From: Macrostomum lignano
Lineage: Eukaryota
Reading direction: 5' to 3'
Assembly (NCBI GenBank): GCA_002269645.1
Contig: NIVC01003103.1
Span: 62,001-126,000, forward strand
Length of the DNA stretch: 64,000 nt
The notes beneath the pieces are model-generated. The model saw only the letters and a program-made list of their open reading frames with translations, was not told the DNA's origin and ran no database searches. The translations under genes were made by a program, and so were the position numbers. Positions 1-64,000 of the stretch are shown piece by piece. How positions within the stretch are numbered: the first letter of the stretch is position 1; each line of letters begins with the position of its first letter.

Positions 1-365
1 TCTACAAATTAATATGCAAATGTTTTTTATGTTTGCGGATTATAGTTTTTCAATTTAGTTATAATGCATAGACAGTGCCACGTCACTGTGTGCTTTTTTC
101 AAAAAACTGCCACGTCACAACCCGCTCAATCTTTGCACTTGCACTTTCACTGCACCCAGCCAAAGCAACGTTCAAAATTCGCACTTGTATTTTGCACCTC
201 AAAACCAACTACTATATAAGGCTAGATTACTAATTCTATTGTATTAAGGCAGTAACAACACTTAATTTTGGTAAGCAAATTCATTTAGATAAAGTTATGT
301 TGATTCAAGTTTATGTTGATATAATTAAACAGAGATTCATTGTCAAATAAATTCCAACTTGTTTC

Positions 366-685
366 AACCCCCCCCCCCCTATTAGAATTGGAATTTATCA
401 GCACAATCTTGAATAGGTCTCTATGCCTCTATTCAAGTTTATGTTGATAAAATCAATCCCCATGAAGAATCTCCCCACCCTAAAACCCCCCATTCCCCAT
501 GCCCTGGTGATTGGTTTTAAGCTACAACCCCCCCCCCCCTATTAGAATTGGAATTTATCAGCACAATCTTGAATAGGTCTCTATGCCTCTATTCAAGTTT
601 ATGTTGATAAAATCAATCCCCATGAAGAATCTCCCCACCCTAAAACCCCCCATTCCCCATGCCCCGGTGGTTGGTTTTAAGCTAC
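366..685. repeat. 160-bp tandem duplication (2 copies)
   Basis: The string C-run+TATTAGAATTGGAATTTATCAGC... occurs at ~370 and ~530, exactly 160 bp apart, and the copies are nearly identical. Confidence 0.9.
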
Positions 686-1366
686 ATATAATTGGGTTAA
701 AGCTACCTAAAAATGAAGCTCAAATTTGAAATCAGCACCATCAAAAACCTTATAGAGACAAAATTATGATCCTATCCAAATTGAAACTATTTTATCAACA
801 TAAACTTGAAGTTGAAGAAGTCCGATTTTAGTCCATTGTACATTCAGGGTGTTCCAAACTATGGTCATTAGGAATAGCTTAAGATAGAAAAAAGTACTTA
901 AAAAACAAAGTTGTTAATTTTAATGTTTTAATAGCTCTGGTCTGGGGATATCTAAACATGCTAAAATCAGCTTTTCAAGTGGAGTAGATGCAAAAAACAT
1001 TGAAAAAATAGTTTGACAAAACAATTTGAAAAGAATGCCAAAATATTATATAAGTATAATTATTATTTTTAGTTTTTTATTTCACCTGATTGAAATTAAA
1101 TATCAAAATCACAACTCTTGTAGTAATACTTAAATCAACAATTTAGAGCTTTGCATAAGGTAATATATTTAGTATACACCAGTATATACCAAAAAATGGT
1201 CAGAGTGTTTTGAACTATGGTCTATGCCATAAATTTGGCATTTGGCATTTGCAATTTTGATGGCACAAAAGTGATTATTAATGACATGTCAATATTACTA
1301 GACCTCTTAAGTGATAAGTCATTTTGCATTGTTAATAATTTATATTATTTGACATTTATATTATAA

Positions 1367-1810
1367 GCCAGCCATTATTTGTCCAGTGACTAGACAAATA
1401 GCCTTTTTGCTATTTGTCTGTTTAAATTGATAACACAAAGTATCTTATTTGTTTTGTGATGAATATTCTAGATTTTTAAGACCTTTTCTCATATACTGAT
1501 TACACTCTACATGCACCTAGAGTGTAAGCAAAGCAGTGTATTCAATTTGGCAATTTGGTGTATAAGACACACACTAGTATAACAATATAATAATCAAGAT
1601 ATGAGTAAGAAGTCTTTGAAGTCTAGAATTATTTACCCTTGTGGTTTTTATGAACTATATATTTTAGCATTATCATTTTAACCAGACAAATAACAAAATG
1701 TCTATTTGTCTGGTAATAACCAGATGAATAGGAAAGCATGGTCAGGATCCAGTAACCGGACAAATAACCACATCACTATTCGTCTGGTCACCGGACAAAT
1801 AACAACTGCC
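1367..1810. mobile_element. degenerate MITE-like element with imperfect terminal inverted repeats
   Basis: Left end GCCAGCCATTATTTGTCCAGTGACTAGACAAATAG versus reverse complement of right end GGCAGTTGTTATTTGTCCGGTGACCAGACGAATAG. Internal copies of a CCAGACAAATA motif. No clean TSD. Confidence 0.55.
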
Positions 1811-2073
1811 ATATTACAAATATGATATTGATAGATTAGATAAATTAAACTTTAAGACTAATGACACTTTTAGACTTAATTACTATACTTGTTTTAATGT
1901 AAAATGATTTTACTATTATTATGATCTGCACAGACATATAGCAAATTTATTAGAAAAGGTTAGTTAATGCATAATGATTAATGTCAATGTGTTGCTAGAC
2001 CTGGCTAGCCAGCTAGGGTTAGGTCATCTTAAATTCAAATAGGCAGGAGTTAATAGACATATTATAGTATTAC

Positions 2074-2277
2074 CTGTAACTCAGCCCGCTCAACATCCCA
2101 TTGAGATCTTTCCATTTCAAATTTTGTCCATTCTGTTTGTAAAAAGTGTAGAATACCAGCCATAGTATAAACTGGTTCTTTCCCATTGTTGCTATCATTC
2201 ATTGGGTTTCCATCATCTCCAGTTTGCTTATTATAGATTTCCATCGGTAGTGCTGTGAAAGCTGCCGCTTCCTCCAT
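2074..2277 (-). CDS. STRN: striatin family protein, first coding exon (gene continues leftward beyond the window)
   Basis: YTMAGILHFLQTEWTKFEMERSQWDVERAELQ matches the striatin N-terminal caveolin-binding/coiled-coil motif. CAG|GTAATA donor at 2073 falls at a codon boundary. No exon 2 was recognised in 1-2073. Confidence 0.85.
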
Positions 2278-3375
2278 TAGTAAAGCTTCTTCTTTTTAAT
2301 TTTCCATTTGTTACTTTTACGTGCACCGAAAGCCATGCACTACTGAATTTGGTCGAGCTTAATACCAACCAGTGCAGTAATTTGCTGGCTGTTTCTTAGA
2401 ATTTATTAGGTTAGTCAGCATGCATATCTTAACAAGTTTTTGTTAAAATAAGACCTATGAAGCCTATAAAGCTTAAGGATAAAGTACTTGCAGAGCCATT
2501 TTTAACTTTCATAAAATTATTTGTAAATAAAACTGAAATATTTTGTCGTGTTTGCTTCACAGATTGGCTTAATTTAACTTTTGCTTGTCGTGATAAATAC
2601 TGATTTCATGGAATCAAGGAGACGAAACGATCAGCTCATAAATTGGTGCTGATCAGTTCAGATCGTGAGATCGTCATATTCTTTTTCGTCATATATGATG
2701 ACGAAGTGGCCAGAGTCAATTGGGGTCATAATAGACACCACACTAGCTGATGACGAAATGCAGCAGATTGACGAAATGACTAGGAACCTTAAATTTAGAA
2801 TCTGTGGAGTCTAAACTTGAATGATGAATGCTAGTCCGCTCCAAATTATATGCACTATGCAGTTGCTATAAATCAGCGACTTATAGTCTACTTATTAACT
2901 TTTTATACTCGTACATGTATTCACACAGTAGATAGGATCCTATAGCCATATTGGTACTTTAGTGCTAAATATAATATGTGTCATTATATAATATGGTGAA
3001 TTACTGAATTTTTAAATTTCGTACCTACATGCGATTGACTTGATTGCAATTGTAAATGTGTCTTCCCAAAAGTATCTACATTCGCCTTTGAAGCGCAGTA
3101 TCATACGTAAATACATGTACAAGCCACGTACAAAACATATGATAAACAATGTTTACAAGTCAATTTTTTCTGTACATCAGCGTGTTATAAGCCGCACGAG
3201 TACATTTTGCTGCATATGCAATAGATGCATGCCGCAATCATCAAAACGAAATATATATTAGCTCAGCCGTCCACGATTATTATCTCATATCAACAAGATT
3301 TAAACGGTTGAAACCCAAAGTACATGTAGATGCCATCCAGGATTTTTTGCAGCGCGAAGTTTCCATCTTGCGCAT

Positions 3376-4215
3376 TTATTGAAGCAGCTGAACCGCTGTT
3401 GCATTTTGGCTCTCATCGGCGTCCCACTCGAGCTGGTCCCTAACCTGGTCGCTAGCCAGAAGGAACTCGCGCGCCTGTTGGCAGCCCAGATCGGTGGCCA
3501 GCTCCAATGGGGTCTGTCGCCGGCCACCCAGCTCTCGAGCTCGGACTCTCAGCTCAAGCCACACGCTGGAGTTGGAGCAGAACTGCTGCATCAGCTGGAG
3601 CATGTCTGCCCTGTCCCTCCTGACCAAGTAGTGCACCGGCGTCCACCCGAATCGGTCAGGCATCCTGAAGGCCCGGTGCAGAGGCCTCAGCCTGAAGCCG
3701 CCATTTGTCGCCATTGTCGCTTCGGTCAGACTGTCAAGCAGCACTTGCAGAGCCTCCAGGCCAGCGTCCTCCGCGCAGTGGTGAAAGGCGTTCTTGCCAT
3801 AGGCGTCGTATCGGGTGTACACCTGTTCGGGATCGCGCAGCACCAGCTGCCGAATCACTTCCCGGTGCGCTGGTCCGTCGTGGCTCAGCGCGAGCATCAG
3901 CAACGTCTCCTTAGCAACTGACCGGTGATCCAGGACACCCGCGAAGTAGCGGGCGGTCAGATCCACAAGCAGCTGAGCAGTCTCAGGTTTCCGCATCAGC
4001 AAGGCGATGCCGATCAATGAATCGCCATTGCGGTTGACGCAAGCGAGCAGTCCTGGCGAAGAGACGAATTGCTGGAGCAGGCCTGACTCAGCCTCGCCGG
4101 TGCATGCATAGTGTAGCGCGGCTCGGATCCACCGGCCCGCAACCGCATGGCAACCAGCAGTCTGCTTTCCCAGCTTGGGAGGAGGCGCGCACTCGCCAAC
4201 GAGCAGCGATTCCAT
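3376..4215 (-). CDS. ankyrin-repeat protein (single long ORF)
   Basis: GC-rich ORF with ankyrin-like units (GDSLIGIALL, GKNAFHHCAE, GWTPVHYLVR, QTPLELATDLG). First in-frame ATG at 4215; the ORF track starts at TTG 4230. An upstream exon cannot be excluded. Confidence 0.75.
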   Translation of the reverse strand: MESLLVGECAPPPKLGKQTAGCHAVAGRWIRAALHYACTGEAESGLLQQFVSSPGLLACVNRNGDSLIGIALLMRKPETAQLLVDLTARYFAGVLDHRSVAKETLLMLALSHDGPAHREVIRQLVLRDPEQVYTRYDAYGKNAFHHCAEDAGLEALQVLLDSLTEATMATNGGFRLRPLHRAFRMPDRFGWTPVHYLVRRDRADMLQLMQQFCSNSSVWLELRVRARELGGRRQTPLELATDLGCQQAREFLLASDQVRDQLEWDADESQNATAVQLLQ

Positions 4216-5160
4216 TTTCTCAACATTCAAGAAAGGGAACTTTGAGCGGACAGGGCATAATTATCAGATATATAGGCGAGGTCAGGGCTGAGTACAGCAG
4301 ATGCTACAAGGTACATTCTAAGCCACACAATTTTACTGCTAGTTTAAGACACTAAGTGGACTTCGCCTTCCAAACAGCACTGCATATTTTTAGCCAAGCT
4401 GTACTGTACTATACGTACAAGGTACTGTAGGCTACATGCATTGCAAAACACAAATTCTATTATTAGCTCTTGCACACGCAATGCTGCAGTTGAACAGTGC
4501 GCTAACAGATTGACATAAAAGCAGATCCGCAAATAATAAACAGTGGATTAAAAGTATAATCACAAAAGAATTTTAAACTCTGTCCTGTTGAGCAAAAGAC
4601 TCAGTAAGACTTTATAAATGCCAATTTAAATAAGTGCAATTTTATTTATAAAAGCGTTAAAAAGCTGACAAAAAGGGCGCACTACATGTACTATTGAGTG
4701 CAATTAACAGACTTGAACAGCGATACAAAAGGTTAAACGCAACCAACATTGGCCGAATGTTTAGGGACAAAAAGTGCACTAAGAACTTATAAAATTGTTT
4801 GAGCCAAAAGAAGAATCTGCCTGCTTGCTTAAAGCGTCATCGATTTGATCCTACAGCACACTCTATTAATATTCCCTAAAATATTGACACAATTTTATTA
4901 CTCTATCATGCGACTGCACTGTTGTCAGATTGGGCCAGGTAACATGCTACAGATGCGCTTATTTACGACCGCATAAAACACCCAACTCACTCAAAACTGA
5001 CCTGATCATATCTCCTGATCATTGGAGCTGGGCTGACAAAAGTATTCGTAAAATTTAAACTGTAGATGTACGATGCGACAAGCATCAAAAGTATATTTAC
5101 CACGGATTGGCGAGCAAGAAGATGATACACTTAGCGATCGATCGAGAGGGACTTCGATAT

Positions 5161-5345
5161 CGACTCGAAAAGTGAAGGATTCGGCCATCGACTCAGAAAG
5201 TGAAGGATTCGGCCATCGACTCAGAAAGTGAAGGATTCGGCCATCGACTCAGAAAGTGAAGGATTCGGCCATCGACTCAGAAAGTGAAGGATTCGGCCAT
5301 CGACTCAGAAAGTGGAGGATTCGACCATTGACTCAGAAAGGGACT
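5161..5345. repeat. 28-bp tandem repeat (~6 copies)
   Basis: Unit TCGGCCATCGACTCAGAAAGTGAAGGAT; decays rightward. Confidence 0.9.
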
Positions 5346-5514
5346 TGGCCATTGACTTAGAGGGACTTGACCAATGACTGAAAACACTGAAACCCCAGAA
5401 TCGATTTTTAAAATTCATCTAAAGAATTGTATTTCGCTCTAATTTTCATGCCTTTGGGATTAAAAATATTTAATCCCAAAATAGAAAGCAGTAGAGCTCT
5501 CTCATTCACTGCAT

Positions 5515-6420
5515 CAAGTCAGTAGGTTCCAGGATCACTGCATCAGGGTCAGTAGGGTCCAGGATCACTGTGTCAGGGTGAGTAGGCTCCAAGATCACTG
5601 TGTCAGGGTGAGTAGGCTCAAGGATCACTGTGTCAGGGTGAGTAGGCTCAAGGATCACTGCATCAGGGTTAGTAGGGCCCAGGATCACTGCATCAGGGTC
5701 AGTAGGGTCCAGGATCACTGTGTCAGGGTGAGTAGGCTCCAAGATCACTGTGTCAGGGTGAGTAGGCTCAAGGATCACTGTGTCAGGGTGAGTAGGCTCA
5801 AGGATCACTGTGTCAGGGTGAGTAGGCTCCAGGATCACTGTCAGGGTGAGTAGGCTCAAGGACCACTGCATCAGGGTGAGTAGGCTCCAGGATCACTGTG
5901 TCAGGGTGAGTAGGCTCCAAGATCACTGTGTCAGGGTGAGTAGGCTCAAGGATCACTGTGTCAGGGTGAGTAGGCTCAAGGATCACTGTGTCAGGGTGAG
6001 TAGGCTCCAGGATCACTGTCAGGGTGAGTAGGCTCAAGGACCACTGCATCAGGGTGAGTAGGCTCCAGGATCACTGTGTCAGGGTGAGTAGGCTCCAAGA
6101 TCACTGTGTCAGGGTGAGTAGGCTCCAGGATCACTGCATCAGGGTGAGTAGGCTCCAGGATCACTGTGTCAGGGTGAGTAGGCTCAAAGATCACTGTGTC
6201 AGGGTGAGTAGGCTCCAGGATCACTGTGTCAGGGTGAGTAGGCTCAAGGATCACTGTGTCAGGGTGAGTAGGCTCCAGGATCACTGTGTCAGGGTGAGTA
6301 GGCTCAAAGATCACTGTGTCAGGGTGAGTAGGCTCCAGGATCACTGTCAGGGTGAGTAGGCTCAAGGATCACTGTGTCAGGGTGAGTAGGCTCCAGGATC
6401 ACTGTGTCAGGGTGAGTAGG
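5515..6420. repeat. 30-bp minisatellite (~30 copies, occasional 28-bp variants)
   Basis: Unit GGATCACTGTGTCAGGGTGAGTAGGCTCCA. It generates the VILEPTHPDT and CVRVSRLQDH ORFs. Confidence 0.95.
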
Positions 6421-6756
6421 TTCGAGTCGGGATTGCTGGATTACTAGAGTCGGGAAAAACAGATCTAAGGGTTATCTCAGCGGGGTCAGTGGGTTCGAAA
6501 AAGTGAAAAAGATCGCTGGTTTGCCGTCACCCGACTTTATAAAGTAATTGTCAAAAAATTGCTTGAACTAGTTTTCCCATGAATACAGCTCAAATGCAAT
6601 CTACATGTAGGACGTTAAACTAAGGTTTTTCAGTAATGCTAGGTTGTCTTAAGGTTACCAAAAAGTCTCTTAAGGAAGGCAGCGTCAACAAGGTGTCGAT
6701 AGTCGTAGGGGAGAAACAGTTGTCTAAAAGGGACAGAAAGTCGAAAAAGGGGCTGT

Positions 6757-7625
6757 AACTGGTGTCTGGAGGGGACGGTAACTGCATGGTGTCTGGAGGG
6801 GACGTTAACTGGCGTCTGGAGGGGACGGTAACTGGTGTCTGGAGGGGACGGTAACAGGGGTCGGGAGGGGACGGTAACTGGTGTCTGGAGGGGACGGTAA
6901 CAGGGGTCGGGAGGGGACGGTAACTGGTGTCTGGAGGGGACGGTAACAGGGGTCGGGAGGGGACGGTAACTGGTGTCTGGAGGGGACGGTAACAGGGGTC
7001 TGGAGGGGACGGTAACTGGCGTCTGGAGGGGACGGTAACTGGTGTCTGGAGGGGACGGTAACAGGGGTCTGGAGGGGACGGTAACTGGTGTCTGGAGGGG
7101 ACGGTAACAGGGGTCTGGAGGGGATGGTACATAACTGGGGTCTGAAGGGGACGGTAACAGGGGTCTGGAGAGGACGGTAACAGGGGTCTGGAGAAGACGG
7201 TAACAGGGGTCTGGAGGGGACGGTACATGTAACTGGTGTCTAGAAGGGACGGTACATGTAACTAGAGTCTAGAGGGGACGGTAACAGGAGTCTAGAGGGG
7301 ACGGTAACAGGAGTCTAGAGGGGACGGTAACATGGGTCTGGAGGGGACGGTAACAGCTGGTGTCTTAAAGGGAAAGTAACAGGCGTCTAAATGGGATAGT
7401 AGCAGGTTTCTAGAGGGGACGGTAACAGGCGTCTAAAGGGGACGGTAACAGGCGTCTAAAGGGGACGGTAACAGGAGTCTAAAGGGGACGGTAACACGAG
7501 TCTAGAGGGGACGGTAACAGGCGTCTAGAGGGGACGGTAACAGGAGTCTAAAGGGGACGGTAAAAGGCGTCTAAAGGGGACGGTAACACGAGTCTAGAGG
7601 GGACGGTAACAGGCGTCTAAATGGG
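6757..7625. repeat. ~23-bp G-rich minisatellite
   Basis: Units GGAGGGGACGGTAACTGGTGTCT / GGAGGGGACGGTAACAGGGGTCT, drifting to TAGAGGGGACGGTAACAGGCGTC variants. Confidence 0.93.
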
Positions 7626-9852
7626 ATGCTAACAGCTGTCTAGATTACGGTATCAGATGGGATTTTTAATCCACTCTGGTCGCAGTGATGCAGCTGGTTC
7701 CAGGTCTACTCAACTCGAGGTAAGCAGGTGTCAGATGGATCTAACTTGATCATCAGAAAGTGCCGCATGCAGGCAGAGTTCCATGCTTTCGAGACTGGAA
7801 GGATCGCGGAATTTCACTAAAGATGGCGTAACATTGGGAATCTCAACATAAACAACACACGGCCCGTTGACCGGACTACCGATCTTCACTGACAGCCTTG
7901 CCAAACAGTCAATCAAAGGTTGGCTTTGCATGCAGACAAAATGAATCCAACTTGTAGGGCGATATTCTTCAGCCGTTATTATGTGGAAGCTGATTTCGAC
8001 AGGAAGTAAACCTTAAAGTACGCACTGCATCATGATTCATGAAGCCGAAGCTACACAACCTTCCGGCGCTCCGATGATTCAATCGAATAACGCAGATGAA
8101 CCCAACAGGTGAATAGCGAATCGACGTATTGTAGTACAGCTGCACTGAAACCTGCAAGATCCTTTTCAATGGGTGTTTTAGCATGCCATTGGCAACGACT
8201 ACTGACTAGTATAGTAATATACGGTGCTTTTTACTCTCGAACATGGTGTTTCACTCTAACTCAAACCGCTACTTCTCATCGGATACATGCCACGATGCCA
8301 AGAAATTCAGTCGAGTGGCTCCAAGAAGAGCCAAGAGAAAAGAGCAACCCTGTACTATCAAGACTGTTCTTGATCAATGAAGCTTTAAACCCCACCAGAA
8401 AATATAGGAGATTAACTGCAACTTTTTAACAGAACGAGTGTCAAGATGAATGAACTGATAGTTTCTCACTACTGCAAGTAGCTTAAATAACAAACAGTGC
8501 TTCATTCGCACCTGAAACCCTGAGGCTGAGTTGCTTTTCAAACGGCTTAAATAAGTAACCAGGAAGACACTCAGTAGTTCGCTTAATTCGTTGCGTGTAT
8601 TTGTTACATACTTTAAAGTACATCGCACCTGGCCCATTGCATCGAAATCCTTGAGTATTTTTATGGTCCGGGTGCTTGACTAAAAGTTCACTCCTAGCTG
8701 CTCTGGTTAATACTGGTACAACAGTAATACTCACTGCAGTCATGTACAGTTAGACTATTTTATCAACCATCAGTACGCAGGCAAGTCATGCGCCACTCGG
8801 CTCCGAAACAGCGCAACCTACACGACGCCGCGTAACTTGAAATTCAATCAATCCGACTTTTAATCTTAAATTCTTCATAAGTTTTAATTTCAATGCTGCA
8901 CTGGCACTTAATGAATCTTAAGCAGAGTCAAACACATGCACACGGGAGTGTTCGACGGCCTCGACCGATCTTTCCTGGCCTTATGAATAAAAATCTAGTT
9001 AAAACTCTACTCACACTACTAACTGCTAATACAAGTAGCAAGCAGGCAGTTTTTTTTCTTTACTGGCTCGAACTGCGTAGAAAAAATAAATAAAAAAGCA
9101 GACAAAGAAGTCTCATCGAAACTGTTTCAAATTGATAGTTTATTAACAGGAAAAGTTGTTTCAGTCTTCTCATCAGGATAGAACGGGTGCAGGGCGGGCA
9201 ACTCGGCAGGAAGCTGATTGCGACACGAGCGGCTTCATCAATGAGATGGCTTCATCAACAAATTGGATTACGCTGGAGCTATAGATTGCCAGTCGAAAGA
9301 GGGGCATTATTAGTTTGAAAATTTGAAATTAAACAGCAAATTCAACAAGGAGAAGCAGGCGATAAATTCAGAATAGAACGCTGGAGGCGGGAAAATATTG
9401 AATCTTAGCCTCGGCGAGCTCGAACAGGGAACAGCCGCAGGTTTGATACGGCCGAGCCGAGCGGCAAAACCGGTGAAAAATCAACACATATTGAAGAAAT
9501 TATTAGGCCTACGAATCGCACAATGAGCCCACGGTACCATGCTACCTAATAAAATTGCTAATCCTGATGACCAACACGAGCTGACCAGGAATTTACTGGA
9601 TAGAAAAAGCAGATTTGCCGGCAATGAGTTTGCAAAATTAGTCCAATTATTACAGCAAAGCCAGCGGGCAGCAAATTGTACAAATTGCGGTGAGCTGTTG
9701 CTACAGGAACACAAACTCGAATAGCATACAGTAGAAGCTAAACGGCTACTTCAACCACCGGCATTTCCCCAGCTATGCAATAATATTCCAAGAAGACTAA
9801 TGAATTAAAATAGTATGCATATATATATATTTGTATATTAGTTCCAAGACGC

Positions 9853-12800
9853 TCACGGCCGCCTGGGCGGGAAGGGGAACAGCGGCCGCGGCGGCCCGTT
9901 CGGGAAATTCTGGCGCGCGCCGGCTCCGCCGATGACGCCCGCCCCGATGCCGCTCATGCCGCCGCCGCCGAAGGTCGCTGTGGCGGCGAACCGGCTGAAT
10001 GGCACCGGGCCGGGCCGCGATGACACTCGCTGCTGCGGCTGAAGCAGCGGCCCGCTTAGCAGCGATTGCGGCTGGCCAAAATGCGGTGACAGCGCCGGCG
10101 ACATCGGGCCCGGCAGCATGCCCTGTCCGCGCATCAGCTGCGGCGGCGGCGGCGGCATCCGCAGCAGCGGCTGCACCTGCTTGGCCGACGGCTCCCGCTC
10201 GGGCGGCGCCGAGGGATGCCGCTGTGGCATTGCCAGCCGGGGCTTTGAACCCACCTGTGCCGCCTCCGCCTTCATACCGGACTTTGCTTCTGCATTCGCT
10301 GCTGCCTTGAGCTTCGGGGAGCCCGGCTCCGGCGCGGCTGGCTCGGCCGGCTTTGCCGCTTCCGTCGCGTTTGTCGCGGCCGAGGACGCTTCGGCTGCAG
10401 ACGGTTCGGCAGACTCGGCCGCCTCAGGCGACTGCTCAGCCTGGGCGCGGTACTCGCTGGCCAGGGCCGGCGGCCGCTCGAACGACGCCGAGTCCACGGC
10501 CTCCTCGGTGCCCTTGCTGACAACCCAGTAGCGGCCGCAGCGGCCGTCATTCAGCAGCACCTCGCGCAGCTGCATGAGCGGCAGCTTCTTGCAGATGAGC
10601 AGCTGGCGGAACTTGTCCGTGTTGCCGACAATCCGATAGAACAGGCCGAGCTCGCAGGCGCACTCGATAAACATTGGCCACTTGGGCTCGAAGTCGCGCT
10701 GATGAAATTTCAGCGGCTCCAAAAAATCTGGCGTGTTCTTCACGTAGTGCGTGAGCAGCTGCATGAAGTCTTGGCGCATGGTCTTCTCCTGCGGGATGTG
10801 GCGAGCCTTGTTAAAGTACAAGTATGTATTTGCACCCCTCCTTGCTCCTTGACTTGCTTTCTTGAGCATAGTACTCAAAATTGAGCTGATTCCTGCACTC
10901 TTGCACTGAGTCTAGAAATGAATGAAAGCTGTAATTCCAACAGTCTACTTTTTGAAGTCCTTGACCCTAAGGCTCTGTTGCAGAATCCAGTAAATTTAAC
11001 TGTCATCTTCCCAACTTGTCTAGAAGGCTATAAAAACAGGATTTCGGCAACAAACCCGAAACTCGGTAAGCCGCTGCATCTTCAAATACAGCAGGTAGTG
11101 CGTGGCGTCCACCTCCTGATCCCACAGCACCGACGGGTCCAGCGGCTCCCGGCTGCCGCTGACGTCAACGGCTACCCGCATCTGCCTGTGGAACAGATTG
11201 TTCGTGGCGTTCCTGGCCGCGAAGCCGCGCGCCTTGTCGATGGTGCTGCCGTAGCCGTAGCCGGCGAACTGCCTGTCAACGAACAGCGCGCAGTTGAACA
11301 GGCCGTTGCTGAGCACCTCGAACTCGAAGCTGATCAGCATGTTGGAGAAGCGGCCCGAGTTGTACAAGAAGCGCACCGGGTTCATGATCTGGTGCGGCGT
11401 CTCAGGCGCGCCCTCGGTCAGCAGCCACAGCTCGCGCAGCGGCTTTACGTTGCGGCTCTCGAAGCGCTCCTCGTCCATTGGCACAGCGTCGCGGCTGCTG
11501 GAGTCGGCGGGGTCCTTCCTGCTCAGCGGCTTGTTTTTCATCCACAGCGGCTCGTTCGGATCGCTCAGGTAGGGCGGCAGGTCCGGTATGAGGGTGTTCT
11601 TCTCGCTCAGGCACAGCACCAGGTATTCGGTGCCCAGCCAGCGCCTGGAGGAGCCGACCACGTGACACGGCCGCATCAGCAGCTTGAAGGCCTGGCGGGC
11701 CGCCGCCTCCTGTGAGCCGTTCTTCCAGTCGGCGCCGCCCTGCGTGATGAACACGTTGGCTGGCGGTGGGGATGGTTGGGTGTCGGTTGATTGCACAGGT
11801 TCTAGAGCTTGGATGCACATTTAAGCACCAAACTGTAGAAGGTCTAACGTGTACGGATCGTGGACAAATAATGTATAACTGGGCAGCCGCTTTGAACTTG
11901 TGTTTTTGTCTACCTACGTCAGATAATAATAATTTATTACACCTGCCTTAATTGGGCCAGGTGTGCAATCGACAGCTCAGCCGCAGCCATTGACTGGGGG
12001 GGATGTCACCACATTCTGGTGCACATTTTACAACTGGGTGAACTGAAGCAATGCAGAGTTAAGTGTCTTACTCAGGGACACAAATTGTTTCAGTGAGATT
12101 TGGAATCGAACCCCCGACCTTCTAGTCGTGAGTCCGACGCTCTAACCACTAGGCTACAACCCCCCCCCCTTGGGGATGGATGACCCTACGTCACCGATGG
12201 GGAATGCACACTTCGCAGTTCTTCTACTCAAGCTTATGATGTAGTTGCATTCCTAGAGCTTGTTTCAAGTAAAAATTTTGAGCCAACATTGCAAATCTCG
12301 CACAAAACAGCAAAGATTTTGCAGCAGAAGCAAAAGAAGGCTTCTGTTTTAAGCTTGGCTATTGAAAAAGCAAGCTTCAATGATAGGCATCCAGCTTTAC
12401 GAGCACATAATTTATCATTCAATCCTAATGAAAAGCCCAGCTTCTAATTCTGAAAGCCTGCGAGCAGCAGTGAGTGAAGTGAATTCAACGATGGAGTGCA
12501 GGCGCATTGGCGCAACAACAATGCAAGCCGCCTTACCGATGAGAATGTCGCACAGGTGCAGCCGATAGTTAATGGGCGGCCGGTCGTAGTAGCCCTGCTC
12601 AAGAGGGCTGAGATCTGCCAGGGTGCCGAACACGTACTGGACATTCAGAGACAGCACCTTGCTGACGGCCTTGTTCAGCAGCTCGGCGTAGGACAGCTTC
12701 AAGCGCAGCAAGATGTCATTTTCAGCCTCCTCAATGGAGGCCTTCTTGCGGCGCAGCTCCTCGGACAGGCGGTTGATGGCGTCCTGCTTGTCGGACAAAA

Positions 12801-14226
12801 TCTCAGGCGGCGGCTGCGGCGGCGGTTTCCAGGCCAGCTTGCGCTGCGGGTTGGAGCTGTGCAGCTCGAGCTCCTCGCGGCTGGGCGGCACAATCAGCTG
12901 CACGGCCTTCTTGGACTGGCGCTGCTTCAGCTCCTCCGGGTACGGCTGCCAATCGGAGCCGGACGGCGCAGCGGCAGCGGCGTTGGCCTCGCTGACCGCG
13001 GCAGCCACCGATGGGTCAATGGTCATCGGCATCATCGTTGGCGGAGGCTGGGACGGTGCCTCGGTCGCGCCGGAGCCAAAGTACGCCTTGAGCTTGTTTA
13101 GCGCCTCATCAATGGCGGAGCGGCTCTCCGGGTTGAGGCTGCTCAAATTGATCTGCGGCTCAGTTGGCGAGGCTACCGCCGCCGCCGCCTGCTGCTGCTG
13201 CACATGCTGCTCGGTGATGACCTTGTTGAAGTTCTGCGTGTACCAATTGCGGTAGTAGGCGTCGTAGTACTGGCTGTAGTACCGCTGCATCTCCTCCGCA
13301 CTCGGCACGGCACCCGCAGCGGCCGCCGCCGCAGCTGCAGCCGCCGTGGCAGCAGACGCTTGGCCGGCGAGGTCGTTGATGTCGGCAGTCGAGGATGCAG
13401 CCGCAGCCGCTGCGGCGGCAGCTGCGTCAGACATGCTGTCAGCCAGGTTCTGCTGCATCTGGACGGACTCCTGGCTGTAGAGGCTCTCAGATGGCACGAA
13501 GGTGCCGTCCTCAGCGTACTGACTCTGCTGGGCCAGCTGCTCTGCTCGCCAGGTGGCGGCGGCCCCAGCATTGTCCCATTGCGTGTTGTCAATCTTCTCG
13601 GGCCCATTGCTAGGCGGATACTGAGGCGCCTGCTGCTCCTGCGGCTGCTCCTTGACCATCGGCTGAGCGGGCGCGGAGGGGGCAGTGGCAGCAGCTGACT
13701 GCGCAGGCTGCGGGTTAGGCAGCATGGACACCGGCGGGAATGCAGACACCGGGGTGGCAGTCATGCCGCCGTCCGACCCGAAGACCTGGCTTGGCGGCAG
13801 AAGAAGCGGGCCGCTCTGTACTGTTGCGGTTTGCTGCTGATACAGCTGCTGCTGCTGCTGCCACTGCTCAGGCATAGCAGCGGCTGCACTGGCATAATAG
13901 TCATTGGGCACAGCTGCAGGCACTGGAGCTGCCTGCTGCGGCTGCGGAGGCGGCCAGCCGGTCTCGGGCACAATGTACTTTCCGGCCACCAGAGGACAGC
14001 CGGAGAGGGGATGAGGTTCCCAGCCGATGTCCACATTGAATTCGATTTTGTGTTTGGAGAAGCGCAGCCGAGTCTGGGCTTCGCTGTCGCGCGTGTCGGT
14101 TTGCACGCAGGCGTCCTGCACTGTGCGGGCGCGCTTGCCGCTGCCGTGCCGGTGGTGGCCGGCCTTGTGGCTGCTGCTGCGCTTGCGGTCCTCTGCAGTG
14201 ACGGGGAGGCGGGGCGGGAGCTCAGG
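9853..14226 (-). CDS. NKRF-like RNA-binding protein (two dsRBD-like domains, degenerate R3H, low-complexity Q/A/P-rich termini); 5' end unresolved
   Basis: Exons ~14226-12537, 11759-11056 and 10806-9853. Intron 12536-11760 (G|GTAAG...CCGCCAG|CC, phase 1) joins CDILI to ANVFITQGGADWKNGSQEAAARQAFKLL, resembling NKRF CEVRCQNIYLTTGYAGSKNGSRDRATELAVKLL. A second domain NPVRFLYNSGRFSNMLISFEFE...FNCALFVDRQFAGYGYG resembles NKRF. DFMQLLTHYVK...CELGLFYRIVG resembles its R3H. The second donor (CGG|GTTTGT at 11055) is weak but phase-consistent. Confidence 0.7.
11922..12184 (-). mobile_element. tRNA-derived SINE in intron 1 of the NKRF-like gene
   Basis: Minus strand has A-box TAGCCTAGTGG, B-box GGTTCGATTCC, a central GTGTCCCTGAGTAAGACACTTAAC motif typical of SINE core domains, and a (TTA)n tail. 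Candidate TSD CCTACGTCA at 11913-11921 and 12185-12193. Confidence 0.75.
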
Positions 14227-14691
14227 CTGGCCACGGGGCAATCGGATTGAGCAGGGGGGGGGGGCGCCCGCCCTACTGCCTGATGCGGCTTGCCGCTTCC
14301 CCGTGGGTTTCTAACAAGTCAGCTTGGGACTCTTATTGAAATAAAAAGCGCACTTAAAATATTTAATTTGGATTCGTAGTGTTTACTACAGCAGCAATAA
14401 GGTGGGTACACCTGGACAGGTACTCACAGAGAGTGACAGAGCTTCTCAGATATGAAAACATGGAATGTGCACAAACCAAAGTCTATTGAAAATGTGAACT
14501 CCATAATGACACCTGGATATTGAGCAGTTTACTACCCACAGGATAAGCAAGCCATCACTGCTTAGTAACCCTTTCGCTTGAGTTGTTTTGTCGCAACTCA
14601 AAACCCCCGAGCACGCACGCGAAGACACGCACTCGCACAGGGTCTACAGTGGCCCTGAAATTCTCATCGGCTGGTGCCGCTGAGGGTTAGA

Positions 14692-14765
14692 CTCTCACGG
14701 TCGGGAGTCGAACCCCGGGCACTTCTGGCACGACTAATGCAGTTCTTTCCACTGAGGAGAACTCA
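14692..14765 (-). mobile_element. degenerate tRNA-like/SINE head fragment
   Basis: Minus strand has A-box-like TCCTCAGTGG and B-box GGTTCGACTCC at tRNA-like spacing, but the arms do not pair as a cloverleaf. Confidence 0.3.
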
Positions 14766-17617
14766 AATAGAAAGTGATCTCAAAGCAGCAAGTCACAAAA
14801 GCAGCAAAGCCACAAAATTTAAAGAGAAAAACCAAAAGCCGCAAGTGAACAGAGTGGCTCAGCTGATCAAGGACAGCGTTTATTTTTGCAATTTACTGTC
14901 ACTCAAATATTGAAACTGGCTAGTCATGGCCCAGCTAATCCAGCGCTACTCCTGAAATACTTCACAGACTGTGCCTCGACTTCCATCTGCCTGGCTGCTC
15001 GCCTAAGTCTCTCGAATATTAAAGGCAAATGACGAAACAGAGAAAGAAGAACAAAACTCGAATCCAACTGGTGTTCTCAATTTACTATTTTTATCGAACA
15101 ATTGGCGGGCACAACAGGTAATAAAATGCACAGCGGCGGGTGGCAGCGGCCTCGCTCTGCCTTACCCTTGTGTGAAGACATTAAAGGTCGGCAACCTGGA
15201 TCGCTAGAGAGTTCGCGCCGCCTTCCTTTGGCAGAGGCGCGGCAGGTCAAGACGGTGGATTTGGGCGATTCAATGCATGCATAAGTTTTGGCATGGCTTA
15301 ATTACAAATGTCTAATCCGATTCTATCAATAGTTGGAGCTTATGAGATCAGCTTAAATCCATGTAGAAGATTATATACCTTAATATATTTTAATTAGCTC
15401 TTAACTTTTGCCAGACACTATTGGCAAAAGCCAGACACTATATGCCAGACACTTAAACCACATATAATATATAATATTATATATTATATGTGGTTTAATG
15501 GTGTGGTTATATATACATCATCACTATCAATATAAATGAGTAAGGTACCCTACATGTTAATTATTATACTAATAGTAATAATATATTGGCTACATATTAA
15601 CACAATATACAAGTAGGCCTTATTCAACTTTGATAAAAAAGAATATCTAATTTATATCTTTGTTTTATTAGCAATATTGATATTCACTAAAAACCATAGT
15701 GCACGTAAATATAATTTTTGGCACATATATATAGCATGCAAAGGTTCCAATCTATAATGCAACATGCCAATAAAAGAAATATAGACTAAAGGGAAGACAA
15801 AAACAGATCAAGTGGAGTAAAAATAAGGGGAATATGGACTAAAGGAAGGGAAAACCCAATATTTGCCTTTAGAAAATATGCCATTTCTGCAATTGGCCAA
15901 TTGCTATACTAAAAGAGGAAGAATCTTATATCTAAAGCTGAGTAGATTGATTGACCAATAGACTGGGTTTCATGTGTATGTCCTCATAGACGACTGCCAA
16001 CTCAAATACAAAACTTATATATATATTTTTTTTCTTATTATATATATATATATATATGCAGAATTTTCTTATGCAACAAATAGGCTATTAAAATATTGAA
16101 ATTTTCAAAATTAAGTCTGTTAAAAAAGCAGAAAACTATTTTTCAAACCTTCTTTGGCCACTTTTTCTGCTTTGAACTGAAAATTTGCATCAATTTTGAG
16201 TGATTGTGCCATATCTGTTTCCTATCTTGGCAGTATATTTTCTCTCTAGTGGGGGATAAAGGCATTCTAAGTGGCTATGTGTGTACACTTGGGCCCTTGC
16301 TAAATGGCAGACAGTGAAATCCAATGCATAAACTTGCGAGCCTCTCACTGTAGCAGGCAATGAATGTACACTTGAAAATTCAATGCTTTAAACTGGGAAA
16401 TTTTAAATGCAAACTATTCCTCCAGTTTTGAACTTTGAGAGAAGAGACTTATATTGCTGGAAAGATCTTTCAAGAAAGGCTGACCATTTTGGCAAAAAAA
16501 TTATTCCAAGCTTTGCTGAAGAGTTTTTTGTTTTAGAAGAAAGTTAAAAATAAAAATGAAAAACTTTATAAAGACTAATTTTATTGTGACATGTTTTTGT
16601 TTTGTTGCAGTTTAATTTAGTTGTTTTTTTAGATACCTTTCTATTACAGCGGAATTTCAAAGTACAATTTAAGGAGCCTGGATAATCTGAAAAACCACAC
16701 CATTATCATACCTAATCTATTGACTGCATCAATAGATCGCATGTACATAACATAGCTATAAACTAAGTCATGAGTTTTTTTTAATTTTCTAACTGCAAAT
16801 AATTTGCAGCAATGAACAATTTATTAAAAGCTTCAATCACCAAAGTGGTATATTTGCAATATATATGTAGCCCATTTTTTGCCAAACTGGTCACTTTCTT
16901 TCACCGAAATTTACATCATTGAAACTTAAAATTCACTTTTGCCGAAGCGTCTTTTGCTGAAAAATTCCTTTGCTGAAATTGGCTGCACCCATCCAATAGA
17001 TGCTAGAGGGATGGGAGATAATCAACCCTTGATAGATACAAATTTGGCCATCTAGGGGCTTATAGCCTATAGTCCAGATCATATTAAGTACATACCAAAA
17101 TGCCCTATAACAAAATTTATAAATGCATACCAATGGCCAATACTAAACAAATCTATAGTATAAATGCTAATATACTGAGACAAATATTATAATGAAATTT
17201 GGACTATGCAAAAGACCAGCAAAGATCTGATATAATTTATTAAAATGGAATGGAAGATATTATAAATCTAACAAAAATCATAGTTATTAATATAATACAT
17301 ACTGTGCATGGCAATGCAATCATAAATTAATTTTTAATTTTTAATACTATATATACTAAGGTTTTAGAATAACACTAGAAAATTCTAGTATTTCTTCTAT
17401 ATTATACTATATTATACTTCTATATTATATCTTCTAGAAGATAATAGTCCAATTTAGTAATAGCCACTTTGGTAAGCCACTTTGGTAACAAATGACTTAT
17501 TTCATGGAGAGGATTTCCATGAGGAATGACTTATTTCATTTGTAATAGCCATTTTAGTAATAGCCACTTTAGTAACAAGTGAACATAATAGTATATATTA
17601 ATTGATATGCTCCAAAA

Positions 17618-17907
17618 CATACATGCGCAACAGTCGGCCAATCTGGCTGACCGACTTGGCAGCCAATCAAGGAAGTCACAAAAATGCCTACCCGAAAAAA
17701 TACCAAAGTAGTATTACTAAGTAGCTATTGAGGCATTTTGACCTAATAAGACAGTTATAGTTACTCCTGCCATTTACTCAAAGTTGCGTTAATTTTGTGT
17801 TACGGTTTTTATTATATGTAAGTCACATTTTTGGCCAAAAATTATGTTGCATGTTTGTTAAAACTAAGTCGCATGGCTGACCAAACTTTGGAGGTTGCGC
17901 ATGTATG
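17618..17907. mobile_element. 290-bp MITE, hAT-like
   Basis: Perfect 14-bp TIR CATACATGCGCAAC (17618-17631) / GTTGCGCATGTATG (17894-17907). 8-bp TSD CTCCAAAA at 17610-17617 and 17908-17915. Confidence 0.88.
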
Positions 17908-18543
17908 CTCCAAAAGAATGTGCAAATGAGGTTTTGGAAAGAATGACAAAAAAGAATTAAGATACATTCTTGCACACTTGTAGAGATAAAATGATATAGA
18001 AAACTAGGCCTATTTAATGTATATATGCATATGTTTAACTTGTTTAAAAGTGTTTTAACTGCAATCCATTTTAATTTCTGGGAGCATTAGATGTATAGTT
18101 AATGACTTTAAAATAATAAGATTTACTTTAAGTTTTCATTTTTATAATGCATTTTGCTGTATTTTTTTGCTTTCAAATATTTAGAAAATGAATGCAAAAG
18201 TTTAAAATAATTATAGTATAGTTTAACTAAAAAACTAAGTACTAAAGTTAATAGTGTTTTAGTATAAGTTTAAGTATAAGTTTTAAGTATTAGTTTAAGT
18301 TTTAGTATAATGGATCTTGTTATCAATGATAATATTGTGTTGCATTGCACTTTTTTATATTTGTCTATAAATTGACTAGGCCTATAAATTTTATAATAGG
18401 CCTACAACAAACAATTTAGCTGCTAGGCCCCTATAGTTCAAGTGACATATATACCAAGATTTCCCAGTATAGGCCTACAAGGGTACTTACCATTTTCAAC
18501 GTATTAGCATATATATCAGCATATATCCCAATGTGTATAACAT

Positions 18544-19168
18544 GCTGCAGTGTCACTGCTGCGATGTCAGCAGTTCGTCTACCTCGGCGGTCTGGTTCCA
18601 GACGCTCGCGAGGACCTGCGACGCCGCCGCGGGCTTGCCTGGGCTGCCTTTCGTTCTGTGAGGGCAGTCCTGCAGTCCGAGGCCCTACCGGACCGCCAGA
18701 GGGCGGTGCTGTTCCAGGCGGTAATCGAGACTGTCCTGCTGTACAACGCCGAGACCTGGACGCTGACGGACTCACTCGAACAGCAAGTTGATGCGGCGCA
18801 CGCTAGTCTGCTGCGCGCCGCCTTCAACATCGGCGTCGAGCGAGTCACCAATGCGGCACTCTATCGCCGCGCTGGCCTGCCACGTCCAAGTGATCTACTG
18901 CACCGTCGGCGACTCCAGCTCGCAGGCCATCTCATCTGCGCCGAGTCGTACTGCCCACAGCCAGTGCAGGAGGTGCTGCTGCTCACGCTGCAGGCACCCT
19001 ACCGGCGAGGTCAAGCGCAAACTCGGCGTTATGTCAACTGTCTGCTGGCTGACGCCGGCGCCCCGGACACTGCCGGTGGCGCGGCCTTTGTTCACGCCCA
19101 AGCCATGAAGCGCGCCCTGTGACACTGACTTTTACCATCATAACAGCGTATTTTGTTGTTGTTGTTGT
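18544..19168 (+). mobile_element. 5'-truncated non-LTR retrotransposon (RTE-like ORF2 C-terminus)
   Basis: GC-rich island encoding FVYLGG...AWAAF...VLLYNAETWTLT...RRRLQLAGH (post-RT region of LINE ORF2). (TTG)n 3' tail. TSD TGTATAACAT at 18534-18543 and 19169-19178. Confidence 0.88.
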
Positions 19169-21335
19169 TGTATAACATAGTAGAAAATATTCAGCTTAGA
19201 TCTATGGTATATTTATATATGTTAGGATCAAATAAAGTGACTTTACATAGAACATGATTCATGCAATACTATTAATGTGGATTCAAGAAATAAGTAATAA
19301 TAAAAAACAATTTTAAACTTTATGCCCTATAAAAATTTTTTTATAAATAAAAGTATTTAAATAAATATTAACTTTATTTAAGTTTTTATAATTGTCTTTC
19401 CTCAATGCAGATTACAAAAGTGCATAATTTTAGTTTGCTAGGCTTACTTTTCTCTATATGAATAATAAATTCTAGAATGAAAAAAGTGTACAACTTTGGC
19501 ATACAAAGTTTAAAACATTTTTTGTCTAGCATACAAATATGGTCTTGCATTTTCCTTTACTGGACCTGGCAACTGGCATACATTAGTACATTATCTGAAC
19601 TATGCCTAGTAGGCCCTAGTATATATTATATAATAAAATATTAATTTATTCATTTTTTTGGGCTCTAAAATTAGAAATCAATACAATTCAAGCAAAAAAG
19701 TTAACAATTCTATATGACAGTAGACAGTTAACACATAGCCATAGGCCTATGCCTATAGCCTATATAGGCTACTTGGTCTATTACTAGAATAGAATGACAG
19801 AACTGTTATTACCAACTGTTCAGTTAATACCATATTTAAATGCCAATAAAAATTGTCATCATTCTCTAGATTCTAGGACCCACTCTTGTTGCTGTTGCAG
19901 GCCTACAACACATACATGTAGTAGTAGAGCTCTAATTATAACATTTGGTTAAAAGATAATTGTGAAACACAAAATTATTAAGAAATAAATGGGGGTTGTG
20001 GCAAAGCTAATTAATGACTAGCATTCTAATCTAGTCTAGTAGTCTTCTCTATGACTACTATTTGACTATTTCATCTTTACTTTTACTTTCATAAGTTTTT
20101 AGCGCTTCAACTCTATGTATTTCTTTTACAATCTAATTGGAGTAGGGCCTAAACAGATTGGTTTTCAGAGTTTGACAAAACTATTCGATCGGTTAGCTAG
20201 CTAGCGTTTCAATTCTAACGTTAACACAATATTGTTGTTGTAGTTAGTACTTACTGATGAAGCTCGCAATAAATTCAAAAAAATGCAAATAAGATTTTGT
20301 TTTACTCTTTTGCTGTTTCTAAACAAAGTTTATGACTTAAAAACATGTACATGCCTAAAAAATTAGTTTTTGTTATATTCGAAAAACCAAAACAAAATAT
20401 AATTTCATTTACTTATCAGATACTTCTAAAAGAATTTATGATGAAACTTCTTGCAAACATAATTTTAAAAAGTGACGTGCAAGCAACGCGATATGTTCAA
20501 TTAGTTTTTTCATCGTTTATTGTTTTGTACTCTTTGCTTTGCATTTTTATATGCTATAAATATCTCAATCGTAAGCAAATGATTACCCAAAACTCTGTAT
20601 TCATTGCGCTACTTTGGTTACTTACTTCCCTTTCATTAAATCTCTCATTTTGTGTATTCATAACCTGTTTTTAATTTCCTATTTAAATTAAAGACAGCTG
20701 GTAGCTTCTGGTGCTATTAGCCTTGAACTTGGCTATTTTTTGTATGCTGACTGTGTACACTTCATGTTGAACCTGAAAATTTTATATGTCAAGTGTTATG
20801 CCAAGATTGTTAGCAAAAGCAAAAATATGCTGGAAAATTCTGGCATAAAGGCCACTTTCCAGACTATGGCTTCCAGCTCCAGCAAAAATTGTCATATTCG
20901 ATATTGTCATATGTGGGTTACAAGAAAAACAACTAAATTATCTAAATCGTCATTGTCTCTGCATTTAGACAATGCTGAATTCACTAAATTGTCATATTAT
21001 GTTTCATTGTCTACACAAGGATCTTGGCTCTCATAGCAGCAACATGTTCTTGTTTGATAACAAAATGATTTTCAACTTTAAATTATATTTATACCATCCG
21101 CTTAAAAGATGCAAAGCCTTGGACTAAGTCTTATATTAAAGTTAATGTTTCAGCTGAATTTCAAGGGTTAACCATAGAATACTTATGAATATAAAGCTTT
21201 ACAATTTTAAATTAAAATAAGAATTAAATTTTTTTGCTTTTATAACTAATTAAAACTATAAATGAGATCCTTGTCATTGATTTTGTGTTTATCTAACTTT
21301 CTTAGCATGCATGCTTTGTATTATAGCCTTGTATA

Positions 21336-21814
21336 CCAGCATGGAATTCTTGCATCTGGCATATAAAATGGAAAATTGCGACTTTTTTTCAGCGCATAAT
21401 TCCATGTTGAACCAAAGCAATTTTTACAATCTTAAACAAAATTTAATGGCACAATTTTTGGCATTACCAATTGTCAAAATAATGTTTTGCGATAGTCTCA
21501 TATTCTTATTTTTAGACAACTCGTTACAATAGATAGAACAATAATTATCTTTGTTTTTTAAGTAAAAAAATTTAAATTTGAACAGTTCATAAATAACAAA
21601 CTATAAAATGTTATGTCTTTGTAGTAATTCTACATTTAATACTATAAAATCAGTAATTTAAACTGTGCAAACAGTCACAAAATAATTGGCAATTTTTGTT
21701 GCATTTTTGCAGCCTATACAGGTGCGCAATTTTTTTTGCGTTGCGCAATTTTTCACAATTTTTTTCCAAAATCCAAAAACGCATTGCAATTTTTGTGCAA
21801 GAATTCCATCCTGG
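21336..21814. mobile_element. 479-bp MITE with 8-bp TSD
   Basis: TIR CCAGCATGGAATTCTTGCA versus reverse complement CCAGGATGGAATTCTTGCA. TSD CTTGTATA at 21328-21335 and 21815-21822. Confidence 0.85.
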
Positions 21815-22431
21815 CTTGTATATAGCTAATGTAATTTATTCAAATAGATTATCCAAAACATAGCATGCCAGTTTAACAAAATAAATAATATATTTTTAGG
21901 TAAAGAAAAAGTGTTATAAAGCTTTATTAAATTATTATTAAATTACTCTTTGGGCATCATAAACTAAGGCAGTGAAAAACAAACTAGGATACCAAAAATC
22001 ATGGAAACCTTAAGCATAAAGTCATAATAAAATTAAAGGCAACACAATAAAAAAAATTTTAAATTCTTCACTATGTATTTGTATCATTAGTAATTAGTTA
22101 TATCTGATATTTTGTTGCCCCTAGTCAAGAAACAAATTTAATATGATTTTTGTCTATTATGAAAAATGTCAATTTGTTCATTTATGGTTTCATTGTATGA
22201 CTTAATTTTTTTATTGTAACATTATATGTTTGCATGGCATTAATAGATAGCAATTTATTTATTTCATGTTGCAAGTTGACTTGTTCAAAATCAATAATGG
22301 AAATATGTAAGTCAAATGTCACTATTTTCATGATACTAATAATTAAAAAATGTATTTGATCTCAATATTGACTATGGTCTTCACAGATATTTAATGTTTA
22401 TAATTTTTCCCCACTTGCCAATGCATTTTAG

Positions 22432-25400
22432 TGCAGCAAGCTGTTACAAATTACTGCAAACTTGACAAAAAGTTGGACTCCTGTACAACTATGTAAGTAC
22501 TAACATGGTCAGGCTGTCACCTGTGCTATTGTCTTGTCTATGCAGGCCACTTCCATAGGACTCACCAATTCTTGCACTTTGCAGCTCTGAGCTGTATGAT
22601 CGAATTGGCGGCACTGAGCTGGGCGCCTCCCTGCTGTGCACCGCCAATCCCGAGCAGCAGCTGCAGGTCACTCACTGGGTTCGCTACTCCCTGCTCCACC
22701 TGCGCCAGCGGCCTGACCTGCTGGCCTCTGCGCTGGCCCACGCCACCTACCTGGTGGGCGGCAGCCTCAGCCTGGCCGACCTGGCTGTCTGGGCGCAGCT
22801 CAGCTGCTGTCCGCGCTGGCAGGCCGCCAGGAAAGCCGGCGCCGCTCAGGCTGAGATCGAGCGGCACTTCCGGCTGATTGGCGCCGAGGTTGGCGACGCT
22901 GTTGGCGCGCTGAAAGCCCCAGCGACTGCGGCACCGGGCGATAGCGGCGCCGCTGGCATGAAGTTCGAGGAGGGCGGCAAATTCCGCGACCTCTCTGGTG
23001 CCGTGCACGGCGAGGTGGTGGTTCGATTCCCGCCCGAGGCCAGCGGCTACCTGCACGTCGGCCATGCCAAAGCCGCGCTGTTGAATCAGCATTACAGGAA
23101 CAGCTGCGGCGGCCGTCTCATCATGCGATTTGATGACACTAATCCGGCCAAGGAGACTGCCGAGTTTGAGCAGGTTAGAATGCGAATGCCAGTTTCGCGT
23201 GTCCCAGTGTCTCTAACGTACCATTTGGCAGCTGCATGCTGAAGTACTCAGGGTAGGTAGATGCACTTCTAAAGTACTTAAGGCAGGTACATTTGGATGC
23301 ACTTCTTAAGTACTCGGGCCCCGTTTCTGTGCTGTAATTGGTCCATACCCCAATGGTGCTATTTCTAAAATCCACGGTACCAATGTGTAATTTGGAGTAT
23401 TGGAGTCTCTAGTTTTTCAGTGCGACGCGACTGCTTCCCTCAGGTAATCCTAGAGGACGTGGCCGCCCTGGGCATCACCTACGATCATTTCTCGCACACG
23501 TCCGACCACTTCGACCGGATGATGCAGCTGTGCGAGCGAATGCTGCGCGAAGGCAAGGCTTTTGTTGACGACACGGACCCAGAGGCCATGAAGGCCGAGC
23601 GGGAGAAGCGGGTGGAATCCCGCAATAGAAACAATTGTGAGTGTAAAGCTTTACCTTAGCTATAATACTACTGGCTTCAGTAGTCAGTTTGGTTTATTTC
23701 ACTGAACTCCGACTCCATCTCCCCTGGTCAGCCGTGGAGCAGAACATGCGCCTGTGGGAGGAGATGAAGGCCGGCACTCCGCTGGGCTGTCGGTGCTGCG
23801 TGCGCGCCAAAATTGACATGCAATCGGACAATGGCTGCATGCGCGATCCCACCATCTACAGGTGCAAAAATGAGCCGCATCTGCGCACCGGTACTAAGTA
23901 CAAGTGAGTGCTGTTGGAGTAGCAATAAGTAAATCTGCTGAATTTATGACAATCCAGAATCAGTAACTGACTTTTCTAACCGTCATTGAAGAGTCTACCC
24001 GACCTACGACTTCGCCTGCCCGATTGTGGACTCGCTGGAGGGCGTCACGCACGCCCTGCGCACCCTGGAGTACAAGGACCGCGATGCCCAGTACAATTGG
24101 TTCATTGACGCGCTGGGTGAGCTGACACAGCTGACCTACCTGATCACTACTTGCACCAAATGTGAAACATTAGTCACTGAGATTTCTTGTCGGTCTTTCT
24201 GTTTTTGAAGGTCTTCGCCGGCCCCTGCTAGAGGAGTTCAGCCGACTGGCCCTGCAGAACACGGTGCTGAGCAAGCGCAAGCTCACCTGGTTCGTGAACG
24301 AAGGCCTGGTGGACGGCTGGGACGATCCCCGATTCCCCACCGTGCGGGGCATCCTCCGGCGTGGCATGACGCTCGAGGGCCTGCGGCAGTTCATCCTGGC
24401 CCAGGGATTCGCCAAATCCAACGCCACCATGGAGTGGGACAAGATCTGGGCGTTCAACAAGAAGGTGATCGACCCGGTGGCGCCCAGGTACACGGCGCTG
24501 TTCAAGAAAGAGGCTGTGCCGGTCCGAGTGACCAACTTTGACCGCGCCGAGCCCTACAGCTCCAAGGCGAGTCCTAGGTTTATTATTGTTTTAGCATGAC
24601 GAAGTTTTGTTCTTCAGAATGCTTTTTTAGTTTTTTACGCAGCGTCCGTGCAAATTAATAATCAGCCGCTCCACCTTGCAGGTTGCGCTGCACCCAAAGA
24701 ACGCGGACGTCGGCACTAAAACGATGTGGCACTGGCGCGAATTGCTCATTGAAGGCGCCGACGCACAGACTCTGCACGAAGGCGAGCTGGTCACCTTCAT
24801 CAACTGGGGCAACCTCTGCGTTACCCGCCTGGTCCGCGCGCCAGACGGCCGAGTCACAGAGGTTGAGGCTGAGCTTCGGTTGGACAACACAGACTACAAG
24901 AAGACGCTGAAGGTCACGTGGCTGGCAAACCTGCCCGCCAACCTGGTGCCCGCCGTGTGCGTCCACTACGATCACATCATCAGCAAGCCGCTGGTGGGCA
25001 AGGACGAGGACTTCCGGCAGTTTGTGAACCGGAACTCCAAGAGACAGGAGCTGATGCTGGGTGATGAAGGACTGGCCAACCTCCGCAAAGGCGACATCAT
25101 CCAGCTTCAACGGCGCGGCTTCTTCATCTGCGATGAACCAGCAGGCGAGAGCGCGTACTCGGGCTGCGCCATGCCCTGCTACCTCATTGCCGTGCCCGAC
25201 GGCCACCAGAAGGAGATGCCGACTTCCGGGTCCAAGCACAAGGAGGCTCCGGCCGGCCAGGAGGCCAAGGCAAGCACCGGCGGCCGCGTCTCCTCGAAGG
25301 GCGCGGCAGGCAAGGCGGCCTCAAAGAAGGCCTCGTCACCGCCGGCCGTGACAGCAACGGTTAATGGCGGCGGTCCAGGACCAGACGCTAGAAGCCTTGA

Positions 25401-28400
25401 CCTGCTGCGGCAGATTGAGGCGCAGGGCAACCTAGTGCGCGAGATGAAGGCCGCGAAAGCTGACAACGTGAGGATAATTAGAATGATTCATAAATTCTCC
25501 ATTGTAAACTAGCCATGCGTTTTGGCCTTGCAGATTCACGCGTGTCGCTATCAGCATCTCTCTAACCTTCTCTTTTTGATTAAATACAGAATGCTGTACA
25601 AGTCGAGTTGAAAAAACTGCTGCAGCTCAAGGCGGACTTCAAGTCTCACAGCGGCCAGGACTGGAAGCCCGACCTGCTGCAGAAAGCCTCAGCTGCCGAC
25701 CCAGCAACCGCAGCGGCGCCGCCTCCTCAGGGCTCGGGGCTGCAGCAGTTCAAGCCGCTGCTGGAGAAAATCGCAGCACAAGGCGATCTGGTCAGGGACC
25801 TGAAGGCGAAGAAGGCGGACCAGGTGAGCTGCGTGAGCCTGTTTGAGTAGGGAATTGAGCTGACCAGAGTGATGAACTCACAGTTGCACTGAGACAGCGC
25901 AGTGATGCAAGTCATCTGTGTGCACTCTAATTTTTTTCTGATGCTGGTCGCTCCATCACTTGCAGCAGGCATTCAATTTGTCAATTTAGTTGGGTAACTG
26001 GATGTGTTGCTATGGCATACTCGGCGGTTGTGTTGCTGTGGTAGACTCGGTAACTGGGTGTGTTGCTGTGGTAGACTCGGTATCTAGGTGTGGTGCTTCA
26101 ATGGCTTAAAGTATAACTTGCTCAATTCCGAATGCAATGATGACTCAAAGTCGCACTGATTACACATCTGTAATGATGTCAATCTACCTTTAATTTTACT
26201 GAAGCATTCGGACTCGTCGGTTTGAATTCAGAAAAGTGAACACTGTCGCATTTTTCTTAGAGACGGTCGGCTGTGCGCACACTGGCTGCATTTCAAGCGA
26301 CATGCCGACATTTTCACAATCGGCGAGATTCATTACTGCCCATTCTGCCGACTTCTGTGCAGGCACACACTCACATAGGGGTGCACAGCGGCCCTAAATT
26401 TGTTTATCGATTGGCATGTTCACTTCACTGTGCTTTGGGGGTTGGCCATCAAGTGCGTTAATCGCACGAGCAGACCTAAGCCGAGATTGCAATTTAGAGC
26501 TTAGAATCGAGTCTGAGCTGCTGGCACATCAAAGCGCCGCGCTACGCCAATCAGTGCAGCCGCTCCCCCAACCTCACTGTGAACCTTCAGGCCGCAATCA
26601 AGTCGGCAGTGGACCAGCTACTGCAGCTCAAGGCGGACTTCAAGTCTCACAGCGGTCAGGACTGGAAGCCCGAACTGCTGCAGAAGGCCACCCCTGCCGC
26701 CCCAGCTGCCGCCCCAGCAACCGCAGCGGCGCCGCCTCCTCAGGACTCGGGGCTGCAGCAGTTCAAGCCGCTGCTGGAGAAAATCGCAGCACAAGGCGAT
26801 TTGGTCAGGGACCTAAAGGCAAAGAAGGCGGACCAGGTGAGCTGCGTGAACCTGTTTGAGTAGGGAATTGAGCTGACCATAATGATGAACTCACAGTCGC
26901 ACTGAGACAGCGCAGTGATGCAAGTCATCTGTGCGCACTCTAATTTTTTTCTGATGCTGGTCGCTCTTCTGTTTCTATCGTGCTTTGCTATACTTCAGTT
27001 CTGAAGTCGAGTTCTGTATGTCTTTAATTTAGGTTTCAAGCCGATTTTCCGGCTCAGCCGAGTGCACCAGCTACTTCCACGCCGTTTTGCACTGAAGCAT
27101 TTGAGAATTCAGAGCCACATGCTCTGACAATGCGCTCGTATAGAGAGCTCAGTTAGTTTGAATGGCGCGTGAGCATCAGAGCCACATGCTCTGACAATGC
27201 GCTCGTATAGAGAGCTCAATTAGTTTGAATGGCGCGTGAGCATCAGAGCCACATGCTCTGACAATGCGCTCGTATAGAGAGCTCAATTAGTTTGAATGGC
27301 GCGTGAGCATCAGAGCCACATGCTCTGACAATGCGCTCGTATAGAGAGCTCAATTAGTTTGAATGGCGCGTGAGCATCAGAGCCACATGCTCTGACAATG
27401 CGCTCGTATAGAGAGCTCAATTAGTTTGAATGGTGCGTGAACATCAGAGCCACATGCTCTGACAATGCGCTCGTATAGAGAGCTCAATTAGTTTGAATGG
27501 TGCGTGAACATCAGAGCCACATGCTCTGACAATGCGCTCGTATAGAGAGCTCAATTAGTTTGAATGGTGCGTGAACATCAGAGCCACATGCTCTGACAAT
27601 GCGCTCGTATAGAGAGCTCAATTAGTTTAAATGGTGCGTGAACATCAGAGCGACATGCTCTGACAATGCGCTCGTATAGAGAGCTCAATTAGTTTGAATG
27701 GCGCGTGAGCATCAGAGCCACATGCTCTGACAATGCGCTCGTATAGAGAGCTCAATTAGTTTAAATGGTGCGTGAACATCAGAGCGACATGCTCTGACAA
27801 TGCGCTCGTATAGAGAGCTCAATTAGTTTGAATGGCGCGTGAGCATCAGAGCCACATGCTCTGACAATGCGCTCGTATAGAGAGCTCAATTAGTTTGAAT
27901 GGCGCGTGAGCATCAGAGCCACATGCTCTGACAATGCGCTCGTATAGAGAGCTCAGTTAGTTTGAATGGCGCGTGAGCATCGTGGACCTCGAAGTCGTTT
28001 GGTGCCATCAAATTTATCTGGGGCATGCATTTCTGCTCCTATTGCTGAAGCTGTTCCACCAGATGCTGATATCCAGAGTTGTAAAGCTGCAAGGGGAACA
28101 TGAGCTCAGGATTACCAGAGTATCGCTGAATTCCCGGCGATCCGCAGCCGTCGCCATAGTTATATCCGTCACAACCTTTGTAATTGCCGCATTAAAAGCT
28201 CATTCCTAGTTTGTTGCTCCACGGCTGTTGCATTTCGTCGTCTGACCCAGGTGTTTGGTGTGGGCAATGCACAATTCGAAGAAAGATCATTCACATTCAT
28301 TGTCTGCACGCTGATTTACCGTAGTCTATGGTGAAATATATGTTAAGCCATCTACGAAGTATTTATCATTCAATGCAATTTTAACAACAAAAGTCAGGAA

Positions 28401-30374
28401 TCGGCATCAGAGGGCGTGGCAAATTCTAGGGCCGAGTCGTCGTTATCCGTAGAGGTTGAAGTCGAACTACCTTCGCACAACGAATTCAACAACGCATCAG
28501 ACAGTTGACCCATGTCTGTTGCCTTTCTTTTGCAGTTTGTCGGATAGCTGCAAAAGAATACGCAGTCAGCTAATAGACATACACAAAAATGCTACACACA
28601 AAAGCAGCTGCACCGCCTTAGAGTCCTTGTCTTGAGTTTGCTGATTTGCTCAAAATTTACGGCAAACAAATCATTGAAATTCAGTTGAAGAAAGATTAGA
28701 AAGGCTAGGCCTTTTCTCTCGACTACTCTCAAGGGCTCTATTTTTATTACTCGCCAGTCCCAAGAGTCTGCGCATCAAGAGGTAGGAAAGGAAAGGCCAT
28801 AGACAACAGGTGCAAGCGATGGGGCACGGGTGGTGTTCACAAGAGGCAGTCAAAGCCGTCAGTGTACAAAGCAATGTACATCAAATTTCAGTTGCCGTGA
28901 AACATCTGAACCTAAGCTTCATGCGTATTAATAATAATAAAGCGCTTTGTGTATTTAGCAATTCAATAAGAAACTTGGTTAGGTTAGTAGCTTCAATTTG
29001 TATATTGGTCATTGGAATAAAATCAAGCTGGAGCTGCTATATTGGACTTCGTCGTGAAAAGTTTAGCTGGCCCATGCAGCATAAAACTTGACTACTATGT
29101 CCTCAATTCCGAATGCGATGATGACTCACAGTCGCACTGATTATACACCTGTAATGATGTCAGTCTACCTGTGTGCACTCTCATTTTTTACTGATGCATT
29201 CGGACTCTGTGATTGAAATTCAGAAAAATTAAAAACTTCCGCATTCTGTTGTCCCAGTCAGTGCAGCCGCTCCCCCAACCCGCTGTGAATCTTCAGGCCG
29301 CAATCAAGTCTGCAGTGGACCAGCTGCTGCAGCTCAAGGCGGACTTCAAGTCTCACAGCGGTCAGGACTGGAAGCCCGACTTGCTGCAGAAAGCCTCGGC
29401 TGCCGCCCCAGCAGCCGCAGCGGCGCCTCCTCAGGGCTCAGGGCTGCAGCAGTTCAAGCCGCTGCTGGAGAAAATCGCAGCACAAGGCGATCTGGTCAGG
29501 GACCTGAAGGCAAAGAAGGCGGACCAGGTGAGCTGCGTGAGCCTGTTTGAGTATGGAATTGAGCTGACCAGAGTGATGAACTCACAGTTGCACTGAGACA
29601 GCGCAGTGATGCAAGTCATCTGTGTGCACTCTAATTTTTTTCTGATGCTGGTCGCTCCATCACTTGCATCAGGCATTCAATTTGTCAATTTAGTTGGGTA
29701 ACTGGGTGTGTTGCTATGGGATACTCTGTAACTGGGTGTGTTGCTATGGGATACTCGGTAACTGGGTGTGTTGCTGTGGCAGACTCGGTAACAGGGTGTG
29801 TTGCTATGGCAGACTCGGTAACTAGGTGTGTTGCTATGGAATACTATGGGATATGGGATATCACTTGCTCAATTTCGAATGCAATGATGACTCAAAGTCG
29901 CACTGATTACACACATGTAATGACGTCAATCTACCAATGTACACTCTAATTTTTTACTGATGCATTCGGATTGGGTTGAAAAGTGATTGGTTAAAAGTGG
30001 GACTTGACAATTCCATTCCAGCTGGTCATTGATCCATCCATCTCCGCTATCCTCAGGCGGCGGTGAAGTCTGCTGTTGATCAGTTGCTGGCGCTGAAGGC
30101 GGAGTTCAAGGCCCAGTCCGGCATGGACCACAAGCCGGACCTCATCAAGCAGCTGGACCAGCAGCAGCCGCCGCAGGCAGCAGGCGCTTCCGCCGGCCTG
30201 GACCAGCTGCGGCAGATCAAGGCGGCCGGAGACCGGGTGCGCGCAATGAAGGAGTCCGGCGCTGGCAAGGCAGAACTGCAGCCTGCCTTGGACCAGCTGA
30301 TGCAGGCGAAGGCGCAATTCAAGCAGGCCACGGGCAAAGAGTACAAGCCGGAGATGCTGAAGGCTCTGGCTTGA
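22432..30374 (+). CDS. glutamyl-tRNA synthetase (EPRS N-half: GST-like + GluRS + 5 WHEP domains), terminating at its own stop; 5'-most exon(s) unresolved
   Basis: Exons 22432/22437-22492, 22585-23173, 23444-23636, 23732-23903, 23992-24116, 24211-24566, 24682-25467, 25590-25823, 26591-26836, 29297-29527 and 30057-30374 (TGA). All phases from 22585 onward are consistent. Motifs [45 protein letters not shown] and GWDDPRFPT. Confidence 0.93.
25862..25949 (+). ncRNA. intronic C/D-box snoRNA candidate, type A copy 1
   Basis: C box GTGATGA 25869-25875, D' CTGA 25889, C' GTGATGC 25902, D CTGA 25938-25941. Terminal stem GACCAG/CTGGTC. D guide GCACTCTAATTTTTTT is complementary to conserved 18S GAAAAAAUUAGAGUG. 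Confidence 0.8.
26127..26212 (+). ncRNA. intronic C/D-box snoRNA candidate, type B copy 1 (D guide partly deleted)
   Basis: C ATGATGA 26137, D' CTGA 26156, C' ATGATGT 26173, D CTGA 26199. 9-bp stem TCCGAATGC/GCATTCGGA. The D guide is reduced to TTAATTTTA. Confidence 0.7.
26875..26962 (+). ncRNA. intronic C/D-box snoRNA candidate, type A copy 2
   Basis: C ATGATGA 26882, D' CTGA 26902, C' GTGATGC, D CTGA 26951. Guide GCACTCTAATTTTTTT intact. Confidence 0.8.
27109..27980. repeat. 67-bp tandem repeat, 13 copies, in a GluRS intron
   Basis: Unit TCAGAGCCACATGCTCTGACAATGCGCTCGTATAGAGAGCTCAATTAGTTTGAATGGCGCGTGAGCA. The copies are nearly identical and there are no spacers. Confidence 0.95.
29108..29204 (+). 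ncRNA. intronic C/D-box snoRNA candidate, type B copy 2
   Basis: C ATGATGA 29118, D' CTGA 29137, C' ATGATGT 29154, D CTGA 29191. Stem TCCGAATGC/GCATTCGGA. Guide GCACTCTCATTTTTTA has one mismatch to 18S. Confidence 0.78.
29566..29653 (+). ncRNA. intronic C/D-box snoRNA candidate, type A copy 3
   Basis: C GTGATGA 29573, D' CTGA, C' GTGATGC, D CTGA 29642. Stem GACCAG/CTGGTC. Guide intact. Confidence 0.8.
29875..29970 (+). ncRNA. intronic C/D-box snoRNA candidate, type B copy 3
   Basis: C ATGATGA 29884, D' CTGA, C' ATGACGT, D CTGA 29957. Stem CGAATGCA/TGCATTCG. Guide ACACTCTAATTTTTTA is a perfect complement to AAAAAAUUAGAGUGU. Confidence 0.8.
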
Positions 30375-30894
30375 ATCAACGGGTTTATTGTTGCTACCCG
30401 GCTCAGCATCTCATTTTTTGTATTCGTTAGTAAATTACGAGTGCTCTGCAAGCCGATGGCAACTTTGCGGCTTTGTGATCTATCGCTGGTTTCTGTCTGA
30501 TGTTGGTGTGACTGCCGTGCAAGAGTGAGGTTATGGTATATCCAAAATTTACAATTAGTAAAGCAAGTTCAATAAGCACCAATGCTATGTTGTCTGTAGT
30601 GTCAGTTTTTCATGATTTTGCTTTTTCCCATGCGTTTTTTCTTTTCCCCTATTATTTGCTCTTTGACCTTTCTGTCCTGCTCGCATTCTTCCGCCCGAGT
30701 CGAGGATTTCATTTGATCCTGCGCATCAACAGCGAAGCAAATCAAATACAGACTGAGAGAGATTCAATGTAACTGCTTTACCTGCCTGACCTGTTTGACT
30801 GGATTCACTTGTATGCGACTTTTTCTTTTGGAGCTTTAAAGTTTATTCTGAACTTTGGGAATTTCCTTCCAATTACTGACTCTGTGCTCCTGTC

Positions 30895-31972
30895 CGCCTC
30901 ACCTTCTCTCATCTATCTCTCTTCTCTCCTCTGACTCCCCTTCTCTCATCACTGACTCTCCCCTTCTCCCATCAATGACTCTCCCCTTCTCTCATCACTG
31001 ACTCTCCCCTTCTGTCATCACTGACCCTCCTCTTCTCCCATCACTGACTCTCCCCTTCTCTCATCACTGACTCTCCCCTTCTCTCATCACTGACTCTCCC
31101 CTTCTCTCATCACTGCCTCTCCCTTCTCTCATCACTGCCTCTCCCCTTCTCTCATCACTGACTCTCCCCTTCTCCCATCAATGACTCTCCCCTTCTCTCA
31201 TCACTGACTCTCCCCTTCTGTCATCACTGACTCTCCCCTTCTCTCATCACTGACTCCCCTTGTCTCATCACTGACTCTCCTCTTCTCTCATCACTGCCTC
31301 TCCCCTTCTCTCATCACTGACTCCCCTTCTCTCATCACTGACTCTTCTCTTCTCTCATCACTGACTCTCCTCTTCTCTCATCACTGCCTCTCCCCTTCTC
31401 TCATCACTGACTCCCCTTCTCTCATCACTGACTCTTCTCTTCTCTCATCACTGACTCTTCTCTTCTCTCATCACTGACTCTCCCCTTCTCTCATCACTGA
31501 CTCCCCTTCTCTCATCACTGACTCTCCCCTTCTCTCATCACTGCCTCTCCCTTCTCTCATCACTGCCTCTCCCCTTCTCTCATCGCTGACTCTCCCCTTC
31601 TCCCATCAATGACTCTCCCCTTCTCTCATCACTGACTCTCCCCTTCTGTCATCACTGACCCTCCCCTTCTCTCATCACTGACTCTCCTCTTCTCTCATCA
31701 CTGACTCTCCCCTTCTCTCATCACTGACTCTCCCCTTCTCTCATCACTGACTCCCCTTCTCTCATCACTGACTCTCCCCTTCTCTCATCACTGACTCCCC
31801 TTCTCTCATCACTGACTCCCCTTCTCTCATCACTGACTCTCCCCTTCTCTCATCACTGACTCTCCCCTTCTCTCATCACTGACTCCCCTTCTCTCATCAC
31901 TGACTCTCCCCTTCTCTCATCACTGACTCTCCCCTTCTCTCATCACTGACTCTCCCTTCTCTCATCACCGAC
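30895..31972. repeat. pyrimidine-rich 22-24-bp minisatellite between the GluRS stop and the ProRS start
   Basis: Unit CTCTCATCACTGACTCTCCCCTTC and 22-bp variants; strongly C/T-biased on the + strand. Confidence 0.95.
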
Positions 31973-32124
31973 TCTCCTCATTGCCATTCTTCATTCCATC
32001 TCTTAAAAGCCCAGCTAACTTTTCTAAATAGTTTTGATTTTGCTCACTAGAGGCATCCGAGTGCAAGTCTCTGACACTACTAACAGTAGTACCCGAATCG
32101 CCCCATGCCGGTGGCAGACGCGAA

Positions 32125-35100
32125 ATGGCTGACGCGGACGCGATTAAGAGTGAAATCGACCAGCTGGGAGACAAGATTCGCGGCTTGAAGGCTGGTGGAG
32201 CCGACAAGTCTGTGGTGGACATGGAGGTGGCCGCACTAAAGGAGCTGAAGCAGCGCTACAAAGACCTCACTGGGGTTGAACTGGCCGGCGGCCGGCCAAA
32301 CAAGAAGGTCAAGGAGGCGGCAAAGCCTCCGGCTGTCCAGGACGACCAGGACGATGCGGGCCGGAAGCACCAGACTCGGCTGGGCATGGAGGCCAGCAAG
32401 GCAGACAACCTGGCTGACTGGTACTCGCAGGTGAGTTCACCGTTGTGACTCGCCCACGCCCCTGAGAATCGCCCCTATCAAACCGCCCCTGAGAATCACC
32501 CATCAAACCGCCCCTGAGAATCGCCCCCATCAAACCGCCCCTGAGAATCACCCATCAAATTGCCCCTGAGAATCGCCCCCATCAAACCGCCCCTGAGAAT
32601 CGCCCCCATCAAACCGCCCCTGAGAATCACCCATCAAATCGCCCCTGAGAATCGCCCTTATCGAACCGCCCCTGAGAATCGCCCCCATCAAACCGCCCCT
32701 GAGAATCGCCCCCATCAAACCGCCCCTGAGAATCGCCCCCATCAAACCGCCCCTGAGAATCGCCCCCATCAAACCGCCCCTGAGAATCGTCCCCATCAAA
32801 CCGCCCCTGAGAATCGCCCCAATCAAACCGCCCCTGAGAATCGCCCCAATCAAACCGCCCCTGAGAATCGCCCCCATCAAACCGCCCCTGAGAATCGCCC
32901 CAATCAAACCGCCCCTGAGAATCGCCCCAATCAAACCGCCCCTGAGAATCGCCCCCATCAAACCGCCCCTGAGAATCGTCCCCATCAAACCGCCCCTGAG
33001 AATCGCCCCATCAAACCGCCCCTGAGAATCGCCCCCATCAAACCGCCCCTGAGAATCGTCCCCATCAAACCGCCCCTGAGAATCGCCCCCATCAAACCGC
33101 CCCTGGGAATCACCCCTATCAAACCGCCCCTGAGAATCGCCCCAATCAAACCGCCCCTGAGAATCGTCCCCATCAAACCGCCCCTGAGAATCGTCCCCAT
33201 CAAACCGCCCCTGAGAATCGCCCCCATCAAACCGCCCCTGAGAATCGCCCCCATCAAACCGCCCCTGAGAATCGCCCCCATCAAACCGCCCCTGGGAATC
33301 ACCCCTATCAAACCGCCCCTGAGAATCGCCCCCATCAAACCGCCCCTGAGAATCGCCCCCATCAAACCGCCCCTGAGAATCACCCCCATCAAACCGCCCC
33401 TGAGAATCGCCCCCATCAAACCGCCCCTGAGAATCGTCCCCATCAAACCGCCCCTGAGAATCGCCCCCATCAAACCGCCCCTGAGAATCGCCCCCATCAA
33501 ACCGCCCCTGAGAATCGCCCCCATCAAACCGCCCCTGAGAATCGCCCCCATCAAACCGCCCCTGGGAATCACCCCTATCAAACCGCCCCTGAGAATCGCC
33601 CCAATCAAACCGCCCCTGAGAATCGTCCCCATCAAACCGCCCCTGAGAATCGCCCCCATCAAACCGCCCCTGAGAATCGCCCCCATCAAACCGCCCCTGA
33701 GAATCACCCATCAAATCGCCCCTGAGAATCGCCCTTATCGAACCGCCCCTGAGAATCGCCCCCATCAAACCGCCCCTGAGAATCGCCCCCATCAAACCGC
33801 CCCTGAGAATCGCCCCCATCAAACCGCCCCTGAGAATCGTCCCCATCAAACCGCCCCTTAGAATCGCCCCAATCAAACCGCCCCTGAGAATCGCCCCAAT
33901 CAAACCGCCCCTGAGAATCGCCCCCATCAAACCGCCCCTGAGAATCGCCCCAATCAAACCGCCCCTGAGAATCGCCCCAATCAAACCGCCCCTGAGAATC
34001 GCCCCCATCAAACCGCCCCTGAGAATCGTCCCCATCAAACCGCCCCTGAGAATCGCCCCCATCAAACCGCCCCTGAGAATCGCCCCCATCAAACCGCCCC
34101 TGAGAATCGCCCCCATCAAACCGCCCCTGGGAATCACCCCTATCAAACCGCCCCTGAGAATCGCCCCCATCAAACCGCCCCTGAGAATCGCCCCCATCAA
34201 ACCGCCCCTGAGAATCACCCCAATCAAACCGCCCCTGAGAATCGCCCCCATCAAACCGCCCCTGAGAATCGTCCCCATCAAACCGCCCCTGAGAATCGCC
34301 CCCATCAAACCGCCCCTGAGAATCGCCCCATCAAACCGCCCCTGAGAATCGTCCCCATCAAACCGCCCCTGAGAATCGCCCCATCAAACCGCCCCTGGGA
34401 ATCACCCCTATCAAACCGCCCCTGAGAATCGCCCCAATCAAACCGCCCCTGAGAATCGTCCCCATCAAACCGCCCCTGAGAATCGCCCCCATCAAACCGC
34501 CCCTGAGAATCGCCCCCATCAAACCGCCCCTGAGAATCACCCATCAAATCGCCCCTGAGAATCGCCCTTATCGAACCGCCCCTGAGAATCGCCCCCATCA
34601 AACCGCCCCTGAGAATCGCCCCCATCAAACCGCCCCTGAGAATCGCCCCCATCAAACCGCCCCTGAGAATCGTCCCCATCAAACCGCCCCTGAGAATCGC
34701 CCCAATCAAACCGCCCCTGAGAATCGCCCCAATCAAACCGCCCCTGAGAATCGCCCCCATCAAACCGCCCCTGAGAATCGCCCCAATCAAACCGCCCCTG
34801 AGAATCGCCCCAATCAAACCGCCCCTGAGAATCGCCCCCATCAAACCGCCCCTGAGAATCGTCCCCATCAAACCGCCCCTGAGAATCGCCCCCATCAAAC
34901 CGCCCCTGAGAATCGCCCCCATCAAACCGCCCCTGAGAATCGTCCCCATCAAACCGCCCCTGAGAATCGCCCCCATCAAACCGCCCCTGGGAATCACCCC
35001 TATCAAACCGCCCCTGAGAATCGCCCCAATCAAACCGCCCCTGAGAATCGTCCCCATCAAACCGCCCCTGAGAATCGCCCCCATCAAACCGCCCCTGAGA

Positions 35101-38100
35101 ATCGCCCCCATCAAACCGCCCCTGAGAATCGTCCCCATCAAACCGCCCCTGAGAATCGCCCCCATCAAACCGCCCCTGGGAATCACCCCTATCAAACCGC
35201 CCCTGAGAATCGCCCCAATCAAACCGCCCCTGAGAATCGTCCCCATCAAACCGCCCCTGAGAATCGCCCCCATCAAACCGCCCCTGAGAATCGCCCCCAT
35301 CAAACCGCCCCTGAGAATCGCCCCATCAAACCGCCCCTGAGAATCGCCCCCATCAAACCGCCCCTGAGAATCGCCCCCATCAAACCGCCCCTGAGAATCA
35401 CCCCCATCAAACCGCCCCTGAGAATCGCCCCCATCAAACCGCCCCTGAGAATCGTCCCCATCAAACCGCCCCTGAGAATCGCCCCCATCAAACCGCCCCT
35501 GAGAATCGCCCCCATCAAACCGCCCCTGAGAATCGCCCCCATCAAACCGCCCCTGAGAATCGCCCCCATCAAACCGCCCCTGGGAATCACCCCTATCAAA
35601 CCGCCCCTGAGAATCGCCCCAATCAAACCGCCCCTGAGAATCGTCCCCATCAAACCGCCCCTGAGAATCGCCCCCATCAAACCGCCCCTGAGAATCGCCC
35701 CCATCAAACCGCCCCTGAGAATCACCCATCAAATCGCCCCTGAGAATCGCCCTTATCGAACCGCCCCTGAGAATCGCCCCCATCAAACCGCCCCTGAGAA
35801 TCGCCCCCATCAAACCGCCCCTGAGAATCGCCCCCATCAAACCGCCCCTGAGAATCGTCCCCATCAAACCGCCCCTGAGAATCGCCCCAATCAAACCGCC
35901 CCTGAGAATCGCCCCAATCAAACCGCCCCTGAGAATCGCCCCCATCAAACCGCCCCTGAGAATCGCCCCAATCAAACCGCCCCTGAGAATCGCCCCAATC
36001 AAACCGCCCCTGAGAATCGCCCCCATCAAACCGCCCCTGAGAATCGTCCCCATCAAACCGCCCCTGAGAATCGCCCCCATCAAACCGCCCCTGAGAATCG
36101 CCCCCATCAAACCGCCCCTGAGAATCGTCCCCATCAAACCGCCCCTGAGAATCGCCCCCATCAAACCGCCCCTGGGAATCACCCCTATCAAACCGCCCCT
36201 GAGAATCGCCCCAATCAAACCGCCCCTGAGAATCGTCCCCATCAAACCGCCCCTGAGAATCGCCCCCATCAAACCGCCCCTGAGAATCGCCCCCATCAAA
36301 CCGCCCCTGAGAATCGTCCCCATCAAACCGCCCCTGAGAATCGCCCCCATCAAACCGCCCCTGGGAATCACCCCTATCAAACCGCCCCTGAGAATCGCCC
36401 CAATCAAACCGCCCCTGAGAATCGCCCCCATCAAACCGCCCCTGAGAATCACCCCCATCAAACCGCCCCTGAGAATCGCCCCCATCAAACCGCCCCTGAG
36501 AATCGTCCCCATCAAACCGCCCCTGAGAATCGCCCCCATCAAACCGCCCCTGAGAATCGTCCCCATCAAACCGCCCCTGAGAATCGCCCCCATCAAACCG
36601 CCCCTGAGAATCGCCCCCATCAAACCGCCCCTGAGAATCGCCCCCATCAAACCGCCCCTGAGAATCGCCCCCATCAAACCGCCCCTGAGAATCGCCCCCA
36701 TCAAACCGCCCCTGAGAATCGCCCCCATCAAACCGCCCCTGAGAATTGCCCCCATCATACCGCCCCTGAGAATCGCCCCCATCAAACCGCCCCTGGGAAT
36801 CACCCCTATCAAACCGCCCCTGAGAATCGCCCCCATCAAATCACCCTTGAGAATCGCCCCCATCAAACCGCCCCTGAGAATCGCCCCCATCAAACCGCCC
36901 CTGAGAATCGCCCCCATCAAACCGCCCCTGAGAATCGCCCCGATCAAACCGCCCCTGAGAATCGCCCCCATCAAACCGTCCCTGAGAATCGCCCCCATCA
37001 AACCGCCCCTGGGAATCACCCCCATCAAATCACCCTTCAGAATCGCCCCTGTCAAATTGAACTTCTGAATCACCCCCATCAAACTACCCCTGAGAATCGC
37101 CCATCAAACCGCACCTGGGAACGCTCATCAAACCTCTCTCAATAAAAATCCCACCGCAGGTGATAACAAAGTCGGAGCTCATTGAGTATTACGACATATC
37201 GGGATGCTACATCCTGCGCCCTTGGGCCTACTCAATCTGGGAGATGGTGCAGCGCTACGTTGACGACCGCATCAAGGGCATGGGAGTGCAGAATGTCTAT
37301 TTCCCCATGTTCGTGTCGAACGCTGCTCTGGAGAAGGAGAAAACCCACATCACCGACTTCGCTCCCGAGGTTGCATGGGTGACGCGGAGCGGCCGGTCCG
37401 ACCTGGCCGAGCCCATCGCCATCCGGCCAACCTCCGAGACCGTCATGTACCCGTCATTTGCCAAGTGGATCCAGAGCTACAGGGACCTGCCGCTCAAGGT
37501 TAACCAGTGGAACAACGTTGTCAGGTGGGAGTTCAAGCACCCGCAGCCGTTCCTGCGCACCAGGGAGTTCCTCTGGCACGAGGGCCACACGGCGTTTGCC
37601 ACGCGGGAGGAGGCGGAGGTGGAGGTGAGCAATTACCGAATGCTGGCGAACACATTTGAGAAAATTTGAACACCTGTGTAACATTATGTGGAATTTTTAT
37701 TTGGGATCTAGCCTCTGGGATCGGAGATCTGGGATCGGAGATCTGGGATCGGAGATCTGGGATCGGAGATCTGGGATCGGAGATCTGGGATCGGAGATCT
37801 GGGATCGGAGATCTGGGATCGGAGATCTGGGATCGGAGATCTGGGATCGGAGATCTGGGATCGGAGATCTGGGATCGGAGATCTGGGATCGGAGATCTGG
37901 GATCGGAGATCTGGGATCGGAGATCTGGGATCGGAGATCTGGGATCGGAGATCTGGGATCGGAGATCTGGGATCGGAGATCTGGGATCGGAGATCTGGGA
38001 TCGGAGATCTGGGATCGGAGATCTGGGATCGGAGATCTGGGATCGGAGATCTGGGATCGGAGATCTGGGATCGGAGATCTGGGATCGGAGATCTGGGATC

Positions 38101-39495
38101 GGAGATCTGGGATCGGAGATCTGGGATCGGAGATCTGGGATCGGAGATCTGGGATCGGAGATCTGGGATCGGAGATCTGGGATCGGAGATCTGGGATCTG
38201 GGACCTCATTAACGCAACCAGCCCGCCGCTGCCGTCCGCCCAGGTGATGGAGATCCTGGCCATGTACGAATACGTGTACGAGAATCTGATGGCCGTCCCG
38301 GTCATCAAGGGCCGCAAGACCGAAAAGGAGAAGTTCGCCGGCGGCGACTACACCACTACCGTGGAGGTGTACATCGGCGCCAGCGGTCGCGCAATCCAGG
38401 GCGCCACCAGCCACCACCTGGGCCAGAACTTCTCCCAAATGTTCGACATCGTGTTCGAGGACCCGGCCACCGGCGAGAAGCGCCACGTACACCAGAACTC
38501 CTGGGCAATCACCACCCGGTCCATCGGCGTCATGGTGATGGTCCACGGTGACGACAAAGGCCTGGTGCTGCCGCCCCGCCTGGCCGCCCACCAGCTGGTG
38601 CTGGTGCCCTGCGGCCTCACCGTGCGCACAACCGAGGAGGCGAAGCGCGCCCTGCTGGACAAGTGCAATTCGCTAGCTGCCGAGCTGCGCGCCTGCGGCC
38701 TGCGGGTGCACGCGGACCTGCGAGAGCACTACTCGCCCGGCTGGAAGTTCAACCACTGGGAGCTCAAGGGAGTCCCAGTCAGGATCGAAGTTGGGCCAAG
38801 GGACATGGCGGCCAAGCAGGTGCGTTCGCTGCTTCTTTTACTAACCCATCGATCTCATCCCAATCTCATCCATCCCAATCTCACCCATCCCAAACTCACC
38901 CCATCTCAATCTCACCCCATCTCAATCTCATCCATCCCAATCTGATCCCATCCCAATCTCACCCATCCCAATCTCACCCATCCAAATCTCATCCATCCAA
39001 ATCTCATCCATCCCAATCTCATCCATCCAAATCTCATCCATCCCAATCTTACCCTGACCCGAACCCGCACTCTCCATACCGAAGGTGGTGGCGGCCATCC
39101 GGTACTCCGGTGAGAAGCGCACCCTGCCAGAGGAGGGCCTGGCCGCCAGTCTGCAGGCCCTGCTGGACTCGGTGCAGTCCGAGATGTTCGCCCGCGCCAA
39201 GGCGGAGCAGGACGCGCGCCTGTCCGTGTGCCCGGACCTGGCCTCCCTGTGCGCCGCACTGGACAAGCAGCACCTCATCCTGGCGCCATTCTGCGGCGAC
39301 CCCGACTGCGAGGACCTCATCAAGAAGGACAGCGCGCGCAACGCCATTGTGGAAGAGGGCGTCCCGTCCATGGGCGCCAAGAGTTTGTGCATCCCCTTCA
39401 ACCAGCCGGACGAGATCGGGCCGGACACAAAGTGCGTGCATTCCCATTGCGGCCGCAAGCCCCAATTCTACACCCTGTTCGGCCGCAGCTACTGA
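32125..39495 (+). CDS. prolyl-tRNA synthetase (EPRS C-half) with one N-terminal WHEP domain, 585 aa
   Basis: Exons 32125-32430 (ATG), 37160-37624, 38244-38819 and 39085-39495 (TGA), all phase 0, total 1758 nt. Motifs [54 protein letters not shown] and the C-terminal LFGRSY. Confidence 0.95.
32455..37120. repeat. 27-bp minisatellite (~170 copies) filling ProRS intron 1
   Basis: Unit GAGAATCGCCCCCATCAAACCGCCCCT, with 26-bp variants that shift ORF frames. Confidence 0.97.
37716..38198. repeat. 14-bp tandem repeat (~34 copies) in ProRS intron 2
   Basis: Unit GGGATCGGAGATCT, essentially homogeneous. Confidence 0.97.
38850..39050. repeat. ~15-bp C-rich tandem repeat in ProRS intron 3
   Basis: Unit ATCTCA(T/C)CCATCCCA and variants. 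Confidence 0.88.
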
Positions 39496-40305
39496 ACGCG
39501 ATGTTGTGCTTGAATTCAGCCCGCGTCACTGCCGCATAGCAACTGGAAATTCACCTAGGACTCAAATCCTGGCAGTTGCTATGCGGCAGGATTGCTCTGT
39601 AGCAACGTTGGCCTTGGCCTTGAACTTTTAATATTATTATCATAGATAAATTTCAAGTCTAAGGCTAATTTCTTTATTTTTGTCGAGTAACAATTATGAG
39701 TTCTCAGTTGAAGCCGGAAATTGAATCAGTCTCTCAGCTTCCCCATCTGCGCCGATTGTTCTTACAGCCCTGAGCACAGTTCACCTCGCCGCCTACTGTA
39801 AGCGCTATATACGGTATGCACTGTTGCCGCTCTGCTCTGCATCGGCTTCTCCTGCGGCGGCTGCTTTTTTCTTTGCTAATTTCTTGTCCTAAATGTGCTG
39901 TCTTTGACCTGAAACTGTAGTGGTTGGAGCCGGGCCAAGTCCACGACTGCTTATCTCATTGCTGTTGCTTTGCATTACCAGCTAAGAAAAATTAGTTACT
40001 CGTATTAAAATTGATCAATCAAAATGCTATGCAAGATGCAGTACGTACTACTGTCAGTAGCTGGTGGCTGATTTAAAAATGTTCTGTTAGTCTTGGTTAC
40101 GGAATCGGTTGTGATGCAGTCCTGTCTTCGATGATACTGATACATTTATCGCAGCAACTTAGCAAATAAAATACATTATCGAACCGTCTGGTTTTCTTCT
40201 GTGGGGCTCAGCTCAGTAACTGGTGTTTTTTCTGGAACAGACCATTGGCTTGACTGCTTTTTAATTGCGATCTTGTCATTTTGCTGCTTTAGAGATTCTT
40301 TAGAG

Positions 40306-41336
40306 CAGGGGTCGGCAAACTTTTTCAGTGCGGGCCGGATTGGACGACTGGCTGAGGTGGCGGGCCAAAAAATGCACAACAATTGAGGCTATAAATGACA
40401 ATTTGGTATCCTATGGAATCGTTTGTTAAATTATTTTTTCGCTTGAATTTAATTCATTTCTAATTTTATAGTAAAAAATGTAAACAAGTGAACGATCCAA
40501 CAGTTTAACATGTACTGGCAGCTAAATTGTTTGTTATAGTCAATTGCCACATCACGACACGAGGGTACTACTGAAAGTTAAATAGTGGCACAATCCAACT
40601 TGAGGCCACTGGTCATCCAGATCCAGCCATCCAGAGAGTAGTAGTCCAAAATCAGCAAAGTAAGCAGTGGCTTGACTTGAATCCCAGTATGACAGCTCGG
40701 TAGCTACGAGTAATTTTTCAATCTCAAATGCATCTCCCTTTAAAAGTCCCCCAGCTCCGCACTGTCACCGACTTTGACCATAGACATATTAATGCTTTGT
40801 GCGCGCAAAACTGGTACTATTTTAAGAATTCCTGACATCAACGCACAAATTCAAAAATTGTGGAAAGATGTGTCCTGGATAAAATTACCCTGTGAAACTA
40901 TTACCCCTATTACCCAACGTTAAATTGTAGTACCCTCTTGTCGTGATGTGGCAATTGACTATACAAACAATTTAGCTGCCAGTACATTTAATTGTAAATT
41001 GTTAGATTGTTCACTTGTTTCATATTTTTGGACTCTAAAAATAGAAAGAAATCGAATTCAAACAAAAATTAATTTAACGAACGATTCTACTAAAGGATAG
41101 CCGACAATTTTATATGATAGACCAAATACAACCAACAACACGACAATTGAAATTGACCCAGTATTGTGATAGGAATGCCGAGGTGAAAGCTAATTTTGCT
41201 TGAAAAGTTGAATGTTTCAACACAAAATTGGTTCGCGGGCCACTTTTACATTGTCAGATAGTAAGAGTGCTGCGGGCCGGACTTGAAGATGACGCGGGCT
41301 GGATCTGGCCCGCGGGCCGCAGTTTGCCGACCCCTG
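40306..41336. mobile_element. non-autonomous hAT (Charlie-like) element, 1031 bp
   Basis: Perfect TIR CAGGGGTCGGCAAAC (40306-40320) / GTTTGCCGACCCCTG (41322-41336). 8-bp TSD CTTTAGAG. Subterminal GCGGGCC motifs. Confidence 0.92.
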
Positions 41337-41489
41337 CTTTAGAGATTTCATAAACGCTATCGAATACATTTACGAATGATTATGATTATTTCATTATTAA
41401 TCCGAATTAACACTAGGTATAACGTAATAAGTTTTCCGTAATAGTCAAATCAGGGTATTTCTAAATATACTTGAACTGTACAAGTACAA

Positions 41490-41840
41490 GCCGTAACAGC
41501 TCAGGGAACAGCTGTGGGTAGCGGGTGATCTGCTCAGGGAACAGATGGGTAGCGGGTGAGCTTCTCAGGGAACAGGTGGCTAGCGAGTGATCTGCTCAGG
41601 GAACAGCTGTGGGTAGCGGGTGATCTGATCAGGGAACAGGTGGCTAGCGAGTGATCTGCTCAGGGAACAGCTGAGTAGCGGGTGATCTGCTCAGGGAACA
41701 GCTGAGTAGCGGGTGATCTGCTCAGGGAACAGGTGGCTAGCGGGTGATCTGCTCAGGAACAGGTGGGTAGCAGGTGATCTGCTCAGGAAACAGGTGGGCA
41801 GCGGGGGATCTGATCAGGCAACAGCTGTGGGTAGCGGCTG
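41490..41840. repeat. ~31-33-bp tandem repeat
   Basis: Unit GCTCAGGGAACAG(CTGT)GGGTAGCGGGTGATCT, about 11 degenerate copies. Confidence 0.88.
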
Positions 41841-42376
41841 AGAGTTGATCTCAATTTGCTTCACATGTTTAACTCTAGTACTTGCCTCAATTTTATATCC
41901 ATTCTCGAATTCTGAATCGTTTCCAACCAAAAGAAAGTGAAAACCAAAATCAGAGCTCATTTGGTCACTAGACGTCATAAACTGATCTTTGTTCGTCGCG
42001 CGAGTACGAGTATCTGGCTATTTATTTATTGCCGATGGGTCAATCGATTATATTGGATTACGTCGGTAATATACTGTATATTGGATTGGATAATATTTTG
42101 CTTGCTGCAGAAAAAGCGATGTTAATTTGGTTAGAATTATAGTAGGAAACGCTACATACTACTGCCGTTGTATTAAAACTGGCTGAGCAAAAATCCGCAG
42201 TTTAAGTTGATTGAGGATAAAAAGTACAGCTACGAGTATTACGCTGCAGATTACGTACTATCTCAGCCCAACGGGGCTGGTTGCGGGCTTTGCAAGTTAT
42301 TTCTCAGTTAATAAGTAAACAATTTTCGTCTAATTAGTCAGATTAAATCGCTGCTGTTAAGTTCGCAGAGCTCAGC

Positions 42377-43977
<1,601 letters not shown>

Positions 43978-46900
43978 GATTGCAGAATTTCAAGCTTTTA
44001 AACGATGAAATTAGCACAAACTAAATTGCTAAGCGATAACTATGAAGCTGTCAAGTTGTAGCAGTGCGCTGCAGTCTGAGGAGACGCGAAAGCTGCCGAG
44101 ACGAAGTTTAAAAGCGGGGCAAAACGAGGCTTCTTATGCTGGCGGGAGGGGCCCGCAGACTTGCCACCAACCCCTCCCGCCTGCCCCACCCCAGCGCGTT
44201 GCCATAGACAACGCTATCTAAGATCTGTTGAGGAGGGGGTGGGTATATATCTATCGACCGGGGATTCGCTATTTGCTTGATAGCAGAGCTGAGAGGGGTT
44301 TGAGTTCCCCCCCCGCCACAGCGTTATCGATTTTTCTAGCGGGGGAATGAGAGTGGACTTCTTACTGGTAAGGACGAAAGTGTGGATTGGGGGGCTGGTG
44401 CCTGGGGTGACGGCTGCGAAGAGGAGACTCGGGATGTGCGTGCGTGCCTTGTGCACGGGCCCCGGAAAGGAGGGGTTTGTGTGCATTCAGGGTGATGCCA
44501 GAGCGAACGTTTCAGACTGAGTCAAGTCCTGTCCTGTGAAATTCGCCCTGTCCCCCTCCCTCACCCTTGCAGGCCTTGCCTTATTGATTTCGTTGCCGAA
44601 CTGCCTGCCCCGCCCAATCCTTCCCTGGTTCACTGACTGACTGGCGTGGCCTCTGAATTTTCTGAGCTCATGGTCACTCACTTCGATGTCTCAGACAGAA
44701 GTACGCAATAAAAAATACATGTTGCTCAGTTTTCAGTATAGGATAAATTGCTGCCAAAGCAAAACCAAGCTTTTGAATTTAAGTGCTTCAGCTTATTTGA
44801 GTTAAATGAATGCACTTTCGAGTTTTGAGTAGAATACGACTCATACGAGTAAATGCTTTAGTTTAAAATGACAAATTTCTGTAAATGTTGTTGAAACGCT
44901 TGACAAAAAATAAGTCTGAATTTTTTTACTTTTCAGAAGACAAAAATTGACAAAAATAAGCTTTTTTTTACTTTTCAGAAGACGGCCCCTTTGGGTCTTC
45001 TGCAGGGACTCCTACAGATAGCAATCATAGCATATGATTGCATTTGCTATGGCCTATGATCATATCATAGGGGGGGGGTGGGGCGGCAGTCCCGGCCAGG
45101 GTAATAGAGCAGTTGTCTCATAAGCCTCAACTCAACTCCCCTCAGTCCCCTGAGTGCCGCGGAATGTAAATGCGAGCCCCGACCGCGAGGATATAAATTA
45201 TTGCTTTTCCTGCCAGGCCAGTAAAAAACATCAAGAATCGAATATATATAATGGCAAAAATACTGCGCTAGATCACCACTCTTCACGTCTGTCAGCCCCT
45301 GCATTTGTACAGAACAGAATGGAGAAGAGATCTAGGAGAGGAGAGGGAGCTCGCGGTCTGTCTATCGAGTCGGAGTCAAAACCATAAGTTTCCTTATGGC
45401 ATGGCTGAGCAGCGGAAAATATCGATTTACTGTTGTACCATAGCTCTTTCCTCTGGCTGCTTTTCTAGCTTTCTGGAGTCAGCTGCATAGACCACACACT
45501 CCGCTCCCGTTCTGATTCTATTAGAATTAAACTGCAGCAGTAGCAGGATGACAGTGGCAGCATGCAGTGTCCAGGGGCTCGTTGTCTCTTACATTGTTGA
45601 GGGAGGCCAGAACATTAGCCATGGCACTGCAACTGCAAGTCTGCAACTTCTTTCTGCAAGCTTTGGACTGTCACTGCCAAGCCAACTCAGACGATTCCAA
45701 CTGACTCAATTGAACGGGTGGTCCATGCCTCGACACCCCCCTTGTGCCAAAAAGCATTTCGGCTGGGAAAGGGGAACTACGGCTAGCCCCTAACTGAGAT
45801 GTAAATATGACATAGCTATGTACATGAATTACTTACATTATTACAAATGGTACTTACAATACCTATACTCCTCTTATCTACTCTTAAAACTTAATGTGCA
45901 GTTTGAGTAATTTTACGAACGAAAGTAACTACTATGCAATCAAGCAACTCGTCAATTAACGTTAAGGCATGAGCAGCAGCAATTAGCTACTAAGCCTCGA
46001 CAGTGTGCCAACCACAACTGCAAGGCAGGCATTCTCAATACAGATAGTCTCAGCTCAAGCATTCAGTCGTCATACAGACGCCGTCGGCACCTTCCCGCGT
46101 GCAGACAGTACAATTAAAAATTTGTGCAGTTTGAATAAATTTGCAATGGAAGTGGAAATGAAACAGGAGTGTCCTGAAGCATTTCTAATGTATAATATAC
46201 TGATATAATAAATATTGGTGATTAACACATTTATTTAAGTCTGAATAAGCGTGCACTACATAGTCTACGAGCGTTTTAGTTTTGTAATACGCTGTAATGC
46301 GCTCGTAGTATGTAGCTAGGAGCCAAAAAGAGTTTATATTTATAAACGAAAATTAAAATGTGACCGATAAAAAAAGATCTTTAATTAATTGAATGACTCA
46401 TTAATGACTTATAAATTCATTATAAATTCAGACGAAGACAAAGCGTCAAGTAACAAAAACTAAACTGACTAGACTACTTGGTACAGTTGTGAATGAATAT
46501 GCTAGCAAAGGGCTATATTAAAAGTTAAAATTAAAAAAATTATTGCATGAGTGAACACCAATATTTTCTTTCCCATCTTTGGGATAATAGCTCCCACCGA
46601 TTGAATCAGAGAAAAACAGATATAGCCACCATGCAGTGCAGCAGAGGGGCAAAAACGAGCTCTCATGAGCACAAGCGGGTTTGTTTAGACACTCCCAGAA
46701 ACTTTGCAGGCTTTGATGGGCACCTCCAATCCTGGGTACGCCCCTGTTTGCTGTACGTAAGATATAAGCTTCATAGCTATTGATTGCATTAGTGAGACAA
46801 TCACTGCTAAAAAACAACTTTCCGGGTTAATCAAGCATCAAAACATAAAATAAACGTCAGGTTACAGGCACAAAGTCTTACGAATCGAATTGTTTGTCAT

Positions 46901-47112
46901 TACCTCATAGGGCTCACAAAAATAACATTAGACGAAGCTGGAGAGCCAAAGCAGAAAACTAGAGTCCTCAGAAATTTCAGTCCCAAATACCTCAAAGAAC
47001 TCCAACAAGAGGAGCGGCTGAACCAAAATAACAGTATAGATATCTGTTGCACCTATTCGTCGGTCAAAAACGTGCTGAGTTTAAAGTTAAATTATCCGAC
47101 TCACTTCTGTCT

Positions 47113-50100
47113 CTACTGGCGCAGACTCCGCAGACTCTCGAGAGCCTCCTTCTCGCTGACGCTCTTCCAAGCGACCGGTAAATTATCGACAGGCTTTTTG
47201 TAGTACTCGCCAAGTTCTTTGACAAACGTTGCGCAGAACCACATCCAGAACTTGTTCCCGAAGTTACTTGGGTCTGGCTTGATATCCCAATTTGGGAAGA
47301 AATCCTTGTAGTTCTTGAACGGATGATATTTTTCCGCCTCTTCGCCTTCGGGTGCACATGATGAGGTTTTTACACTGTGCTTCCGGCAAGTGATGCAGCA
47401 AAAGCCCCACCCGCCACAGGATACCTGCCATTCGCAATTTCGAAATACAAGTTGTTTTGAATCCTTTTCGTGCCTCCCTCTGGCGCCCTGCGGTCTGTGC
47501 TGAATGCAGGTGTGAGGCGTTTTTTCGTTTTCATAGTGGTTGGCATCGTCTTTGCTGCATGGCTCAGAGCAGAATGGGCACTGCGCTGTGCAGCCCCAAA
47601 AACTCTTTAAAACCAGACGGTTGAGGGTTTCGCCCTGTGAGTCGCGATCAACTTCATAGATGGTAGTAAATTTGTACTTTTCTATTGTTTGCACTCTGAT
47701 TTGCTCAATCGCTGGTCGAAAAAAGTCAGTAAAGTCGGAAAGGTCGATGTTAGAGTCATTTGATGGCAAAGCCGTCTCCAAATCCTGTGGAATAACTGCC
47801 AGCTCGGATTCCACATTCTCACAAAATTTCACAATCCACTGCTTCAGAGAGCCTGAAGACTCAGTGTGAGCTTTCTCATCAGCTCTGGTAACAACAACAA
47901 GTATGGGATCGAGTAGCTCTCTCGCAGCTGCTAACAGTCTGCTTTCATCGCTTGATGACGGCTTTTGTGACAGAAACTCGGGAATAAACTGGTCAAGCCA
48001 ATTCAGAGCAGCTGTCTCAGACTTGACAACATACCGCAATATTTTTTTGAACTTTCTCTTTCGTGAAAAGTCGTCCAGAATTCTCACGATCAGGTGAAAC
48101 TTTCCGTTTCCGATCTCGGCGATCAGCTTGGACTTCAGCTTCTCCTTCAGTCGCTGGTTGATTGCATCCTGTATCACTTTCTTCAGGTGGTCCCTGACAT
48201 AATCAGCTGCAATCTTGGCTCCACTCTGTCTCCGAACCATGTTGAAGAACATGTTCCTGATGCGCTCTTTGATTTTGTCAGTTTTTGCCTTGATGCTGCA
48301 GCTGTCACGAAACCGTTGGTCGAATTCGACAAAGTGCGGATAGGCATAACGAAGAGCCAAAATGACCACCTTGATTTCGAAAATGATGGTGGTGGTAGCT
48401 CTCTTAAAGTCGGTCAATTCTCGATTTAGACCATCAGCAACAACCTTCTGAACTCGGCTTGCATCAGTCTCTTCGAACCATCTGGTTGATTTGGAAATGT
48501 CGGCAACTTCTGTTTTAACTTGACGAAACACCCTGTTGCTGATTTCAGTCAGTTCACTTTTTGCTTCGTCCTTAGCATTTTCATTGGGGTCAGAGAAAAT
48601 GAATCCCCCGGTAAAAGTACTGCCAAACTGTTGAGCTCTTTCCCTCTTTTTTAAGCGAATTTCAAAGAAGGAGTTATTGTCATTTTCAAAAAGCTGCTGC
48701 TCTGTCAGATCCGAAATCTCTTCCGCACGGCTTCCAGAGCAATGCTCGAAATTGAATTGATCAAGGTAGTCCCGTATCACTTGCCTCTCCTTAGGATAGC
48801 ATTCGCGAAGGAAATTTTCGATTCTCGACAAAACCGATTCGCCATACTCTATCCTTTCAGGAGGCAAGTCGCCCAAAAACTTTTTCCAAAGGCTTTCAAA
48901 CTTTTTCTCTACTTCATCATCAGGGCAGCCTTCGGGCATCTCTTCTGCAGCCTTTCTGGCCTCACTATTAATGGCTCTCTCCCACTGGCTCTGCTTCGAT
49001 TTCTGTTCTGTCTCAAGCAGCTGCAGGTCACAGAACTGGTCCAGCTTCCTCGTGACTTCACCACCCAGCGACCTCACGTACTCAGACAGAGAATTGGCCT
49101 TGTTTGACTTCCACTGAATCGTCTGCTCACTGTAGGGGTTTTCGTCAAAGAATTTCATCAAACGGTCCATTCCATTTGTCTCACAATTGTCTTGTAGACG
49201 GTGCAGCTCTATCCTCAGCCTTTCCTTTGTTTGCTGAACACTTTCGGAAGTGGTGCATTTCTGGAGCTGGATTGACGCAGTCTTTGTCAGCCACTCATTG
49301 AGTTGGACGTCGCACCGACGCTTTACATCAAAGAATTCTGACTCCATGAGATTGTAGGCCTTCATCTCGATGCTGTTTCGAAAGCTGAACACAAAGTCTT
49401 CGGACATGATGGCCGTCCACAGGTCCTTGATGCGGAGAGCAAAGTCATCAAATCCAAGAAAAGTCTTGTGCTTTTCATCCAGACAATGCAAAATGTGGGT
49501 TTTGATCTCAGTTACTTTGTGCGAATATCCGGGGTTCACTGGTGCCATCGGAGGGTCTCCCAGCCACAAGTCCGACATGTAGAAAATATCTTTGTCACTG
49601 TCGAACGAGATAATGTCAGAGAAGCAGCGAACACTCGCAACCTTCTCTCCTTCGGCGGCTTCTCTTGTGATTTTGTCCAAGTCCTCCTGCATCTTGCAAT
49701 TCTGATCCATCATTTTCTCCTTCGCTCCAACTGCGGGCACATTCTGGTGAACAAAGATACACCTTCTGCGCAGATCCTGCATCCTGTTCGCCATCTTCAT
49801 TCTGATGAAGGCATGAACCACAATCTGCAGAATGTCTTTTATCTCTGCGCTGTTCTCGCCCTTCAGATTGATCACAGTGACATCGCCCAAACCTAAAACA
49901 AGTGTGGCGAGCTCGTTGTCATGACGATACTTGTCAAGTCCGAGCTCAGGCGCCCTGAGTCCCTCAGTGTCGATCACGGCCACAAAGTCGAACTTACTCG
50001 AGCCAGGTTCGACAGGAACGAGCTGTAGAAAGGCGCCTCGAGTGCAGCGACCGGCGCTCACTGCGAACTTCAGTCCGAACATGGTGTTGAGCAGAGTGGA

Positions 50101-52513
50101 CTTGCCTGAGCTCTGCAGTCCGAGTACGGAGACCGCCAAAATATTCTTCTGTCCCACAAGCTGCTTACAGTGAGTGAGCACAGAGGTCACCCAGGTGAGA
50201 GGAATGTTGCTAGCATCGCCGTCCAGAATCTCCAAGGGAATTCCCCAGAGCAGAAGGCGCGCAAAAACTTCTGGAAGAATTTCTGATTCACAACCAAAAG
50301 TTTTGTCGGTATCGTTCAGAGAACATGTGGCTTCAAAAAACTGACCGACTTCTCTGAAGACATTTTCCATGCCAATGGACATTTCGAGAATTGTTTTCTC
50401 AACTTGCCTGAGTGAATAATCAAATTTCTTTTGTAACTCGGTGCTAGTGCACTTCTCTACATCCTCAGCAGCTGAAACGGTATCCTTCTGTTGAAAAATA
50501 CTCTGCAGTTGAGTGCGGATATCTTTGCGATTCCTGTGAAGGTCTGGAAGCTTCTTCCTGGAGATTTCATCAAATAACAGCTTTTCCCATTGGATGAGAA
50601 GCTGTACAGGCAGGCCGCCTTCCGATTTCAAACAGCTGTTCGTTAACTGCTGCACAAAGTCTTTCATGAAAGCACTCAAATTTCTGCACCTTGCGATTTG
50701 GGTTGTCCTTTTCTCAGCTTTCTGTCTTTGGATTTCTTGAAGATCTTTTTTCTCGGCTTTGGAAGAGTTCTCTTTCTTGTGAAGCTGGCTGTACTCCATC
50801 CAGATTGCTTGGAGGGGAAGATGCTTTGTCTTGAATTCGTGCATCTCGGAATCGCTGCAATTCATGTGCTCAATTACCTTAAACGCAGATGTCCTTGACT
50901 CTGCAAGAACATGGTTGCATTCGTCTGTTTCAAAGGAGGCATTTTGATTTAATGCAGTCAGTTTCAGGCCCTCGGTTTCAGCTAGAAGACTTTCTAGTTT
51001 CTTTGAGATCTCACTGAGCAACTGTGTCTCGTTCTTAGACTTCATTCCTCGAAACGCCCAAATTATTTCCTTAGGCAGCGATTTAAAGTCGATCTCCTCT
51101 GCCTTAACCAATCTATCTTCTTTTTTAAACACAATGAGCAGCACCTGTCGATGCCTCAATATATTAATGGCTTGTAGAACTTCAGAGCTCTCCAGTGCTT
51201 TGATTTCGACCATCAGAACAACAATATCTGCCACCTGCGCAACAGCCTGGAACTCCTTGCTATGCTCAAGCAGATCGCCTCGAAGATTTGCCAGCACAAA
51301 GGCTTTGCTGAATGTGCTCGATGGGCCTTCCGACGGCAGGAAAACTGTGGCCTCTACCAACCCGTTTGTGCATTGTCGTCTGACGTCTCCGTTGTTGCAG
51401 TCGTGGTGGAAAAACGTATCCAAACTGCTCTTGAACAAAAGGCTGTTCAGCAGCTTCGACTTGGAGGTGCCGATCTCTCCAATTCGAGCAAAGCAGACGA
51501 CGGGAAAAGGGTGCTCGGAGACCAGACTCGTTTCCAGATACCGACCCTGACTGTCTCGGTATTCAACTACGATGTCTCTGAGGTTCCACTGACTCAGAGT
51601 GAGTTGACCCTCACGGTCACTGTAGATGAATGGAAATGCGAGCTTGCAGGTGAACAGAGCTTTGCACAGGATCTGCTGCACCTCAGGATCGCAGCAGAGA
51701 AAGCACGCCTGAAGAACGTCCATCGGATTAAGCGAATCTGGACTTTCGAAATCACAGAAAGGGTCTTCAGCTTCTGGCTCCGTGTCTTTCTTAGCAATTG
51801 ATATGTCTCTTGCAGTCCTATCGTAAGCAAGAAGACCTCTGAGAACAGTCCAACCCAGCCGATCAATTTCTGTTTTTTTAGGCTCCTGAAAACTGTCACT
51901 GTAGAGTCGCACAACGTCTGAGAATGAAAATTTCTGTTTGATGCTTTTCAGCTGCAGCAACTTTATCACTTTAAGAATCGCTGTTGGGGTATCACCATTG
52001 AAAGCACCACTGCTGTCTTCCTCGGTCATCTCATGACTGGCATCTTTGGCGACAGCCTCGCCCTTTCCCTCAGTCTCCTCATGACTGGAATCTTTGACGA
52101 CATCCTCGCCCTTTCCCTCAGTCTCCTCATGACTCGAATCTTTGACGACATCCTAGCCCTTTCCCTCAGTCTCCTCATGACTCGAATCTTTGACGACATC
52201 CTCGCCCTTTCCCTCAGTCTCCTCATGACTCGAATCTTTGGCGACAGCCTCGCCCTTTTCTTCAGTCTTATTTTTACTACTTGCGTCTTTGGCCACATGT
52301 CGCTGCCTTCTTCTTGATTGCCTCGCTTTTACGTTGAAGCAACAGAAGCTTAAACTGATTTTTCTCGAAGCTTCCGCTGTCTCCATGAGCCCTAGAATGT
52401 AAATTAGTCAGTCAGTCATTACAGTAGTATTAAAAAGACAAAAAAAGAACAAGTTCAGGGAACTCACCTGCAGCCTCCTCGGTCTCGCCGTCTTGAATGA
52501 GACCCTCAGCCAT
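47113..52513 (-). CDS. very large inducible GTPase (VLIG/GVIN1-URGCP-like); the spliced frame has one in-frame TAG, and an intact 1638-aa ORF runs from ATG 52029
   Basis: G1 GLQSSGKSTLLN, G2 region FAVSAGRCTRG, G3 DTEG, HDNELAT, and a C-terminal GCTAQCPFC...HRPQG motif. Exon 1 52513-52468 (G|GTGAGT) joins 52391 in phase 1. 5'UTR intron 52655-52585. TAG at 52155-52153. Confidence 0.85.
52030..52270 (-). repeat. 48-bp coding tandem repeat (EETEGKGEDVVKDSSH) at the VLIG N-terminus
   Basis: Four to five copies visible in the sequence; one copy has GAG changed to TAG. Confidence 0.9.
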
Positions 52514-53669
52514 GCAGATTCCGGCTCCTGGAAGGCCAGACAGAGTTTCGCTGCGCTCTGCAGGCAACAACAGGCGATGAAATTCTGAAGAAGGGACGGA
52601 AAGCTTAGCAGAGGTCTATCGCATACGATGGATAAAGTATAAAATAGTTAGTTACCTTCACACAAAAACCTCTTTGGTGTCGATGGAGATCAAAATAAGT
52701 TTACTCGTAACTACTTCAAGCTCTCTCGGCTTGTAATTCTGGGCAGCAATCCTGAAACGAATATATACCAATGGATCGTGGATAAAACCACGGAAATGCC
52801 GCGGACTAGCCGATGCAAAAGGGAAGTTCCTTTTTGAAGCAACTCCAGGGTTGCAAGCAAGGGCTGTGCTTAGTCGGCTTTGATTTACATTTAGCTAAAA
52901 ATACGTAGCATCGGAGCAATGCAGCCGCAATTTGATGGGTAGGTTGTACTCGTACATGATCGCGTACAGGGCGCTACGTGACTACCGCTGGATTGTTCTC
53001 GAAGAGGGGAGCAAGACATCAGCTACAGCAGAAAGACAATACAAGTACATTCTGAGCATTCTCTCTCCCCACAGTTGGTTCCTCCTAAAAGGAGAGCGGG
53101 CGACCGTACATCAGACAGGAACTTTTAGCTAGTTCCCTTTTATCTTTTTTGTTTATTTTTTTACCCCAGACAGTTTTCCTGCGCCTGAATAGAGGAGCTG
53201 AGACGCACCAAGTTGCCTTAAATTTTACTTTGCACTTTTGAGCATGAGTAGCGCTTTTGCTACATTTTTTGGTAAAAATAATTACGGGAGAAGCTCCTAT
53301 AGCCAGCTCCTGTAGCTAGGAGAAGATGAAAAGAGAGGAGAAGGGAGATTTTGATAGCCAGTGATAAAAATTACTGCTTTTCGAAATCGGAATTCAGAAT
53401 GAAAACAAAATGGACTTTTGAACAATTCTGCCAACATGTGTCATTTAGCTATCATATCGAAGTCATAGCCGATTATATAGGACACTGCTGGGACTTGATG
53501 GCGTTGACTATTCACGGACAGAGAGTACTTGCAGCAGCGTGTTCCTTACAACCGCGAAATGTACTTTTATATTAATCCAATTTCGTAAATACTCGGACCA
53601 CAGAGACTCGTTCGCAGTGACAACAAATGGGGCCAATTTTTTCGTGCGATCACATGGCTTGTACATTTC

Positions 53670-53786
53670 GGGGTCGTACCTATAGAGCTGTCGTAGCGTA
53701 AGTTCGATCGTACGTCGGAACTTTTACACTGCGAAGATGAGAGCTAATATCGATCTTATCTTACGATGGCTCTATGGAACGGGCCC
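53670..53786. mobile_element. small degenerate palindromic MITE-like element
   Basis: GGGGTCGTACCTATAGAGCTGTCGTAGCGTAAGTTCGAT versus reverse complement of the right end GGGCCCGTTCCATAGAGCCATCGTAAGATAAGATCGAT. Confidence 0.4.
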
Positions 53787-54295
53787 ATCGTCTTTGTCGC
53801 TCTGTGAACCAGTTGTGTGATTTGATGGTTAATTCATTGGCGGTGTGAACTGTGAACAAGCCGTAAATGTGTTATCTGGCTAGGCCGCTAGAGCCTCAGA
53901 AGTCCATACACGATATTACAGGCACATAAAGTTGGCCGCTTGCTGCCTAAGCCTGACCTGATGTGCTCACTGCATGCTCCGAATGACAGTTCGAGAGACT
54001 GCAGAACTGTTTCTACTCGAATTGGCAGGCCCCTGCCGAATAACTATGCTCCCTATTGGAACTTCCATAGCGAAAAATTATTACTCAAATGACAATAAAC
54101 TTCCCCTTCTATCACTTTGTTTTTGTATTAAATCCATACAAGTCAGACTTGAACGATTATTTGAATTGCAGCAAACAAACTACTTTTAGTAGCAACCTGG
54201 ACCACTTCCACCTCAATTTTGCGCAACCAGTTCAATTTGGTGTTAATCCTAATCCAGCTGCAGAAAATGGGTCTAGATCAAGAAAACAAAATCTT

Positions 54296-54392
54296 AAACT
54301 GGAAGCTGAAGGTGGAAATCGGATGCAGATGACAACTCAAACTGGAAGCTGAAGATGGAAATCGGATGCAGATAACAACTCAAACTGGAAGC
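54296..54392. repeat. 43-bp tandem repeat, ~2.3 copies
   Basis: AAACTGGAAGCTGAAG(G/A)TGGAAATCGGATGCAGAT(G/A)ACAACTC repeated. Confidence 0.85.
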
Positions 54393-54687
54393 TTGAAGGA
54401 ACACAATTCCATTGCCTACGAGCTACTACGATAGTTTGACTCAGCTTACAGATAAATAATTTCATAAATTTATCAAAAATTTATTGAACAGCACTATAAT
54501 CTGGCGGTGAACTCGTATATTTACAGGCCATCACTCGTATATGAGCACCTTTTCTGCACATTATTTCAGTACAAAATCTGCAGCATCAAAACAATGAAAT
54601 GAAAGCCAAAAAATTGCAGTTTAAAACGCGGAATAAAATATTAATATTTATTATAGCAAAAAGTTCACCGAAAAAGCGTCCAAGTGT

Positions 54688-56750
54688 TCACAGGAGGCCG
54701 CTGTCCAGGTCGGAGCTGTCCCGGCTGGGAAGGAACTTGGCCGTCAGACTGACCAGGTGTCGCTGAATGGTGTCCCGATTTGCCTCGAGCGAGTGGACCG
54801 TGACCAGCTCGAATCCGGCGTCCAGCAGTCTCTGGTCTGCGCTCGACTGCTCCCACTGGATGAGGTAGCTGAACTGGAGGCTCCTGTCGCGCCGGTAGAG
54901 CTGAACCTCCTTCCTGCGAGCGAACTCTCCGCCTGTCTCTGAACCCGAAGCCCCAGAGCTGGAGTGGTCGCGCTCGCGAGCCTTCACGGCGTGGGCAGCG
55001 TCGCGCAGGGCGCCGATGGTGGCAAGGATGCGCTTAGAGAGGCCCTTCGGGTGGCGACCCCAGTCGGGCGTCGGGGCGACGATTTCGTCGCTGCGCCGGT
55101 CCACTAGGGCAAAATGCACCAGGCCGATGTAGTTGGCGAGCACGCTGGACGAGGCCAGGTTTCTGCGCGCCTTTACGTCCAGAAATGGCAGGTAGTCCTG
55201 GAGGTCTTTTCTACAAGCCTGGGCAAGGTCCTGCACAGCCTGGCACACTGTGGCCGTCATCTTGAAGGGAAACTGCAGGAAGAGGTTCTCAAACACGCCT
55301 TTCATGACGGAAGACTTTAACTTATGCAGCAAGTTCTCTACCGCATTCAGGTACAAGTCTACCGTGCGGAAATGCTCGCTCCCTGGAGCTGCCCGGCTCA
55401 GGTGATCGTTGACATCGCGCATTGCTCGTTCGCAGGCGGGCGCGAAGCTGGCAGCGACTCCTGGCGGCTCCCTCAACGTCCTGATCAGCTCGACGAGGAG
55501 TCGTCTAACCGAGTGCAGCTCGGCGCAGATGGCAGCCTGCATTGCTGCCAGGTCGTCAACGGGTTGGCTCACATGGCTCAGGGCTCGGTCCGCCGCTCGG
55601 TGCATTCGATCTACCAACCGGGCCACGGAGCGCGGCTCCACAGCTTCTAGTGCCAAGAATACAACATTTCCCGTCATTGGTACGAAGTGAGCTTTGAATG
55701 GAGATAAAGTGGACGTGGTAGTGTTAAGGAACACAAGCATAGCTTTGGACTCTGATGGAGAGCTTTTGTTCAACTCAATCTGCTGCACCAGAGGATAGTG
55801 AGCATTGTGCTCCAACTCGATGCAACTGCCAGATGAGGAAGTAGATTGCCGCTGAGATGTCCCAAATGCGCCATTTATTCGTTCGGGTGTCGTCGCCAGA
55901 CCGGAACTCCGCGGACTGTGATTGGCAGAGAGGACGAACTCGTTGCACGAGTGGAAGGCAGAGGAAACATCGCTGTTGCTTGAACTGTTGGTCGGCTCAG
56001 CGCAACTGTTGAAGGTGGCTCCTTCTGGTTCCTTGTAGCGCTCTCATCGTAGACGTCAAACTTTGGGAACAGAGCGGGCACCAGAGAGATTAGAGTGAGA
56101 AAGTCCTGGGCTACAAGCTTACTTGTTCTCTCGGTGGAGTACAGGCACAGCAGCTTGGTGCCGCAGACAATCAGCACGTGCTCCACACCGCTCAACTCTC
56201 GACGTCTTCGCTGGAAGCCGCGCTCAATCGACTCGATAGCCTTGGCCTTGATGCCCTCCACCTTGACGCGCTCCACCGCAGAAAATGTGAACGCCAATTC
56301 GTGCGTAAACAGAGTCTTCCAGCCGGACACCATGCTGCCAACCAGGCTGAATGCGCCTTCTTTGTAATGCTTCAGTGTCTCAAAGTAAGGTCCCACCAGC
56401 GACCGCAGCTGCCGCTCCACATTGGCTAGCTGCTTGGCCGGCGGGCAGAATGTTTTTGAGCCGAATACACCGATCATGAGGAAGTCCTCGCACCGTCTGA
56501 ATACAACTTCCTCACTGTTGGCCAGTACAACCCGGCGATAGGCGGACTGCTGTGTTCTCATCAAGTTGTAGGTGGTCAGTAAGGGCGAGAAGAGCTGCAC
56601 AAGTACGTCCAGCGTCTGTCGGGACACGCCAGCTATCTCTCCAGCCTCGTTGGAGCCGCGATAAGCGGCCAGCAGGTTGGCCAAGTAGGCTTGATCCGCA
56701 TGACAGAACACAATGTCATTCACCGAGTTGAACACAACCAGGATTTTCAT
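54688..56750 (-). CDS. HPS1: Hermansky-Pudlak syndrome 1 (BLOC-3 subunit) homologue split across two frames
   Basis: N-terminal longin MKILVVFNSVNDIVFCHADQ...QLFSPLL; GTKLLCLYST...AQDFLTLISLV resembles HPS1 SKLLAFYSS...ADLLALILLV; C-terminal FELVTVHS. Frame 1 starts at ATG 56750 (or 56786). Frame 2 is open 56043-54688. The joined length is ~690 aa. Confidence 0.78.
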
Positions 56751-58466
56751 GCTGTTAGACGTTTCTGCGCTCGCATATCTGTGCATGACTAGAGGCTTAC
56801 TTTATAAAGGCTCCTTCTGTACTGTCCTGGCGTACGGCTGCGTGCGCGGCCCAACTGCAGGCTGTGTGGGGCAGGAAACTCGCGTACACTCGCCTTTCCA
56901 CCGGCATGACTAATGCGTAGCTATTTGTTTCACTTTGCTGCCAGGTGACCTTCCTATCATTTTTGACGCGCCCTACCGAGACTTTGAGTACGAAGTCTCT
57001 GCATGTACATTTTTAAAAACTCCGGTGAATGTCTATGCGCACAAGTCCAACTGTGCGTTCTGGCTTGATTCGGCGTCGAGCTTAGTTAGGGTAACCCGTT
57101 TTTAATTGAGAAAGATAGCGAAATCTGTTAATGAATTCGTACTTAGGCTTTGCAGTGAGAGCGGCAAAACTGCTCAAATCGTGACTCGCTTCACATTGCC
57201 TATGCGATAAGAGTAAAGAAATGGGAAATGCATGCTTGCCCTTAATCTTTCTGAATGCAATGTGGGAAAACAGTGAGTCTATAAGTTGCCATAATGTAAG
57301 GCTCTGTAAGAGATAAATTACAAGATTATGGGGATGTGAGCATGGCAGGGCAGCGCCGTAAACTTTTTAATTTCCCAGCTTCGCTTTGTACACTTTAATT
57401 ATTATGCACACTCTGTACTATACTAACGTGAGTTGAGTACAGAGCCGGTATATGTTGTGCTATACAAGCGCGAGCGCCCCCGCAATAAACCGTCAAATCG
57501 TGGGTTTGAGTTTCAAACAGCATGCAGCTGACATTTTGGGTAGCGAATTTGGTGTCAGGTGCGCCTAATTGAAGTGTCAGACGTGTAGAAATTGCGTGTG
57601 TGTGTTGTCAAAGCAGTTCCGTACTTTTGACACTCCCAGCTGCGCCTAATTGCATGGCACATGCACAAAGCCATGATATGATGTGCTGATCGATCTGTGC
57701 TGATTGATCTGAGGAGTTGGAGAATATTTTTGGACCCAAAATCAAATAGCTGAGCTGTAAGGTGCCGCTAAGTTTAATATTTTGTCCGCTTCATACGAGC
57801 GTATTGCATAAATGGTTTGTGACAGTTAAAGAAAAACACTGTTTCTAAAAAATCCGGATTTTTTGGTGAACTGAAGTCTATTTTAACTTTAATAAAATTA
57901 TCCTTTTTAACTGTTACTTAGCAGTGGAAAACTTAAATGGAAATGTTAGTGTGTTTTGGTTGGTACAGTTAAGGACAATTCTTGATTTGTATTTGCTTCC
58001 GCGGAAATCGTTTTTATACAACAAATACCCAGCCTCCGTCAAATGGACCCTTGGACGGTGCTCCCTGTACCATGTATCTCCCGATCTTACTTGTCATGAA
58101 ACTACTTTAAGTAGCACAAACCGATTAGTCAGTAATCATTTCATTCGACTTTATTTGTGCCCTGAAATACGAAGTAAAACGTTCAAAAATAGCCTCTACA
58201 TGCTGCAGTAAAATGCTATCATTATTAACTTTACCTAACGGAAAATTACAGAAAGCATCTGTTGTATAGTTTGTTTTGTTTCATCCAATATTTGAATAAT
58301 ATTTTTAAATGCCGACCGAATCTACGTTATTTTTTTACGGCCACGCCTCACTTTTTATATAGACCATAGTAAATAGTAGAATTTCATTCTGTTTATAGAT
58401 ACAAAGAATAACTACAACTATCATCGTTTTCTGTGTTTTTTTAAGTACTTCGCACTCAAAGACATA

Positions 58467-61400
58467 ATGCTGATCAAAGAGTAGTAAGTGCTTATGTTTT
58501 ATACCATTTTGCTTGTGTAAAAAACTTAATTTATTTTATTAGCATAACTTGTCTCAGTTAAGAAACACAAAGTATCTCAATGCATCTTAATAGGGTATTC
58601 TCACATATTTTTTGGACGATTTATATTTACTCTGTTACCTGTCACTGCCTACCAGTCACACTTATTTAGTTTTTGTCAGTTAAAATAATAAAAAATATAT
58701 TAGGCCTAATATCACATACTTTTATGCAGCTTAGACTTAGTATATATTTTTTCAAGGTAAATTTTAGTAGTATATACTTCTTTTTTCTCAAATGCAATTA
58801 GGCCTAGTAGTCTCTCACTTAATAATAGAATCAGTTGCACAGCTTAGATTCTTTGTTACAAGACACCATTTGAAAGGATAAAAAGAATATCATTGACATT
58901 GACATTGTTAGCATATTTTATAATAATATAAATATATTTAAATCCTTTTTAAATAGAGTCTACAATATTGTTATTAGATATTGTAATATACTACAATGTA
59001 AATGTATAATGGTTATCCAGAAATAGCAGGAAAACTGTTATAGAGGCTAACTATGATATTCAAATTTGATGCAACTTGTGTCATAAGTATAAAAAAATCC
59101 AACAGTTGTTTTGTTTTTTAAATGGGATAAAAATTTCCATTCATTCAAAATTTATGCCTATAATTAAAACAAGGGATAGGGGGTAAAGTTATACTAAGTC
59201 AAAGGGTCTGCAAAGTTGGTCACGCAGTATTGCCATCACCTTTGACTGATGACTTTAATAAAGTCACCCCTCAGCCTGCAGCCTGCAGCTATTCTGCTTC
59301 TGCTTCAGATTTGCTTCTGCTTTTTAAGGGCTTATGTGCTTATTTGTTTCTCTTCAGCTTCTTCATTTGCTTTTGTTTTCGAATTGATGGTTTTGACTAA
59401 ACAATAATGTCAAAAGTTTAGTCTATGGATAGCATAGTAGGCTTGACTTGGTATAAATCTACCCCTTACCCCTTGTTCTAATATTAGCATAACTTTTGAA
59501 TGAATTGACATTTTTATCTCATTTGAAAAACAAAACAACCATTCGATTTTTTTCTACTTATGATGCAAGTTGTATCAAACTCAAATATCATAGTCTGCCT
59601 CTGAACTGGCTTTTCCTGCTATTTCTGGGACAGCCCTCATATTTTGTGCAATCCTTAATTTTTATTATGTAAAATGAATCTTTTTAAGTATAAGTATAGA
59701 TCCAAAAAATTGAAAAAGAAGTATATATTATGGTAATTTTGTATTAAGATCCCCAATTTTATTTAGTTTTACTTTATAATCCCTTTAAAAATAAGTGCAA
59801 AGGTAATATAGTTTATCAAAGATGGTTTAATAACAATATTTTATGTCAAAAGAAAATTTAAGCATATAACTGAAATCCCTAACCCTTTATAGACAATAAT
59901 AGGAAAAAAATGCCATGTATATTATGTAAATTTAGCTTAATTAAGGGACCATTGGACCTGTCCACTTAAATCTATTATATTGGCTTTTACTTTTGTAATA
60001 AGTATAAACATAAAACTTAATTTTAATCTTGGTTTCAGTTTGCTTATATAAATAATGCCCTTGAAGGCCAATACTTAGGGTATAATAAAGCGCCTAATGA
60101 TATATACAATTCAGGACTAATTATTTATCACAATAAATTACTCCTATGTAAGTATATGCCTACATATATAACTATATATATAAATATTTAATGCTTGTAT
60201 AAGGGAATTGATAGAATGGGTAGTAATGTCTCTTAATCGTTATAAAACAATGTTTCCTAATGTATACCATAGTGCATATAGCCCACTTGCCTGCCTCTAC
60301 CTAACTAAGTATATATCAAGAGGTTTATTTATTATAGTACAATTACTTAGAACAAGTACTTGCCCCATTAAGAGTATTTAGTCATTGAATTTTTTTATCT
60401 AGGTCCTGATTAATTAAAATCATGTTTACCATAATTTTAAATGTTTTTTAATTGTTCTAGTATTTTATTATATTTTTGTGGCAGAAACACTAATGGTTAT
60501 AAATTCAATTTATTAAACATGTTTTTTTAATTTTCTAAATAAATCAATAATCAATAATTAGCATTCCCTTGGGTGTTTGAAACCAGATTCCTAAGACACT
60601 GTCCCACCCACCTATTGTGCAGTCGCGTGATCCTGCCCATGACAGTGGAGGAGTACCAGATTGCCCAGCTCTACTCCGTGGCTGAGGCCTCCAAGCAGGA
60701 AACTGGCGGAGGCGAGGGTATTGTTGTGGTGCACAATGAGCCCTTTGATGTTGCCGCCAACAAGTGGCCGCCAAAGACGCCGCTGCTTGGCAATAGAGGC
60801 ACTGGCCAGTACACCTACAAGATCTACAAGCTGCAGAAGTGAGTTCACCTTTGCCTTTCCTTTGGTACACAGGTATAGCTGGTTGCTACTTGGCTGTCAC
60901 CCTCCCTGATGCTCAGATTAGGCTGTCTGTCACCCTCCCAGCTGCTCAGATTAGGTTGTCATCCCCCAGATCCTCAGATAAGGCTGTCACCTTCCCGGAT
61001 GTTCAAATTAAGCTGTCGCCCTCCTGTATGTTTAGATTAGGCTGTCACCCTCCCGGATGTTCACCCCCACCCCATATTTTCAGATATTAGGCTGTCACCC
61101 GCACCCCATATGTTCAGATTAGGCTGTCACCCCACCCCATATGTTCAGATTAGGTTGTCACTCCCACCCCATATGTTCAGATTAGGCTGTCACCCCCACC
61201 CCATATGTTCAGATTAGGCTGTCACCCCACCCCATATGTTCAGATTAGGCTGTCACCCCACCCCATATGTTCAGATTAGGCTGTCACCCCACCCCATATG
61301 TTAAGATTAGGCTGTCACCCTCCCAGATCCCATTCAGCAATCTCAAATCTGTCTGAATGACGTCAAACAATGCCTGGAATGTTTAGCTTTGAGTACAAAG

Positions 61401-63824
61401 CGATGGCATTAGCCATTGGGTCAGAATGTACTTTGGGCTCCGAAGTGTTACCGTTGTGAACGGGATTGCGGTTCCAATTGCTGTCTGTGAACTGTTAGCT
61501 GCGTCAGACAGAGAGAGAGGCGAGTGTCTATTGTCTCTCCTGGCCCTGTCCACATCTCTCCGAAGAGAATGAGTTTTCACTCCCTATAGAGTGAGCTGGG
61601 GTGCAAGACTTGGCATTTCGTCTCCGAGCTGCGCTACAGGCAGTGCCAAGTGTCTCTCGAGTGTGCAGCAATGTACTTTTTTCAACTTTTGCTCGTGTGC
61701 TCACCGATGCGGTGAGATAGTCGCGTGATGTTAGACTGCTATCCGCACTGGCGGTGACGGAATTTTTTATATTGCCAAGTCTTCAGATCGAGTGACTGAC
61801 AGACTACCAATGCACTGGGGCGCGAAAGAGTTTTGCGTGAGGGATGAAGGGCCATGCTTAAGATGCAGGGTGTCAGATAAAGGACCATGAGACGCAGATG
61901 TGAGAGGGCCATGAGATGCAGGGGTGAGATCCGAATCCGGCCCAACCTCCTCCAGCAAGGTGCCGAAGTTCATCCGCATGCTGGCGCCGTCGGGCTCGCT
62001 GGAGATGACGGAGACAGCCTGGAACGCCTACCCCTACTGCCGCACTGTGGTGGAGAACCCCGGCTACATGAAGGATAATTTCTTCATCAAGATCGAGTCC
62101 ATGCACGTGCAGGACGCCGGCACGCAGGAGAATGTGCACCAGCTGCCGCCGAACCTGCTTCAGAAGCGCGAGGTTGTGTACATCGACATCGCCAACGACA
62201 AGCTGTACTCAAACTCCGACTACAAGCGCGAGTTCGACCCCAAGCTGTTCAAGTCGTCCAAGACCGGCCGCGGCCCGCTCACCAACCGGCCCTGGTGGGA
62301 GAACTTCGACGGCCCGGTGATGTGCGCCTACAAGCTGGTCACCTGCGAGTTCAAGTGGTTCGGCCTGCAGGGCCGCATCGAGAGCTTCATCCACACTGTG
62401 AGTTGCGAACTGCTGCTGTGCGCTGCTACCGGTGTAGCTGGGCCCTCCCAGTGCTGCTTCTGCTTCCAGTCACTGTCATCGTATCTCACTGGGCTACCCC
62501 TCACTAGATAGCCTCATTAGATACCCCTGACTAGATACCCTCATTAGATACCCCTCACTAGATAGCCTCATTAGATACCCCTCACTAGATACCCTCATTA
62601 TATACCCCTCACCAGATACCCTCATTATATACCCCTCACCAGATACCCTCATTAGATACCCCTCATCAGCTACCCCTCATCGGATACCCCTCATCAGCTA
62701 CCCCTCACCGGATACCCCTCATCAGCTACCCCTCACCGGATACCCCTCATCAGCTACCCCTTACCGGATACCCCTCATCAGCTACCCCTTACCGGATACC
62801 CCTCACCAGCTACCCCTTACCGGATACCCCTCACCAGCTACCCCTCACCGGATACCCCTCATCAGCTACCCCTCATCGGATACCCCTCATCAGCTACCCC
62901 TCACCGGATACCCCTCATCAGCTACCCCTCACCGGATACCCCTCATCAGCTACCCCTTACCGGATACCCCTCATCAGCTACCCCTTACCGGATACCCCTC
63001 ACCAGCTACCCCTTACCGGATACCCCTCACCAGCTACCCCTCACCGGATACCCCTCATCAGCTACCCCTCACCGGATACCCCTCATCAGCTACCCCTTAC
63101 CGGATACCCCTCATCAGCTACCCCTTACCGGATACCCCTCACCAGCTACCCCTTACCGGATACCCCTCACCAGCTACCCCTCACCGGATACCCCTCATCA
63201 GCTACCCCTCACCGGATACCCCTCATCAGCTACCCCTTACCGGATGCGCCTCATCAGCTACCCCTCATCGGATACCCCTCATCAGCTACCCCTCACCGGA
63301 TACCCCTCATCAGCTACCCCTCACCGGATACCCCTCATCAGCTACCCCTTACCGGATACCCCTCATCAGCTACCCCTTACCGGATACCCCTCACCAGCTA
63401 CCCCTTACCGGATACCCCTCACCAGCTACCCCTCACCGGATACCCCTCATCAGCTACCCCTCACCGGATACCCCTCATCAGCTACCCCTTACCGGATACC
63501 CCTCATCAGCTACCCCTTACCGGATACCCCTCACCAGCTACCCCTCACCGGATACCCCTCATCAGCTACCCCTCACCGGATACCCCTCATCAGCTACCCC
63601 TCACCGGATACCCCTCATCAGCTACCCCTCACCGGATGCGCCTCGCCCACCCGCAGATGGAGCGCCGGATCTTCACGAACTTCCACAGGCAGGTGTTCTG
63701 CAGCATGGACCAGTGGTACGGCCTCACCATGGAGCAGATCCGGAAGTGGGAGGAGGAGACCAAGAAGGAGCTGGACGACCAGATCGAGAAGGGACCCGCC
63801 CGCGGCGTCCGCGAGGACGACTGA
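58467..63824 (+). CDS. PITPN: phosphatidylinositol transfer protein (class I PITP), 280 aa
   Basis: Exons 58467-58483 (ATGCTGATCAAAGAGTA|GTAAGT), 60623-60838, 61956-62397 and 63657-63824, total 843 nt with consistent phases. Motifs [70 protein letters not shown]. Confidence 0.96.
59011..59635. mobile_element. foldback/MITE-like element with ~190-bp imperfect inverted arms in PITP intron 1
   Basis: 59016-59205 (CCAGAAATAGCAGGAAAA...TTGATGCAACTTG...TTCATTCAAAA) aligns to the reverse complement of ~59440-59630. Confidence 0.75.
60885..61322. repeat. ~30-bp tandem repeat in PITP intron 2
   Basis: Unit (ATATG)TTCAGATTAGGCTGTCACCC(CACCCC). Confidence 0.88.
62492..63637. repeat. 28-bp (2x14) C-rich minisatellite filling PITP intron 3
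   Basis: Unit ACCGGATACCCCTCATCAGCTACCCCTC; the left edge uses TAGATACCC variants. Confidence 0.95.
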
Positions 63825-64000
63825 CGCTCCAAGCCAGACCGCGGCTTCCTCCATTTCTAAGACTGACTGATTGCCTGTCTCTGAACTGCCTGCTCAAAGC
63901 TCTGCAACTCTGTGATGAAGCTGGCGCAGCATTACGGATGGGGCGAGGTTAAGTTCTGTAATCCGCTTTCCACTTTTGTTACAAGCCAGGCTTTCTCTTA

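What the first reader, a model, noticed from the sequence alone, without database searches (positions are those of the whole stretch)
22432..39495. EPRS fission caught in place: adjacent, co-oriented GluRS-WHEP5 and WHEP-ProRS genes
Seen in sequence: the GluRS frame runs through five WHEP domains and ends at TGA 30372-30374 (...[12 protein letters not shown]), with no consensus donor in the last exon. ProRS begins 1.75 kb later at its own ATG (32125) with a complete WHEP, and has an in-frame TGA upstream at 32035. All WHEP donors are phase 0, and the only phase-0 acceptor before ATG 32125 is an atypical GAG (32052). Established: most metazoans have one fused EPRS with linker WHEPs; from memory, nematodes split it into GluRS with several WHEPs and ProRS with one WHEP. 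Inference: this is an independent fission with the halves still syntenic. It could be a bicistronic unit resolved by SL trans-splicing at TTTTGCTCACTAG (32050), or a locus making both fused and split proteins. Either would affect multisynthetase-complex anchoring of ProRS and WHEP non-canonical functions.
Basis: partly seen in the sequence, partly recalled or inferred. Interest (0 to 1): 0.85.

Follow-up and report, generated by a model that had tools for sequence, protein, structure and literature searches.

The report
Flatworm EPRS gene split in place
In the flatworm Macrostomum lignano, the usually fused animal enzyme gene EPRS is broken into two neighbouring same-strand genes (GluRS with 4-5 WHEP repeats, then WHEP-ProRS); this is a second, independent case of a split known only from nematodes, and here the halves still sit side by side.

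Summary
The window is Macrostomum lignano contig NIVC01003103.1. A GluRS gene (ATG 22297, 12 exons) runs through five Pfam WHEP domains to TGA 30372-30374. A 585-aa WHEP-ProRS gene starts 1.75 kb downstream at ATG 32125, with an in-frame TGA at 32035.

GenBank's RNA-seq-guided annotation already lists two separate proteins, PAA53324.1 and PAA53325.1, from different transcriptional-unit clusters. A second duplicated locus has the same stop, spacer and start, so the stop is not an assembly error.

An older fused UniProt model joins the halves through a very poor donor (AGA|GTACAA) and is probably a prediction artefact.

The ProRS WHEP matches the last linker WHEP of fused mollusc EPRS. Published work reports a fused EPRS in Schistosoma. 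This is therefore a lineage-specific fission like the nematode one, but with the halves still adjacent.

SL trans-splicing or an operon remains possible: the repeat-adjusted spacer is under 1 kb and there is a good acceptor at 32052|32053. The annotation gives it no support.

- The gene starts at 22297, not 22432.
- The annotation and the sister locus use four WHEPs, not five.
- There are three phase-0 AGs before the ATG, not one.

It is moderately interesting: a new member of a known kind.

The parts
22297..25467 (+). GluRS gene, coding exons 1-8: 22297-22306, 22432-22492, 22585-23173, 23444-23636, 23732-23903, 23992-24116, 24211-24566, 24682-25467. They encode a short GST-like N-terminus, the class I catalytic domain (HVGH 23054-23065, LSKRK 24267-24281), the anticodon-binding domains and the first half of WHEP1.
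   Evidence: The translation equals PAA53324.1 from its Met onward. Pfam hits: tRNA-synt_1c, tRNA-synt_1c_C and tRNA-synt_1c_C2. The intron at 24567-24681 has a GC donor.
25590..29527 (+). Three WHEP cassette exons: 25590-25823, 26591-26836 and 29297-29527. Each encodes the second half of one WHEP, a linker and the first half of the next. All are phase 0 and multiples of 3 nt long.
   Evidence: Exon 29297-29527 is absent from the annotated protein and from the sister locus L006.
30057..30374 (+). Terminal GluRS exon: second half of WHEP4, a linker, an intron-less WHEP5 and the tail EMLKALA, ending at stop TGA 30372-30374.
   Evidence: The stop is at the same position in L006, where the protein ends ...EMLKTLT*.
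30375..30930 (+). Unique spacer segment after the GluRS stop, presumed to hold the 3' UTR and poly(A) region. It has no AATAAA. Variant hexamers: AGTAAA at 30429 and 30557, AATAAG at 30571, AATACA at 30745.
   Evidence: Alignment to L006 shows many substitutions and indels in the first ~170 nt, then 98.7% identity.
30931..31977 (+). Pyrimidine-rich 23-bp minisatellite (CTCCCCTTCTCTCATCACTGACT, about 46 copies) that fills most of the spacer. Each unit carries a CTGAC branch-point-like motif.
   Evidence: TRF result. The array is about 570 bp in the sister locus.
31978..32124 (+). Unique 147 nt upstream of the ProRS ATG. It contains the in-frame TGA 32035-37; candidate 3' splice or SL acceptors at 32050|51, 32052|53 (best) and 32117|18; TACTAAC at 32078-84; an out-of-frame uATG at 32105; and the annotated ProRS 5' end at 32108-32110.
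   Evidence: It matches L006 at 145 of 146 positions.
32125..32430 (+). ProRS exon 1: ATG, a complete intron-less WHEP, a linker and the start of the ProRS core (...ADWYSQ).
   Evidence: Pfam WHEP-TRS covers residues 8-56.
32431..37159 (+). ProRS intron 1, almost entirely a 27-bp minisatellite (32457-37121, about 173 copies).
37160..39495 (+). ProRS exons 2-4 (37160-37624, 38244-38819, 39085-39495): class II core, anticodon-binding domain and ProRS-C_1, ending ...FGRSY* at TGA 39493-39495.

Best explanation
The ancestral fused EPRS gene of animals has undergone fission in place in the Macrostomum lignano lineage.

**What the two genes are (shown).** The upstream gene makes GluRS with four or five C-terminal WHEP repeats and ends at its own stop, just after an intron-less last WHEP. 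The downstream gene lies 1.75 kb away on the same strand. It makes ProRS with a single N-terminal WHEP from its own ATG. The break falls in the linker before the last WHEP, the same place as in C. elegans.

**How they are expressed (inferred).** The two proteins are made from separate mature mRNAs.

**How the ProRS 5' end is made (inferred).** I put roughly 55% on a promoter in the conserved ~150 nt between the minisatellite and the ATG. I put roughly 35% on SL trans-splicing of a read-through precursor.

**Likely origin (inferred).** The ancestor was probably a dual-output locus, making fused EPRS plus a ProRS-only mRNA from an internal promoter or alternative first exon. Drosophila does this, and the bdelloid rotifer loci look the same. 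Loss of the mid-WHEP introns in the last two WHEPs then removed the acceptor that GluRS exons used to reach ProRS.

**Expected consequence (by analogy with C. elegans).** GluRS stays in the multisynthetase complex and ProRS is free.
For: - **Gene models.** The exon model reproduces the GenBank proteins exactly. Pfam finds 5 WHEPs in GluRS and 1 in ProRS.
- **Annotation.** GenBank's annotation, which its authors built from RNA-seq (StringTie/TACO/TBONE), has two adjacent genes, PAA53324.1 and PAA53325.1. Their transcriptional-unit cluster prefixes differ (Mlig003944 and Mlig003030).
- **Second locus.** NIVC01000735.1 has the same stop, spacer, ATG and downstream tubulin/GTPase synteny, despite 3-4% divergence around the junction.
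- **No bridging intron.** The only published fused model, A0A1I8GLS9, needs donor AGA|GTACAA. That scores -5.9 against 7.4-13.5 for the 14 real donors. The model also drops other conserved segments.
- **Control for a false split.** In Argopecten the reading frame stays open upstream of the annotated Met, back to an acceptor that completes a half-WHEP. Here an in-frame stop lies upstream and the WHEP is whole.
- **Descent from a fused gene.** The ProRS WHEP is only 27-31% identical to the GluRS WHEPs. It matches the ProRS-proximal WHEP of Mytilus EPRS, including ...TG.(D/E)LAGG.
- **Literature.** Fission is described only in nematodes. S. mansoni, molluscs and annelids are reported fused. Drosophila makes a ProRS-only product from an alternative promoter.
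Against: - I could not read any RNA or protein data directly. The annotation is indirect evidence, and both CDSs are flagged 5'-partial.
- There is no canonical AATAAA within 560 nt of the GluRS stop.
- In-frame fusions are possible on paper. Phase-0 WHEP donors could join the good acceptor at 32052|32053. Donor 30236|37 could join cryptic AGs inside the ProRS WHEP at 32175|76 or 32208|09.
- Repeats can break RNA-seq-based transcriptional units, so different TU prefixes do not exclude a common precursor.
- 'Independent' rests on published reports for other flatworms. I did not test those sequences.
Confidence: 0.8

Rival explanations
1. Bicistronic operon. GluRS and ProRS are transcribed as one precursor from the GluRS promoter. 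The ProRS mRNA is released by SL trans-splicing at an acceptor in 32050-32118, coupled to 3' end formation of GluRS. This is a variant of the fission reading, not a denial of it.
For: - About 30% of M. lignano genes are SL trans-spliced and about 15% lie in operons. The published criterion is same-strand neighbours with a repeat-adjusted distance under 1 kb.
- Here the distance from the stop to the annotated ProRS 5' end is 1735 nt. It is 688 nt after subtracting the minisatellite.
- 32052|32053 is the best-scoring AG in the whole spacer (7.1, within the range of real acceptors). It is preceded by a T-rich tract and a CTAAC about 35 nt upstream.
- The SL ends in ATG. Spliced at 32053, that ATG would be in frame with ProRS.
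- There is no AATAAA after the GluRS stop.
- The spacer is a 1-kb pyrimidine and branch-point-like array.
Against: - The annotated ProRS 5' end at both loci (32108-32110) is not preceded by AG. The pipeline cuts at mapped SL sites, so a detected site would have set the 5' end there.
- The two genes have different TU prefixes.
- No candidate acceptor matches the enriched [T/C]TNCAG motif.
- Being in frame and open over 24 codons is expected by chance about 1 time in 10 (my estimate).
Confidence: 0.3
2. It is still one fused EPRS gene. The spacer is an intron, the TGA exon is bypassed or spliced internally, and the main product is a ~1500-1700-aa EPRS, as in the UniProt/WormBase ParaSite model A0A1I8GLS9.
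For: - A public 1507-aa model joins ...QATGKE to [10 protein letters not shown] in frame.
- The junction uses GA|GTACAA (30340|41) and GGCAG|A (32117|18). A TACTAAC lies 32 nt upstream of that acceptor.
- Other in-frame combinations exist.
Against: - The donor scores -5.9. It lacks G at -1 and at +5, and all 14 real donors have G at +5.
- The fused model also deletes conserved GluRS and ProRS segments, as ab initio models tend to.
- The later RNA-seq-guided annotation splits the genes at both loci. Its ProRS transcript includes 32110-32117, which that intron would remove.
- Both flanking WHEPs are complete, with a stop on one side and a start on the other.
Confidence: 0.07
3. Assembly or annotation artefact. 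The TGA, or the spacer itself, is an assembly error or a collapsed repeat, and the real gene is continuous.
For: The M. lignano genome is repeat-rich and partly duplicated, and the spacer contains a minisatellite.
Against: The same stop, the same unique flanks and the same ATG are found at a second locus. That locus differs by substitutions, indels, array length and WHEP copy number, so the two were assembled independently.
Confidence: 0.02

Closest known systems
C. elegans / Rhabditina split EPRS (GluRS with six C-terminal WHEPs; ProRS with one N-terminal WHEP)
   Same: The break point is the same: the linker before the last WHEP. The products are the same: GluRS-WHEPn and WHEP-ProRS. GluRS keeps the N-terminal GST-like region that anchors it in the multisynthetase complex.
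   Different: It is in a different phylum (Platyhelminthes, Macrostomorpha). Here the halves remain adjacent and co-oriented, 1.75 kb apart. In C. elegans, from memory and not tested here, the two genes are on different chromosomes. There are 4-5 WHEPs rather than 6, and three of them are very recent cassette duplicates.
Fused bifunctional EPRS of most animals (e.g. human EPRS1, Mytilus EPRS P0122)
   Same: All domains are in the same order. GluRS is about 50% identical and ProRS about 60% identical to fused orthologues. Mid-WHEP phase-0 intron positions are shared with a mollusc and with rotifers.
   Different: There is no continuous reading frame. A stop follows WHEP5, then 1.75 kb of non-coding spacer, then a separate ATG.
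Drosophila GluProRS dual-output gene (full-length protein plus ProRS-only protein from an alternative promoter)
   Same: A stand-alone WHEP-ProRS product arises from the 3' half of the locus. Insect 'isoform X2' proteins of about 900-1000 aa with WHEP plus ProRS appear among the hits.
   Different: Drosophila keeps the fused product. In M. lignano no credible fused frame remains.
Bdelloid rotifer loci (Rotaria L003, Adineta L008)
   Same: GluRS-WHEP lies directly upstream of, and co-oriented with, a WHEP-ProRS that has its own ATG.
   Different: In the rotifers the last GluRS exon ends in half a WHEP with a GT donor. That donor can join the same second-half exon that the ProRS first exon uses. 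A fused isoform therefore still looks possible there. In M. lignano that intron is gone.
M. lignano SL trans-spliced operons (Ustyantsev & Berezikov 2021)
   Same: The genes are same-strand neighbours, the repeat-adjusted spacing is under 1 kb, and the spacer is inflated by repeats.
   Different: Trans-splicing of the downstream gene is the defining evidence. It is not shown here, and the annotated 5' end does not suggest it.

Membership tests
Eukaryotic class I GluRS (tRNA-synt_1c) | Catalytic domain with HIGH and KMSKS-type motifs, plus E/Q-type anticodon-binding domains | tested here: met
   PF00749 (E = 7.6e-112), PF03950 and PF20974 all hit. HVGH is at 23054-23065 and LSKRK at 24267-24281.
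Eukaryote/archaeal-type class II ProRS | Class II core, HGTP anticodon-binding domain and C-terminal ProRS-C_1 domain ending in ...RSY | tested here: met
   PF00587, PF03129 and PF09180 all hit. The protein is 57-67% identical to animal ProRS moieties and ends FGRSY.
WHEP-TRS repeat | A roughly 50-aa helix-turn-helix repeat recognised by PF00458 | tested here: met
   Five stretches in the 1106-aa GluRS model and one in ProRS. The annotated isoform and the sister locus have four.
Bifunctional fused EPRS | GluRS and ProRS joined in one reading frame of one mRNA | tested here: not met
   There is a stop at 30372-74 and an in-frame stop at 32035-37. No intron with usable sites bridges them. The RNA-seq-guided annotation has two genes at both loci. 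RNA itself was not examined.
Split EPRS of the C. elegans type | Separate genes encoding GluRS with several C-terminal WHEPs and ProRS with one N-terminal WHEP | tested here: met
   The comparison with the nematode architecture rests.
Split EPRS of the C. elegans type | Derived by fission from a fused ancestor, not primitively separate | tested here: met
   The ProRS WHEP corresponds to the ProRS-proximal linker WHEP of mollusc EPRS, and the halves are still in EPRS order. The fused state in other flatworms is taken from the literature.
M. lignano SL-resolved operon | Same-strand neighbours with a repeat-adjusted intergenic distance under 1 kb | tested here: met
   1735 nt minus the 1047-nt tandem array leaves 688 nt, before subtracting the 3' UTR.
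M. lignano SL-resolved operon | The downstream gene carries the 35-nt SL at its 5' end | not testable with these tools
   No RNA reads were available. The annotated 5' end at 32108-32110 is not preceded by AG, which argues weakly against it.

The most novel reading that the evidence does not exclude
The pair is an SL trans-spliced operon. The fission became possible because trans-splicing can cap and release a downstream cistron.
- The SL, which ends in AUG, would be added at 32052|32053. Its AUG would then be in frame and give ProRS a 25-residue N-terminal extension.
- More generally, fused genes such as EPRS would come apart preferentially in lineages with SL trans-splicing, such as rhabditid nematodes and Macrostomum.
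- Bdelloid rotifers would show an intermediate, dual-output stage.
Probability: 0.2. Interest if true: 0.7.

Novelty: new member of a known kind. Interest (0 to 1): 0.45.

Why it matters
**For EPRS evolution.** EPRS is the only fused aminoacyl-tRNA synthetase, and its WHEP linker carries non-canonical functions such as GAIT-type translational control. The literature treats its fission as a nematode peculiarity. A second, independent fission at the same linker position suggests that point is a preferred break point.

**For mechanism.** Because the halves are still adjacent, this locus preserves the mechanism: a stop after an intron-less WHEP, a repeat-filled spacer, and a new 5' end. In nematodes that record has been erased.

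**For experiments.** M. lignano has stable transgenesis. One can therefore test whether ProRS leaves the multisynthetase complex, and whether re-fusing the two halves matters.

**For annotation.** The UniProt entry A0A1I8GLS9 is flagged as probably a false fusion.

Tried and rejected
- **Transcript contigs.** I looked for M. lignano transcript contigs in the assembly collections. The clusters hold only GenBank and UniProt models.
- **Supplementary tables.** I searched the supplements of two M. lignano papers for Mlig003030 and Mlig003944. There were no held files or no hits.
- **Argopecten as a second in-place split.** The annotation looked like one. I rejected it because the reading frame continues upstream of the annotated Met to an acceptor that completes a half-WHEP, so that split is an annotation artefact.
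- **The fused UniProt model.** I considered it as evidence of a real intron and rejected it on donor quality and its other deletions.
- **Conserved spacer as evidence of a promoter.** The unique spacer parts are more alike between the two loci than the flanking exons are (p = 0.011). I rejected this as evidence because divergence is mosaic across the locus: GluRS exons 3-9 and their introns are 0.2-0.4% diverged.
- **Rfam.** A scan of the whole window found nothing. The SL sequence is not in the window.
- **Small splice-site matrices.** The position-weight matrices were built from 14 sites. The acceptor matrix scores two real sites below zero, so it only ranks candidates.
- **Third large protein search.** I did not run it. 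Its top-120 listing cannot bring up the more divergent flatworm orthologues.
Full report
**Source of the window.** The ProRS protein assembled from the window is 100% identical to GenBank PAA53325.1 of Macrostomum lignano. The fetched locus L001, from assembly GCA_002269645.1 contig NIVC01003103.1, is identical to the window from position 22110 onward. The organism is a free-living flatworm in which about 30% of genes are SL trans-spliced and about 15% lie in operons.

**GluRS gene.** I built the exon model by hand and checked it against the public protein.
- It has 12 coding exons from ATG 22297 to TGA 30372-30374.
- Without exon 29297-29527, the translation equals PAA53324.1 residue for residue from its first Met.
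- With that exon it is 1106 aa. Pfam finds the class I catalytic domain, both anticodon-binding domains and five WHEP-TRS repeats.
- One intron (24567-24681) has a GC donor.
- WHEPs 1-4 are each split by a phase-0 intron in mid-domain. Three cassette exons (234, 246 and 231 nt) each carry the second half of one WHEP, a linker and the first half of the next.
- WHEP2 and WHEP3 are identical in protein sequence. WHEP4 is 87% identical to them, WHEP1 63% and WHEP5 about 42%.
- The last exon holds a complete, intron-less WHEP5 and then EMLKALA-stop.

**ProRS gene.**
- It has four exons, 585 aa and one WHEP at residues 8-56.
- Its frame is closed by TGA 32035-37, 29 codons upstream of the ATG.
- Its WHEP is only 27-31% identical to the GluRS WHEPs. 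It lines up with the ProRS-proximal WHEP of Mytilus EPRS.
- The halves therefore descend from a fused gene that broke in the linker before the last WHEP.

**Are they really two genes?** Four lines of evidence say yes.
- GenBank's annotation was built from RNA-seq with StringTie/TACO and a boundary pipeline that uses SL and poly(A) reads. It has two consecutive proteins from different transcriptional-unit clusters, Mlig003944 and Mlig003030.
- A second locus, NIVC01000735.1 (L006), has the same pair, PAA77577.1 and PAA77578.1. The stop codon, spacer layout, ATG and downstream tubulin and GTPase genes are the same. That locus differs by substitutions, indels, a shorter minisatellite and one fewer WHEP cassette. 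The stop is therefore not an assembly error.
- The one fused public model, UniProt A0A1I8GLS9 (1507 aa, from the older ML2 assembly), joins ...QATGKE to [10 protein letters not shown]. This needs donor AGA|GTACAA at 30340|41, which scores -5.9 on a matrix where the 14 real donors score 7.4-13.5. The model also deletes conserved blocks elsewhere.
- A control shows what a false split looks like. The scallop Argopecten is annotated with the same split, but its frame stays open upstream of the annotated Met, back to an acceptor that completes a half-WHEP. Nothing like that exists here.

**What cannot be excluded.**
- The last GluRS exon has one near-threshold donor, CGG|GTGCGC at 30236|37 (score 6.8, phase 0).
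- Three AGs give phase-0 exon starts before the ATG: 32053, 32062 and 32068. Of these, 32052|53 is the best-scoring AG in the whole spacer.
- A WHEP-cassette donor joined to 32053 would be in frame, but it would leave a broken WHEP followed by 24 unrelated residues.
- Cryptic AGs inside the ProRS WHEP, at 32175|76 and 32208|09, sit at positions that would rebuild a hybrid WHEP. They lack any pyrimidine tract and score -5.9 and -7.7.
- A minor fused isoform is therefore possible on paper and unsupported by the annotation.

**The spacer (30375-32124).**
- It begins with 556 nt of unique sequence that has no AATAAA. Only AGTAAA at 30429 and 30557 and weaker variants are present.
- Next comes a 1047-bp pyrimidine-rich 23-bp minisatellite.
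- The last 147 nt are unique and match the sister locus at 145 of 146 positions.
- The published operon criterion is a repeat-adjusted same-strand distance under 1 kb with an SL trans-spliced downstream gene. The distance here is 688 nt, so the first half of the criterion is met.
- The second half cannot be tested here. The annotated ProRS CDS is 5'-partial and begins at 32110 at both loci, so the model transcript starts at 32108-32110, which is not preceded by AG. This argues weakly against a detected SL site.
- If the SL (...TTGCATG) were added at 32053, its AUG would be in frame with ProRS. By my estimate, chance gives that about one time in ten.
- I put an own promoter at about 55% and an SL-resolved precursor at about 35%.

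**Comparison with other animals.**
- The literature describes EPRS fission only in nematodes. It reports fused EPRS in S. mansoni (without WHEPs), annelids and a mollusc. My GluRS search returned fused 1600-1850-aa proteins from many molluscs.
- No paper in the searchable library links EPRS with Macrostomum or flatworm fission.
- Drosophila makes both the full-length protein and a ProRS-only protein, by alternative promoter use.
- In two bdelloid rotifers, GluRS lies 136-180 nt upstream of a WHEP-ProRS with its own ATG. There the last GluRS exon ends in the first half of a WHEP with a GT donor. The ProRS first exon supplies an alternative first half, and both can join the same second-half exon.
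- That looks like a locus able to make both fused and ProRS-only products.
- It suggests a path to the Macrostomum state. Start from such a dual-output gene, lose the mid-WHEP introns of the last two WHEPs (both are intron-less here), and the fused isoform can no longer be spliced. This path is inference.

**Verdict.** It is a new, apparently unreported instance of a known kind of event. Its added value is that the halves are still adjacent in a transgenic model organism. Interest is moderate, because the gene models are already public and the functional consequences are extrapolated from C. elegans.

Noticed in passing
window 25590-25823, 26591-26836, 29297-29527; L006 4292-4525 and 6448-6693: The WHEP cassette exons are all phase 0 and multiples of 3 nt, so skipping any of them rebuilds an intact WHEP. 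The window locus has three cassettes and the sister locus has two. The GenBank model skips the third. This is either copy-number variation or alternative splicing of WHEPs, as described for Nematostella.
   Followed up: partly
window 24567-24681: This GluRS intron has a GC-AG boundary (AAG|GCGAGT). The RNA-seq-guided model uses it. The older fused model avoided it and lost 12 residues ([12 protein letters not shown]).
   Followed up: partly
window 32457-37121, 37714-38198, 38856-39049, 27109-27981, 30931-31977: The introns and the spacer are filled with minisatellites: 27 bp x173 (4.7 kb, nearly all of ProRS intron 1), 14 bp x34.6 (100% matches), 15 bp x12.7, 67 bp x13 and 23 bp x46. Together they give a strong GC skew (down to -0.5) over 30-38 kb. 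The sister locus's whole ProRS gene is 3.4 kb against 7.4 kb here.
   Followed up: partly
window 22585-32430 versus L006 1293-10321: Divergence between the two loci is mosaic. GluRS exons 3-9 differ by 0.16% and their introns by 0.39%. The last GluRS exon differs by 2.9% plus a 6-nt indel. The first ~170 nt after the stop differ by about 7% plus indels. ProRS exon 1 differs by 3.9%. Most amino-acid differences between the copies fall in WHEP5 and its tail and in the ProRS WHEP and linker. The cause is unexplained; gene conversion or relaxed constraint at the junction are both possible.
   Followed up: partly
L003 6757-10400 (Rotaria sp.), L008 4466-7200 (Adineta steineri): In bdelloid rotifers GluRS lies directly upstream of WHEP-ProRS. 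The last GluRS exon ends in half a WHEP with a GT donor, and ProRS has an alternative first exon supplying the other first half. The motif AG|CGATCTCTACCGA just after the GluRS donor region is conserved between the two genera. The Rotaria annotation lists no gene over the GluRS region.
   Followed up: partly
L002 686-901 and 9869-10102 (Argopecten irradians): The annotated split into a GluRS-WHEP gene and a 605-aa 'EPRS-like' ProRS gene looks like an annotation artefact or a promoter isoform of a fused gene. The mid-WHEP phase-0 intron position is shared by the mollusc, the rotifers and the flatworm.
   Followed up: yes
L007 (Toxocara canis JPKZ01003130.1) 1-17847: A 592-aa WHEP-ProRS has its own ATG, an in-frame stop just upstream, and no GluRS similarity in the 10 kb upstream. 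Stand-alone WHEP-ProRS models also appear for Panagrellus and Steinernema. The nematode fission may be wider than the 'Rhabditina only' stated in the literature.
   Followed up: partly
UniProt A0A1I8GLS9 (P0242) versus window 30340-32118: This public 1507-aa 'Glutamyl-tRNA synthetase' entry for M. lignano is probably a false fusion of the two genes through a non-consensus intron. It also has internal deletions in both halves.
   Followed up: yes
window 32105-32107: An out-of-frame upstream ATG lies 20 nt before the ProRS start. Its context is weak (C at -3 and +4) and it opens a 33-codon overlapping uORF. The annotated transcript start at about 32110 would exclude it.
   Followed up: no
window 42377-43693 (-): There is an intact alpha-tubulin reading frame of 438 aa from an internal GTG; the first ~13 residues are not in this ORF. 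The window's annotation calls only a 157-aa Tubulin_C product, while the sister locus has a 451-aa tubulin.
   Followed up: no
window 47113-52029 (-), 18550-19122 (+), 61924-62511 (+): A single 1638-aa ORF encodes a large URGCP/GVIN-type GTPase (Pfam families from the annotation). The ORF at 18550-19122 looks, by eye, like a reverse-transcriptase fragment. The exon at 61924-62511 looks, by eye, like a phosphatidylinositol-transfer protein.
   Followed up: no

Follow-up and report, generated by a model that had tools for sequence, protein, structure and literature searches.

Six probable box C/D snoRNA paralogues with a predicted 18S rRNA target in the introns of a Macrostomum lignano glutamyl-tRNA synthetase gene

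The glutamyl-tRNA synthetase (GluRS) gene on contig NIVC01003103.1 of the flatworm Macrostomum lignano carries a tail of WHEP repeats, and three consecutive introns of this gene, flanked by WHEP-encoding exons, each hold two short elements with the look of small nucleolar RNA (snoRNA) genes. The locus thereby raises the question of what these elements are, which RNA they would guide and how one synthetase gene came to contain six of them. From the sequence of the window (the whole 64-kb stretch of the contig that was analysed), we consider it likely that they are six paralogous, intron-encoded box C/D snoRNA genes with an 18S rRNA guide function, and that they arose by duplication.

Anatomy of the six intronic elements

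25861–25950, + strand: putative snoRNA A1, 90 nt, terminal stem GACCAG/CTGGTC; box C 25870–25875, D′ guide 25876–25888, box D′ 25889–25892, box C′ 25903–25908, 18S guide up to 25937, box D 25938–25941
26127–26212, + strand: putative snoRNA B1, 86 nt; 18S guide gone, other parts (boxes, 9-bp stem, D′ guide) intact
26874–26963, + strand: putative snoRNA A2, 90 nt; four differences from A1, 6-bp stem
29108–29204, + strand: putative snoRNA B2, 97 nt; 10-bp stem, C/U mismatch at position 9 of the 18S guide
29565–29654, + strand: putative snoRNA A3, 90 nt; same sequence as A1
29874–29970, + strand: putative snoRNA B3, 97 nt; 10-bp stem including one U·G pair, C′ box TGACGT

The original prediction had described six C-D′-C′-D elements with terminal stems, two per intron, and all of them were found, in the order 5′ stem arm, TGATGA, 12–13 nt, CTGA, 10–14 nt, C′ box, 19–30 nt, CTGA and 3′ stem arm. 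Box C ((G/A)TGATGA) and box D (CTGA) are present in every copy, as is a D′ CTGA 12–13 nt past box C, and the C′ box reads TGATG(C/T) in all copies except B3. The terminal stems of the two types differ entirely in sequence and are each perfectly paired, with 6–7 bp (GACCAG/CTGGTC) in type A and 9–10 bp (CCGAATGC/GCATTCGG) in type B. The spacers between D′ and C′ are likewise unrelated, that of type B containing a 5-bp hairpin, which leaves only the boxes and two guide regions in common. A dual-guide snoRNA under selection would be expected to show just such a likeness, confined to boxes and guides while the stems differ yet remain paired. Minimum free energy folds predict that the terminal stem is retained in all six elements and that the 18S guide is single-stranded in five, the 5′ part of the B2 guide being predicted to pair. 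Judged by sequence, all six elements qualify as box C/D snoRNAs.

A strict scan of both strands of the 64 kb for RTGATGA followed by CTGA 45–125 nt on, closed by a terminal stem of 5 bp or more, gave five matches, all of them among the six elements and in the same orientation as the host gene; block-shuffled sequences averaged 0.12 matches and never exceeded two. A2 was missed because a G>T change cuts its stem to 6 bp with an offset outside the scan. The comparison with Rfam that the original prediction had suggested assigned no family, as the whole window is without a match at the gathering threshold. A permissive Rfam scan of positions 25700–30100 returned only sub-threshold generic C/D matches and spurious matches in coding repeats, the best by E-value being SNORD87 (21.8 bits, threshold 50) and SNORD43 (18.6 bits, threshold 45), both generic box matches.

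We propose the following route, in which (i) splicing would be followed by debranching of the introns and exonucleolytic trimming, which would free the snoRNAs; (ii) Snu13, Nop56, Nop58 and fibrillarin would bind to the terminal stem together with the C/D kink-turn, protecting the ends; and (iii) fibrillarin would 2′-O-methylate the 18S nucleotide opposite guide position 5.

The guide next to box D and its predicted target

Directly before box D, five of the six elements carry CACTCT(A/C)ATTTTTT, a motif that occurs nowhere else in the window and that, at up to two mismatches, was matched five times against 0.78 expected; these are the same five copies to which the original prediction had assigned it. 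The guide formed in this way abuts box D, is 14–16 nt long, and thus longer than 10 nt, and is antisense to the 18S rRNA segment GAAAAAAUUAGAGUGU. All 120 real 18S contigs among the matches listed (at least 120) contain its complement, GAAAAAAUUAGAGUG(U); they are metagenomic rDNA contigs that were retrieved with a probe containing the target segment itself. The guide itself suggests that the 18S rRNA of M. lignano keeps this consensus segment. In an unbiased screen, in which every CTGA in the window was compared with 11-mers common to at least eight of the 120 rDNA contigs listed, a guide match was combined with a box C in these elements only. Four other CTGA matches (5033+, 17175+, 52458− and 10137−, with about 1.7 expected by chance) have no box C and were rejected; on inspection, the site at 5033+ also lacks a stem.

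Against the 18S contigs, the guides of A1–A3 form 14 Watson–Crick and two G·U pairs, that of B3 forms 15 contiguous Watson–Crick pairs and that of B2 forms 13 with one internal mismatch, while B1 has lost its guide through an 11-nt gap. The claim of a five-copy 18S guide therefore stood as far as the antisense match is concerned, but only four copies (A1, A2, A3 and B3) are perfect. We predict that these four are fully competent for 18S guiding, that B2 is impaired by its mismatch and that B1 no longer guides at this site. Guide position 16 is G in type A and B2 (G·U) and A in B3 (A–U), and the variation within the guides preserves pairing.

A unique flank, AAUUAGAGUG, fixes the register of the duplex, so that guide position 5 lies opposite the fourth A of an A6 run in both types, the shared target that had originally been proposed for them. 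We predict 2′-O-methylation at this adenosine from the pairing. Counting from box D, the first six pairs are A–U throughout, and the duplex around the target is therefore weak. We take the target to correspond to A755 in yeast, where the run would span 752–757, and to A811 in human. To our knowledge, the site belongs to neither the human nor the yeast list of 2′-O-methylated (Nm) positions, in line with the first impression that it is not a standard one; with the 18S sequences used, every site of both lists fell on the correct base, including 11 of 11 known sites in yeast. Neither the published Nm map of Drosophila nor that of Arabidopsis contains it, the latter having Am780, Am796, Am801 and Am812 and nothing at about 757–762.

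In their RUGAUGA and CUGA boxes, D′/C′ motifs, terminal stem, length (86–97 nt), intronic position in the sense direction of a host gene related to translation and 14–16-nt rRNA antisense at box D, the elements resemble canonical box C/D guides such as human SNORD and yeast snR RNAs. In contrast to these, they match no Rfam family and their target is unmapped as an Nm site in the four species just named. Yeast snR53 and Arabidopsis snoR53Y (18S Am796 and Am801) are likewise C/D guides for an adenosine in the central domain region of 18S rRNA. Orthology with them was rejected, as the predicted target A755 is 41 nt upstream of yeast A796, which we place in AUAUUAGCAUGG. The target hairpin is also served by H/ACA guides, namely yeast snR80 (Ψ759) and snR161 (Ψ766), with Ψ814, Ψ815 and Ψ822 in human. 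The conserved segment on which these act, GAAAAAAUUAGAGUGUU, is the same, but they are of another class and pseudouridylate U residues rather than methylating the A run. Our literature search found no paper on M. lignano snoRNAs or on EPRS-hosted snoRNAs, and a full-text search for guide and target sequences gave primers and constructs that were mostly unrelated, a few apparent 18S primers and one snR30 paper.

The second guide and roles other than methylation

All six elements keep a further guide of 12–13 nt upstream of D′, (A)CUCA(C/A)AGU(C/U)GCA, which the original prediction had missed and which is conserved across both types to the same degree as the guide at box D. Its position 4 is C or U (C in A2, U in A1), either of which can pair with G. 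No recurrent site for it was detected, with G·U pairs and mismatches allowed, among the 120 listed metagenomic rDNA contigs, of which 4–24 covered parts of the 28S rRNA. Nor was a target found in the 250 nt upstream or the 60 nt downstream of the A run; in the window, the guides alone gave matches. An informal check showed no match in U1, U2, U4, U5, U6, 5.8S rRNA or a few tRNAs.

These observations bear on the question of whether the elements could form real C/D snoRNPs that do something other than methylate the A run, either because the 18S pairing serves as a chaperone for pre-rRNA folding or processing near expansion segment 6 (ES6), or because the D′ guide is the functional one and has a non-rRNA target. 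Such roles would agree with the equally conserved D′ guide lacking an rRNA target among the 120 listed contigs, with the all-A–U duplex near box D and with a predicted site that is unmodified in yeast and human, as far as we know their lists, and in Drosophila and Arabidopsis. The target segment also adjoins the ES6 region where snR30/U17 acts. Against this, the guide sits at box D in canonical geometry with the 14–16 bp of pairing typical of methylation guides, and lineage-specific Nm sites are common, with several each in Drosophila and Arabidopsis. We therefore regard a role without methylation of the A run as distinctly improbable and retain 18S methylation guiding as the predicted function.

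Host gene and duplication history

25590–25823, + strand: WHEP exon, 78 aa, preceding the A1/B1 intron
25824–26590, + strand: intron, 767 nt, with A1, a 30-bp minisatellite (25993–26097) and B1
26591–26836, + strand: WHEP exon, 82 aa
26837–29296, + strand: intron, 2460 nt, with A2, a 67-bp satellite in 13 copies (27109–27981), further sequence of about 1.1 kb, and B2
29297–29527, + strand: WHEP exon, 77 aa
29528–30056, + strand: intron, 529 nt, with A3, the 30-bp minisatellite again (29697–29845) and B3
30057–30374, + strand: last GluRS exon, about 1.5 WHEP repeats, stop codon TGA at 30372–30374

A translation-machinery gene belongs to the usual class of snoRNA hosts. All three introns are GT..AG introns in phase 0, and each holds two elements, compared with one snoRNA per intron as the vertebrate rule. 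Between B1 and the 3′ splice site are 378 nt, and B2 and B3 end 92 and 86 nt before theirs, a spacing close to the optimum of vertebrate intronic C/D snoRNAs. Amplification of the snoRNAs along with the WHEP exons, as first proposed, is borne out by the collinearity of exon, intron start and snoRNA A, which form one duplicated block. Across the exon–intron border, 300-nt blocks are 85% and 97% identical, the latter value applying to units 1 and 3, which carry A1 and A3, and the reading frame is kept through all units, giving five Pfam WHEP repeats. We propose that an ancestral intron already contained both diverged types, with A near the 5′ and B near the 3′ splice site, and that tandem duplication of the exon and intron unit would have tripled the A/B pair while adding WHEP repeats. 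WHEP expansion with a gain in snoRNA dosage as its by-product would be one of the two directions in which cause and effect could run.

Searches with the protein sequences of the GluRS tail, an open reading frame running from the exon into snoRNA A3, and ProRS found nothing closer than about 50–65% identity. Two inspected matches to the GluRS tail (about 41% identity) come from compact, intron-poor genomes. The open reading frame of the last ProRS exon had no match on look-up, and a 585-aa ProRS reconstruction was left unused because it is 5 aa off the 590-aa model on record.

With A1 and A3 identical in sequence, the copy count could be inflated by an assembly artefact, by gene conversion or by a duplication of recent date, the M. 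lignano genome and its assembly being repeat-rich and neopolyploid. Both this background and the 97% identity of units 1 and 3 would suit haplotypes or homeologs mis-assembled in tandem, if the elements were not simply chance combinations of motifs. However, the middle unit and all B copies clearly differ from one another and the frame is kept across the five WHEP repeats, while chance would have to account for five strict-scan matches where 0.12 are expected and for 15 nt, placed at box D, that exactly complement a universal segment of rRNA. Artefact or chance is thus very hard to credit as an explanation.

It is also conceivable, though in our judgement unlikely, that the pair is genuine and most copies are decaying by-products of duplication, with one or two active and no real gain in dosage. 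B1, which is 11 nt short in the 18S guide and 378 nt away from its 3′ splice site, the internal guide mismatch of B2 and the mutated C′ box of B3 all point in this direction, and since A1 and A3 are identical within 97%-identical flanks, their integrity is uninformative on selection. Yet the C, D and D′ boxes are perfect and the terminal stems kept in all six elements, the guide is perfect in four, and substitutions in stems and guides retain pairing (C>U giving U·G; G or A opposite U). At the other extreme, a joint reading would combine a lineage-specific Am in the universally conserved 18S A6 run of Macrostomum, and perhaps of flatworms more widely, with a snoRNA family unknown elsewhere, a D′ guide directed at a non-rRNA or lineage-specific target, and selection on dosage, instead of on additional WHEP repeats, that helped to fix the duplications, such that snoRNAs shaped the domain architecture of a synthetase; we hold this combination to be rather doubtful.

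If confirmed, the duplicated genes would give a flatworm used as a regeneration model a snoRNA family that has not been annotated, and its rRNA modification map a predicted Nm site that is new and located in a universally conserved 18S hairpin. The find is tidy but unsurprising, the elements being of the ordinary box C/D methylation-guide type, and it leaves the view of snoRNA function and evolution unchanged, as snoRNAs in introns are well known to duplicate within a gene, and Nm sites specific to one lineage are equally familiar. Tandem units of exon, intron and snoRNA occur in the mammalian SNORD115/116 arrays, in GAS5 and SNHG genes and in the Drosophila Uhg genes, and snoRNAs are known to duplicate in cis into neighbouring introns of one host gene. 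As in those arrays, the paralogues described here would have arisen by local exon–intron duplication followed by individual divergence or decay, visible in the defects of B1 and B2. Unlike in those arrays, it is coding exons that were duplicated here, and an aminoacyl-tRNA synthetase gains a WHEP repeat from each. One duplication event therefore alters both the protein linker and the snoRNA copy number, which would make the locus a clean example of a single tandem duplication changing the number of WHEP repeats together with that of a ribosome-modifying guide RNA.

Box C/D anatomy of the six intronic elements

The six plus-strand elements, which fall into types A and B and lie two to an intron in a glutamyl-tRNA synthetase (GluRS) gene, are supported by their sequence features as members of the methylation-guide class of box C/D snoRNAs; their 18S rRNA target is predicted to be a lineage-specific one, and their second guide is an orphan.

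Intronic elements as parsed by their boxes
A1: 25861-25950, plus strand, type A snoRNA, 90 nt
A2: 26874-26963, plus strand, type A snoRNA, 90 nt
A3: 29565-29654, plus strand, type A snoRNA, 90 nt
B1: 26127-26212, plus strand, type B snoRNA, 86 nt
B2: 29108-29204, plus strand, type B snoRNA, 97 nt
B3: 29874-29970, plus strand, type B snoRNA, 97 nt

This parse bears out the original prediction of six such snoRNAs in coordinates, sizes and box order alike. All six run 5′ arm, TGATGA, 12-13 nt, CTGA, spacer, C′, guide region, CTGA and 3′ arm. The C′ box reads TGATGC or TGATGT (TGACGT in B3), the D′-C′ spacer measures 10 nt in type A and 14 nt in type B, and the stretch from C′ to box D spans 29-30 nt, or 19 nt in B1. 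The terminal arms pair over 7 bp in A1 and A3, 6 bp in A2, 9 bp in B1 and 10 bp in B2 and B3. Across both strands of the window, five loci matched a pattern of RTGATGA, CTGA 45-125 nt further on and a terminal stem of 5 bp or more; every one is among these elements (shuffled sequences: mean 0.12, maximum 2), and none lies on the minus strand. MFE folds contained the terminal stem in 6/6 elements and left the 3′ guide single-stranded in five, the exception being B2, whose guide is predicted to be paired in its 5′ portion. Folding-energy z-scores were -0.5 to -0.9 for type A and B3, -3.8 for B1 and -2.5 for B2; unremarkable values such as those of type A and B3 are usual among C/D snoRNAs.

Conservation of two guides and the predicted 18S target

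Common to types A and B are the four boxes and two further stretches, one of 12-13 nt ahead of D′ and one of 15-16 nt ahead of D. The stretch before D′ is ACUCACAGU(C/U)GCA in type A versus CUCA(C/A)AGUCGCA in type B. The terminal stems are unrelated in sequence (GACCAG/CUGGUC in type A versus CCGAAUGC/GCAUUCGG in type B), as are the D′-C′ spacers. The type B spacer can form a 5-bp hairpin, UUACA/UGUAA, in which a C>U change in B2 yields a U.G pair; a C>U change in the terminal stem of B3 likewise retains pairing as U.G. Judged from sequence comparison, this pattern is the trace that would be expected of selection on a dual-guide C/D RNA, and, A and B being old paralogues, recent duplication cannot account for it.

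The 18S sample consisted of metagenome contigs matching the probe TTTGAAAAAATTAGAGTGTTCAAAGC (at least 120, of which 120 were used), and the conserved segment facing the guide that abuts box D is GAAAAAAUUAGAGUG. The type A guide GUGCACUCUAAUUUUUUU forms 14 Watson-Crick pairs with 18S GAAAAAAUUAGAGUGU, plus a G.U pair at each end. In B3, position 16 carries A rather than G, so that an A-U pair replaces the distal wobble and 15 Watson-Crick pairs follow one another without a break, position 1 being unpaired; in B2 the C at position 9 faces U as an internal mismatch. The B1 guide is short by 11 nt; its remnant could pair over at most 10 bp, nearly all A-U and shifted by two nucleotides, and we regard it as non-functional. 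Since the unique part AAUUAGAGUG sets the register, the U run cannot slip, and guide position 5 faces the fourth A of the A6 run in types A and B alike, as had been claimed. In an unbiased screen, the 11-mer adjacent to each CTGA in the window was compared with the complements of 11-mers present in 8 or more of the 120 rDNA contigs; a guide match with an upstream box C was found in A1, A2, A3 and B3 only, B2 being missed by this exact screen because of its internal mismatch. Four further matches in the window were without box C, a number that fits chance.

We take the A run to be yeast 752-757 and human 808-813, which would place the predicted target at A755 and A811, respectively. In the 18S sequences assumed here, 11/11 yeast and 39/39 human known Nm sites fall on the right base, with the correct human length of 1869 nt. 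To our knowledge, neither A755 nor A811 figures among the yeast and human Nm sites. snR53 (Am796) was ruled out as the guide's counterpart, A796 lying in AUAUUAGCAUGG, on the assumed numbering 41 nt downstream of A755. The original prediction's view that the site is not among the standard ones holds in four species, namely yeast and human, as far as we know their lists, and Drosophila and Arabidopsis, on published maps. On the Drosophila map, Um586 is followed by Am1061 without an 18S Nm site in between (PMC11014333), and the Arabidopsis 18S map has Am623, Am780, Am796, Am801 (the equivalent of yeast 796), Am812 and Am978, with none near 757-762 (PMC8583080).

The second antisense element, which precedes D′ and was not mentioned in that prediction, is as conserved between A and B as the 18S guide and has the form (A)CUCA(C/A)AGU(C/U)GCA. 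Both variants of the C/U polymorphism at position 4 are compatible with a target G; the C/A variation at position 8 is non-neutral. Among the matches listed in the 120 rDNA contigs (4-24 with 28S landmarks), no complement was recurrent, and none occurred near the 18S A run or in the window. Because no complement recurs in the contigs, the D′ target would be another RNA or would sit in a region of the rRNA or pre-rRNA that is lineage-specific. In B1 (26143-26149) and B3 (29890-29896), the D′ guide includes UCAAAGU, which matches as a complement the ACUUUGA immediately 5′ of the 18S A run; this 7-bp pairing is interrupted in the four remaining copies and is probably a coincidence.

The host gene and the duplication of exon-intron units

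The plus strand around the snoRNAs codes for the C-terminal portion of a class I GluRS, followed by WHEP repeats.

Host exons, separated by GT..AG phase-0 introns
up to 25467, plus strand, GluRS exon
25590-25823, plus strand, GluRS exon
26591-26836, plus strand, GluRS exon
29297-29527, plus strand, GluRS exon
30057-30374, plus strand, GluRS exon with TGA end

The spliced product contains two GluRS/GlnRS anticodon-binding domains and five WHEP-TRS repeats (Pfam), and G+C is 61-65% in the exons versus 39-48% in the introns. Each intron interrupts a WHEP repeat after K(A/K)KADQ, so that every exon joins the back half of one repeat to the front half of the following one. Protein searches with the GluRS tail, the exon-to-A3 ORF and the neighbouring ProRS returned nothing closer than approximately 50-65% identity, in a set seemingly without Macrostomum proteins.

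The snoRNA-bearing introns, each with two sense-strand elements, are those following exons 25590-25823, 26591-26836 and 29297-29527. In all three, the type A element starts 38 nt downstream of the 5′ splice site. B2 and B3 end 92 and 86 nt upstream of the 3′ splice site, close to the reported vertebrate optimum for splicing-coupled assembly of C/D snoRNPs, and B1, the copy without an 18S guide, sits 378 nt from it. The presence of two snoRNAs per intron implies that type A, at least, matures independently of a vertebrate-like 3′ spacing.

Direct repeats comprise 300-nt blocks over the exon-intron boundary and snoRNA A (25705-26004, 26718-27017 at 85% and 29409-29708 at 97% identity) and blocks over the intron end and exon start (71-90%); in the same analysis, the three B copies share 69-89% identity. 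A1 and A3 are identical, and A2 departs at four positions. These blocks indicate that a unit of exon plus [A, spacer, B] intron was tripled in tandem, which supports the proposal that the snoRNAs were amplified together with the WHEP exons. The snoRNA gain could be either a by-product or a driver of the duplication. Identity between the first unit and the third is 97%, which may reflect recent duplication, gene conversion or mis-assembly in a neopolyploid genome. Our literature search turned up no account of snoRNAs from M. lignano or within EPRS genes, and the six are new, unannotated members of an ordinary methylation-guide class. Their route of multiplication is the well-known local host-gene duplication, which here lengthened the WHEP linker of a protein as well.

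Between A and B, the first and third introns only carry a 30-bp minisatellite, GGTAACTGGGTGTGTTGCTGTGGTAGACTC (25993-26097 and 29697-29845; 3.6 and 5 copies). In their place, the middle intron has a satellite of 67-bp units (27109-27981, 13 copies at 97% identity), each unit with an inverted repeat TCAGAGC...GCTCTGA, and about 1.1 kb of other sequence.

Neighbouring genes and repeats

GluRS ends at an in-frame TGA (30372-30374) after its five WHEP repeats, and ProRS, with a WHEP repeat of its own, begins on the same strand at ATG 32125, 1.75 kb downstream; the public gene index lists ProRS as a separate 590-aa product. The arrangement resembles an EPRS that has split with its two halves remaining side by side. 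Alternative splicing may still yield a fused GluRS-ProRS isoform, or the two may form a trans-spliced operon, the frame being open from 32038 to the ProRS ATG. Unlinked ERS (six WHEP) and PRS (one WHEP) were described only in Caenorhabditis, and the Schistosoma EPRS as linked and without WHEP (Ray & Fox 2014, PMC4072531).

Most of the GluRS-ProRS intergenic space is occupied by a 23-bp tandem repeat, CTCCCCTTCTCTCATCACTGACT (30931-31977, about 46 copies). The first ProRS intron (32431-37159) consists nearly throughout of a short tandem array (32450-37100) that creates long artificial ORFs on both strands (GAILRGGLM... and DSQGRFDG...), and a second array (37700-38230) lies in the following ProRS intron. 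Upstream of GluRS, an ORF fragment at 18550-19122 resembles, by eye, the C-terminal portion of a reverse transcriptase from a non-LTR retrotransposon. On the minus strand, 47113-52029 holds a single-exon gene of 1638 aa with URGCP/GVIN1 very-large-GTPase domains. Its ORF has exactly one occurrence among public records, on NIVC01003103.1 of GCA_002269645.1, an assembly that several papers link to the Mlig_3_7 genome of Macrostomum lignano, a free-living flatworm. On the same strand, the translation of 42377-43693 reads by eye as an alpha-tubulin exon, where the gene index has a Tubulin_C product.
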